In this document: in pieces, positions 1-64,000 of the stretch
How positions within the stretch are numbered: the first letter of the stretch is position 1
Layout: the number at the start of each line of letters is the position of its first letter
Assembly (NCBI GenBank): GCA_001600815.1
Contig: BCKZ01000004.1
Coordinates: 620,001-684,000, forward strand
DNA from: Alloascoidea hylecoeti
Lineage: Eukaryota
Direction of reading: 5' to 3'
DNA length: 64,000 bases
Program-made: the position numbers and the translations under genes
Notes under the pieces: model-generated
What the model saw: the letters and a program-made list of their open reading frames with translations, nothing else
What the model was told of the DNA's origin: nothing
Databases searched by the model: none

Positions 1-2
1 AT

Positions 3-812
3 GCTCTAGGCTATACGGCTCATATATGTTTACCTGATGATACATCTCCTGAAAAAGTCAATCTATTGACCGCTTTGGGTGCAATTGTGGAAAAAGTTAG
101 ACCTGCAAGTATAGTTGATAAAAAACAATATGTCAATGCTGCAAAATTAGCTGCTGAAAAATTAACAAATAATAAATCAACTAATTCAAAAGGTCTATTT
201 GCAAATCAGTTTGAAAATGAATCAAATTGGAAATGTCATTTTAAAACAACTGGTCCTGAAATTTACAAACAAACTAATGGTAAAGTTGATTTTTTCATAA
301 CCAGTGCTGGTACTGGTGGTACAATCTCTGGAATTTCAACATATTTAAAATCAAAATTAAAAAATGTTAAAGTAATATTAGCTGATCCACAAGGTTCTGG
401 TTTCTACAATAAAATAAAATACGGTGTAATGTTTGATGCTGTTGAAAAAGAAGGTCATAGACGCCGTCATCAAGTTGATACAATAATCGAAGGTGTTGGG
501 TTAAATCGAATAACGAAAAATTTTGATATTGGATCTACTTTGATTGATGATGCTATTAGAGTTAAAGATGACCAAGCTTTAAAAATGGCAAAATGGTTAG
601 TTAAAAATGATGGTTTATTCGTTGGTTCTTCAGCTGCTATTAATTGTGCTGCCATATTAAAATTGGCACAAACTGTTCCAAAGGGGAGTACAATTGTTAC
701 AATCATTTGCGATTCAGGAAATAGACATCTTTCTAAATTTTGGAAAGAAGCTGTGAAAGTTGATGATACAGTTACTTTACAGGAAATTGAGGAGTTATTT
801 ACTACTATATAA
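3..812 (+). CDS. MCY1: Cysteine synthase family PLP enzyme (5' partial; frame open from the window edge)
   Basis: Frame reads ALGYTAHICLPDDTSPEKV... upstream of the listed ORF. Motifs HFKTTGPEI, SAGTGGTISG, RRRHQVDTIIEGVGLNRIT and DGLFVGSS are typical of fungal Mcy1/Cys2-type cysteine synthases. Confidence 0.88.
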   Translation, partial: ALGYTAHICLPDDTSPEKVNLLTALGAIVEKVRPASIVDKKQYVNAAKLAAEKLTNNKSTNSKGLFANQFENESNWKCHFKTTGPEIYKQTNGKVDFFITSAGTGGTISGISTYLKSKLKNVKVILADPQGSGFYNKIKYGVMFDAVEKEGHRRRHQVDTIIEGVGLNRITKNFDIGSTLIDDAIRVKDDQALKMAKWLVKNDGLFVGSSAAINCAAILKLAQTVPKGSTIVTIICDSGNRHLSKFWKEAVKVDDTVTLQEIEELFTTI

Positions 813-2066
813 AAATGTACTTTTACTTGTATTGATTGTATTGAAACGGTTACCCCAAAAAGTCGCAAAACCTTAAAATTTTGTAGAGTGCCAAGTCCAC
901 AACCAACAGAAATGCTATGGTTACTTGCAGATACCTAAATGGGAATATGCGGCGTGAAATGTTGCAAGCAAACTCAATATGTCATGTTCTCTCACTATGA
1001 AGAACTCTTCATATTTGTATTATTAACTGGATATAAATTATATGTTTTTTAATAGAACTAGTACTGTTAATTGTTTTTTAACCTTTCGGTTGAATGGCAA
1101 CCACGGATCATTCTTTAAAGCAATCTTCATTTCATTTATAGTAGGTCTTGCATATTAACTATTGCTATATAATATAAAGCATTTAATGTTGTTTATGAAA
1201 AACGTTAATAGTGCTCCAATTATATATTCTCTGAAATATTTTATATTATAACGCCATAATTCATATGAAACTTGAATCTTTCTCCAGTAAGTCGAGAGTT
1301 TTTGATATAAGCATGTAAAGTGATTACATGCTTAGATCCCCTTTCCAACCAGGGGTTTATTTCATAGTATTCTTTTTTGAATTTGAATAATGGGAAATAT
1401 TATACTGTTACATAGTAAGTTAAAGTTTATATGCATGTATCCGTGATATATCCAGTAACATATAGCATTAACAGAACTTAAATAACAATGTCGTTTGCGC
1501 AAATGGTATCATAATTCACTATAATATGGTCTAGCTACTTTATTATTTCCTAAAAATATTAATACCAAGAATTTATACATGTATAGTTGAGAATCGAGCC
1601 CCTGTTCATAATTGCATGTGTGTGCTGTTTCTAATCAGTCAAATATAGATAAAATTTAAACCAATTGCTCAAAAGAATGAATAATGATCACTTTCTATAC
1701 TTATGTATACCTTTTTAAGTAGTTATAAGTTATAATTATAAGTGAATAATAGCAATTCGCATATATGCCATATAATCATTCACAGTGTTCCAATTGTTCT
1801 AACAATTATTTAGGATAATTTATTAATATCATGTAATACACAAACATTCAAACTTAAAAATGTTGTGATTGCTAAAACTTCGAATAACTTACTAATTTTT
1901 ATGTATTTTACGAAGCCAAACCCCGTAGATACCCTTTTGCTTTTTGTTATATTGCTTCTTTTAACTAGAATGAAATAAATATCTGAAATAATTTTCTTTG
2001 GTATTTAAGACGAGGACCATTCCCAGTTTTTCAAAAATTTTCACTTCACAGTTTATTTCGAAAAAA

Positions 2067-3371
2067 ATGAAATTATTTTCTCTTATCGCCCCTGCTATTT
2101 TGGCTGGTTCTGCTTATGCCGGTGAATCCTTCTTATTATCTGAAAAGGGTTCAGCCGCTCTTGCTCCTTTACAAGGTTATGCTGAATTACAGAGTCAAAG
2201 TTACGCCGCTGGCGATAATTTTGCTTCTGAATATCTTGTTCCATCTGCCTCTAGATTTCAAACTCAAGCCCTTGCAGGTTACGACTTGGTCAAACTTTGG
2301 GAAAATCTTCCTGTTTTAAATGTCTCAATCGCTTTATATACGGATAAGAATAAAAAAGAATTAGTTATTTCTTTTACAAGTGGTGCTTCTCCTTCTACTT
2401 ATTTCGATGAAAACAATTCTCAATTAGTTCCATATGTTCCTGGTACCGGTGACGCTCCTTCCACTCCTGTTTCCACTTCTGGTGCTACTCTTGGTTCTGA
2501 TAAGCAAGCTACACCAGTTTCTCCTATTTCAGTACCAACAGTACCATCACCTATCAGTGGCTTGGAAGCCAAAGCACATAAAGTCGCTTTAAGGGCCGCG
2601 AAATATGCTTGGACATTCCTCAAACCATTTATTAAATCTTATGTTAAACAATTCCCCGGGATGGTTGTTAGAGTTCTTGGACACTCACTCGGTGGTCCCC
2701 TTGCAGGTATAACCGGTTTAGAATTAAAAGATGCTGGATTTGGTAATGTCAAAGTTATGACTTATGGTTCACCAAGATATGGTAACTCCGACCTGGCCGA
2801 GCTTACTGATAGATATTTTAATAATTCATTAACATTTGAGAACTTGGCTGAAGGTAACGTTACAGGTTTCATTCGTCATGCTCATGATTTTGATATCATC
2901 ACTGGTTTACCATCATCAGACTTAGGTTATGCCCCAGCTGGTTTAGAAGTTTACCTTACTAACCAAGAATTACCTGTTACCCCAGAAGACGTTGTTGTCT
3001 GTGCTCCAGGTAGTGTTAACTGTGATGGATTAGAAAAATTTAACCCACCGAGTGTCTATTCAGGTGTTGATAATATATTTACTGAATTATATAAAGCTCA
3101 CTCTTTATATTATACTTATCAAGTCCCATCTGCCTCCAATGTTGCTAAAACTATTGGAAAGAGTCGTGCCTCTTCTGATGAAACCGCATCTATTGGTGAT
3201 TTACTTACAGATATTAATACATTAGGAGGTACATTTTTTAAGGATTTGATGAACTTTGTTGGTCCATGTGTTGAAAACAATGGCCTCATCGGTTGTGCTG
3301 ATGAAGTAATTAAGAGAATTCAAACCTTATACAACCTCATCAAAACCATCGCTGGTGGTAGTGGTCTCTAA
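2067..3371 (+). CDS. Secreted class-3 lipase (alpha/beta hydrolase)
   Basis: ATG at 2067 after an A-run, followed by a signal peptide (MKLFSLIAPAILAGSAYA). Nucleophile elbow VLGHSLGG, then TYGSPRYGN, catalytic Asp region HDFDIITGLP and His region AHSLYY. Confidence 0.88.
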   Translation: MKLFSLIAPAILAGSAYAGESFLLSEKGSAALAPLQGYAELQSQSYAAGDNFASEYLVPSASRFQTQALAGYDLVKLWENLPVLNVSIALYTDKNKKELVISFTSGASPSTYFDENNSQLVPYVPGTGDAPSTPVSTSGATLGSDKQATPVSPISVPTVPSPISGLEAKAHKVALRAAKYAWTFLKPFIKSYVKQFPGMVVRVLGHSLGGPLAGITGLELKDAGFGNVKVMTYGSPRYGNSDLAELTDRYFNNSLTFENLAEGNVTGFIRHAHDFDIITGLPSSDLGYAPAGLEVYLTNQELPVTPEDVVVCAPGSVNCDGLEKFNPPSVYSGVDNIFTELYKAHSLYYTYQVPSASNVAKTIGKSRASSDETASIGDLLTDINTLGGTFFKDLMNFVGPCVENNGLIGCADEVIKRIQTLYNLIKTIAGGSGL

Positions 3372-5914
3372 ATATTTTTTAGTTTCCATCTAACTTATAA
3401 TTATGAGCTAACGATATAAACGTTAACAATGATGAACATTTTTTCTTTCTTATGTTTGTTTTATAATAAGCTTGATCTTTAACCAATGACTATGATTGTT
3501 AAATTTATGTAACTTTCTTTTTATCATGTGCTCATTTTTTTCATTCTATTGAAAATTCTTTAATGTATTATGGTATAGTATATTTATGTATTTTATAATT
3601 TATTATTATCTTTCTTTATATCTATCTAAACTTTATATTCCCATGTTAAAAAATTAAAGTCAACATCAACACAAATGTTGACATTTTCACACATGTGAAT
3701 TATATACACTAATTCAACAAAAAATGTTAGTGGTTTAAAAAGCTTTCTATAGTTATAATTTTTTAGTATGGTATAACATTATTATATACAATTTCATTAG
3801 TCTAGATTCTAACATAGTCATAAACAGAATCTTAATTGACACTAATAAATAATTCCTATTAATTTAATAGCTTTAGTTATAGTTTCTCATTAATATGGTT
3901 TTTATACCCCACTATTTTCCATTTTCGTAATAACATTCACGCAACAGTTAGGTCCAGCTATCGTCTATAGCTATCTAGATTTTACTGGTATCGGTATAAA
4001 TTTGTTTACAACCGAGACAAGATATTGATATACATAGATATAGGCTAAATATAGCTATAGACTTTTCAGGTAATTAATATATCTTAATACAGCTAATTAT
4101 AGATTTTTCATATGTAGATCATGAAGCAAGAAACTCAAAACATGATTGCAGAATTAATCATTTTTACAACATATTATATGCCCTATGGCTGATTAAGCGG
4201 TATAGTAGATGTCAAATGCATTTTGACGTTTTGACATGGACCATAATATACAAAAACTCCACACCAATAAGAACTTTTTCAGCTAAGATGATCCATTTTA
4301 ATATTTTCTAAATAATATTCATATATGATTGGTGGATTGTATAAATCAAAGTTGTGCCTGGGCCCTGTAGGTCCACGCCAACTTTAATATTATGAAGATG
4401 AAACGATGTTTAAGACACCGAATAATAATTTTAGTTAAATCGATACTAAACTAATATAATTCTTCAACCACAATTGTAAATGTAATGGACAATTACGCGT
4501 GGACGCGTTACTGTGGGATGCGGGTACAAGCGGGCTGGTGCTACTTAACATAACTTATTTCTGGATTGGGATTTTCAAAGAATATATATTTATATTTGAT
4601 TTGATTTGATTATATAATAGAGATCATACTTCTCAAGTTATAAAGTAGCCAAATCTTTAATATTTTTATAAAAAGAATATAATTAATTCATATTAGAGTG
4701 GCTATAACATTATACCAGATAACTAAAATGGAGTGCTTTATATATAAAAAAAAAGGGCTCGAGAGCTCAAGACTCAAATTTCAATTCAATTCAATTCAAT
4801 TCAAATAACAATAAAAATAGTACATAATAATTATAAAGCCAGTTATATAGAGAGTAGCACTATATAGATAGACAAAATATATAGTTGTAAAATATATAAT
4901 AAAATAATGATTAAAAGACAAGGCCAACCTAGTACTTTAAAATCAAAATCAAGATCAAGATCAAATTGGAAAATAAAAAGAGAATTGACAGAGTGTAATT
5001 GGATGAATGAAATCAATATTAACATTATAATTAACTTGACTTTAATAGAAACTTAAAAAAGAAAAGATGGAAGGTGAGACTATGTCAAATTGACAGCTAG
5101 AAGAATTGTGTCTTAATTTTCTTTAGGAGAAAATTTTAAAACAGAAACAACAAACAACAAACAAATAAAAAAAGGAGAGGGTGTAAAATATATATTGAAT
5201 TATAATTGTAATTGTAATTGTATAACTTATTGTATTTGCAAAGAGTGGAAAGGCATGGAACTTGGAATCATAGAGGTAAGAAAATGCCAATATATATCAA
5301 GAAGCTGAGTAAAGAGTAAAAAAGACACTAATAAATAAAAATATTCAGCAAAAAAAACTTTTTTCATATAGGAAAAAACTGACAACTCAAATCAAACATT
5401 TTGTAAACAAAATAAAATAAAATTTAAATAAAAAACAAAAAGGTAATAATAGTAAAAGGTAATAATAATGATTATAAAATGAAGATTATTCTATTCATCT
5501 TCACTTTCCTTTTTAAAAAAAATATAAAATAAAATCTCATATAAAATGCTATTTCATTGTTAATTTTTTATTTGAATCTGTTTATTTTTTTTTTTTAATT
5601 TGACCATTCCATTTCTATTAATTAAATGGAAAAAATTAATATTAATATTGGTCATTCACGAAAACCACACACACGACACTCAATCATCATTTCTTTCCAA
5701 TAAAGTAATATAACAATTAAATTTTTTTTTTTAAAAAAAGGGGTTTTCCAAGGGGGTAGGGGAGAGATCATATTCCTTTCATATCATATATCAACAATAC
5801 CAGCTTGAAAATAAAATAAAATAAAAATAAGAAATAAGAAGTAAGAAAAAAGATTAACAAAAGATTAACACAAAGAGAATTGAAAAAACTAGCTAGCTAA
5901 CGTTGATGAAAAAT

Positions 5915-8366
5915 TTAAACCCAACCTAATGAATTTTCAGAACTAACAGGTTGTGAAATACTAACTTGAGTTCTAGCACTTCTTGGGGTATTATTAACAA
6001 GACTTGCTAAAAATGATTGATTACTACTACCATTACTGGAAGACGATCTATCAGAATTACCTGAATTAACAGAATAAGTTCTACTAAAAGCTCTTTCTTC
6101 CATTGGTGATCTTAAACTAACTTCAGTCATACCTGGCATTGTTGCAACAATTGAATTTGCCGAAGAATTATCATCATTACCTGGCATTATATTTCTACCT
6201 TGTAATTGAAGTTGTTTAATTGTCTGTTGTTTTCTATAATGACGAATAACTGCATAAACTAAGGTAACATAAGCAATACCACCAACAATTGTACCAACTG
6301 CAACACCAGCTACTTTAGCAGGGGATGCAGTTTCAGCACTATTACCATAACCCGAATCATCACTACTAGCAGCATTTGAACTTGATGCAGTATCAGACGT
6401 ATCAATTGATGTTAAAGAAGATAATGAAGAAGCAGAATTATCACCATTTGTAGTACCAGCAGAATTTGAATTCGTTTCACCAGATGTTAATTTTGAGCCA
6501 GATAAAACACCAACTAATGGAATTCTTGAATCAATTAATGATGCTAAAGTTTTTTCAATTGTAACTGAACTAGTATATAATTCAGAATCTGAATCATAAA
6601 CTAATTTTTGTAAATTTGTAACATCATCAGTTGGATAATAAATTGCAACAATGCTTATAATATAATCTAATTCGGAAGATTCATATGGTACAATTTCTTT
6701 TATAACAATTGAATCAGAATCTGTTAAATTATTTGGACGACCAATTGTATTTGGTAAATATTGAAAAATTTGTGCAACTGTTAATGGATGTGATGAAACA
6801 AAATTATAATTTAATTCTGATGTAAAACCAATACTAATTAATGTTGTATCACTTGGTTGTTTAACATTTGAGTTTTGAGTAATTTTTTTAGGTAAATTTG
6901 TACTTGTAGCCGTTGCACTAGCAGTAGCTTCAGTTTGAATAATTAAGTTTGATGGTAACCAATCACTAGTGGCTGATGTTTCTGAAGACACAGAAGCAGA
7001 GGCAGAAGATTTAGCGCTGGATAAAATTTGAGTAGCACTAGATGTAAATGTAGTACCTGAAGTCGAAGGGGTTGTAGGAACGCTTGTTGAAGCAGCTACT
7101 GTAGAAGATATTGAAGCACTGTAAATAGTTGAAAATGTATTTGAACTCTTACCAGAAGAGTACGCAACAGAGACTCCAGAGGAAGAGGCCGCAGATTGGG
7201 AAGAAACCGCTTGAGTTGACGACAAAATTTTAGATTGAGCACTACTTAATCCTGAGGCAGATGATAAAGCTGAAGCTGAGGAAAGACCTGAAGATACAGC
7301 AGGAGCAGACGATACAGCGGATGCTGATGACAAGCCTGAAGATCTAGCTGTNNNNNNNNNNNNNNNNNNNNNNNNNNNNNNNNNNNNNNNNNNNNNNNNN
7401 NNNNNNNNNNNNNNNNNNNNNNNNNNNNNNNNNNNNNNNNNNNNNNNNNNNNNNNNNNNNNNNNNNNNNNNNNNNNNNNNNNNNNNNNNNNNNNNNNNNN
7501 NNNNNNNNNNNNNNNNNNNNNGAAGAGAGACCTGAAGATAGAGCTGAAGCTGAAGAGAGACCTGAAGATAGAGCTGAAGCTGAAGAGAGACCTGAAGATA
7601 GAGCTGAAGCTGAAGAAAGACCTGAAGATAGAGCTGAAGCTGAGGATAAAGCTGAAGCTGAAGACAATCCCGAGGACAAAGCAGGAGCAGACGAAATAGG
7701 AGATGCTGAAGATAGACCTGAGGACAAAGCAGGAGCAGAAGATAAACCTGAGGTTATAGCTGCGGATGCTGAAGTTAAACCTGAAACTGTTGATAAACCT
7801 GAGGCTGTAGACAAACCTGAAGATAAAGCAGGAGCTGATGAATAAGTTAAAGCTGAAGATAAAGGAGATCCTGAGGAAAGGGCTTGGGTTGAAGACAAGG
7901 CTTGGGTTGAAGGAATAGGTTGGGTTGATTGGGTGAGGGCTGAGGATACGGTGATAGAAGCCGAGGATATCAGAGCATCTGAGGCAGTGGAAGTCTGAGA
8001 CACTTGTGACTGCATTTGGGCAGAATAGTAGGAGGATAGGAAGGAAGCCTTGGCCTCACTCAGAGCAGCACTAAGCGCAGGTTGTGTTGAAGTAGAAGTT
8101 TGTGAAGATTGAGATTCAGGGGTTGAAGCGATGGAGGTTAAGGAAGAAGCGGCAGATGAGGTTTTCACGGTGGTCGAGTTTCCATAAACAGCCAGCTTGT
8201 TGGTCTCCAGATTTACATCGAGGTTGAGTGAATCGTCTCTCAATCTGAGTTTCCGAGATAACTTTTTCATTTCGTCGAGTCTTTTTGAAATGTCGCGGTT
8301 TGGGGCAGCCCAAGCGGCCGGAGCCATGGTGAGGAGGGCGAGACTGAGCCAGGAGGAGTAAAGCAT
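5915..8366 (-). CDS. MSB2: Signalling mucin of the Msb2/Hkr1 family (one gene spanning the N gap)
   Basis: Signal peptide at 8366, long Ser/Thr/Ala repeats on both sides of the gap, HMH-like domain (ISIGF..ELNYNFV...AQIFQYLP), one TM helix (VAGVAVGTIVGGIAYVTLVYAVI) and C-terminal ISQPVSSENSLGW. Confidence 0.85.
7245..7860 (-). repeat. Coding tandem repeat, ~30-bp unit (SSASALSSGL), interrupted by an assembly gap
   Basis: GAAGAGAGACCTGAAGATAGAGCTGAAGCT is repeated from 7522, with degenerate copies on both sides of the N run. Confidence 0.85.
7352..7521. other. Assembly gap (170 N)
   Basis: Run of n characters inside the mucin repeat. Confidence 0.99.
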
Positions 8367-8567
8367 CGAGCCTGGATAACTATAAAAGAAGGTGGAAGAG
8401 TTGGACTTGAAGAGAGTAGAAGAAGAAAAGAGAGATCAGCATTGAAATTGTCACTATACATAGGCTACGATAATAAAAGGCGTATATAAAAATAGTTGGC
8501 ATTCCAGCCTCAGAAGGAGACCCGATCGTAAACCCGAATGCACAGGCAGGCCTGCATACGCGTGCAT

Positions 8568-10576
8568 CTACTGCGGTTGCCGGGCCAACGCCACTTTCGT
8601 CTCCACTTCCAGCAGCAGTACACGCCAAATCTCCGCGACAAACGGCTCCGCGTCTTCCTCCAGCGCCACGGCCATTTCCTCCACCACCTGCCGTGCCGAA
8701 GTGTGCGCTTCCAGCAGGCCAACTATAATCCCCACTGTTTCATCGTCGTCCTCCCCAACGACAGAAACCAGCCCTCGCCTCACCCACGGCCGGATTCCCT
8801 CCAGCATTTCCGAATCCACAGCCTCCCAAACAACTGGAAACCCGAATATTCCTTCGGCATCTCGAGGAATTCGCTTGTCGGCTGCTTCCCGCGCTTCAAC
8901 CACCCGTCGCGCCTGTTCTGCAACACTAACTCCTCCCTCTTCCTTCTCCACAAATACTCCAATATTGTTGTTTTTAGTACCTGTGGTATTACTGCTCTTC
9001 AGCGACATTTTGATCTTACCTCCAGTACTGTGTAATAATGTATTTTTAGTACCATGTTTGTCATTAATCTCTTCTTCCTCTTCTCTATTATCCTTTTCAA
9101 TCTCTCTCATTCTGAAATTTATTCTTTCTTTTAACCATTTAGCATGATCATAGTAATATTCCAATTCCTTCGTTTCTTTTTGTACATCGTCATCAAAACT
9201 TTTAAAATATTCAATATCTTTTTTTCTTTGAATGATTAATTGTGTTTCATACTCTTCAAGTCTTTGTTTTTCTTTTAAATTGGATCTTTGAATGTTCATT
9301 TCTCTATTTTTCCATTCTCCTTCTTTAATTAAAAATCTTGATTCAATTAAATCTTCTTCTTTATTAATTCTTTTCATTTCAACTTCATAATCATCTTCAA
9401 TATCATCATCATCTAATTCTGTTTCTGAATCAGTATCTGAATTATCAATATCCATATCATTTGTATTATTATAATCTCTATCAATAAATTTTTTTTTAGA
9501 ACTTTCTTCCCTTCTTTTTTTCATTTCTTCTTCAATTTTTGCTTTACGTAAATCATACCATCTACCTTTATCTCTAAATTGTAAAATTTCTTCTCCGACT
9601 CTTTGTTTTAAATCATCTGGTACTTTTTCTAATCCAATTGATATTGGTTCATTAATAATTGGATTTTGAATTGTTAATTCTTCATCTTTAATTATATCAA
9701 TTATACCTGGTTTTTCATACCAATTTTTTAATTTTATATTAAGATTTTCAATTAAGTTTTTAAAATTTGATGAATCTTTTGAAAATTGTGATTGAATTTG
9801 ATTTATATTTTGATTTATATATGATTTTGTTGGTTCTTCCATATGAACAATAATATGATTTTTTGTATCCTCTTTATCATTTCCATCTTCTTTATCATTA
9901 ACTGTAGGAATTTCAACAATTTTAAAAATTTCATCAATTAACCAAACTCCTAAAATATCATTAAATTTAACAAAACAATTATTTGTAACTTTACCATTTA
10001 AATCTCTAATTCTACATAAATTTTCGAAATTTGGTATTAATTTCATCAAATTTTCTAATGTATCATTCCTCATATTAATTGGTATATTACTTAAAATTAT
10101 AATATTTAATTTATCTTGTTGATTTTTAGAAATAAATGGTGCTATTTGTGTTGAATAAAATTGTGATAATGGAATTGAAATAGTTATTGCTTTATCTCCT
10201 TCATCTTTGTTTTTACTATCATTTGTTTTGGTGATGTTTGGTGTAATATCTGTATTCACCACTTCATTATTGTCATTATTGCTATTAGTATTAACATTTT
10301 GTTTAGGAATATTGGATTTAACAAGACTTGGAATTTGAGGAATCATGCCAGGAATAACCCCAATACCTGGTATAATCCCTATATTATTATTATTGTTTGT
10401 TACTGTTCCAGGAGTTTGGAATGGAAGCCCAGGAATCATTCCATTATTATTAATAGCTGTTTATATTAAGTTAGTTTTATTTCTTTATTGGTTATAAAAA
10501 AGATATAATACATACTCGGCAATCCAGGAATTCCTGCTGGTAATCCAGGTATTCTATTAGGCAATCCAGGAATCAT
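8568..10576 (-). CDS. SNU71: U1 snRNP-associated PWI-domain protein (Snu71/Usp107/RBM25 family); intron 10457-10515
   Basis: Exon 1 MIPGLPNRIPGLPAGIPGLP, GTATGT donor, ACTAAC branch and CAG acceptor join in frame to the 623-aa ORF. RRM-like N-terminal part, charged middle and C-terminal PWI domain (FGFPVVW...IRPWVRRGLVSVVGEDD...FVAEIWRVL). Confidence 0.82.
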
Positions 10577-10666
10577 ATTCTATTAATATTTCAATAATAA
10601 AAAATAAATGAAATCCTATATTATAAAACATTCAAGAAATTTGAAAGAAAGTGAAAATATAAATAT

Positions 10667-10674
10667 CCGGGTAA
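10667..10674. promoter_or_regulatory. Reb1-type site CCGGGTAA upstream of SNU71
   Basis: Exact match to the S. cerevisiae Reb1 consensus ~90 bp upstream of the ATG. Function in this species is inferred. Confidence 0.45.
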
Positions 10675-10680
10675 ATTGAA

Positions 10681-11374
10681 TTATTTCACTTAATTTAGGC
10701 CACTTGGTGAATTAGATAATCGGTATAATTTACCTTGAATTAATTATTCAGAAACTTGAAACACTAATGTTCGGCCACCCATAAGACCCGAATATTAGGT
10801 GGTGATTAAGCTATGTTATAATTTTTCTATACATATTTACTTCTTCTATTTTATTTGAACTTATTTGTCCTCAGCTAGCAAGAAATGGAAAATCTACACA
10901 CTCACAAGGCTAAGATTCAAAAAAAGATCCAGATCATCCTCAAATCTCAATACATGTAACAAGCTCGATACAAAATAAGGCAAATATTATTTACGGAGAA
11001 AAGCTTATAGTAATATATGGTCATAAATTTTGCCAAAAATTAATGCTGAAGAATTGTATTTAAAATGGGCGAACATAAGTACATCAAGAAGGCAATAATT
11101 TGTAGTCCGCATGGCCGATCATTAGTGCTTACTGTGTCTATTTATTCAGTAGATATATCAAATTAGCCGATTAATTAGCTCATAAATGTCTGAGTATATT
11201 TTTGTTCATCGCAGCAAATCCAATTCGCATAAATGTGTATATGGCCGATAATTATTTATCAGAATGGCTCTATCACCTCACATGGCCGAAGCATACCACA
11301 TCGAGGTGCTGAATATAGTGTCTCCTATGGTTAAATATTTAGTCTTCCATGTGACCGAAATTAGGTGAAGTGAC
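10681..11374. mobile_element. Degenerate TIR-bounded non-autonomous DNA transposon (MITE-like) with internal repeats
   Basis: Left end TTATTTCACTTAATTTAGGCC is identical to 15751-15771. Right end TGACCGAAATTAGGTGAAGTGAC is a degenerate inverted copy. There is an internal inverted pair CACTAATGTTCGGCCA (~10762) / TGGCCGATCATTAGTG (~11112) and further TGGCCGA copies at ~11242 and ~11283. Confidence 0.6.
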
Positions 11375-11887
11375 CTATAGGTCAAGTGTACCCGTAGGCC
11401 CAAAATAAATCATTTAATTTTTCATTGTATTCATATAATATGGTCAGCTCAGCAATATAATATTGTATGACATGGTTTAATTTCGATGGTTAAAAGTTTA
11501 AAGATCCTGAACTTTGGTGAAGAACTGTCAGAGTTTTAATAATACATGTTATTCATGATACTACAAAGAAATGGTTTGCGATCTGGGTGAGCAGCAAGAA
11601 AAATAAATACAAAGTTGCTCCAATACTTCCAAGATAGAGTTTATAATTTGTTTATAACAATCCCTTATTGAGATGTTCATTGTGTTTGATATTTTAAATA
11701 TAGTCTCAGATACGGAATACCTTACAGTTAGACAGTTTCTAGACTTGAATCATGGTGATACTTCTTGTTGAGATTAACATTAAAATTTAGGATAATAATC
11801 TATCAATGTATATAATCTTAAAAATATAATAGTCTTTCGGCTTCAATAAAAATTTCCTCCTTCATATATTTGTAGCTAGTTTGAAAT

Positions 11888-13276
11888 CTATAATTTAGTT
11901 AGATTCCCTAAAATAAAATCAGCTTCTCTTTTACCACTCATAAAAGCACCATGAGCACATGCATTTCCAGCTTCAATAGTATGTTCTCCTGCAAACCTAA
12001 CCTTACCATAACCATTACTTAACCCAGATATAGTTTTGTCACGATCATCTCCAACTTTTGCAGTACCAAATGATCCTAAAGAAAATGGATTACTTTTCCA
12101 CTTAGAAGTTGTAATTTTAATGGGTTTTGGAATATCTTTTAATCCAGAAGCAATTTGTAACATTGGTTTTAAATATTCAAATGATTTCAAAGGTTTTTTT
12201 TCAAATATTGGCATTAATGGTTCAGAAACAAGACATGTTAATATTGGTACACCTAATGATAATGAATTATTAACAAATAATATTGGTTGTGACCATTCAT
12301 AATCTTTAATATTAATATCTTCATCAGTCAAATTATTAATTTTTAAATCTGATTCACTTTCTCCTAAACAAATCCATTTATCTATTTTAGGCCAAAATTC
12401 TTTTTCAAATTCCAATATAACTTTACCTAATCCACCAATATGTTGAGAAAATATTGAATCTTTTAAAGTTTTAGGTAATGAAGGAATAAAATTAATATTA
12501 TTTGATTGTAAAACACCTAACGGAACAGTAACAATGACAAAATCAGCTTCATATTTTTTATCATTATCGGTTAAAACAATAATTTTTCCATCAGTCGTAT
12601 TAATTTCTTTAACAATTGAATTAAAAATAATATCATTTTTAGAAATTGGTTTCTTAACAATATCAATTACTTTATCATAACCTTCTAAAGCATAAGCATC
12701 CCGTCCAAGCATACCACCCGCTCCGGTCCATTTCCCGGATAATTGATTCCAATTGGCACCTCCTCCAAATTCAACACCCGCCCTTGCTATCTGTGGAGCC
12801 CATTTAATTTGATTTGCTGTAAATTGAGTTCCATTATAATTTCGATCTTTAAAATAATCAACAATAACTTCTCTATATGACTTATCACCTTCTCTTAAAA
12901 TCTTTTCTTCATTTCCTTGAAATGAATAACTAATGTATTGTTGAAGATCTCCAACAACCCCGCCAATTTTATCCATTGGATCCAAGGCACCATCTCTATT
13001 GAAAACCCCAGGTCCTGAATCATCGTAATAAACTTTATATCCATTATTCATTGCTAATTCAAATAATGGATTTCTTAATGTATCATGAAACCATGATCCA
13101 CCTAATTCAAAATGAGATTTGGAACTAGATTCTCTATCAGTAAATAATCTACCACCAAGTCTTGAACTTGCTTCAAGAAGTTTAACTGATACATTGGCCG
13201 CAGAAAGATCTGCAGCAGCTTTAATTCCAGCAATACCTCCGCCTATTACTAAAACTGTTGGTTTAATGGATGACAT
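11888..13276 (-). CDS. Flavin-containing amine/polyamine oxidase (Fms1/Cbp1 family)
   Basis: FAD-binding VIGGGIAG, EASSRLGGR, ELGGSWFH, VIVTVPLGVL, FAGEHT...HGAFMSGKREA. C-terminal TKL is weakly PTS1-like. Confidence 0.9.
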   Translation of the reverse strand: MSSIKPTVLVIGGGIAGIKAAADLSAANVSVKLLEASSRLGGRLFTDRESSSKSHFELGGSWFHDTLRNPLFELAMNNGYKVYYDDSGPGVFNRDGALDPMDKIGGVVGDLQQYISYSFQGNEEKILREGDKSYREVIVDYFKDRNYNGTQFTANQIKWAPQIARAGVEFGGGANWNQLSGKWTGAGGMLGRDAYALEGYDKVIDIVKKPISKNDIIFNSIVKEINTTDGKIIVLTDNDKKYEADFVIVTVPLGVLQSNNINFIPSLPKTLKDSIFSQHIGGLGKVILEFEKEFWPKIDKWICLGESESDLKINNLTDEDINIKDYEWSQPILFVNNSLSLGVPILTCLVSEPLMPIFEKKPLKSFEYLKPMLQIASGLKDIPKPIKITTSKWKSNPFSLGSFGTAKVGDDRDKTISGLSNGYGKVRFAGEHTIEAGNACAHGAFMSGKREADFILGNLTKL

Positions 13277-13343
13277 TTTGTAATTGTAATGGAAATTGAA
13301 ATTGAAATTGATATTCAGATTATTAATATGTTTCTATTAAAGC

Positions 13344-13351
13344 CCGGGTAA
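13344..13351. promoter_or_regulatory. Reb1-type site CCGGGTAA upstream of the amine oxidase
   Basis: Exact consensus ~70 bp upstream of the ATG at 13276. Confidence 0.45.
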
Positions 13352-14960
13352 TGGAAATTCGTTTGGATTTATTTAGCTTACATATACTTCTAAAATGGGA
13401 TTCCCTACCTCACTTACTCCAAACAAGTCAATTCTCCTTTATAAAGAACATACAATTGATGGGTGGATCCACAAGGAGGTTTTACGGCATGAATATCGTC
13501 GTCCGATCCGAAGTAAACCGACCACAACTACAAATATCCTAACACTGCATGCAGCAGCTCGCACCCTTCGATTTTGTGACTTTCAAAACCAGCCAATACA
13601 AAATATTAGGATTTATATAATCCAACCTAAGCATTCTCAGAGTTGATAAACTTAATTACCTAATCTATATATACATATACATATACATATACATATATCC
13701 AAAAGTTTACGAAGGATGTTCAATGAAATGATAATGTCCTGCATATCCTCATTATACTGGTGGATCGATTCAATTAGGAGCGAAAGAGACAGGAGGATCC
13801 GGGGCATTAAGTTACATGTAGAGGAAATGGAATAAAAGCATGGTAAGCGTTTAATGTTGGATATGAAGATCTTCATTTTCAATATACTTTAGACCTATTG
13901 GAGTAGCAAGGAGGGCAGTGATGTTACTACCTTTCATTGGCCTTCAAAGTACAATCGATAAGATAATGTTCAATGGGGCTTTAAAGGACCACAAGAGCGG
14001 CCCTCTGATTCTTGTCAACCGTGTTACCATTTGTATTATAGTAATGACGATTATTAGTTCTAGACTGCGAAACTACACCGATTGTCTTCCGTTCTTAACC
14101 TCTAATAGAAAGGTAACTAGCTTTGATATAGTAGCGTCTCACATTTAATCAGCTCTTGCTATTCTCTGTAAAAAAATCCATCTATCCCTCTATTAAACTG
14201 ACTGATCTATTGAATCACACTCCTATTGAATATTGTTTTAAAACCTTGATTTTGAGTTCATTGGATCTAAGCCCCCTGTTTATATTCTTTAACTGAGTAT
14301 GATGCGATTAGAAATTCTATTATTATTCCATTTAAATTTAATAATGGGCCAATAGAATCCTTACCTGCATTTCTCGAGTATCATGGCAAAGATTTATATA
14401 AAGAGACTTTTTCCAATCAGAAATCTATTGGTAAAATACCTGGAAATTTTGTGTTGACTCCTATATACAATTTCGTCTATTGTTGCATTAAAAGTCATAT
14501 CCAGTCTCCACCTTATATATCTATTAAGAGATTAAAATTTTGAAGATAAGGAAAAACAAAAAAGAAGATTTTTGAAGAATTCATTTTCAAGAATCTGTCG
14601 AACTTGAAATCCATTTTCATAGATGATATATCGATAAACATATGATTTTTAAACAGGCGCTTCTGGTTGAAATAAAAATTTAACCAATAATAAATTGTAA
14701 CACAATTGCAATCTCCAACTTTTGATGAAAGGGTTAGCTATGCTATGTGGTGTTTAATCAAAAATGTTTGATATCAGCCGATTAAGTAGAGTTAAAATAC
14801 TGCAATTGATACTTTGTTTACTGATCCAGATAGTATCCTTTGTCTGCCCATCTGCTATCTTAATCGGAATATATCAAGGGCGGCACTCCTCTCTTTTTTT
14901 TCTTACTTTCAAAATATTAATACTTTAATTACTGTCACATTCATAATTTAATTTACAAAA

Positions 14961-15566
14961 ATGAAAATTTCCAGTTGCAAAATATTATCAACATTGGTTA
15001 TGTCACTAATGGCAACATCTTTGATTACCGCTGTTACACAAAACCAAGCACAAGCTGTGTCCGCAAGCCCCACTGAAACCGAAAATGTGTTCAAACATAA
15101 TGACATAACGACTCTATGCTTAAGGCCGGAAGACCGTAAATCTCTTGGACTATTATTAAATCAACTCTCCAAAAGAAACAGATCATTTTTCGAACGTTCC
15201 AAAATATCATTCTCCGTTTCACACGATAAAGCTAAGGGTGATTGGAATTTAGTACTGGAGTATTGGAAGAAGGATAAACCGGCGGTTACCAAAAATCATG
15301 AGGATTCTATGCCATTATTAGGGGTTGGAAAAAATATTAATGGTAAATTCGAAGGTAAAAGGAAGAAATTAAAAGAAGAATTAAAACAATTATTGGATGA
15401 TCTCATTTTATATATCAACACGATTAAAACAATCGTTAGTCATATGAAATTAACTAAGAAACAACAAGATGAAATTAGAAGTATGATTGATTCTTCTGAT
15501 CTTGATTTACCTTTTGGGTTCGTTGAAGAAGTTCTATTAAATGATAATTATGTTCTTGATTTATAA
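14961..15566 (+). CDS. Hypothetical secreted protein (201 aa), no recognised family
   Basis: AAAAATG start context, 201 stop-free codons in AT-rich DNA, hydrophobic N-terminus resembling a signal peptide, dibasic LSKR site. Confidence 0.65.
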   Translation: MKISSCKILSTLVMSLMATSLITAVTQNQAQAVSASPTETENVFKHNDITTLCLRPEDRKSLGLLLNQLSKRNRSFFERSKISFSVSHDKAKGDWNLVLEYWKKDKPAVTKNHEDSMPLLGVGKNINGKFEGKRKKLKEELKQLLDDLILYINTIKTIVSHMKLTKKQQDEIRSMIDSSDLDLPFGFVEEVLLNDNYVLDL

Positions 15567-15747
15567 ATTCTTGAGTTGGTTGATGTGTAATTTTACTTTA
15601 GATTTTTATATAAACTTGATAAGATTTATGTTTAGTAATTCATAATTGTGATTATAAATTTTCATTATCAATCTATCAAACCAATGGATTGATTGTTACG
15701 ATTTTTTGCGATTAGAATATTAATACTCCTATGTTAGAGAACAGATA

Positions 15748-15922
15748 CAGTTATTTCACTTAATTTAGGCCGTCTTGATTAACAATCACCAGCTATCTCC
15801 ATAAATATTTCTCATCCGCATTATTGTATGTCCTATTAATATGTAGGGATCCTGGCCAAGAATAGATATAGAGATTCCCGATAAATTTTGAGCATAATGG
15901 CCGAAAATAAGTGAAATGAATA
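15748..15922. mobile_element. ~175-bp MITE-like element with Tc1/mariner-type terminus
   Basis: TA|CAGTTATTTCACTTAATTTAGGCC at the left and the inverted GGCCGAAAATAAGTGAAATGA at 15899-15919. Shares 21 identical bp with the element at 10681. Confidence 0.65.
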
Positions 15923-16011
15923 ATACGGCAACTATTATATCATGTGACGGTAACACCCGTACACACATGATCATAAAACAAAAGTTCTTCTTTGAAAAAC
16001 ACCATCACTTA

Positions 16012-18285
16012 ATGTCTTCAGGTTTAAAAACTCCACAGTCACCGCGGAACGGATTGAGCCCTTTAAAACCACAGACTCCTTCAAAACAAAATAAACTGGT
16101 TTTCTATGGGTGTGGTCAGCTAAACCCGAACTATGATATTCAACAAAAGCTTGGAGAAGGAACATTTGGGTAAGTGCTTTCCTGCTTCTTTATACTATTC
16201 TTATCATATTCGAATATAACAGAACAGAGGATAGCTGTACTAACCAATATACCTCTAGCGTTGTTTCAAAAGCCATTCAAAAAAGTTCAGGGAAATTAGT
16301 TGCATTAAAGAAGATATTATTTCATAATGAGAAGGATGGTGTAAGCTTATATTTTCACAGGAAAATATATAACATTTCATGATAAACTAATCATATCATT
16401 TACAGTTTCCAATCACAGCATTACGGGAAATTATGATAATCAAGAGACTGTCTCATAAGAATGTCCTACAACTCATTGAAATGTGTGTCGAAAAGCGTAC
16501 GTTAGAAATTCATTTCGGAAAATGAACTATCATAACCATCATTTTTATCGTTTGACAAAATTTTAACATTTTATTGATTTACTTTTTGATAGCTGATGAT
16601 GCTACAAAGAAAACAAATTTATACATGGTTACTCCTTATATGTCTTATGATTTATCTGGCTTATTAGAAAATCCAAACGTTAAACTAGAAGTATCACACA
16701 TTAAATGCTTTTTACAGCAGTTGTTGGAAGGGATACAATATATTCACGAAGTATGTTTTTTCATTTTTTTTCTTCATTAGCTTACTTCTCTCTCCATCAG
16801 TGAAAAATACTTGTTATTAACAAATCCAAGCAACATTATCTTCATCGTGATATAAAAGCAGCAAACTTACTTATAGATGGAAACGGAACCCTTAAAATTG
16901 GTGACTTTGGTCTCGCAAGAAAATATATGGGTGATATTCCGCGAAAGGGAAAAGGCCCGGGGGGTGGTGGTCATAAGTATACAGGTCTGGTTGTGACGAG
17001 ATGGTATAGAGCTCCAGAATTAGTATTGGGAGATCGTGAATATACAACAGCTGTCGATTTATGGGGTGTTGGATGTGTATTTGGTGAAATGTTTAAACAT
17101 AAACCAATTCTATCAGGTCAAAATGAGATTGATCAAGGAACAAAGATTTTTCAACTAGTGGGCTCACCAACAGATTTAAATATGCCTGGTTATAAATCTC
17201 TTCCACAAGGAGGATTAAAGTGGGGTCCATATGAACGGCAATTAGAAAAACGATTTTCGGAGTAAGTTTTCAGAGTTTATGATTGGTATGATTTCGTATT
17301 TTTAACTATTTATAATTTATTTTTTAACTACAGAATCGGTAAAGAAGGTTTATCATTACTTGCAAGTTTTCTTGATTTGAATCCTTTAAAACGCATAACT
17401 GCAGTTGATGCTCTATCCCACAAATATTTCAAAGTTGAGCCACTACCATCTAAACCGGAAGAAATACCTGAATTTGAAGAATCACACGAAATGGACCTTA
17501 AACGATATCGAACAGAAAAGAAAGCTCTATTGGAATCACAGAACAATCATAATAGTAATCATATTAACAACGGTATCATCAATAACAACAACAATATTAA
17601 CAACAGCAATAATAATCCTTATTATAACAATAACAGAAGTAACGCATATGTTAAACGTGAATATAATAGAGATTGGACCAATAATGGTAGAAGAGGACAA
17701 CATAACTGGGATAATAATGACACATTCGGCGGCAGAAATCAAAATGGAGGACGATGGGGTCGTCCAAGAGATAATTATCGAGGCTTTGGAAGAGATAATT
17801 ATGATAGTAATTCAAATGGGAATCGTGAAAGAGGGAGATATGGTAAAGATTATGATCGCTCAAATTTTGATAAAGACGATAGTGGATACTCACTCCGTGG
17901 GAATCATCGGTCAAATACAATCCAATCACATAGAAGCAGGAGCAGAGGAGGGGATTACTGGCCTGGTTCAGAGACAGCGCTTCCCGTAAAACCTTCGTTT
18001 AACAAGCTTGGCAACCCTGATTCTGGACCCAGTACAGTAAACGATGGACAATCTCCATTTAAAAGGAATGGCAATGATGTTTCAATAGATCGTAGAGTTA
18101 AACCGCGCTTAAGTGGAATTAAACGCGATGAAGGATTGATAGCAAACAGCAACCGTGAAGAAGGATCCACAACGGGTATTAAACAGGATGGTGGGTTGGT
18201 ATCAGATCAGGGTGTAGCTTTTGAGCGGCCAAGAAAATCCAATGAACGTCGCTTGTCACATCCACCACATCACCTCGATTATTAA
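16012..18285 (+). CDS. BUR1: CDK9-type transcription kinase Bur1/Sgv1; introns 16170-16258, 16341-16405, 16497-16592, 16751-16830, 17262-17333
   Basis: Spliced product gives [40 protein letters not shown] and [14 protein letters not shown], with an N/R/G-rich low-complexity tail. All five introns keep the frame. Confidence 0.93.
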
Positions 18286-21200
18286 ATTTATTACAAATCA
18301 AATGGTTGTAATTTGAAATTTTTTGTTAATTGATAAGTTTAAATGTCCAGAAAACTTTTTACTTTTAATTTCGATGATTAAATAAAAGTGGGAAAGATAA
18401 TAATTAAATACAGGTGGGAAATGATGATTGGGAAAGGACATTTATTTAATTCACCGCATATTATACCTTTTTTCTTTCTTCCCGCCCTTTCTCCTCCTTT
18501 TCATTTTTCATTTAGGCCTGTGTTACTTCCGATGATCCTTTAGAATTAGAAAGGCATACATTATATTATTTCTAACAATTAGGACTTTTAATTTTTAATT
18601 TTTGTGTCATCCAGATTAGAGAGTCTTAAATGACTAGCTTTTCTGAATCCTGATGCATATATATCCTATATCTTTTCTTATACTATATTAACATTAATAT
18701 TCATCATAATAACTAATGGCCTAATTATAATCAAGTTATCATTTGCTTATTATAAACCTTTAGTATAAAAAATCATCATGGTGGTACATATTAATATTAA
18801 TATCAAAATTAAGTTTAAGCTTATAAGCCTGTAAACATATAAACGTTAAATAGTGAATATAGTATTTTTAGTTAGTTAACCATTAATTCATATTAATAGT
18901 AATAATTTTATCATTATTGCCATAAGGCATATAACATGATATATAACCGTAATGAATTGGTTATCTGAGAGTAATGAGTTAACTCTTTAGCATGCTGTAG
19001 CTGTATTTTAAATTTAAGTGGAATGATTATAAAACTGTTATACGGGCTTAGAAATAACTTGTAAAAGAATTCAACTTTTCTGGATCTAAATATATAGCTA
19101 AGTGTCACTGTATATATACAAATATTAATATGATTGAATTAAATTGGTTTTATTAAAGGTCTAGGGGAAACATCTTTTATGTAGTTAATAGATACAAATG
19201 TTTATGTAGGGTGTATGTATTACCCGGTGTGTCGGTGTTGTTTCCGGATAAGGGGAATTAAGGGTGAAAGTATACTTGTATTACAATCTAACCCTATCAT
19301 ATAATTAATTAATTCTATCTATACCATCTCTAGCTAGACTTTATTAAAGCCATCTTGAAACCAGTTACTGTACACCAAAAAAGTCGCATGAGTTCTTATC
19401 GACTGCACAGCCAACAGAACTTGTTTAAATGTATGTTTATATGTTTAAATGTCGCCAATTCCTTTGATGGACTGTGACACATTGACAATTCATATTGCAT
19501 CCCGATTCCCTAATATAAGAATTCAATGTTACAACTACCATTGTTCATATAATATTAAAGTTTAAATTTCATATATATATATTCATAGTATACCCCATAA
19601 TACATATTCAAGCATATGCTTATAGAATTCATTCTGGATCTAGATATTTCCATTTCATCCCGATATCCTATTAAAAATGGAATAAATAGGTGATCATGAG
19701 TATCCTCTTTACTATAGCTGGTAAATGTAGTCGTTAATTATGAATCTTATGATATCAAACAATAATTATAACGAGAAAAATACATATTATAATTAACGAT
19801 AAAGATCTAATGGATCAGGCAATAATTTTGCGCGTCATCTATTTGTGTAGTTTAGTTTTACCGTTATGAATTCTATTCAAAACAGTAATAAACCATATAT
19901 TATTTATGAAGTCTCCGGCTCCCAACTAGGGCTGGTTTGAAGTTTATCGGTAAATCGCTGCAACTATTACTCAGACGACCTGAATCCTGGAATTTTCCAA
20001 CTGAGCAGTTGGAAAATAATAAGCTTATAAGTGGGTATTTGGCATATGAGTTACAATTGCAATCTATTTGTTGTTGAGATTCCAATCTACTTCATTATTA
20101 ACTATTAAATATATTTATGTTAATATACATGTAAGTTTTATGATTATATATATATTGTTAATGAGCGTTATCATTATGTGGTAGAATTAAATAAAATTGT
20201 GAATATATAGCTATATATACTTTTAAACGCGTTTAATTTGATTTTTTCTTGAATTTAACTTATGTACTACGTACGGTTAATATTAAGTAACACAATACTA
20301 ACACAAGTTTACAGGCCTTTCAATAATTATAAATATAACGGCTTAATACATCTAAGCTTAGAGTAAGCTTAAGCACAAATCAGCCAATATTTAACCTTTC
20401 AAACTTGGTTTCTTTAGATTAAAATATTATATGCGTTTTGAATTATAATTAAAATCATGTATAAGTTATAATTATGTGATCAACTGGATATAGATCTAGA
20501 TCTAGATCGATTTAAGTTTTTATAGTTATAAAGTCTCCAAATTTGTGACAAATGTTTTCATTATAAACTTTTTAATATGATACATATAGGCCTAATTATA
20601 ATCACAATATTAATTAACTGACATGTGTCAGCTGAATCTAATGTCTCACTATAATTACGATAATATCTGACGGTAGTAATATATATGGTGCGTGCCAGTG
20701 CTACTGAAAACGAACAACATTTTTTGCCCAGGAATATATGTATGTAACTGTATACTGATTACGAAATGAGGAAATATCGCAAAGTGCTATTGTAAGCATG
20801 CATCTAGAGAAGGTAATATACATGTATGTTTCCCCATGCATGTATAATGGATAGAGATTAAACGACTCTATTACTTAACTATTTGTTTTGCTGCGAAATT
20901 TGGAGGCCTACATAGTTAGGAGATACAGAAAGTATTTGACAGAGTAGTGCAAAAATTAATTTAGCACGTTATAATTTACATTTACTATTTATCTACCTTC
21001 TGTTGTCTTTAATACATGAATGAACTGATTTTGGCGGTGTGACCACATTATCCGCGAGAGGTGTTGAAATAAATTTTGTTCTTCCTAAAAGCTGTTCATT
21101 TTCAGTGGCTCTCACCATAGTACGTGTACTACGTATAACAATGAAATGGACTCTACAGAGTCTACACTATAATATGTTTGGAAATAGAACTCCGTTAATT

Positions 21201-22451
21201 TTATACATTAAAGCATTTAGGTTTTGTGGTAGAGCATACTTATATTTCGCCGAAAACTACATATAAGGTAAGTTACGTACCAACCGCGAGTGAGACTCGA
21301 GATCAGTCGACAAGAAGTCGTGCAACTTTCTGGTCTAACAATATACCATACGTAGTACGTACTGTATAGTATAAGGCCTTATAGCTATTAGCCAGCTAAC
21401 TGTAATACATATTAATATTAATATTTCAATTGAACCGTAAAGAGTTATTATAGCTCTTTAATCTCTTATATATATTATTAATATGTCTTATATATAATTA
21501 TAGGCCTCAATGGTACACATTATCATTATAAACTTAAAGCTTAAATATAACTTATCGAGGATAATTTAAGACATCATGATCAGTTAAATATGAAACTAAT
21601 GTATGGTATAACTATAGTGTATAAAACAAAAACAAAAAGAAGTAATCTTCGGTTATATTGGGAAATTGATGAAAATCAAAAATCTATAAGATTATTATAC
21701 ACTATGCATATTACCCGCTGCAGTAGACGTGATAACTCGCAATCTCAATATATCGTACCTCATATATACGCATGAATATATTATATTTCAGATCTTTAAT
21801 ATATAATAAATAAATATCGTTTTTAGGGTATACACTGTTAGACTGTATATAACTGAAAGTCCGCCTTATTTATACACCTTAAGCTATATATAATTAATAT
21901 TAAAAGCGTAATAAAGACTAGCGCTGTGAAGAGGCCAATTGCAAATATTGAAATGAATTGAATTTTATAACATGAAGTGTTTGAAATTGAATACTAATAT
22001 TATAATCGGCTATTTAAGAGTAAGCTGTAAACGAGCAGTGTTACTGATATCATCATGATGTTATAAACAACTTCCATGGGCAGAATCGCAACTATAAGCT
22101 TATATACGATCGAATGCATATATGGAGTATTATATATGGACTGTGAAGATTCTATGCATAGTTCCTATATGCATCTCAACTTGATTTAATTTGGAATATA
22201 ATATTATATAATTTCACTATTTTGAATTTTTATATATATTAATTAGAAATTGATATAAAAACCGTAATAGTTGGATACAATTGAAGATATATTCTTCTCT
22301 TTTTAACTACTTTTTTTAACTACAATTTTAACTTTAAGCACCAAATCTCTTAGGAAAATCGATTGGTATACCTCAAAACAAGACTTTCAATTTAATTTCA
22401 CCCCATTCTGTTACTCTATACATCAGAAGGGAAGTTGAAAAAGATATATAA

Positions 22452-25400
22452 ATGACAACAATCATCCCAAAAATTCACACACAACTTGCGAAGCTGGTAT
22501 GCATCATTAAAAATTCTAGTTCTAACTAGAGTAAACACTAATTTTCCATTCAACTTCAATAGTTACCCATTGAAACAGGCAATAGCATCCAAGATGTTGA
22601 AGCGAATAAAAATTTTCTATCAACTAAAGAAACTTTGTTGAAATTGTCTAAAACGGCAATGATCTCTGAGGTTTTACGCGGTTTTATTGCACTACTAATT
22701 AGAGTACAGAAGGTAAGGTCCACCAATAGTATGGCAAGTATATATAGAAATTTTAATTGAACGAAATACTAATATAAACGCACTTTTGAGTTAGTATGAT
22801 CGATTTGAAGAAATAACAAAAAAAAAAGTTCAATCGTTTTCTTCCTTCATAATTGTTCTAAAGTTGATGACACAATGTATTGAGATTAATTGGGAAACTG
22901 TCGAACCAACTCCTGTCGAACAGGGAAGAGTTCCCGTATTATTTGGAAATGCCAACTTTTTTAAGCCATTATTAAAATATCACACTGTTAGGCCAGCAAG
23001 TTTAAGTTCTTCAGTAGTTCGGGAATTGTTCGATCAAATAATAAAATTGAGATCTCAAAATGAGATCATAGAAGCGGTTTCAATTATTTCAAAGGGGAAT
23101 ATACAACTAGCCTCTGATGTTATAGCCCACCCATATAGAAGTTCGATACAAGAGATTGATGATTATTGCTCTCAAATTTTAACATACTTATCTGCAACTA
23201 ATTGGGAGGATATTTTTGGATTGCTCACCTCACAACTAGGACTTCTGAAAAAAGTGGTTGGAAAGAGTCAGATAATTCCTTATATCGACTATTTATCATA
23301 TTTATATCTCGATGAAAGATCCATTTCTACAGTTCTGAAGGAAATGTTACACTTCTCAAAGTTATTAAAAGATCCACTACGTCAAACGCTTGTTTTCAAC
23401 TTTTTTTCCAAGAGTCTTGAATATTGGATACAGTCAAAACCAGAAGAATTATATAAAAATATAAAAACTGAAACGTCTGCATTATGCGACGAAGTCAGTT
23501 CAATTTTCGATTACACATATAGTACTTCGGAAAATTCGCCATATCAGCTAGAAGTCTGCCAATTTTTGTCCTTATTGGTTTGTTTTTTTCCAAGTGTTTT
23601 CACAACTTTTATGTCCCCTACAGGAGTGAAAAGATTCACACCTGATGCTAAAAAGTTAAAACTGTTAAATTTAATTAAATCTCAGTTGCTTGCAAAAAAT
23701 GTTCCAGATTCGGGTCTGGCTTCTGTTATAAATTTTGGCATGGTGGGTGCAAAACTGTTTAGATTCGATCCCGACAACTCTATTTCCAAATTCCTCCTAA
23801 TCTTAGCTCCAGATTTAGAGATTGCACTTCGTAACAATGCAAAAGATATTTCACCCACATTGATACAATTACATTGTAGTTTTTTCCTTAGCTACTCGGT
23901 CATTTCACCAGAGTACGTGTTGAAAATATTGCATCAAGGGCTTAATCGATCGGATGTCGAGCCCTTCGTTGTTTGTTTCCTTTCAACCGCATTAAGAGCT
24001 CTTGGGATTATACCTTCTGCCTTATCATTTTATGTCCGTTGTATGAATGAAAATTCATTGGCTTTAAGAAACCTAATAAGAAAACATGCACAACTACTAC
24101 TAAAAGCACGAGCGGCCGGGAATACTTCTTCGAAGAAATCAATATCCACAAGCAATTCAGAGACAGTCAGTTTACCGATACTGACTAACGTATTTCATGC
24201 TTTTATACCACATCCATTTTCTTTTTTTGAAAGTTACAATAATAGTGGTTCTGTTATAAGGGCTATTGCCGATAAAGACTTGGAACCTATTCTAACCTGT
24301 ATGCTTGATACAGATAGAGATGTCGCACAGAGCGCAACAAAATATGTCAAGGCATTCATTGATAGTCTTTCCTCTATCGATGACATTAATGCTGATATCA
24401 GTTTTGAGAACACTAATCCTGTGATGCCATTATACACAGCTGCAGGTTATTTTATAAGGGCTCTTTCGGTTAACATTTTGGATATCGACATGAAGGATTC
24501 AAGAATATTGTCAATACTGGATATGATCAATGGATGCTTCAAAGCGAGAGCTTACATTGCTGAAAAGTTTGAGTTAAAGAGGAAGTGTTATGATGATATT
24601 ACGAAACTGGAGAGCTCTTCCAAAAGAAAAGCTATTTATACGAGCTTCGAAGCCGCTTTTCTTACCTGCTCTTGTTCCCAAGGGATTGAACATTATAAGC
24701 TAGGAGTCAAGGGACTAACTTATGCGCTTCGAGATGGACGCTCAACTTCTGGAGAAAATAAAGTTCTCTGTCCATTGCTGTTCAATGAAGAACAATATAA
24801 GGAGCTTATATCAGGTAATGAATCAATTATAGGCTCGGTTTCCCTCCAAAATAAAATTCACAAATCTATTATAAAATTCACTGTTCCCAGCGATGGTATT
24901 GTTAACTCTTGGAAACAGATATATGATCTTTTTTCTATGGTCTTGGACTCATCTTCCCTTGAGAGTATCTTTATTAAAGAAAAGAGAAATTATGCTGGAA
25001 TTCTTGCTTCACTATCTGAATGCATTATGGCTAGCGATCCAGAAACAAATAGTAGTGTAGCAGATATTGTTCCCCTGTTCAATGAATTTTTGAATACTAT
25101 CATAAAGCTTTTAAGTTCAAAAAATTTATATATAAGTAATGCTGCCAAAGATACTTTATCAAGGGAATTTAGTCTTAATACACTTCCTACGATTTGTTCT
25201 TCAATCGAACTAATTTTAACAGAGTTGTTGAAAAATGATATAAACGAGGATATTCAATGTTTGCTCGATCACATTATTTCTTTGTTAGGAGTTTTTATAC
25301 AAAGATGTGAAGTTGAAAAAAATAGAATGCCTCTTAAAGCTATATCTATTGCTTTCAAAATATTAAAGTATTTCGATAAAAATTTGAATGAGAACAGTAT

Positions 25401-28400
25401 TCAAGCCATCAAGCCGAAAATCAGATTGGTTAAACTGATTCAAGATTTTTCCCGTAAAAAGGTAGACACGCAACTTAAGGCATCAAAAGAAACTCTATTT
25501 GATGCAATTATGATACTGTTAAGTTGGTTTGAAAATGCTACTTTTCATGAGGAGAATGGTGTCACTACAATATCTTCAAAAAAAAAATTTAATGAAGTCA
25601 ATTATTTGTTTTCTGATCTGTCACTTGAATGTATTACATCAATTTCATATCTAACAAGAAATAGTAATACAATTTTAGTGCCCCAGACTGATTCAGAGGA
25701 AGATTATTTACTAGCAAAATCAGCAAAATATGGAGAGATTTTTGCAGTGATATTTAAAGGATTGGAAAAGATGCAGGGCTACTCAACGTTAATATATAAT
25801 AGTTCTAGTAGTTTTATGACAAAATCTATCTCCACTAACAATTCGGAAAATTATACCGTCGTTAATTATAATCTGAGTGAATCGCATTTTAAACGTTCTG
25901 GAGCAATTTCGCAATTTATTATCCAATCTTTGACTAACCTCCTTGTCTCTAATCCAGATGTTGGACTAAAGTTCAGCTTACCTATGGGTTACCATCAAAA
26001 TCCAAAAATTAGATCAGCTTTTCTTAAAGTATTCACCTCTATCACACAAGAAGGAATCTCTCATAAGCTCTATGAACACGGTGAACACAAGTTTGATTCT
26101 TTGAGATCGCTTCTTCTGAATAATATGTCTGTATGCACTCGTGTCTGCGATTTATGCCCAGCCCAAGAGGTCGACGATCTTGCGAATGGATTATTAAATT
26201 TATATGAGACAGAAGGAAGAGGCTTACCCTTATTAAAGGAATTGGTTATACGAGAGATAGAAAACACTACTAGAGTTGTGGACTTATTAAGAAGAAACAG
26301 TATTGCTACTCGGATGCTGTCGTTATATGCTAGGAAATATGGCTCTCGGTATCTTACTGATACACTAGGCTCCATTCTTCAAAACTTTATTGACCAACCT
26401 GATCAGTACACGTTTGATCTTACCATTAGTCCAGACAAGTTTGGCTTACGGGAACGTACCGCAACTGAAAATGTCAAAAGATTTATGAAAGTTTTAAATA
26501 TTTTTGCCAATGCATTCTGTGATTCTTTCAATATGATGCCCTCATCTTTCAAAGAGATCTGTAAAGTTATATATGACGCCGTGGCTCCAAGATTTCCAGA
26601 AGCGGCAATCACATCAGTAGGATCTTTTCTATTTCTTCGTTTTTTCTGTCCAGCAATCGTCGCACCACAATCAGAAGGTTTAGTTAATCACCATCTTAAT
26701 AAAGATGTAAGAAAGGCATTGCTGATGCTCGCAAAAATAATTCAAAATATGGCAAATGGAAAATTATACACTTTAAAAATTCCATTACTATACGATAGGA
26801 TGATGGAATTAAATCGGATTAACGACAATATTGCTAATTTCATAAGAAACTCCGCTATAAATCACCCTACTCATCTTGCCTCAGAATTAACTGTGATTGA
26901 CCCCGTTTCTCCCTCAGATGTTAAGACTGTTATGGAAAACGCAAGATTTATTCATAGCTTTTTATACAATCATTGGGATAAAATAAATAAAATAATACTA
27001 GGTGAGAATAATCAAATTAAAGGATCAATAAGCAGTACTAATCACTCATTAACGAGTACCAAATTTTTTGCTGTGTCTGATGATTCTCAATCAGACTATG
27101 AAAAATTGCACCAACTTCTAGAAACTATTGGGCCGCCAAGAATAATCAGATCATCAACGGAGGCTACTATTTCTAACGCTTCTGATTATAGTGATGAAAC
27201 AGAAAGAAAGTTTCAGGATTTTATGGCTAAGAATTCTACAAAGGATTTTGGAACGACTTTGGAAAAGCAAGCGGTCCATGAAGGAGTTTCTAGTGATGGG
27301 TCATTGTATTTAATAGCATTATGGGGTATTTATGATTCTGGTGCAGCCGTAGATATTGATATGTTGCTTTATAGATGCTTTTCAGTGTTACTAAAATTAA
27401 AGGGAAGGAAGTTTTCAATAATATTCGATTGTACTGGCTATACCGAAAATACCACATTAACTGCAGATGTTCCTCTGAGATTTAACACATTATGCCCACC
27501 ATCTCTAATTGAAAATTGTGAAGGAATCCATTACTATAATGTTTCATCCGACTTTTTACCTAGTTTGAAGCTGATCACCGAAAATAATTCTACAGGATTA
27601 ATTTTAAATCCTTATACTATTCCATTCCGGTTTTATTCTTCTTATACTGAGGAAGAGGATTTGAAATCAAAGCCATTTGGACTTAGTAGAATGGCCAGGA
27701 TTATCATCAACGACAAAAGATCTAGATTCGCTAATTCATCATTCTACGATCAGAAAACTCGAAAGTTTACATTGGCTGAAATTAGCGTTGGCCAGGAATA
27801 CATTCAAATACATCAGGCAGAAAGAATCGGATTGAAATGTGGCGAGTCTATAGAATTTGTCAGAACACTTGACGTTTACCATGCCACGAATGTGAAACGT
27901 TCATATTTATCTCATAGAACAGGTTCGGATAATGAATTCTCTTTGGATCTTTCATCGGGTAAAACTGTTATTCTTACAAGTCCTAACCAAAAAGAAATTG
28001 TTGGTGCTATAAACACTACCATCCAGAGGTACAGCGAAAATTCATCTTCGACTTCTTCGGATGAAACAGCTGTCTACTCAATTCAGGATGTTATTTCTAT
28101 CTTTTGCAATATAGCACTCGCTTCTCTGTGTAGTGACGAGGCTGATGTGAGAACTGCTGGTTATAACTTGGCATATGCAATTAATAAAGTATTCTTTGCT
28201 GTCAAAAAAATAATTACTTTACCCTCGGAAGGGTTGTTTATACCTAAAAATAATATTCACTGTTCTCTTTCTATATCAGAAGAATGGGTTAAATCATCAC
28301 CTAATATGACATACAGCTTTATTTCAAATTTCTTCAAGGCTTATGATATGACAACTTCCAATAGGAGGGATTTGATTATATTATATGTTGCGCCATGGAT

Positions 28401-30390
28401 TCCTTACATTCATACTAATGTTTATTCCCAGGTGAATGGCCCAAGAAAAACAAAGTATCTCATTCGGAATTTTTTAAGAATATATTCCAATTCCAAAACT
28501 CAAATTTCAATATTCCAGGAATATATATGGAAGCCTCTGTGCGAAAACGAAGACTTAGCTAATATAATTGTAGATGAAATAATTAATTTTGCAATTGACA
28601 AGCAAAATGAGAATGGCGATAGTGAGGACATAATTTCAATTCTTTCTATATGCCCTTTACATAGTCATTGTCAAGAAATTACGAAGAGACTACTAAATAT
28701 ATCTGCTGTGCCGTCTGAAGAATTCATAGAAGCAAAAGCATTGGCACATGTTCAATCAAATTGGGTGGAAATAACTGTTCTTTTTAAAGCTACATTAGTA
28801 CTTACTTTTAATAATTTAGAAATCTGTAAAGCCATTTTTCCTGAGATGGTATATATTGGTTTAATTTTCTTAGGAAGAGGCACATTTGGAATGAGAGCTA
28901 TCCTAAAACAGCTTATTATTAATACATTTCAGGTGTTCCAAACAGATGAAAAATTAGTTGGCACTGCGAATAAATTAGGCTTATTACTTGACAAATTTAC
29001 AAATGATAAGGTTAATATATCGCTTGGGGTCAGCATGCTAAACGATGAAAAAGATGTGAGTGAGATTGCCCACACTCCTGGATTAGTGAAGGCAATCGAA
29101 AACTATAGTGCATATTTTGTTGAATATCTTGAGTTGGTTGCTGAAAATAAAGCCGAGGCAGCAAAATGGAAAGGGAAACTTATGTCGTTGGTGGAAGAGG
29201 CTTCTTTCAGGGATGATTCGGCAGTTCGGGCAAGAGCATTGCTCGTTATGGGATTTCTCTTTAAAGATGAAAATACAGATACTTTGTTACCGAAGGTCTT
29301 ACGACTTTTGCAGAAAGCAAGTGATCCTCAATTAGTTACAGATCCAGTGGCAGTCGATTTAAATGTCTGTATAGTTGAATGTCTTACTCGAATTTCCGGA
29401 GGGCTTTCAAGGAAATCACCCTGGCTGGGAAAATTGTTTTGGATAGCGTTTTCATGTGTGCAGTTTTGTCATTTGGAATTATTCATGTCTTCTATTAAGT
29501 TGGTTGCTACTATTTTAGAAAGAATGGATAAAAATGGTCTATTTGTTAATGGTGAAATGATTAGGATTTTAAGCGAAGAACGAAAGGTTTTTGGAACATG
29601 TTTCGATAATATTGATTCTCTTGAAAGTGTTAAATATTCACCCGAAATGTTTGATAATTATATTCGAGCTAATGTGCTGAAAGGACTTTTCTATGCTCCA
29701 TCAAGAAGTTATACAATGGATGCATTGGCAAGAATAATGGCCGTTGAAGTAAAGAATCTACAGTTGTACAAGAAGATCCACCCTGTTATGAAACGAGAAG
29801 ATCAAATTTATCCAGCACTTATTCTTGATATGTTAACAATTTTTTCTGTAGATAATAAACAAACAAAGCGTTATGCTGATATATTTGAACAAGAAGCAGA
29901 AATGGTTAATACTGGTGAAAATATTCTGGTGCCTAAAGTAATTATGGATATGTTTGAGGGTGATTTAGATTTTGCTCTTGTATCTGGTTATTTAGAATTG
30001 TCGCAATATAAATTAATCGGAAATGATGATTTTGTTTTGCTAAGATTTTTGAGATGGCTGATAACTTGTGATAGTATACCTTTGAAATTTCTTGTATTAT
30101 CTATGATGGAGGACAAATTCATTGAGATTTTCGAGCATTCCACTTCTTTCCCAATTATATCTGCAGCACAAATATCTCTAAAGGAAATAACTGTTCATCC
30201 AGATTATAATAGTGATCTTTCATTATATCGACAAAAGTTTATGGATGCAGTTGATAAATACGGTTTTAGAAACCTCACGATCGATGTTTTTACAGACCCT
30301 AAAAAGATCAATATATCTGCTAGCATTGAAAGATGTAGTCTCATAAAGAAGTTATTAGAAATAGCCTTCTCTATCGAGCCTTCATGCTGA
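22452..30390 (+). CDS. IRA2: Neurofibromin-like Ras GTPase-activating protein (Ira1/Ira2 family); introns 22497-22562 and 22713-22794
   Basis: RasGAP arginine-finger region DLLRRNSIATR and FLFLRFFCPAIV motif, followed by Sec14/PH-like segments. Two upstream exons (MTTII..., LPIETG...) join in frame. IRA1 and IRA2 cannot be distinguished. Confidence 0.88.
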
Positions 30391-30794
30391 ACATGAGTTA
30401 TTTTCTATGTGATATAGCTCTTATTATTTTTCATGTATTTATATCTTTAGATGTGATTGCGATCCAATACAGTGCAAGATAAACGAGTCTTAAAATAATT
30501 TACTATGAATAATGAACAAAAATTATGAATTAAACGATATAAACTAATACAAACGTTAAAGTAAACAAAGTCTAGCTTTCTAAAGTCATCCTATAATTAT
30601 AAATAGTTGCATTCAAATATGTAAATTAACACGCACTAATATATGATATATTGATATATTGTTAATCATTACAGAAGTGTGAGAACTTTTTTCAGAACCA
30701 ATATAGCTGTTTTCCATATCCCTCTATATGCAAGATATATTCAAATTTACCAACTTTTTTTATTTCTTACCTTTAAGTAGTTTTTCAATTAGAA

Positions 30795-33700
30795 TCAATT
30801 GCTTGAGATTATAACGTATTCAGTTACTGTTTTAAATCTTTCAGCCATTAATTTTAAAGCAACAAGTAATAATTCATTATAAATTTTAATACAATCATCA
30901 CTTTCCTGTAATTTTTTTAAATTTTCAGAATCGAGATACCAAATAACACTTTCTGCCTCAGCAACTAAAGAAGTTAGTGAAGTATCAATATTGCCAAATT
31001 CTGAAATGGGACAAGAAGTATTCAATGAATTGTTATAAAAAAATGATTCACCAAATGCCGTACCAGGTAAAACACTTTGACTAAATGATCCTGAATCAAT
31101 ATCAAAATCTGCTCTTAATAAGCCGGATTCGACTATAAAAAATCTAACTGGCATGCCGGGCCTATAAATTATATGGTCTTTTCTTATAACCAGTTTCGTT
31201 AAAAATGGGCTTAGATTTTTCCAAAATTCTATAGGTTGGTCTGAAATATCCTGTAATACCGTCAACAATAAAGGCAAAGGTTCTTTCCATTGATTCAGGT
31301 TTGAATCGGCTGATGTTTGTAAATATGTATCTTGCTGTATAATTGAGTTTGCAGCCTTACGAACAAAATTATTTCTTGGCGAATTAGAAAAGTTGGCTAT
31401 TGAGAAAGCCCTCATTGGATTATCAACCTTTAGAGGTTGGCTTGTAACCGACAATGACCCAGCATTTCCATTACCAGTATCCTTTATAGTTAATTCTCTT
31501 AATTGTGACTGCTGTTCATAATGATCGCGATGAGTGTAATATGTTGTTAAAAATTCATTTTCACACCATTCTAAAGTTGAATTTAAATCAGTAAATAACT
31601 GAACATTAGAGTAGCATTTATCATTTTCTTCTATTTCCCCTTTAGGTGAAGATTTATCATCATCTAAAACACCAACTGCTTTTAAGCCAGATAAAACAAC
31701 ACTGTTTTCTTGTACAGATGAAATAATTAAATATGATCTATTTGAAGCAACAAGTCTTTTAACTCTTGTGAAAGCTTCAGCGGCAGAGAAATCAATATCA
31801 GTTACATCGGACATATCCAAAATTAAATATCTTATTGATTGTTCAGGATTATCAAACAATTCTAAGATAAATTTTTCTGTCTGAACGATTTTTCCAAAAA
31901 ATATTGAGCCAGTCAACTTTAATAATTTAATTTGTTCTCCAACTTTTGTTAAAAATCGTTTTTGAAATGCTGGTCTACGTACTAAAGATCTTGCATTAAT
32001 TCCCGAATGGGTTGCTCTAATACTTTTATTTTGTGATTGTTGAAATGTAAATGTAATACATGCCATTATTATACCAATAACAATTCCCAGAACGAAATCC
32101 AAAGCACCCATAGAAACCACCATCACAATAATTGTGATATATTCAAATTTTGAGACTTTATGATATGGTTCAATAATACTTTCAACTAGTAATTCTAGTC
32201 CAAGAAGAAATATAAGAGCGCCAACTACCATAATTGGAATATAGCCAACAACAACTGGACCAATAACCATAATAATACCAGTACCAATTGCTAGCATAAC
32301 ACCAGCTAACCGGCTATCAGCCCCAGAACGACGAAATAAAACACTATTTGTATATACAAGATAATTTTGAATACTACCAATCATACCCGATAGAACATTT
32401 GAAATACCGTGAGCGACTAATTCTCTATCAACATCAACCCTATCCATTTCAACAGACACAGCTAAAGCAGGAACATTAATTGGAACATGCAATATACCAA
32501 AAAATGTCAATGCTAACATTGTTGGGAAAGTTTCAAGTAGAACATTCCAATGAACCAAACGAAAGTCAAATAAGCTATAAAACTCATACCATGGTTCATT
32601 TGTTGCAGGTAAATCAAATAACCATCCATTGTCTCTTGCTTTTTCAATTGATAACCATGGAACAGCGGCGATAATGATATGAAAAACCGCAAAAACAACT
32701 ATAAAATAAGCAGGAACCACTATTGCATTATTGTTAAATTTTTGTACAAAAATTAAAAGAATTGCAAGGACTAAAGGTGTAAACCATTTAATGAAAGTGT
32801 CAAAATTTAAAAACAGTTCGGTAAATGTAGCAAGATTATATTCCAATGAACCAGATAATCTTGAAGAAACTTCAATTCCAGTAACAACTAGAAAATAACC
32901 AATACCACCAATGCAACCAACCAGTATGTGTCTTGGGAAAAAGCCAATTAGCTCGCCCAATTTCATATAACCTAAAATGAAAAACGCCACACCTGTAACT
33001 ACTGAACTAATACAAAAAGCGGTAATTGTAGTGGCTAGAATGGCATCGGGTTGATCAGTTCCGATTTTATACATAATTGAAAGAGCCATGCTATGGAAAA
33101 ATGGGGTGACTTCGATCATTTCAGAACCAATACCAACAGCAAAGGCCGAACCACCAAGAGAATAAACCAATTGGGAGACTATGCAACTAACATAAAACAT
33201 TGATAGACCGGCGGGGCCAAGATGACTAAATATTGGTTCACCAATTGGGAACATAATCATACCATAAGATAACCCATCTAAAATATTTAATAAAACACCG
33301 AGAAAAACAGATGGGATGAGTCTAATTGGCTTTATTATGCATTCATCAAGAATTGTTTCTTTATTAATAGTTTTTAGTTTTTGGCAATTTGATAAGAATT
33401 TTGATTTAATTGTTGGCATTAATGATTCCTCATCTGCTTCCAGATGTACCGAAATATTTGGAATAGAATCTGAATGTGATGGGCGAGCTGAAGGTGAAGT
33501 ATTAGTTGGAGATAAGCTTCCATTGTTGGTTGATTGGACATTATAGTTGTTGCCTGCGTTAGATAAGTTTAACAAAGGAGATGTTTCATTTATATCATAG
33601 GCATCGGTAAGATTATCATTTCTATTGGTTATTTTAAACGGGTCCCTCATATTTCGGGGGGACAGTTTTTCAGGCCTATCCAGCATATTCGAAAGCTGGG

Positions 33701-34189
33701 ACTTATGACTTGGTGTAGGATGGAATTCGCCTTTTCTTTGGGATGAATTTGTAGCCACTGGGATTGAGGAGGTTGGTGGTTGGGTTGAAGAGGTCGATGT
33801 TTGTTGTTCGTCATCTTGATCAAATATTGCATTGCCGAAGACATCATTGCTTATGTTTGCGCTCAAAGCTAAATTGGCAAGTTCAGCTGTTTGTTCTCTG
33901 ATGGAACCACGAGAGTGAACAGCTGGTAAGGAAGATGAAGAAAGTGGAGAGTTATCTATAACCCATAGGGTAAGAAAATAGGTTAGTAATTAAAGTATGA
34001 AAAATTGAAAGATACAAAGAATTTTTACCTACTATTTCTATTACTGAGCGAGCCATAATAAAAAGACCGACCTATTGTACTACCATAGTTTGCAAATAAA
34101 GCGTCCGATAACGAAGGTTTGTGGCGGCCTGGACCTGAGGCCGACAGACCCTCAAGAGAATTTTCGGAGTGTGAGTTGTCTTGGCTCAT
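30795..34189 (-). CDS. VSB1: SulP/SLC26-family transporter with STAS and cNMP-like domains (Vsb1/Ygr125w type); intron 33956-34032
   Basis: LLNILDGLSYG, GSEMIEVTPFFH, FFGILHVPINVPAL, GSIQNYLVYTNS, STAS IDFSAAEAF. Exon 1 MSQDNSH..., GTAGGT donor, TACTAAC branch and TAG acceptor join in frame to SIREQTAELA. Confidence 0.88.
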
Positions 34190-34364
34190 TGCTCCTCGAT
34201 TGCTGAAGAAAGAAAAAGACGACGGCTGTGGAGCTAATTTCATACACAAACAAAAAACTTAATAAAAATCTCTTACTTACCTGCGTCTGCAAGATAAGCT
34301 TTAGCGTGCTTTCCTTTCTTGGTTATTTATTATTTAATAACATATGCATATATGCATAATATAC

Positions 34365-34395
34365 TCACGTGACCTGGATCTTCAATATGACTCTT
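34365..34395. promoter_or_regulatory. Cbf1-type TCACGTGAC and Gcn4-type ATGACTC sites in the divergent VSB1/STR2 promoter
   Basis: TCACGTGAC at 34365-34373 and ATGACTC at 34387-34393, just upstream of a sulfur amino-acid gene. Confidence 0.55.
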
Positions 34396-34425
34396 CTCTA
34401 ATTCTTTAAAAACATCAAAACAAAA

Positions 34426-36105
34426 ATGGCTTCGGAAGCTGGAACACCAATTCCAAATAATACTCCCCATGCAGTTTCTGTATCCCTTCCAACTTGGGAG
34501 GCCACAGTTGCATATGAAGAAGGTGAAAAATGGATAACTGAAAAAATGGTCTCAGGGTATCCTAGATTTTATATTCATTCTATAATTCAAGAACTTCAAT
34601 CTCATATCTTAAAAACTTATGGAAGAGATGGTGAATCATGTATTATATTTTCGTCATATTCATCTGCTAAACGGTGTCGTGCTTTTATAAAAGATCAAGC
34701 CCTAAAAGAAGATCCTCATTCGATCATCGCCGTTAGGATCTTACAGCTAACAACACCTGCTCCTATAAATGATATTGAAGCCTCATACCGAATTCAAGCA
34801 ACCATTTCTGTCGTTTTCTTTCCTACACAATTTTTTAATTTTGCAAAAGGTTATTGGCAACATGCAGGTGAGGGTATTAGTTCAAGGCAAGGAGAATATG
34901 TTTTACAAGAATTTTTGAGATTAGAAAGGAAAGAAAATAAAACAAAAGTTACTGATCCTGATGCAGAATATTCAAGATTTATTGAAGAACGATTTGGTAG
35001 AAATTTGGATTTAAAATTTTATCCAAAAGCTTTGAGTGCTTTAAAAAAAAGAATATCTGGTAATTTTGCCGATACAGATAACGTAAATACTACTCTTTCA
35101 ACAAATTCAAGAGCATCTCAGTTGACTGAAGATGATGTTTATTTATTACCAACAGGTATGTCTGCCATATTTCATTCACATCTTACCTTATTACATGCAT
35201 TTGATCCCAGAAAAAGTATACAGTTCGGATTTCCATACGTTGATACATTAAATATTTTAAAAAAATTTGGTCCTGGTGTGGAATTTTATGGATTTGGTGA
35301 AGATAAAGAGTTGGATGATATTGAAGCAAGATTAAAATCTGGTGAAAGATTTCTTGGTTTATTTACTGAAATTCCATCAAATCCAATGCTAAAGACTGCA
35401 AATTTGGAAAGAATTCGAAAGTTAGCTGATGAATATGACTTCTGTGTTATTATCGATGAAACTGTTGGAAATTCTTATAATATTCATGCTTTACCTTATG
35501 CTGATATTGTTGCATGTTCTTTAACAAAAGTTTTCAGTGGAGATTCAAATGTAATGGGTGGAAGTTTAGTACTTAATCCACAATCAAAATTTTATAATAA
35601 ATTAAAATCATCTATAAATGATATTTTTGAAGATATTTTTTGGGCTGAGGATGTTATTTATCTAGAAAGAAACAGCAGAGATGTTTCTCATAGAAATGAT
35701 ATTATCAATGAAAATTCAGAAGCTGTTGTCAAATTATTTCAATCAAGACCTGATTTAATCAAGGAAATTTATTATCCAACCCTTGTACCTTCAAAGAAAT
35801 ATTATGATATAATTAAATCTGAAACAGGTGGTTATGGGGGATTGTTATCGTTAGTTTTTCAGAAACCTAAACAGGCACAAATCTTTTTTGATACTCTAAA
35901 TTTAGCAAAAGGTCCAAGTTTAGGTACGAATTTCACATTAGCTTGTCCTTATGCAATTTTAGCTCATTATCAAGAGTTAGATATGGTTGAAAAATGGGGT
36001 TTAAATAGGGACATGGTTCGAATTAGTATTGGTTTAGAAAACAGACCAGATTTATTGAAGACCATTACATTGGCTTTGGAAGCAGCAGCAACTGAATCAA
36101 AATAA
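34426..36105 (+). CDS. STR2: Cystathionine gamma-synthase (Str2/Met-7 family)
   Basis: PHAVSVSLPTW, GYPRF, WQHAGEGISSR, FIEERFGRNL, GFPYVDTL, PLP-lysine motif SLTKVFSG, KGPSLGTNFTL. Confidence 0.92.
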   Translation: MASEAGTPIPNNTPHAVSVSLPTWEATVAYEEGEKWITEKMVSGYPRFYIHSIIQELQSHILKTYGRDGESCIIFSSYSSAKRCRAFIKDQALKEDPHSIIAVRILQLTTPAPINDIEASYRIQATISVVFFPTQFFNFAKGYWQHAGEGISSRQGEYVLQEFLRLERKENKTKVTDPDAEYSRFIEERFGRNLDLKFYPKALSALKKRISGNFADTDNVNTTLSTNSRASQLTEDDVYLLPTGMSAIFHSHLTLLHAFDPRKSIQFGFPYVDTLNILKKFGPGVEFYGFGEDKELDDIEARLKSGERFLGLFTEIPSNPMLKTANLERIRKLADEYDFCVIIDETVGNSYNIHALPYADIVACSLTKVFSGDSNVMGGSLVLNPQSKFYNKLKSSINDIFEDIFWAEDVIYLERNSRDVSHRNDIINENSEAVVKLFQSRPDLIKEIYYPTLVPSKKYYDIIKSETGGYGGLLSLVFQKPKQAQIFFDTLNLAKGPSLGTNFTLACPYAILAHYQELDMVEKWGLNRDMVRISIGLENRPDLLKTITLALEAAATESK

Positions 36106-36489
36106 ACAGATGTATATATCTCATATTGCTGAATCCAAGAGTAAGGCCTCTCCAAAAATAAGTTACAGACAATAAAAATCATTAAAATAAAACAACATAT
36201 AATTTGCAATTAGACATGGTTGTTTTTGCTCATATATTATTAATTCATAAATACAAATTATTAAAAGTTCAACCCTTTTAGTAATAATAGAAATATATTA
36301 TAGCATTGAAAAATAAAATTATGATTATACTTCCGTTAATGGATCATGTTCATCTAATCTCATGATTATGAGCTAGTTCTATAAATATTCAAATTTAACA
36401 TGACCTTAAACTGACTTCCCAATTTAATTGGCGGTGTAATAAAATGATGGTGATTCAATTAATACAAATTAGTAGTTCGTAATAACATT

Positions 36490-36903
36490 AATAGTCAATC
36501 CGTTCGTTGTCCTATAGTTTGATCAATCCCAGAAAAACACCAGACCCACCAGTAGTATAGTCAACCCATTACAAAAATCAAACGTTAACGTATGTCATTT
36601 ACACTCACAACCCTTGATTATAAATAAGATTCTACATACAAACCAATTCAATCGCTGTTCCGATCCTCAGGTACCGTGACCATGGGCTATGGGGTACTTC
36701 TCTAGATCAGCAAGTAACCAAAAAATTATCGATATCCCTTACATATTACCTCGAACAGTGCTTTTGTTATGGTATAGAAGACCTAGGAATTGTGATCGGT
36801 GCAGTACCCTCACCCAAATTTCAATTGAAAAGCCCCAATGTTGTAGAATATTGGTGACCTCACGGATAGCATAGCCACTCGTGATGGAAGTATTAAAAAC
36901 TTG
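36490..36903 (-). pseudogene. Possible spliced-gene remnant, family unknown
   Basis: 88-codon segment (QVFNTSITSGYAIREVTNIL...LLADLEKYPIAHGHGT*GSEQRLNWF) with two stops, between a TAG and an in-phase GTATGT donor. The next intron-like stretch ends in TAA. Confidence 0.25.
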
Positions 36904-37503
36904 CTAGCTTAAGGGTTATTGAAATAATAAGATTATATTACACATAAAGTATTAACATAGTAATATCCCTTTATTTAGTTGTCAGCCGCAAGAACTTATT
37001 TTAAACAAAGATGTCTAGACGTTTATAAACTATCAATGTATCTTATCGATATCTGCTTATTAAAAATTGTTTAGTTTAGAACGATTACATATATTATATA
37101 CACAATTGCAAGCATTTACACCGTTTAACAGATCAGCTTTACCTATATGTAAATGCTTGATCATGATAAATAATGTCATGCATATTTATTTACGATACCG
37201 AACTACAGCTAAATCAGGAAGGTCCTTGCGTGCGCTTTTAGTAAACCATTAACCCCCAAACTATAGAGTCATGTTGTGATAGGCTTATAAATGAAAATCG
37301 GAAGGATGCTCACTTTTTCACTCGTCCTAATTTTGTTAGAGAGTCGTTATCGGTAAAAACTGTCTTGGGCATTCGACCCGATCATATATAATTAAGTTAT
37401 AGACCCGCGGGTTCCGTTCCCCACCCCACAGAAAAGCACTAAGATAACGTCCGCACTCATATATAAACCCAAATAATCCATCCTTCTTTAAATATATCAC
37501 TCA

Positions 37504-39174
37504 ATGGTATTTTGTGGTTATTTTGAGTACAAGAGGGTGATAGAGCAGAAGCAGCTAGAACGCCGGGATAAGATAGCTGCTCTGACGGAGTATCGGAAAC
37601 CACTAACCCCTGTGGATCTTGATATCTTATCTAAACCTGCTTCTGAAGTTGTTGATCTTGTTCATAAAGGTGAATTAGTACCCCTTGATGTATTGAAAGC
37701 CTATGGTAAAAGGGCGCTCGAAGCTCACGCTGAAAATAATTGTATTACCGAAATACTAATTGAAGATGCTGAAGAATGGGCAAAGAAAGCTGCTAATAGT
37801 AAAGGACCGTTAGCGGGGTTCCCGATTTCATTGAAAGATACAGCTGGTATTATTGGTTATGATTCATGTATGGGTTATGTTAATTATTGTAATAAACCCT
37901 TTAGGAGATATTCAACAATTGTTCAAATCTTACTTGATGCTGGTGCCGTTCCCTTTGTAAAGACTAATGTTCCACATACATTGTTATCTTTTGAATCATA
38001 TAACGATGTGTGGGGTAGAACGGAGAATCCGCATGTTCATGGTTATTCAGCCGGTGGATCAACGGGTGGTGAAGCTTCTCTATTATCTTTTGGTGGCAGT
38101 AGACTTGGAATTGGTACCGATGTCGCAGGATCTGTTCGTATTCCTTCTCATTTCTGTGGTTCATATACTGTTAAATGTTCAAGTGGTCGTTTCCCAAAAG
38201 CTGGCAATGGAACAACTATGCCTGGTCAAGATGCTATTCCTTCAGTTTATTCCCCAATGACAAGAACTCTTGGTGATTTAAAGTTTCTGCTGAAGGCTGT
38301 TTTGGATATGAAACCATGGGATTATGATTATAGTGTTCATCCAATTCCATGGAGAGAGGTTGAATTGCCTAAAAAGCTTACCGTTGGTGTGTTATATGAT
38401 GATGGTGTTATTATTCCTAGTCCTGCTTGTGCTCGTGCTCTTGAAAGTACCGTCCAATCATTGAAAGCCCAAGGGCACACAGTTATTCCATTCCAACCTC
38501 CTGATTTACTAAAAGCTTTAAGAATTGCTTCTCAATTACTTTGTTATGAAGCTGGAAAGATTTGTTTAAGAGATAAACATCCATGGGAACAAACTGATTT
38601 TGGTGTCGAAAGAATGTTTAAAGCACAAAGATATCCAAGATGGGTTAAGAAAATCTGGTCTTGGTATCTTCGATATATTAAAAAAGATGAAGTTTGGGCA
38701 ACTTTAATCGAAGGTTGGAATGAAAAAACATCTACTGAAGTATGGGATTTAATTGCAGAAAGAGAAGGATTTAGAGCTGGATTCTTTGATGCTTGGAAAG
38801 AATCGAAGATTGATGTGCTAATCACACCACCAAATGCAACACCTGCTTTCCCACATAATGGATTATATGAATCAATTTCTTCTTGTGGTTATACATTTCT
38901 ATTCAATTTATTAGATTATTCTGCCGGTATTTTACCTGTCATTAAAGTTGATAAGAAGTTAGATCAATTACCAAAAGATTTTAACTTCAAGAAATTGAAT
39001 GGCGTTGCTAAAGGTGCTTATATGAGTTATGATGCTGATAAAATGCATGGATTGCCTGTTGGTGTTCAAGTTGTTGGCCGAAGATTAGAAGAAGAGAAAG
39101 TTATTAAAGTTATGGAGATAATTGAGGATTCGTTACATAAAGCGGGTGTTGATTATCCATTATTAAACGCTTAA
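37504..39174 (+). CDS. Amidase signature family protein (acetamidase/Amd2-like)
   Basis: GFPISLKD, PFVKTNVP, AGGSTGGEA, IGTDVAGSVRIP, GLPVGVQVVG. Confidence 0.92.
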   Translation: MVFCGYFEYKRVIEQKQLERRDKIAALTEYRKPLTPVDLDILSKPASEVVDLVHKGELVPLDVLKAYGKRALEAHAENNCITEILIEDAEEWAKKAANSKGPLAGFPISLKDTAGIIGYDSCMGYVNYCNKPFRRYSTIVQILLDAGAVPFVKTNVPHTLLSFESYNDVWGRTENPHVHGYSAGGSTGGEASLLSFGGSRLGIGTDVAGSVRIPSHFCGSYTVKCSSGRFPKAGNGTTMPGQDAIPSVYSPMTRTLGDLKFLLKAVLDMKPWDYDYSVHPIPWREVELPKKLTVGVLYDDGVIIPSPACARALESTVQSLKAQGHTVIPFQPPDLLKALRIASQLLCYEAGKICLRDKHPWEQTDFGVERMFKAQRYPRWVKKIWSWYLRYIKKDEVWATLIEGWNEKTSTEVWDLIAEREGFRAGFFDAWKESKIDVLITPPNATPAFPHNGLYESISSCGYTFLFNLLDYSAGILPVIKVDKKLDQLPKDFNFKKLNGVAKGAYMSYDADKMHGLPVGVQVVGRRLEEEKVIKVMEIIEDSLHKAGVDYPLLNA

Positions 39175-39284
39175 TTACATGGTATATTATGATATTTAGA
39201 TGTATAATTAAATCAAACATTTCCTACTTGTGATATACGTAAATTATTTAAGTCCGGTTCGGGCGAGTCTCTCACATGCTTAAA

Positions 39285-39333
39285 CCAATCACAATCCTTG
39301 AAGTAATCATGTATCCTTGGTGGGGGTTATAAA
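39285..39333 (+). promoter_or_regulatory. CCAAT box and TATA box of the peroxidase gene
   Basis: CCAAT at 39285-39289 and TATAAA at 39328-39333, 55-100 bp upstream of the ATG. Confidence 0.4.
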
Positions 39334-39388
39334 GTAAAGATACCAGATCTTTTCACTTGAATTCCATTTTAACAACTTCATCATAATA

Positions 39389-40243
39389 ATGACAGATAAG
39401 TATGAACCTATTCGAGAGGCCATTCGAAAAGTGATACCTCAACCAGGTTACGATGATGGTTCCGCTGGTCCGGTTCTAGTCCGTTTAGGCTGGCACGCTT
39501 CTGGAACTTATGATAAGGCATCTGGAACGGGAGGGTCAAACGGTGCTACTATGAGATATCCTTTAGAAGCAGAGGACGGTGCAAATAATGGTTTAGAACA
39601 CGCTAGAGCCTTCTTAGAGCCTATCAAAAAACAATTTCCATGGATAACATATGCTGACTTGTGGACTTTAGCCGCTGTTGTCGCTGTGAAGGAACTTGGA
39701 GGCCCAGACGTTAAATGGACTCCTGGTAGGATTGATTATGTTGATGATAAAGATGTACCACCAAATGGAAGATTACCTGATGGTGAAAAGAAGGAGGATC
39801 ATGTTAGGGATATTTTTTACAGGATGGGATTTAATGATCAAGAAATTGTTGCTTTATTAGGTGCTCATAATCTCGGCCGTTGTCATCGTGATCGAAGCGG
39901 TTATGATGGAAAATGGGTTCCAAGGCCGACTGTTTTTTCAAATACTTTTTATAAATTATTATTAGCTCCTGAAGATTTTCAAACTAAAATTTTAGATGAT
40001 GAACATTCTCAACTTTGGAATGATGATTTAGAAACAATGATGTTACCAGCAGATTTTTCATTACAAGAAGATCCAAAGTTTAAAAAATGGGTTGAGATTT
40101 ATGCAGATGATAAAGATTTGTTTTATGAAGATTTCGCAAAAGCATTTGCAAAATTGTTAGAATTAGGGGTTAGACGAGGTGCTGATGGGAAAGCACAAAT
40201 TAATAGAGTTAAAACTGGGTGTCCTTTTCATTCAAAGTTATAA
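39389..40243 (+). CDS. Class I heme peroxidase (cytochrome c peroxidase paralog, probably peroxisomal)
   Basis: [46 protein letters not shown]. No mitochondrial presequence; ends in SKL. Confidence 0.92.
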
Positions 40244-40500
40244 GTCGTCTGCAATATTGCTATCATATTTTTCTTCTGAACTGTGGTTTCTAAAAATTCA
40301 GGTTAGATATAATATATATTTCTACATTTAGTTTACATACCTTTATCATTTCTATAAACTCATAAATGTTCATTATATTCCATTTCACGCAACTATTACA
40401 GTCCTTTTCATGATCATGTTGCAATTTCTGAATATGATAAAGTTCACCCATTCAACTAAAAAATGAACAATATCTTTACACCATTTATAAATATTTCATC

Positions 40501-41282
40501 ATGTCTACAAAACACTTGAAAAGATCACTTCGAAATAAACTTCATTCTATTTTACATTCCTTGACAAATGATAATATACAACTACAGTGTATGTAGCATA
40601 TCCTTAAGCCTACAAAGGAATAGATTATGACTAACTTTTGCTTTTAACAGCCAATAATGTCTCGAAAATTATACGTTCCTTACCTGAATATCAAAATGCT
40701 AAAAGTATAGCCATCTATGCCAGTATGGAGCACGGAGAATTAAATACTGATTCAATCATTAAAAATGCGTTCTTAGATGGTAAGACGTTATATTCCAAAA
40801 TAAATACTAATTAAATATTAACTTAAATCATAGGAAAGTCAATATATTTACCAAGAATAGTACCACTATCATTTTTTGGCACACTACCCAGATTTTTAAC
40901 ACAAAAGACAGAATTGGCAATGATTAAAGTTCCATCATTTGAACATTATGAATCACTGTTACCACATGGTAAATATCAATTACGTGAACCAAGCATACCT
41001 GATTCAACCAATTCATCATTAATAGCCAATAATTTGGATTTGATTATTCTACCTGGTGTAGGGTTTACAAAAGATTGTGCAAGACTCGGTCATGGAAAAG
41101 GATATTATGATGATTATATTATAAAAATTGACGATAAAGCAGATCAAGAAGGTTATCAAAAGCCTTCATTAGTTGCTGTTGGATTAGAAGAACAATTACT
41201 TAGTTCTATTCCAGTTGAAAATCACGATAGGATATTAGATGTTGTTATTCTTAATGATAAATTGTTTAGGAAAGATCAGTGA
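40501..41282 (+). CDS. FAU1: 5-formyltetrahydrofolate cyclo-ligase; introns 40589-40650 and 40780-40833
   Basis: Spliced protein MSTKHLKRSLR..., YQNAKSIAIY, GKSIYLPRI, LDLIILPGVGF...RLGHGKGYYD, IPVENHD. Confidence 0.9.
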
Positions 41283-41747
41283 ATCAATGAATGTTTTCTT
41301 GCGATCACCTGTAATTTCACTTTACCATACATTTATAAGCAACCTGAACATATATTGGTAACCAATAATGTTACATCAAATAGAGAGTAAAATCAGAGAA
41401 GAACTCCCTAAGAGAATAACCCTCTTTATTGAGACTATTTATATATGTAATCTAGATGACCCAGATATTCGGATATACGCATTATACCATGTAATAATGT
41501 AGAATAAAGAGCAGTGTTTAGGTATTGTATGTTGAATCTGTTGATCCAATAGCAATGAATTTTAATGATTGGGTGTTGGGTTATATAATTATGACTACCA
41601 AATTTACATAGTCATTTGAGTCTTTTGAGTCATTCCGGAATTTTCCTATACGAATATTTAAACGAGGGAAAATTACTTCTTCTCCTTCAGTTTCCAAAAA
41701 GTTAAATAATTCCAGTAATATTTTTTAGAATTTTTAGATTTTTCATA

Positions 41748-43931
41748 ATGATTGGTTTTAATAACTCTAAGAATGATACAAAGAGTCCCAATGTCAACAC
41801 CCTTTCAAATTCACTGAAAGATCCATTGAAAATAAATGTTCTAGTTTACAATGGAGAAGGGACGAGTACTGAGATTCTCAAACAAACAGTTATCACTCTT
41901 CAAAGTTTTCTAACACCATACTATGTTGTTTCTCAAATTGATTCAAAAGCATTGATCAATGACCCTTGGCCAAATACCACAGCAATGTTAGTTATTCCTG
42001 GTGGTGCTGATCTTCCCTTTTGTAAAGAACTTAATGGCCCAGGAAATTCTAAAATTTCAGATTATGTTAGGAGAGGAGGGAAATACTTAGGCATATGTGC
42101 TGGTGGTTACTATGGTGGTTCAAGATGTGAATGGGAAGTTGGAACAAAATTGGAAGTTAGTGGATCTAGAGAATTACAATTTTTTCCTGGAATTGTTAGA
42201 GGATGTGTTTATCCTGGGTTTGAATATAATACAGAAAATGGTTTATATCCAGCAAGGATGAAAGTAAATCGAAATTTATTAAAAGATGTTGAGGATTTCT
42301 CTTGTTATTATAATGGTGGTGGGGTATTTGTTGATGCAGATCAATATCCAAACGTTAACATTTTAGCAAATTATGGCCCTGAAGAAATGAGTGTAAGTCC
42401 TGGAAATGGTACATCGGGAGTAAGAGCAGCTATAGTTCATTGTAAAGTGGGTAGAGGTATTGCTGTTTTAATTGGTCCCCATCCAGAAGTCACCCCTTCC
42501 TATCAATATGTTGAGAAAAGTAATAATCCTTTAAAGTATAAAGAAATCATCAAAGAACTAAAAGAAGAAAATTATAGACGATTAGAATTTATGAAATCAT
42601 TATTTGAATACATGAACTTAAAAGTACAATCAAATTTTCAAGATATTAATGGTTTACCTAAAATAACACCATTAAAATTAACTTCTCAAAGTTCATCGGC
42701 ATTGCAAACTTTAATTGATAAATTTAGTGAAAAAATTGGATTTAAAGGTATAAAACATGATGTTTTAGTTGGTGATGAAGATACTTTTCTTTTTGTTGAT
42801 ACGGAAAATGATAAAAACTATAAATTTGGTAGTGTTGAATTAAATTCAAAACAAATTCTTTTACCAAAACAAACAGATCATGATAAAGAGGAAGAAGAAG
42901 ATATTGATCCAAGTGATATGACAAAAGTAGTTGAAGCTTTCTTCCATAGTTTACCACCACCGGAATCAACTCCATATTTTAATCATCAATTATTTTATGA
43001 TTCTTTACTAGATTACAGAGATAAAACTAGATGTAAAGGTGATTATGGTTCAATATTATTATATGGACAAGTTATAACTTCAACATCAACAATACTTGAG
43101 AAAAATTATAATGTTTTAAAACAATTACCAGAGGGATTTACATGTGTTGGGAGTATTCAACTTTCTGGAAAAGGACGTGGTGGAAATGTATGGGCTACAC
43201 CATTAGGTGTCCTACCTTTGTCTGGTATAATTAGAATGAAACCCGAAGAGTTTAATGTTGCTCCTTTAGGTTTTGTCCTATATATTGGATCCTTAGCAAT
43301 GGTTGAAGCAATTAAAGGGTATGGGACAGGTTATGAAGATATGCCTATTCGCCTAAAATGGCCTAATGATATATATGCAATGAATCCTAGTTTTATGGGT
43401 ACTAATGGAATTGATGTTGGTCAAGCTAAATCTGATAAGAACTACTTTAAAATTGGTGGATTTATGGTAAAGATGTGTCTCCTTGATAATGTTTATGTTT
43501 TAACCTATGGTATTGGTGTTAACGTTTCAAACTCTGCCCCTACAACATCGATAAATCTAATTCTTAAAGCATTAAATACAATAAGAAAACAAAATAATCC
43601 TAATTGTAAAGAATTAGAAGATTATAAAATTGAAAAATTATTAGCGATTTATCTTGTTATTTTCGAAAAGTATATGAAAGAGTTTAGAAATTATGGATTT
43701 GATCAATTTAAAGAACAATATTATTCTACATGGTTACATACAAATCAGATTGTTCATTTACGAGAATATGATAATGCCAAGGCAAAAATCATAGGTATTA
43801 GCGAGGATGGTTTTTTGCTTTGTGAAGGAGTTACACGATCAGAAGCTAGTACTGGTGTAAAATATACATTACACACAGATGGGAATTCATTTGATATGTT
43901 TGAAGGGCTGATCCGTAGAAAGTATAAATGA
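41748..43931 (+). CDS. BPL1: Biotin--protein ligase with N-terminal BPL_N (GATase-like) domain
   Basis: VIPGGADLP, GGKYLGICAGGYY, GPHPE, QLSGKGRGGNVW, LKWPNDIY, KIGG, DGNSFDM. Confidence 0.93.
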   Translation: MIGFNNSKNDTKSPNVNTLSNSLKDPLKINVLVYNGEGTSTEILKQTVITLQSFLTPYYVVSQIDSKALINDPWPNTTAMLVIPGGADLPFCKELNGPGNSKISDYVRRGGKYLGICAGGYYGGSRCEWEVGTKLEVSGSRELQFFPGIVRGCVYPGFEYNTENGLYPARMKVNRNLLKDVEDFSCYYNGGGVFVDADQYPNVNILANYGPEEMSVSPGNGTSGVRAAIVHCKVGRGIAVLIGPHPEVTPSYQYVEKSNNPLKYKEIIKELKEENYRRLEFMKSLFEYMNLKVQSNFQDINGLPKITPLKLTSQSSSALQTLIDKFSEKIGFKGIKHDVLVGDEDTFLFVDTENDKNYKFGSVELNSKQILLPKQTDHDKEEEEDIDPSDMTKVVEAFFHSLPPPESTPYFNHQLFYDSLLDYRDKTRCKGDYGSILLYGQVITSTSTILEKNYNVLKQLPEGFTCVGSIQLSGKGRGGNVWATPLGVLPLSGIIRMKPEEFNVAPLGFVLYIGSLAMVEAIKGYGTGYEDMPIRLKWPNDIYAMNPSFMGTNGIDVGQAKSDKNYFKIGGFMVKMCLLDNVYVLTYGIGVNVSNSAPTTSINLILKALNTIRKQNNPNCKELEDYKIEKLLAIYLVIFEKYMKEFRNYGFDQFKEQYYSTWLHTNQIVHLREYDNAKAKIIGISEDGFLLCEGVTRSEASTGVKYTLHTDGNSFDMFEGLIRRKYK

Positions 43932-44101
43932 AGATTTATGGTCCTGGGTAAATTACAACTATTTGATTGCTTGAAAGAATGTATGATGCGATATGGATTA
44001 TACTTATGCTAAAATATTAATTTGTATATAAATTTATGTATTTTGCCCTCATTATATTTTATTCTTCTTAGCCTTTAGCCATGGCACATGTTATTTCACA
44101 A

Positions 44102-44952
44102 TCAACGAACTAATAGAAGAATAGATGTCGTAAGAATAGCGGTACAGGATAGCCAAAACTTAGCTGTTGATAAATCAAGCAAACTTGCAATACTCTTACA
44201 TCCAGTACAACTCCATGCTAACCAATGAATAAAAAAGGCGTTAGTTATGATAAAAAATATTATTTCAAAATGAAAAACTTACAAGCCAAAGGAGTATAAG
44301 ATTGAGGACTATAGACCCCAAAAACATATCCACTATAGGCAGACATATGTCCACCGGATGCTGTTGCTGAAATACTATGAGCAGCATCATACATTATCAA
44401 TGTGTATTTGGAGTTGATTAAATTGACAGTGTCATTAGACTTTTTCGTATAGGAACTTGTATCCCAAATTAGTTTAGTTTTATGAGCAGGAACACTAGTA
44501 GCGATGGTGTAGTAATGACTATTACCAGAACAATAAGCTTCTATGTTAATGGCACTTGGAGTTGTGTCCAAACTCGTATATGTCCAACGCCAAGTGGCAT
44601 TTGACCCGATTTTGACATAAGTGGTTGAGGTTGTGGCTGGAGTATTAAGTTTAATACCCCCTGTGATTGTAGAAGCATAACTGGTGGCCTCGGTTGTATT
44701 GGAGTCACTGTCAGTAGTTGTTTTAGAGCTTTTCGAGGTGGTCTTAGACGCCGACGACGTACTGTTTGATGATACACTTTTATCAGCCCGCTTATGGAAC
44801 CGTTCAAGTGCGGTTTCTATGTCCCAGATATCATCAGATTCCGTCTCCTCCGGATGTGAGGCTGGGATGGCACGACCGATAAAGTCCGGCCACACAGGTA
44901 ACCCAAAAGCAAAAGCAACGAGTGAAAGGGTCCACAACACCAACAACTTCAT
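44102..44952 (-). CDS. Secreted/membrane Psg1 (Ykl077w)-like protein; intron 44218-44282
   Basis: Signal peptide, KR site, S/T-rich linker, domain GGIKLNTP...YVKIG...WTYTSL...IEAYC. A GTAAGT..ACTAAC..TAG intron adds the hydrophobic C-terminus SWSCTGC...ILTTSILLLVR. Confidence 0.7.
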
Positions 44953-45433
44953 ATTCCTGGATCTTGATAAAAAAGAAGGTGAAATAAAAGAATATTAGAG
45001 GAAGGGGATTAACAAAGTACATAACAACCCTACACCAAAAAAACAAAACAAATTTATTTTTAGATACAATTAAATTTCAATTTTTTCTACTTATTTAAAA
45101 CTAACAGTAAAACATTTTTTTTTTTCTTTTTAAAAGGTTTCCCCCGCTTTTCCGGTTATTGTAAGTCCTACGGAAGCCTATATATATATATATATATAAT
45201 ATTAATAATAATATGTTGAAAATAGGGCTGTAATTTTTAATATAACATTTCTTCGATTTTAGATCTGTAACTCTTCTTTTCCTCTTAAAGTAACACCAAG
45301 CATATTTTTTTTGTACTGGTATGGAATATAACCAAAATAAAACAAACAAAAAAGAAAAAGATTGATATATAAAACTATTTAATAGTACACCACATAAAAT
45401 ATATCAATCTTCACTTGTTTAGTAAAACTGCAC

Positions 45434-50965
<5,532 letters not shown>

Positions 50966-52441
50966 ATTGTGAGGTGATATTTACCAGAAAAGATCGTGAT
51001 TTTAAGTTTATTTGGTGATTTTTCGTTGAGTTTGAAAAATAGACCACTAAATGAGTCGACAACAACAGAATCAATATACAACGACAATCAAATGTGTGTA
51101 CCAGCAATAGAAAAAATTCTTTAATGTATGTAAAAAAGAAGATTAATGTTGTTTTTTCGTGAGACGGCTGATTTAAAGAGAGAAACTGGTGAACCAACGA
51201 TGAGGAAGCTGGTGGAGTGTGAGGGATGGCAAATGTTTAAAGTGAGGCAAATTAGTATCTTGAGCTTCTCGTGACCAGATGTGCGCCCAACCTGCATTCA
51301 ACTGGGTATATATCAGAATCCCAATACATCCTTTGTTAATCTTTTACATGATTCCCAATATTTAAAACTTACTAGATAGTATTTAACTGAAAAATTCACT
51401 CGTATAGTAGAAAGTCTCTGCCTCGTAATTTTATATCTATATTTTTGTGCTTCTCTCTCATTTGTATTTTAGTAAGTTCTTGTTTTACCTACTCCACTCT
51501 TTCTTGGCCATTTACAAAATATAATCTGGCAAATAATCTTAAAATAAGTGAACACCGTAACACTTTAACATATAATAAGATGAAACTATGAGTTAATCCT
51601 TCAACTGAGAACTCATTAACATTCCATTCTCAATTCAGTACCTACTTCTACTTCACTCCTCTGAGCTCACATCAGTAGGAGTATAAAACCTCCGCTTCTT
51701 CTTTATCTCTCTTTTGTTTTCTCTTTTTGTTTTCTCTTTTTGTTTTCTCATATCCATTGTATCTCTTTATCTTCTTACCATGTTATTTTATTTTTATTTT
51801 TATTTCTATTTTCAAATTTTTTTTATTTTTTTTTTTAACTTTTCATATATTTTCCAATTAAATTATATAACTAGAAACCATGTAAATTCTGAGGAAATCT
51901 CTACTATATATAGTGAAATAAAAACCTCTCTTTCTATTCTTCTTATTTTTGTGTATTCTTGACACTCTTCTTTCTTCCCTTCTTATGTACCTAGACCACC
52001 TTTAAAGTAAAGAATTTTTTTTTTTTTTTTGGATATATTTTACTTTTTCAAGTTTTTAGATATTAGAATCCCCCAATCAATCTCATTTAATATTTGTGGT
52101 GGTCTCCCTGCAAATCTAATATTTTTCCTTAGCTGTATGAGGTCACAGTCATGGAGAGCGATGATTGTAAAGGAACCCACGGTCCTATAGCCATGGTCAT
52201 GTACTTCTTATGGATTCTATTCCAAAACACATTTCACAGTCTTGAACTAGCTCAACTCAAGATATATACATTTGTATTTCATTCTTAACGCACATTTAAT
52301 ACCTTATTATTTCATTACTTCTAGGACTTTCTATATTAATAGCCTTTGGGATTTAGCTATATAAAGATAAGTTAAATCCCAGTTACATCTATTGTAAGCT
52401 ATTAAGTCATTAGTAGCTTACCCTACAACGATAATAAGGTT

Positions 52442-52513
52442 GCCTCCTTAGCTTAGTGGTAGAGCGTTGCACTTGTAATGCAAAGGTCGGCGGTTCAATT
52501 CCGCTAGGTGGCA
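52442..52513 (+). tRNA. tRNA-Thr (anticodon UGU), intronless
   Basis: GCCTCCT/AGGTGGC acceptor stem, D-loop AGTGGTAGA, anticodon arm TTGCA-CTTGTAA-TGCAA, T-loop GGTTCAATTCC, followed by a T-rich Pol III terminator. Confidence 0.96.
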
Positions 52514-52532
52514 TTTCTTTTTTTCCTTTTTT
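52514..52532 (+). terminator. Pol III oligo(T) terminator
   Basis: TTTCTTTTTTCCTTTTTT immediately 3' of the tRNA. Confidence 0.8.
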
Positions 52533-53845
52533 AGAATCATCAATATCATTATAACCTCACAAATTTTAATGGATGCTTAGGAAAACTTTGAAATCAAAAA
52601 CGGTCAAGGTGATCCACTCTCATCATCGTTGTTTGTTATAGGATAGAAGGTATTATTACAATTGTGAATCAAAATGTCTCAACAACCTATAAACAACAAT
52701 CTTTTTAGATGATTATATAGTTTTTGTTCGTAATAAACGAGACCATGTCAACTTAAAACATAATGGGGGAATCCACAAAGTTATTAAATTTGGAAGTTAA
52801 CAACAATATTCTATTCAATGGCTATTAAACATCCTCCTTTACAATTACCTTTAAAATATTCTGAAAAAAAATTAAAGGATGGATTCTATCATCTAGGTAT
52901 TTCGATTCTAAATGCGAAAAGTGATTTGCTTATCAAAGATGTTAAAAAATCACTAAATAGAACAGTTATTAGAGACTTACCATTAAGTGAAAGAGCTATA
53001 GCGATTAATGTCTTCATTCTGTCAAAAATTCATTATCACGCCTATTTCTAGTCACTAAAGAATTCAGAAATACAAGACATTCAAAAAGAGATTAAAAAAA
53101 TACAATAGCAATGATTCACTGTAGAGCAACTTTACAAGGCTTATGTAAAAATGAAGTCGATAACCATGGACATTTTGAAAAAAGGCTATTTCTTCAATAC
53201 CATTGGTATTATCCAGTCTGTAAATATAAAGCAGACAATTATCAAACAACCCCAGAAGAAATATTAACTCATATAAAAACAAACAAGAATGAAAAGAAAG
53301 AAGAAAAATGTTTTCAAAGGGGATCAAAAACTTACTACTCAAATAACAATAAACCAATTATCCCAAAATGGCCTGATACCATTAAATATAGAACTGAATT
53401 AGAATGGAAAAATTGGTGGAGAATCCTCCAAAAAATAAATAATAAAAAACCAGGTGGTGTCGATTTCCTACATAGACTAAGTTTAAGAAATTACTAGACT
53501 CAAATATCCACTATTGAAGATGAAAATAACCTAAGTTTCAAAGGAAATGGAAAAATAAATCATTGCATATTATGTCTGGAACCAAATGTAGAAACCGAGA
53601 AACATATATTCAATCAATGTAGAATAAAGACAATAATATTTGAACATTTTATGGGAAAAGATTATCAACTAAATGAAATGATTTGTGATTCCACAAGAAA
53701 CACAAATGAATTAATTCCAATCAACAATATAGGAGAAGCAATTAGAAAATCGAGAAACAGAAGAAGATTCGGAACTACAACATTAGAATCAACAGACAAG
53801 GAACTTTTAACTGCAGTGAAAGCTAAGATTAAAAAGAATCAATAA
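52533..53845 (+). mobile_element. Decayed, 5'-truncated L1-clade non-LTR retrotransposon ORF2 (RT C-half plus zinc knuckle)
   Basis: In order across stops and frameshifts: FEIKNGQGDPLSSSLFV (52587), FLDDYIVF (52702), FYHLGI, LPLSERAIAINVFILSKIHY, WKNWW...DFLHRL and CILCLEPNVETEKHIFNQC (53564). Confidence 0.82.
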
Positions 53846-54888
53846 TCAGTACTTGTAATCATACAAATTTATGACATATTCTTAAATATTTATTTCAATC
53901 AACAAAATTAACTTTCTATAGATCAAATTTAATAGTCTAGCTTATATAGTTATACTTTTAATATAAAATAATGTATGGAAAAATTGCTTTCTGACATTTT
54001 TTCCTAATTCGGTAAATTGGGTATATGGGTTTACTTTATCAAAACAGTTATATTGTAACAAGAAAAGCTCTGTAATAATTGTAAAAGAAGAAAATAGCCA
54101 GAGTACCTTGATTTGGATATCTAAGAATATAGTAGACAGTGATTTTTAAAAAAATTCAATCTTAAGATACAAGTTATGCTTATGCATAATAAAACTAGTG
54201 TCTGAAAACTTTCTACGAACAAAATTACGATCGTCTTAGAGAAGAGTCTGAGTTAAAAGGACAATTGCTTAATCCAGTTACAAGTTATGAATGTTAATAC
54301 TTACAAGTGATCTACAATTCTCTATATTATCTGGACAGATACTACCGTGTGGTTAGTTTACTTTCATTACTAAATCATATTTACCACAATCAGATATAAA
54401 TTTTAAGTTAATATGCTTGAACTGGTATCACCTACACTGTAGGTCATATAGCAAAAGTTGTAATAATAACAATAAATAATAAATATGGAACCTCTACTGA
54501 CCTATTAAAATCGGAATCCATTAAATCTGAAAACTTAAATTTAATTATAAGTTAAAACAAAGGAAAATGCAAGCATTTGTTGGAATTGTGTTCTTGTTTA
54601 GTTCATAAAAGGTACTGACTCTAGTACAGCATTAATATTGCAATTTCAGCCAAGTTTAAAATAGAAGGGTCATGATGAGATGATGTGGCTGACTATTTTA
54701 ACCGTTTTAAGCATTTTCAGTATAATTATTTCCTAAAACTGCCATCATCGATCTAAATATAAACGTGAATTCAGCAAGTTAAAATAAATGTATATAAACC
54801 GTTTTAGTGATAATGACCTTTCAAAATGACCAACCATTATAAAAGCATCTAATGAACCTACTTTATCGATAGTTATTTACAATTACAA

Positions 54889-55425
54889 ATGACTTCAACT
54901 AGTAAAATAATTGTCCCCGCTAAAAGTATCACTTCATCAAGTAATACTACCAGTTGCATTGCTGATATTAATCATACACATGGCATACAACAGAAAATGT
55001 TCTTTTCTCCTATTTACCTTTCCAAACTCATATACTCAGGCTTGATTATTGGCAATAGTCAATCGCCAAAAGCTGCATATATTCAAAATATGCACCTTTC
55101 AACAGAAAATATCAAAATGGAGAAAGATTACTATAAAATATCTATAGGTTTGGAAAACACTCCATATCATAAAATTTATAGTCTTAAACTTGATTCATAT
55201 CCCGAAAATCGAATTCTTATCATTAATTTAGAGATTATTTCTTATTTATATAAACTATTACCACTTAAGAGATTATCACCTGAAAGGTATTTAGTACAAC
55301 TGCCAAATGATATTAAATGGAAAGAATTGGCTTCAAAAAGAATACATTTGGAAATTAATACTGAAAATGATACTAAGTGTATCTTATTTGTTTATTTGCC
55401 CGCTGCGAGTGTTTATAAATTATAG
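54889..55425 (+). CDS. Hypothetical 178-aa protein, possibly a divergent HSP20/alpha-crystallin domain
   Basis: ACAAATG start and 178 open codons. Beta-strand pattern EKDYYKISIGL...RILII...ERYLVQLPNDI...ILFVYLP resembles small heat-shock proteins. Confidence 0.5.
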   Translation: MTSTSKIIVPAKSITSSSNTTSCIADINHTHGIQQKMFFSPIYLSKLIYSGLIIGNSQSPKAAYIQNMHLSTENIKMEKDYYKISIGLENTPYHKIYSLKLDSYPENRILIINLEIISYLYKLLPLKRLSPERYLVQLPNDIKWKELASKRIHLEINTENDTKCILFVYLPAASVYKL

Positions 55426-57595
55426 TTAATTGAATAATCTATACTTCTACAATATAAATAGTAACAAAAACTCTCTCCCTAATAATGGATTAGGGCTTGA
55501 ACTAAACACTCAGTTTGATTGATAACAATTTGTGAGTGAAAGTAGCGATAGGAAAACTATGTTCTTTAATTATATACGCTAAAATGGTACTTATTCCCAA
55601 AATTCTACTATTCTACCATGATCTGACACTTTAAGTTTAGTCTTTAGACGAGCGAACGGCTGCCACTCTATGGAGTATTAGGATATCCTTATAATTATCC
55701 ACCACTCTATACAGTAAAGTACGACCACCTTTTCAACCCATAAGATAAAACTTACTGGCCTAGACTTCCTTATGTTATAAATATATAAAGTTCAAAACCC
55801 TGACCTGATAGTCGTCGAGCTTGTCCAGGGCCTGGATCCGTATTATGAAGCTACCGAATATTTGAGTGACTTGTAACACTACGTATACCTCAAACATCCT
55901 AAGTCCATTTTAATCTATCTTTAGACCATATATTCTGTTTCTTTGGTTCTTCTGGTTTGAAGAAGGCCTTTGAAGAGCGCAGAAATCTTCCTTATATACA
56001 GTGGGGTTTTAAACCTGATTTAAAACATCAATTCTAAAGTAAAGAATATGAAATAAAATGATATTCAGCTTCTCTATCTCTCCGTGTACCTCTATACAAA
56101 AATTTAGTAGTTTATATGGCCATATTTGAGTTCTAAAACTAGATTAAGTCACTTTGACTTAAATGTTATAAACTTGTCAAAACCCGATTGATCTAGTCTA
56201 TCCCACAACTCTAGAAACACATCTAAATGATAATTATTGACCTTTTGACACACCCTCTCACAATAGCCAAATTTGGTTACTACTTACCCAGTTCAATCTT
56301 GAGTTTGGACAACATGTTTTTCATCGGGATTTATGTCTAGAATCCTCACAACCTAAAGTAGCTGTTCCATTTGTCTACCTGAATCTCTTGATTTATAGAC
56401 TAAAGGATTATTCCATAGAAAAATATAGCTTTCAAAGGTTTGAATAATAGGTATTTCTACCCTTTATAATGCATTTTTGATATTCACCTCTGAAATAGTC
56501 CTTTCCTTTATTCTCCGCAAAAACTAACGAATATCGCGCGTTTTTTCGTTGGGCCTTTTGTACTTCACTTATTATGCTCTTATGCAATCTCGAAGATGAC
56601 CTTCGGATTTTTTCAGTTTGGATTGGTATACTCTATAATTCAAGTAGATTTGTAATGAATGCAGACGTGCCTTGCAGTCCACCAGTGGCTGTATTCGAAG
56701 TTTCAGCATAGTTATGTCTTAATCCGAACAAATTAAAGAGGTGATACCTTTACGCGTAAGTCTCATTCATATTTCGAATGGCCAAAAAATATTAAAATTT
56801 GGATGAGTTATTCTAAAAGAAGATGATGGATAGTTTTACGCGTAGCAGGAAAAAAAGATGTTAGGAGTGTGTTTTGTATATCCATGTTTTTTGGAAGGAT
56901 TCTTAGGAGGTCTTTGGAATGGTGTCCAGAACCAAAACGCAACTTTAGACCTGACCCAGCTCTAGTTGGTACATTAAACAAACAAAACAAGTATAATCGT
57001 TTTCCTTAAATTAGCATTTATCGCTAGTTACTTGCCAAAAGTTTCCATATTATTTCTCAAAAATATCGCTATGTATATATTATTATATTGTAGTTTCTGC
57101 ACAGCTGGCATAAATGCATTGACGAGAATTTTAAATAGGACTCCCTGGTAACTGATGAAGTGAATTCTTTACCTCTTCTCCTAACAATAAGTCCGGAGTA
57201 AGTGTCTACATCGATATCTAAATGGAACTGTATCCTTAGTATAATATCCATTGAAACTGGAAAATATAACATAATTTAATTGTAACGTAAAATGCATTTG
57301 AAATGTCTCTTAGATGCTCAAAGCACAATAAAGTTAACTCAAAACGTCAAACTTAAACTATGCATACATGCAGTAAAACCGTTGCCATGATGAGTTTCCG
57401 GAGTTTCCAGAATGTATGTTCCGGTCTAATTGAACAATTGGGATAATAATTATAAACATTTCTAGATCTTTTCTTTTGAAACATTGTCTTATGTCTCTGA
57501 TTTTTTCTGAAGTTGCTCTTTTAAGTTAGTTCTGAACAGTTGAACACATCATCATTATTCCTCAATTACCCAGCATTCCATAACTCCGGTTCAGA

Positions 57596-60286
57596 ATGAT
57601 GACTTTTAAACAGACTCCAGATTTCTTATACTCCACAACAACCAGTGGCAGCAATAGGTTTAGCACTCCAGAAATATCATCTGGGGTAACATCAATGTAC
57701 ATTCCAAGTACCATTCTAGTTTCTAAAGTGAAAGGTTTAGAATTAGAGCTACATAGTGCCTATCTTCAACTTCATAGTTTGCAGTCTCAGTTGCAAAATG
57801 AGCGCCTTAAACAACATGAAGTGGAACGACAATCATATACCTACTTGATTTATAAGTTTCCCTCGTTCTCTTTAGACTCAAATTTTAAACAATTTCTATT
57901 TGCAGCTCAACAGGAATTGGTTGGAAAGATTTATGATGGGCATGAAGTATATCGGGCATTATTAGCTGCAACTGATAGCTATTCTACCAAAGCATTTGTT
58001 GAATCTTCACGAGAGATAATTGAAACATTTGACCATCATCTTGATTTTATTGAATGGTTAGAAAGCTCACAAAACAGAAATTCGATTGAATATTCAAAAA
58101 ATCAGCACAACAATTGCATGAAGTTATTTGATATAGGGGAAGCAACGACTTACGATGACTGTATTAGAATTATTCAATATATCAGTAATTTACAGTTTCT
58201 TAGTTTCGATGTGAAATTCATACTTCAGTTTATTAATGAAAAATGCTTTTATAATTTCCCTTCGGTTCGTCATGTTATAGAGAATGATCTTAAAAATATG
58301 ACAAGAAGTGATACTAGTACATATCGAAATATAAAAGCATATCTCCCTCATCTCAAAATAGAATTGCAAAAACTCGCCACATCAGGATCAATAGAACCAG
58401 AAATTATGAATAGTAAAGATTTCAGGCTCAATAGTATCATGGATAAAAAAGATAATCAGTCATCATTTCAAGACAAATTTGTAGGATCTCCTATTATTGT
58501 CGGTCAACGCGGAGCATTAATTACAAGAAAAGGAAGCTCAGGCTCCAGATATTTAGATTTCTGTAAGACAGTTTCTGACCAAAGATTCTATGGGAAATCA
58601 CCACCTGTTATGGAGGCAGGCCACTGGTCTGGCGTCAATTTCAATGTTTCAAAAGTTGATAATAAAAATACTACTGAACAGGAAGCCGACCCAATTTTCC
58701 AATTTTCAACCACTGATAGTTACAACTCATCATTTTCAAGGCCTATCAACTCATTTTTTGAAGAGCAAAATTCGATCTCTAACGCTGGTCCACTATCAAG
58801 AAACACTCCTGATACTACCTTGGATTACGCACCAGTCGAATCCATAAATTGTCAAGACAGTGGGGATTATAGTTATAAGGAACATGACTCCTTTTTTTCA
58901 AAGGAGGAGAGCATTAAGGACAATGGATCCAAATACAAAAACGACAAAGACATCGATACTGATAAACAGAAAGATATAGTTAGTGGGGATATTGAACTTA
59001 ACACAGAAAAATCAATTTCAACGATAAATGATAACAAAAGCATCAAACTTAATAAAAGAGAAGCGAATTTGAATCGAAAAGAAGTTAATCTCAAAGAAAG
59101 AGAAGCTAATACTAATGAAAGAGAAGCTAGTCTTATTGAAAGAGAAGTTAATCTCAATGAAAGAGAAGTTAATATCGAAAGAAAAGAAGCTGATCTTGAG
59201 AAGAAGGATATTAATCTTGACAAAAAAGAAATCAATCTTGACAAAAAGGAAGTCAATATTGATAAGAAGGAAGTTGAACTTAACAAAAGAGAAGTGAGTA
59301 TTGGCGAGAGAGAATCTCATCTAAATATAAAAGCAGAAACTCTTAAGAAAATGGAACTGCATCTCAAAGAAAAAGAGTCTGAGCTCGAAGAAAAGGTATC
59401 CAATCTCAAAGAAAAAGAATCTAATCTCAAAGAAAGAGAAGTTGATATTCATGAAAAGGAAAAAGCTATTAATTATAAGTGTCAGGGGAGTTCTGAAAAA
59501 GGTGTAGAAGCAAGTTTGTTTAACAATATCTTCGATGGAGACAAGCATAATGAGGAAGGGCTGTTAGCATCTATTCACAATGAGATTTCAGTTAAGGAAT
59601 CATCTTTTTCAAAAGTTGTATTATGTCTGATTGATAACCTTCCTAAGCATAGATCCCATAACTACGCAGGCGCTCTTGTTGTAATTGATAGTTCCTCTAA
59701 AGGTATCCACATTTGGCCTACTCGCCATAAACTGAGTACTGGATTAATACTTAAGCTATTTATCGAACGTTTTATTCCCCTGCATGGTGTTCCTTCAGAA
59801 GTTTGTAAATATGGATCTAATTTTCCTCTTGATAAGGATGATAACTTTAAAAAGTTTTTTAGTTATGCCGGATCAGCATGTAAGACGACAAATGCAAATG
59901 ACAATGTAAGCATAAGGAGGTCGAAATCAAATTATAAAGAATATTCTTTCCCAGATATGATCATAAGTTATATTCGTTTCTATGCTTCAAAATTATCTGA
60001 TAGTGAGTGGCCAGATTTTATGAGTCTGGCAGAATATACAGCCAATGCATCTTCATATGATTGTTTAGGAGATCGTACTCCTTTTGAAGTTCTTTATGGT
60101 AGCATTCCTTCATATCCTAAGGCTTTTCCAAAATCCCGATCAAACTTTCTATCATCTCTATCTACTGGTGAAAATTTGGTTTATAGGCTAAACTTTTACG
60201 GAACTAAAGCCAAAGCTGCTTTGAAATTTGCATCAGAAGAGTCAAATCTTGACGAATGTTCATTACCTCGTTTGCAAGCTCAATGA
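57596..60286 (+). CDS. 896-aa protein with heptad coiled coil and C-terminal catalytically degenerate Ty3/gypsy-type integrase core
   Basis: Intact ORF. C-terminal FSKVVLCLIDNLPK...GALVVIDSSSKGIHIWP...LHGVPSEV...YIRFY...EWPDFMSLAEYTANAS...TPFEVLYG follows the Ty3/gypsy integrase pattern. No protease, RT or RNase H motifs seen. Confidence 0.8.
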   Translation: MMTFKQTPDFLYSTTTSGSNRFSTPEISSGVTSMYIPSTILVSKVKGLELELHSAYLQLHSLQSQLQNERLKQHEVERQSYTYLIYKFPSFSLDSNFKQFLFAAQQELVGKIYDGHEVYRALLAATDSYSTKAFVESSREIIETFDHHLDFIEWLESSQNRNSIEYSKNQHNNCMKLFDIGEATTYDDCIRIIQYISNLQFLSFDVKFILQFINEKCFYNFPSVRHVIENDLKNMTRSDTSTYRNIKAYLPHLKIELQKLATSGSIEPEIMNSKDFRLNSIMDKKDNQSSFQDKFVGSPIIVGQRGALITRKGSSGSRYLDFCKTVSDQRFYGKSPPVMEAGHWSGVNFNVSKVDNKNTTEQEADPIFQFSTTDSYNSSFSRPINSFFEEQNSISNAGPLSRNTPDTTLDYAPVESINCQDSGDYSYKEHDSFFSKEESIKDNGSKYKNDKDIDTDKQKDIVSGDIELNTEKSISTINDNKSIKLNKREANLNRKEVNLKEREANTNEREASLIEREVNLNEREVNIERKEADLEKKDINLDKKEINLDKKEVNIDKKEVELNKREVSIGERESHLNIKAETLKKMELHLKEKESELEEKVSNLKEKESNLKEREVDIHEKEKAINYKCQGSSEKGVEASLFNNIFDGDKHNEEGLLASIHNEISVKESSFSKVVLCLIDNLPKHRSHNYAGALVVIDSSSKGIHIWPTRHKLSTGLILKLFIERFIPLHGVPSEVCKYGSNFPLDKDDNFKKFFSYAGSACKTTNANDNVSIRRSKSNYKEYSFPDMIISYIRFYASKLSDSEWPDFMSLAEYTANASSYDCLGDRTPFEVLYGSIPSYPKAFPKSRSNFLSSLSTGENLVYRLNFYGTKAKAALKFASEESNLDECSLPRLQAQ
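59057..59463 (+). repeat. Coding 21-bp tandem repeat ([RK]E[VAS]N[LI]xE heptads)
   Basis: Units such as AGAGAAGTTAATCTCAATGAA, AAAGAAATCAATCTTGACAAA and AAAGAATCTAATCTCAAAGAA. Confidence 0.85.
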
Positions 60287-60530
60287 AGGCTAAGGTTATA
60301 ATTTTCTTGTATATTAACTTAAATTAATGCACCAATTCCAAGTATTAGTATTGAATATTAAAATGTTAACATTTAATTATAGTGTATTTGGAAAGTTAAT
60401 ACAAATATTCTCATATAGCTAGCGCTAATCGTCTTATATAGGCCCTATACCATGCTCATATAAACTTCTAATTATCTAATAATCTGGTATGGTTAGCTAA
60501 ATATAAAAAATAAGGAATACCGTTATAGGG

Positions 60531-60577
60531 TACATACTACATACTACATACTACATAATACATAATACATAATACAT
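60531..60577. repeat. Short 7-bp microsatellite (TACATAC/TACATAA)n
   Basis: tacatactacatactacatactacataatacataatacataatacat. Confidence 0.8.
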
Positions 60578-63500
60578 ATGCATATATTCTTATAGGGTGA
60601 ATTGAATATAACGTTAACCATTCGCACACTATTGTTATTCAACTCACCTTATAGCATACCAAACTTGAAACTAAAGCACATAAAAGACGCAAGTAATCTA
60701 GTCTAGCAATTTGGGATAAAATTTGAGCCCTACTAAATTCTAGTAGAGTTTAAAATAAGTGATCAACTACAAGTATCAAAATAAAGTAAGTATGTCTATC
60801 TATTTATTCTATACTTAATTACTTAATGTTTTTTGTTTCTCCTCTTTAAATTTCTTCTCTCTAGTTCCGTTGATCCTTTTCTGAGGTTCAAATATAAATT
60901 TCCTTTTAGAACCCTTTGGGTCTTTCATCTGTTTCCTATACAACAGATCTATAGACTGTTACCTAGGGTTATCGGGATCCATATATTAAAATTGCAAGAA
61001 AATATAAAAATTAAATTAATATGCAAGATACGATATCGCAGTATGAATTTCAACCCCACTGCCGTTAACGTTGGAATATTAATCAATAGTAATTTAATAC
61101 ATATCTATCGCACCGATTTAAACGGTTCTCTAGACTCTTGAGTCTAGAGTTTAGCTTGAAATGATTATATATTACGAATCTTTGCGATTGCAATTGGATT
61201 GTGTAAATGTAGGGCCTAAATGCATAGTTATAACTGGGTAGTTTATTGCAAAAAAGATATAAATATGGAAATGCTGCTTCGATTAACGTCGATCATGATA
61301 ATATTTAAAGTAATCTGGAAGCACTATACGTACTATATTAACATAGATTAAGTAACTGCTTAATCGTCGGAATATTTCAGCACTTAAAGTTCTATAGCTA
61401 TGGTACGAATTACTATACATATGCATAGGAATATATTAATGTCCATGATGCTAATTATGGCATAAGTATATGCCATACTATATATTATATATACATACAC
61501 CATCTGTTGGTCCATACCGTATAAGTATAACAACTAATTTTATTATTTCAAAAGGGTGATATCGATTATCGAAATAGATCGATATACATGTATTGTACTT
61601 GAGATCAGGCGCGGCTTTCAATTGAATGCCATGATCATGAGGCTTAACACTTGGTGAGATAATGACTACTATATATATTTGGGTACCCCAAAGCTCATAT
61701 GCATATATAACATGACTAATATTGCTATAACAGTATAAGAATTATAATCAAAGTTAACTCCACATATTACGTAATACGTATAAGCTTATATTTAAATTTA
61801 GCAAAGTCTTGGGCCCTGCATTGGCAAACTACGATAATATGTATTAAACAGTTAAGCTTGGGCGATTACCAAACACTGTAAACAGGTAGTTTTAAAATAT
61901 AGCGCTATATATATATATATAGCTATATGGTATCTAGTGAACTGGATGGGGTACTTTGATTTGAATTTTGTGGTGTACCTCTTCTCTCTTACATATTTAA
62001 TATAAAAGTATAGATATTTTTGGTATACATGTATCAGCTAGAAAAAACTATTTGAAATTACATACCGTAACTTCTAGTTCGAATTCATATAATTTAAATT
62101 TTAGACATGAAAACGGTCTTAATTATATAATTATCTATATGCATAATAGTTGCATATGCATAGCTATAGGTTTCTAATTCTATTTTCTGTGAAGCTATTC
62201 CCCAAATTGTGGTGAGAGACACTGATAGTTATGAGCTTATGAAGATATAGTTGAATACACGGAGTGAAAAGTGCCGAGCCTATATATTTTATGGTAGACT
62301 TATATCAAATATTATCAATCCAAACGAAAATCAATTATCAAAAGCTTGGAGGCGTTTGTTACAAGATCTAGAGTGGAATATAAGGCCCTTATTAATATTA
62401 ATGATCTGAATTTGATCATCTTTCAAGTGCCTAAAATATAACGTTTTCTTGTGAATCTGGAATTAATGTTAGATTCAAGTAAAAAATATTGCAATCCATA
62501 AGTTATTTATTGTAGTATAAATTTCTATGATAGAATATATATGAATAATATGATACTACTGTATATCTAATTAATAGTAATATTGCAATTGGTTAACGTT
62601 ATAAGGTTGGGAATGCTTACTATGTTAAATTCATAAAACCGTTTACGCAGCAACCACATGATTTCACAAATTAACATAGATATTATAGAATAGACTTCAG
62701 CTTAATATATTAATTACCGTATTAGCTTATACTGGTCCGGTGTGTGGAATCTATGAATTAATAATACTGTAGTACTGGGTCCACTGACTAGTTATTAGTT
62801 AATAGTAGTTAATAGTTACGTATGATAGTAATAAAATATGATATTGATGTTGCGATATTTACATATGCTCCTAGGTCTAATACTATACCTTTTGATTATA
62901 ATTATTATACTGGCCTTATCATGGTCACTTTTAAGTGACAACACTGACAGTCTGACAAGCTTAATTTAGCACTGAGTCCAGTAAAGACTGCCATAGGCTA
63001 CTCTACGGCAGTACTACTGTATAACAACTGACAATTGCAACAATCTTAAAAAGACTCTTAAATTCTTATAATAAATTATCATCTAATGTAATATTATCTA
63101 TTTTATAATTTTTTTTTTCTATATTATAATGATAGCTGGTCCTCTGCAAGTGTTGGCTGTATCCGTAATTAATAAATAATTATAAGCTTTTAATTATAGA
63201 TTGATCAAATTCATGATTAACTGCAGCATAATGCTTATAGGAGGCCCCTATTATCACTACCATGAAATTGCTGGATATGCAAACTGCCAAAAAAAAACAG
63301 GGCAGATTTAAGATGCACCCGTACTGTATTTTACGTGTGGACTAGTCTACTACTGTCCCGGGTATCCTTCTATACACTTCAAGCTTAAAATATACCTAGT
63401 TGCCGGTAATGACTAAATAGACCCCGAATACCCGATACGGGTACTACCGGTTCCTTGGTTTTCATTTTGGCGGTTTTCATTCTGGCAATTTCACGGTATA

Positions 63501-64000
63501 GCTATTATTAAGGTAGCTACTAGCTAGCTAAACGATGTAGATCTGAATATCGAAACCAATAATAATAAGTAGGTGAGATTCAATTGCAACATGATATAAG
63601 CTTATATTACTATATGATAATATAAGGCCTTATATTTATAAGATCTTGTATATAAAAATACAGTTACATTTAATTTTCTAACCCACAAGAGCGCTTGAGT
63701 AGGACTTTTTTTATAGTTATTTTCCTAGTTACCTTGCGCTGGCTCTGTTGCGGTCGTAAATTAACCAAGACCTACCGTATATTAAGAATCATGGTTAGTC
63801 AGTTTTAATATAATTATAAATTTATAATGAGTATTGCAAAATTGGAATTACTGCCATATGTTTGTTTCATTTTCAAGCCAGGTACTTCAGCTTATGAATC
63901 ATTTTAATTAGATTTAATAGCAACTACAATGTATATATAACTATAGCCACTATTAATCGGGTTATACGAATTTATAGATATATTTAATATTATTATGGAG

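Follow-up and report, generated by a model that had tools for sequence, protein, structure and literature searches.

An ORF of Alloascoidea hylecoeti that appears to join a Gag-like region, a seven-residue repeat and a degenerate Ty3/gypsy integrase core

Introduction

Budding yeasts carry few transposons, and many of them lack RNAi. To our knowledge, few defences encoded by the yeasts themselves have been described that act against their retrotransposons; the best-studied control, p22 of Ty1, is encoded by the element itself. In mammals, Fv1 and enJS56A1 are capsid-derived proteins that block related elements by co-assembly. The available part of the p22 literature describes the Ty1 protein as a Gag-derived, trans-dominant inhibitor that Ty1 itself encodes (PMC4599808).

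Host proteins with integrase-like or transposase-derived cores have also been described. GIN1 and GIN2 are presented in the excerpted source as vertebrate single-copy host genes of unknown function, with a core related to LTR-retrotransposon integrases and, in GIN2, a doubtful triad (PMC3424704). Fob1, the replication-fork barrier protein of budding yeast, has an integrase-like core that serves in binding rather than in transposition, and the available part of its description places it in the GINGER2 transposase branch and not among Ty3/gypsy integrases (PMC3575427, which cites Dlakic 2002 for the core). Cbp1, Abp1 and Cbh of fission yeast are described, in the portion of the account at hand, as DDE enzymes that have been domesticated, have degenerate triads and act by binding, in retrotransposon silencing among other roles (10.1101/2022.12.06.519325).

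Here we analyse an open reading frame (ORF) within a 64,000-nucleotide stretch of A. hylecoeti DNA (the window; GenBank assembly GCA_001600815.1, contig BCKZ01000004.1, positions 620,001–684,000 of the forward strand), which an earlier note had proposed to be a domesticated Ty3/gypsy gene. Like GIN1 and GIN2, it would be a host gene with a gypsy-like integrase core, and its triad is in doubt as is that of GIN2. By description, GIN1 and GIN2 are set apart by keeping the HHCC domain, by descending from GIN DNA transposons, by their vertebrate-wide presence and by having neither a Gag part nor a repeat, whereas the ORF has no HHCC domain, combines a Gag-like domain with a 21-unit repeat, apparently stems from a true Ty3/gypsy source and yielded no orthologue in the libraries searched. 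Fob1 is a fungal host protein that uses, as the ORF may do, an integrase-like core for binding; compared by description, it differs in architecture, and all 21 scanned matches of the ORF are retrotransposon Pol. The CENP-B-like Cbp1, Abp1 and Cbh share with our candidate a fungal host, a degenerate triad and, as we propose, action by binding, but they come from pogo DNA transposases and carry helix-turn-helix domains, whereas the ORF appears to come from a retrotransposon integrase plus Gag.

Two further comparisons concern capsids. Ty1 p22 provides the mechanism that we propose below, a capsid-derived block of a related element by co-assembly, but it is encoded by an active element and identical to part of its Gag, whereas the ORF is old, diverged and stand-alone and has an integrase core too. 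Arc/dArc1, PEG10, RTL and PNMA are host genes with the Metaviridae capsid fold, and the dArc1 capsid is tied for best fold match to our model of the N-terminal region. These are animal genes seen by Pfam Gag families, some of them with a protease; the ORF, in contrast, has no Pfam Gag match, bears a structurally weak resemblance to capsids and pairs it with an integrase core.

The open reading frame and its surroundings

The ORF spans nucleotides 57596–60286 (+) of the window and comprises 896 codons plus a stop codon (protein P0001). The earlier note had described the frame as uninterrupted, and indeed it holds 0 in-frame stops. The start codon lies 4 codons 3′ of an upstream in-frame stop, and the DNA of the ORF stretch is 34% G+C. 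Its setting is a gene-poor, AT-rich stretch of ~14 kb, with repeats and a LINE relic nearby. The description of this setting as decayed elements fits a LINE-like relic that adjoins a tRNA at 52.8–53.9 kb, the tRNA being the sole Rfam match in 50–64 kb of the window, but the remaining window consists of ordinary genes. TATA-like and poly(A)-like motifs around the ORF were discounted as expression signals because they are too frequent in AT-rich DNA.

A Ty3/gypsy integrase core at the C-terminal end

The C-terminal part of the ORF is homologous to Ty3/gypsy integrase cores. Sequence searches and modeling delimit a catalytic-core homologue with an RNase H-like fold at residues 662–848 (59579–60139, +). 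A phmmer search against 1.84 billion (1.84e9) protein representatives gave 206 matches at E<=0.001, the best of them other than the protein itself at E 1.3e-19. All 21 matches scanned with Pfam are retrotransposon Pol proteins or fragments, and in all 16 of the top matches so scanned the matched segment is rve and the protein has gypsy-type domains as well. Against PDB, the best phmmer match is Ty3 Gag-Pol (7q5b_A, residues 1164–1337, E 0.0016). The ORF scores 93.2 bits against an HMM of 152 integrase cores that was built without it, and in tblastn with eight gypsy polyproteins the integrase-homologous segment spans ~59546–60253. The alignment by eye that had placed an integrase core at ~59590–60120 is thus confirmed by phmmer, by the HMM score and by a confident fold model.

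The core is nevertheless strongly diverged. No known integrase shares more than 30% identity with it, and Pfam rve (PF00665) gives no match even at E<=10, with either the whole protein or residues 629–896 alone. Profile search, which had been proposed as a check of the domain, therefore has a split outcome: a custom HMM and phmmer match the domain, but the Pfam rve model misses it. Structure prediction, another proposed check, gave the integrase fold with confidence, as the C-terminal model has a mean pLDDT of 81.6, a pTM of 0.77 and the integrase-type order of strands and helices. The top fold matches of this model are foamy-virus (E 8.6e-9, TM 0.70 to target), Ty3 and RSV integrase cores, a match that is in part built in because the model was made from an alignment of integrases.

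Downstream of the core, residues 856–882 (60161–60241, +; a helix at positions 228–254 of the C-terminal model) align with the helix that precedes the SH3 domain in gypsy integrases, and the ORF stops before any SH3. Pfam finds no protease, RT, RNase H, HHCC (Integrase_H2C2), SH3_Tf2-1 or Chromo domain in the ORF. Among 16 scanned homologues, by comparison, Integrase_H2C2 is present in 15 and SH3_Tf2-1 in 11. As to other Pol relics, tblastn of the eight gypsy polyproteins matches the window only at the core, plus one Gag-region match. The HHCC domain, protease, RT and RNase H, which had not been evident in the first inspection, are accordingly absent by both Pfam and tblastn, and SH3 is absent too.

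Active site and scaffold of the core

Where 147 of the 152 aligned cores have Asp as the first catalytic residue, the ORF has Cys677 (codon 59624–59626, +), which the model places in strand 1. The catalytic Glu, present in 141/152 cores, is replaced by Tyr783 (codon 59942–59944, +), with Glu782 adjoining. Both residues had been read as lost, within VVLCL and NYKEYS, respectively, and both readings hold. The second Asp had likewise been read as lost (VCKYG), a reading that probably does not stand up. After strand 4, MAFFT and profile alignment reveal a 7-residue insertion (residues 738–746; 59807–59833, +) that ends at Asp746, and both put this residue (in LDKDD) in the D2 column, which is Asp in 151/152 cores; two pairwise alignments alone place Lys738 or Tyr739 there instead. 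Asp746 thus probably fills D2. The earlier note had called the integrase catalytically dead: with two of the three triad residues replaced this is likely, although one Asp has probably been kept.

A broken triad is by itself not special, since 13 of the 152 ordinary matches also miss at least one triad residue. As judged from the alignment, the erosion of the ORF core is not uniform but is concentrated at the active site. Among the 39 columns conserved at >=80% in the cores, the ORF retains 20. None of these columns is kept in the active-site blocks (0/5 in residues 659–677 and 0/10 in residues 765–793), whereas the scaffold blocks keep 12/15 (residues 682–751) and 8/9 (residues 794–838), in agreement with the earlier claim that the structural motifs persist. 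The integrase core is likely non-catalytic. Alternative decoding of CUG was considered and set aside, as four of the five CTG codons of the core sit at hydrophobic or Leu-dominated columns.

A Gag-like N-terminal region

Residues 90–203 (57863–58204, +) appear to form a Gag/capsid-like helical domain, to which phmmer, language-model neighbours and a fold match point. In phmmer, they match residues 40–154 of the gypsy polyprotein P0024/P0152 with E 1.8e-5, whereas none of 20 shuffles did better than E 0.041; this sequence link involves one 90% cluster only (P0024/P0152). The match is collinear, in that it lies upstream of the protease in the yeast-type polyprotein P0024. A word-based homologue search that started from the Gag region of P0024 yielded 637 candidates, none of them a homologue other than P0024 itself, so no Gag profile was built. 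The language-model neighbours of residues 1–300 are Gag families (RTL, PNMA and Retrotrans_gag clusters, 0.80–0.89), a weak indication in the same direction.

The AlphaFold2 model of residues 1–300 has a mean pLDDT of 53.3, with residues 40–160 at 65–87. It predicts a long helix at residues 38–87 (57707–57856, +; pLDDT ~52–87 by 10-residue blocks) before the Gag-like bundle. When this model was compared with 48,161 chains, the dArc1 capsid was tied at the top (Z 6.1 and 5.9, rmsd 3.0, 76 aligned), with a Z of 6.1 falling within the chance range for helical bundles. Foldseek with the same model found nothing, the best E being 0.3. No Pfam Gag family matches the whole protein or either half, and a word-based search for shorter proteins related to residues 30–300 found none among 283 candidates. 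The N-terminus of the ORF nonetheless appears to be Gag-derived, which would make its architecture, Gag–repeat–integrase, richer than the fusion of coiled coil and integrase first proposed.

The linker and the seven-residue repeat

The two parts are separated by a linker rich in Ser, Asn, Asp and Lys (residues ~263–483; 58382–59044, +), which has no Pfam or gypsy Pol match and for which pLDDT is below 50 from residue 264 onward. It is followed by a tandem repeat at residues 484–630 (59045–59485, +), in which a unit of 7 residues (21 nt) with the consensus N-L-N-E-K-E-V occurs 21 times. Position 2 is Leu or Ile in 20 of the 21 units, and position 7 is Val, Ile or Ala in 13. The region had been described as a heptad coiled coil. 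A seven-residue tandem repeat does lie upstream of the core, but its hydrophobic positions 2 and 7 are spaced by 2 and 5 and not in the a/d (3–4) manner of a canonical coiled coil. Between adjacent units pN/pS is 0.57, a rough figure.

Relatives, phylogeny and selection

The closest relatives of the ORF in the searched libraries have ~30% identity. No orthologue or paralogue was found among the protein libraries (1.84e9 representatives) or the metagenome contigs searched: the word-based search with the whole protein returned only itself, and of 83 pattern matches among metagenome contigs tblastn confirmed 0. The contigs of a sister organism matched neither the ORF nor its flanking DNA and aligned to RPB1 alone (~83% nucleotide identity), and two further partial runs gave only identical ~200-letter pieces of the window.

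In phylogenetic trees the ORF has the longest branch, 5–6 times the median: its terminal length is 2.42 in FastTree (median 0.40) and 3.56 in IQ-TREE (median 0.66). FastTree puts it in a 15-member clade (support 67) whose named members are Metschnikowia and Ambrosiozyma. IQ-TREE, with the better model, leaves the placement unsettled, and the AU test does not reject the yeast grouping (p 0.665). On these trees, a yeast-lineage origin of the source element is plausible. Since the frame is open despite 2.4–3.6 changes per site, we infer that selection keeps it open; the very long branch could reflect relaxed constraint.

Proposed origin and function

The earlier note had proposed a Ty3/gypsy-derived, host-co-opted protein. 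Homology, fold, lost residues, the absence of LTRs and one bridging contig favor this proposal, but syntenic orthologues were not found in the libraries searched. On balance, we regard a host-retained functional gene as probable. It appears to stem from an ancient Ty3/gypsy element, plausibly one of a yeast lineage, of whose Gag-Pol frame both ends survive. The integrase-core fold (662–848) and, apparently, a capsid-like helical domain (~90–203) have been kept and the protease, RT, RNase H, HHCC finger and SH3/chromo tail lost, with a disordered linker and 21 charged 7-residue helical units now joining the two parts. The active site has been dismantled by the replacement of the first Asp with Cys and of Glu with Tyr, by erasure of the catalytic loop and by probable displacement of the second Asp. 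Conservation of the scaffold alongside such dismantling suggests that the protein works by binding and not by DNA cutting.

The capsid, the helical repeat and the dimerising integrase core may all be self-association modules, and retention of three such modules makes co-assembly the most likely mechanism. The protein would co-assemble with and poison the Gag and integrase of related elements, in the trans-dominant manner of Ty1 p22. By this analogy, we tentatively suggest a trans-dominant co-assembly inhibitor, and the complete account, a two-ended gypsy remnant that is non-catalytic and acts by co-assembly, is our best explanation while falling somewhat short of probable. With <=30% identity to known integrases, co-assembly with present-day elements is uncertain. 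A bolder version, in which a two-pronged, host-encoded restriction factor with an expandable repeat linker blocks a related family at two steps, the assembly of particles and the formation of intasomes, seems to us unlikely.

The same structural evidence would be accounted for by a host gene with a cellular role unrelated to transposons, in which the domains serve as oligomerisation or binding modules on a long charged spacer, for example in a chromatin, nuclear or cytoskeletal scaffold, with the pogo-derived CENP-B-like proteins of fission yeast as a parallel. We consider such a role a serious competitor, if on the doubtful side. The ORF lies in a gene-poor, AT-rich stretch, its low identity to element integrases argues against current co-assembly, and fungi offer precedents of domesticated transposases whose DDE triad has degenerated, as the available part of one account describes (10.1101/2022.12.06.519325). 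On the other hand, the HHCC and C-terminal domains, which bind DNA in integrases, are missing, and the libraries searched revealed no conservation beyond this organism, which would be unusual for a core cellular scaffold.

The apparent retention of both Gag-Pol ends is also what an internal deletion would leave, and the ORF could be a non-autonomous or otherwise unusual mobile element, namely a gypsy derivative that has lost its interior and is mobilised in trans, either under element-level selection or recently dead, with the long branch representing an unsampled lineage and not change within the host. Repeats and the LINE relic in the neighbourhood and the poor sampling of the lineage are in line with this, but we regard it as distinctly improbable. 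The 7 kb before the ORF and the 3.7 kb after it contain neither LTRs nor TIRs nor any other long repeats that flank it, and the repeats in 50000–64000 are short and chance-like (<=41 nt); the reported lack of LTRs is therefore upheld. Among the contigs of a sequencing run that may have supplied the window, a single one of 7,837 letters spans 54063–61892 with 0 differences. Bins over the ORF carry the depth of that contig alone, contig depth being no measure of copy number, and the contigs of the run include no second look-alike (>=80% alike) of the ORF. The LINE/tRNA region (51338–54005), unlike the ORF, is represented by many variant contigs with a summed depth of 24–448. Judged from the contigs of this one possible source run, in which it is continuous with unique flanks, the gene is apparently single-copy. 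Moreover, neither the 1.84e9 protein representatives nor the metagenome contigs contain a related copy, and a protein that has lost the first Asp, the Glu, HHCC and SH3 could not integrate DNA.

It is less probable still that the ORF is a functionless, decaying relic whose long frame is by chance still free of stops. Its orphan status in the libraries searched, the longest branch in the tree and the gene-poor, repeat-bearing region are compatible with decay. So is its intermediate codon usage, with an RSCU correlation of 0.87 between those of host genes (0.94–0.97) and intergenic DNA (0.44–0.72), a poor discriminator. However, over the same 896 codons each of the other five frames contains 40–125 stops against 0 in the ORF frame, and 2.4–3.6 unselected changes per site should have riddled the frame with them. 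Erosion is, besides, mostly confined to the active site while scaffold residues are kept, and the core model folds confidently.

That the core is still an enzyme by way of the alternative acidic residues Asp746 (in the D2 column), Glu782 (adjoining the Glu column) and Asp680 (three residues past Cys677) is highly improbable, even though shifted acidic residues are discussed for GIN2 in the available part of PMC3424704, because the catalytic-loop block is unrecognisable (0/10 conserved columns in 765–793), the 7-residue insertion displaces Asp746, and the ORF lacks the HHCC and C-terminal domains that intasome assembly requires.

Implications

A stand-alone gene that combines the capsid-like and integrase-core folds of a gypsy element and has none of its enzymes would naturally suggest itself as an inhibitor owned by the host. 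In the literature searched we found no case of a retrotransposon restriction factor based on integrase or on Gag and integrase combined. Should the bolder, two-pronged version hold, the ORF would encode a restriction factor without a described precedent in any organism, both as one based on integrase and as one that unites Gag with integrase. As a host gene, the ORF would also represent a rare domestication of a retrotransposon integrase in fungi, Fob1 being related to GINGER2 instead.

A fungal domestication screen appears, from the available part of its description, to work from Pfam domains. That Pfam misses the integrase domain of the ORF is a hint that screens of this type count too few of the diverged domestications. 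For the whole protein and both halves, Pfam returns RNase_Y_N only (32.6 bits, at the cut-off), a charged-helix match, and PF27881 is the precomputed family annotation on the ORF protein.

A divergent gypsy integrase core

The 896-codon ORF at 57596–60286 (+) is indeed uninterrupted, with an upstream stop four codons before its start; the other five frames of this stretch contain 40, 45, 63, 75 and 125 stops. Pfam detected no integrase-core family (rve), even at E ≤ 10, whether the query was the full-length protein or residues 629–896 alone. A phmmer search with the same residues against 1.84 billion protein representatives retrieved 206 proteins at E ≤ 0.001 and four, counting the ORF itself, at E ≤ 1e-10. 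The best non-self match (27% identity) had an E-value of 1.3e-19; all of the matches were confined to query residues ~30–255. In the top matches scanned with Pfam, rve appeared at the matched place in every case (16/16), the HHCC finger (Integrase_H2C2) in 15, the C-terminal SH3-like domain (SH3_Tf2-1) in 11 and RVT_1 in six, the rest being fragments. Five further scanned matches, among them a copia-gypsy chimera (P0028), were also retrotransposon proteins. Against all PDB chains, phmmer found as its best match the integrase core of Ty3 Gag-Pol (7q5b_A, residues 1164–1337; E = 0.0016). Moreover, an HMM of 152 retrieved cores, from which the ORF was left out, scored it at 93.2 bits over residues 662–848. 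The phmmer and HMM scores thus uphold the Ty3/gypsy integrase-core homology that the earlier note had drawn by eye. Language-model neighbours of the core domain were rve clusters in 22 of 30 cases, scoring up to 0.93.

An AlphaFold2 model of the core, with 54 short integrase matches as alignment input, was confident (mean pLDDT 81.6, pTM 0.77) and showed the strand-strand-strand-helix-strand order of an RNase H-like core. The best Foldseek match was the catalytic core of foamy-virus integrase (E = 8.6e-9, TM 0.70 to target), with the Ty3 and RSV integrase catalytic cores among the further best matches. Since the model was built from an integrase alignment, these fold matches are confirmation and not independent proof.

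The ORF sits on the longest terminal branch of the core trees: 2.42 in FastTree (153 rows; others median 0.40, maximum 1.68) and 3.56 in IQ-TREE (46 rows; median 0.66). FastTree placed it within a 15-member clade (support 67) whose two named members are Metschnikowia and Ambrosiozyma yeast proteins; IQ-TREE did not resolve its position, leaving it outside a 12-member core clade (support 99). Constraining the tree to the 15-member grouping improved it by 6.0 log-likelihood units, and the AU test gave no grounds to reject that grouping (p = 0.665). From these trees, a yeast gypsy lineage is a plausible donor.

Clustered loss of conserved integrase residues

Of the 152 aligned cores, 147 have Asp in the column of the first catalytic Asp and 141 have Glu in the Glu column. 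The ORF has Cys 677 and Tyr 783 there, the latter adjacent to Glu 782, which bears out the loss of both residues proposed earlier. The second Asp had also been reported as lost (VCKYG in its place), and this is probably wrong: three MAFFT alignments and the profile alignment place D746 of the motif LDKDD, preceded by a 7-residue insertion after strand 4, in the second column (Asp in 151 of 152 cores), and only two pairwise alignments put Y739 or K738 there. With D746 in this column, the triad most likely reads C-D-Y.

In this alignment a broken triad is no rarity in itself, because one or more triad positions also differ in 13 of the 152 other cores; what is unusual is the clustered pattern of loss. 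The ORF keeps 20 of the 39 columns conserved at a level of at least 80%; the other cores keep 36 at the median and never fewer than 22. Conserved columns are kept at 0/5 in the linker and strand 1 with the first Asp (residues 659–677), 12/15 in the scaffold at residues 682–751, 0/10 in the catalytic loop and the start of the Glu helix (765–793) and 8/9 in the scaffold at 794–838; these blocks were chosen after seeing the data, and the clustering is descriptive. Such a pattern would be expected under selection for the fold but not for catalysis. That the frame is open in 34% G+C DNA despite the divergence, with the fold residues kept, argues for selection acting on the protein.

A Gag-like domain and a 7-residue repeat

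When eight gypsy polyproteins were compared with the whole window by tblastn, they matched the core (59546–60253) and no other part of Pol. Relics of RT, RNase H, protease or SH3 are therefore absent nearby, and the first three had rightly been noted as not evident. The one exception to this confinement was a match of residues 42–153 of P0024, a 1,432-residue gypsy polyprotein, to ORF residues 92–202 (E = 5e-5). The protease of P0024 begins near residue 275, which makes the matched part, lying upstream, its Gag region. The two regions align collinearly, with an E-value of 3e-6 for the BLASTP pair and of 1.8e-5 by phmmer in a 153-protein set, against 0.041 for the best of 20 shuffles of the query; the match comes from one 90% cluster (P0024/P0152), whose Gag region had no other detectable relatives. 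Two weak lines of evidence point the same way. Language-model neighbours of residues 1–300 included foamy-virus Gag (0.89), RTL6 (0.88), Retrotrans_gag (0.85), Ty3_capsid (0.84) and PNMA (0.81), all below the 0.9 mark and thus leads only. The N-terminal model was poor overall (pLDDT 53.3), its moderately confident part being a helical bundle. Among 48,161 chains, the tied best match of this bundle was the capsid of dArc1, which is a domesticated gypsy Gag (6tap_A, Z 6.1, rmsd 3.0, 76 aligned; 6s7x_A, Z 5.9), although Z-scores below 8 are common for helical bundles. Foldseek gave no match for the N-terminal model (best E 0.3). All in all, a Gag origin of this domain is likely.

The Gag-like and integrase domains are separated by a low-complexity linker and by 21 tandem 7-residue units (21 nt; residues 484–630; consensus N-L-N-E-K-E-V). 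Position 2 is L/I in 20 of the 21 units and position 7 is V/I/A in 13. The heptad coiled coil of the earlier note thus survives as a 7-residue repeat upstream of the core, but its spacing is 2/5 and not the classical 3/4. A helical structure is probable for the repeat, which may serve as a spacer or form a non-canonical bundle. Between neighbouring units pN/pS comes to 0.57, an approximate value given that pS is almost saturated.

Genomic context

The window is AT-rich (G+C ~30–37%), intron-poor and eukaryotic, and carries ordinary genes, including RPB1, a 2,531-codon RasGAP, sulfate permease, biotin-protein ligase, amidase and peroxidase. A setting amid decayed elements therefore does not describe the window as a whole, although what looks like a LINE relic lies within 51338–54005. 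Within that region, the frame-broken ORF pieces at 52788–53845 look like the remains of a non-LTR (LINE-like) retrotransposon. They show a weak zf-RVT match (E = 0.0064) and adjoin a tRNA-Thr(TGT) at 52441–52514.

Within 50000–64000, direct and inverted repeats flanking the ORF do not exceed 41 nt, in line with the reported absence of LTRs. The complete ORF is present in four sequencing runs from three studies. In the contigs of one run (X2), from which the window may itself derive, a single 7,837-letter contig spans 54063–61892 with zero differences. Its depth alone, 7.5, fills the bins over the ORF (RPB1, ~7), a contig depth that gives no copy number. By comparison, 51338–54005 attracts many variant contigs with indels and joints (summed depth 24–448), and the LINE/tRNA family is therefore repeated in the genome. 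One contig thus joins the ORF to its flanks, and X2 has no look-alike contig at 80% or above, whereas the tRNA/LINE region next to it is repeated. No relative closer than ~30% identity was found in the protein libraries and metagenome contigs searched. The ORF is a real, unusual gene of well-supported origin, and probably a host gene.

Proposed role

The protein combines an integrase-core scaffold with a Gag-like domain and a repeat, lacks the enzyme parts, and would act through binding. Self-association is established in retroviral proteins for capsid domains, long helical repeats and integrase cores alike, and for this reason we favor, tentatively, an inhibitor. It would co-assemble with the Gag and integrase proteins of related elements and act on them as a trans-dominant inhibitor, on the model of Ty1 p22 as presented in PMC4599808. 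A cellular scaffold, which would draw on the same domains, is nearly as likely. Less likely are an element-borne frame, a decaying relic and residual catalysis.

As an inhibitor or otherwise, the ORF would represent transposon domestication in a variant of new architecture. According to the source texts, GIN1 and GIN2 keep the HHCC finger and derive from GIN DNA transposons (PMC3424704), Fob1 falls with GINGER2 transposases (PMC3575427) and Cbp1-family proteins of fission yeast are pogo-derived (10.1101/2022.12.06.519325). A limited search of the literature found no domesticated gene joining Gag and integrase, which does not prove absence. A fungal co-option screen lists the TE domains that were retained under their Pfam accessions and appears Pfam-domain-based (PMC10799480); the integrase core of the ORF is missed by Pfam.

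Other features of the window

Only six CTG codons occur in the ORF (residues 588, 656, 678, 713, 729 and 811). The integrase core contains five of them, and four of these fall at Leu-dominated or other hydrophobic columns (for example, Leu in 121/152 at residue 729), which suggests that CTG is read as Leu in this organism. A precomputed Pfam list for the ORF protein names PF27881.1 and PF12072; PF27881 was not among the matches in our Pfam scans of this protein.

The ~11 kb around the ORF (50216–57595 and 60287–64000) lack any other ORF of at least 150 codons except a 189-codon stop-to-stop frame at 54856–55425, unusual against the otherwise gene-dense window. The 178-codon ORF at 54889–55425 (+), 2.2 kb upstream of the main ORF, matches no Pfam family (best E 0.41). 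About 250 nt past the main stop lies a TACATAA microsatellite of ~7 copies (60531–60578). X2 contigs break at 61892–61932 and 63300–63325, and summed depth climbs to 13.9 at 63344–64000, which hints at further repeats there.

The RPB1 frame (45434–50215, −) begins at position 118 of the Rpb1 domain-1 profile. Its first exon thus probably lies upstream, behind an intron, and the organism would have at least some introns. Long overlapping stop-to-stop frames of 612, 363, 269 and 227 codons without Pfam matches occupy 5915–8435 (−) and 7348–9147 (+), adjoining a PWI-domain ORF. The sulfate permease (30795–33989, −) has Sulfate_transp and STAS domains and, at its C-terminus, a cyclic-nucleotide-binding match under the Pfam cut-off (22.7 bits vs 27.5).
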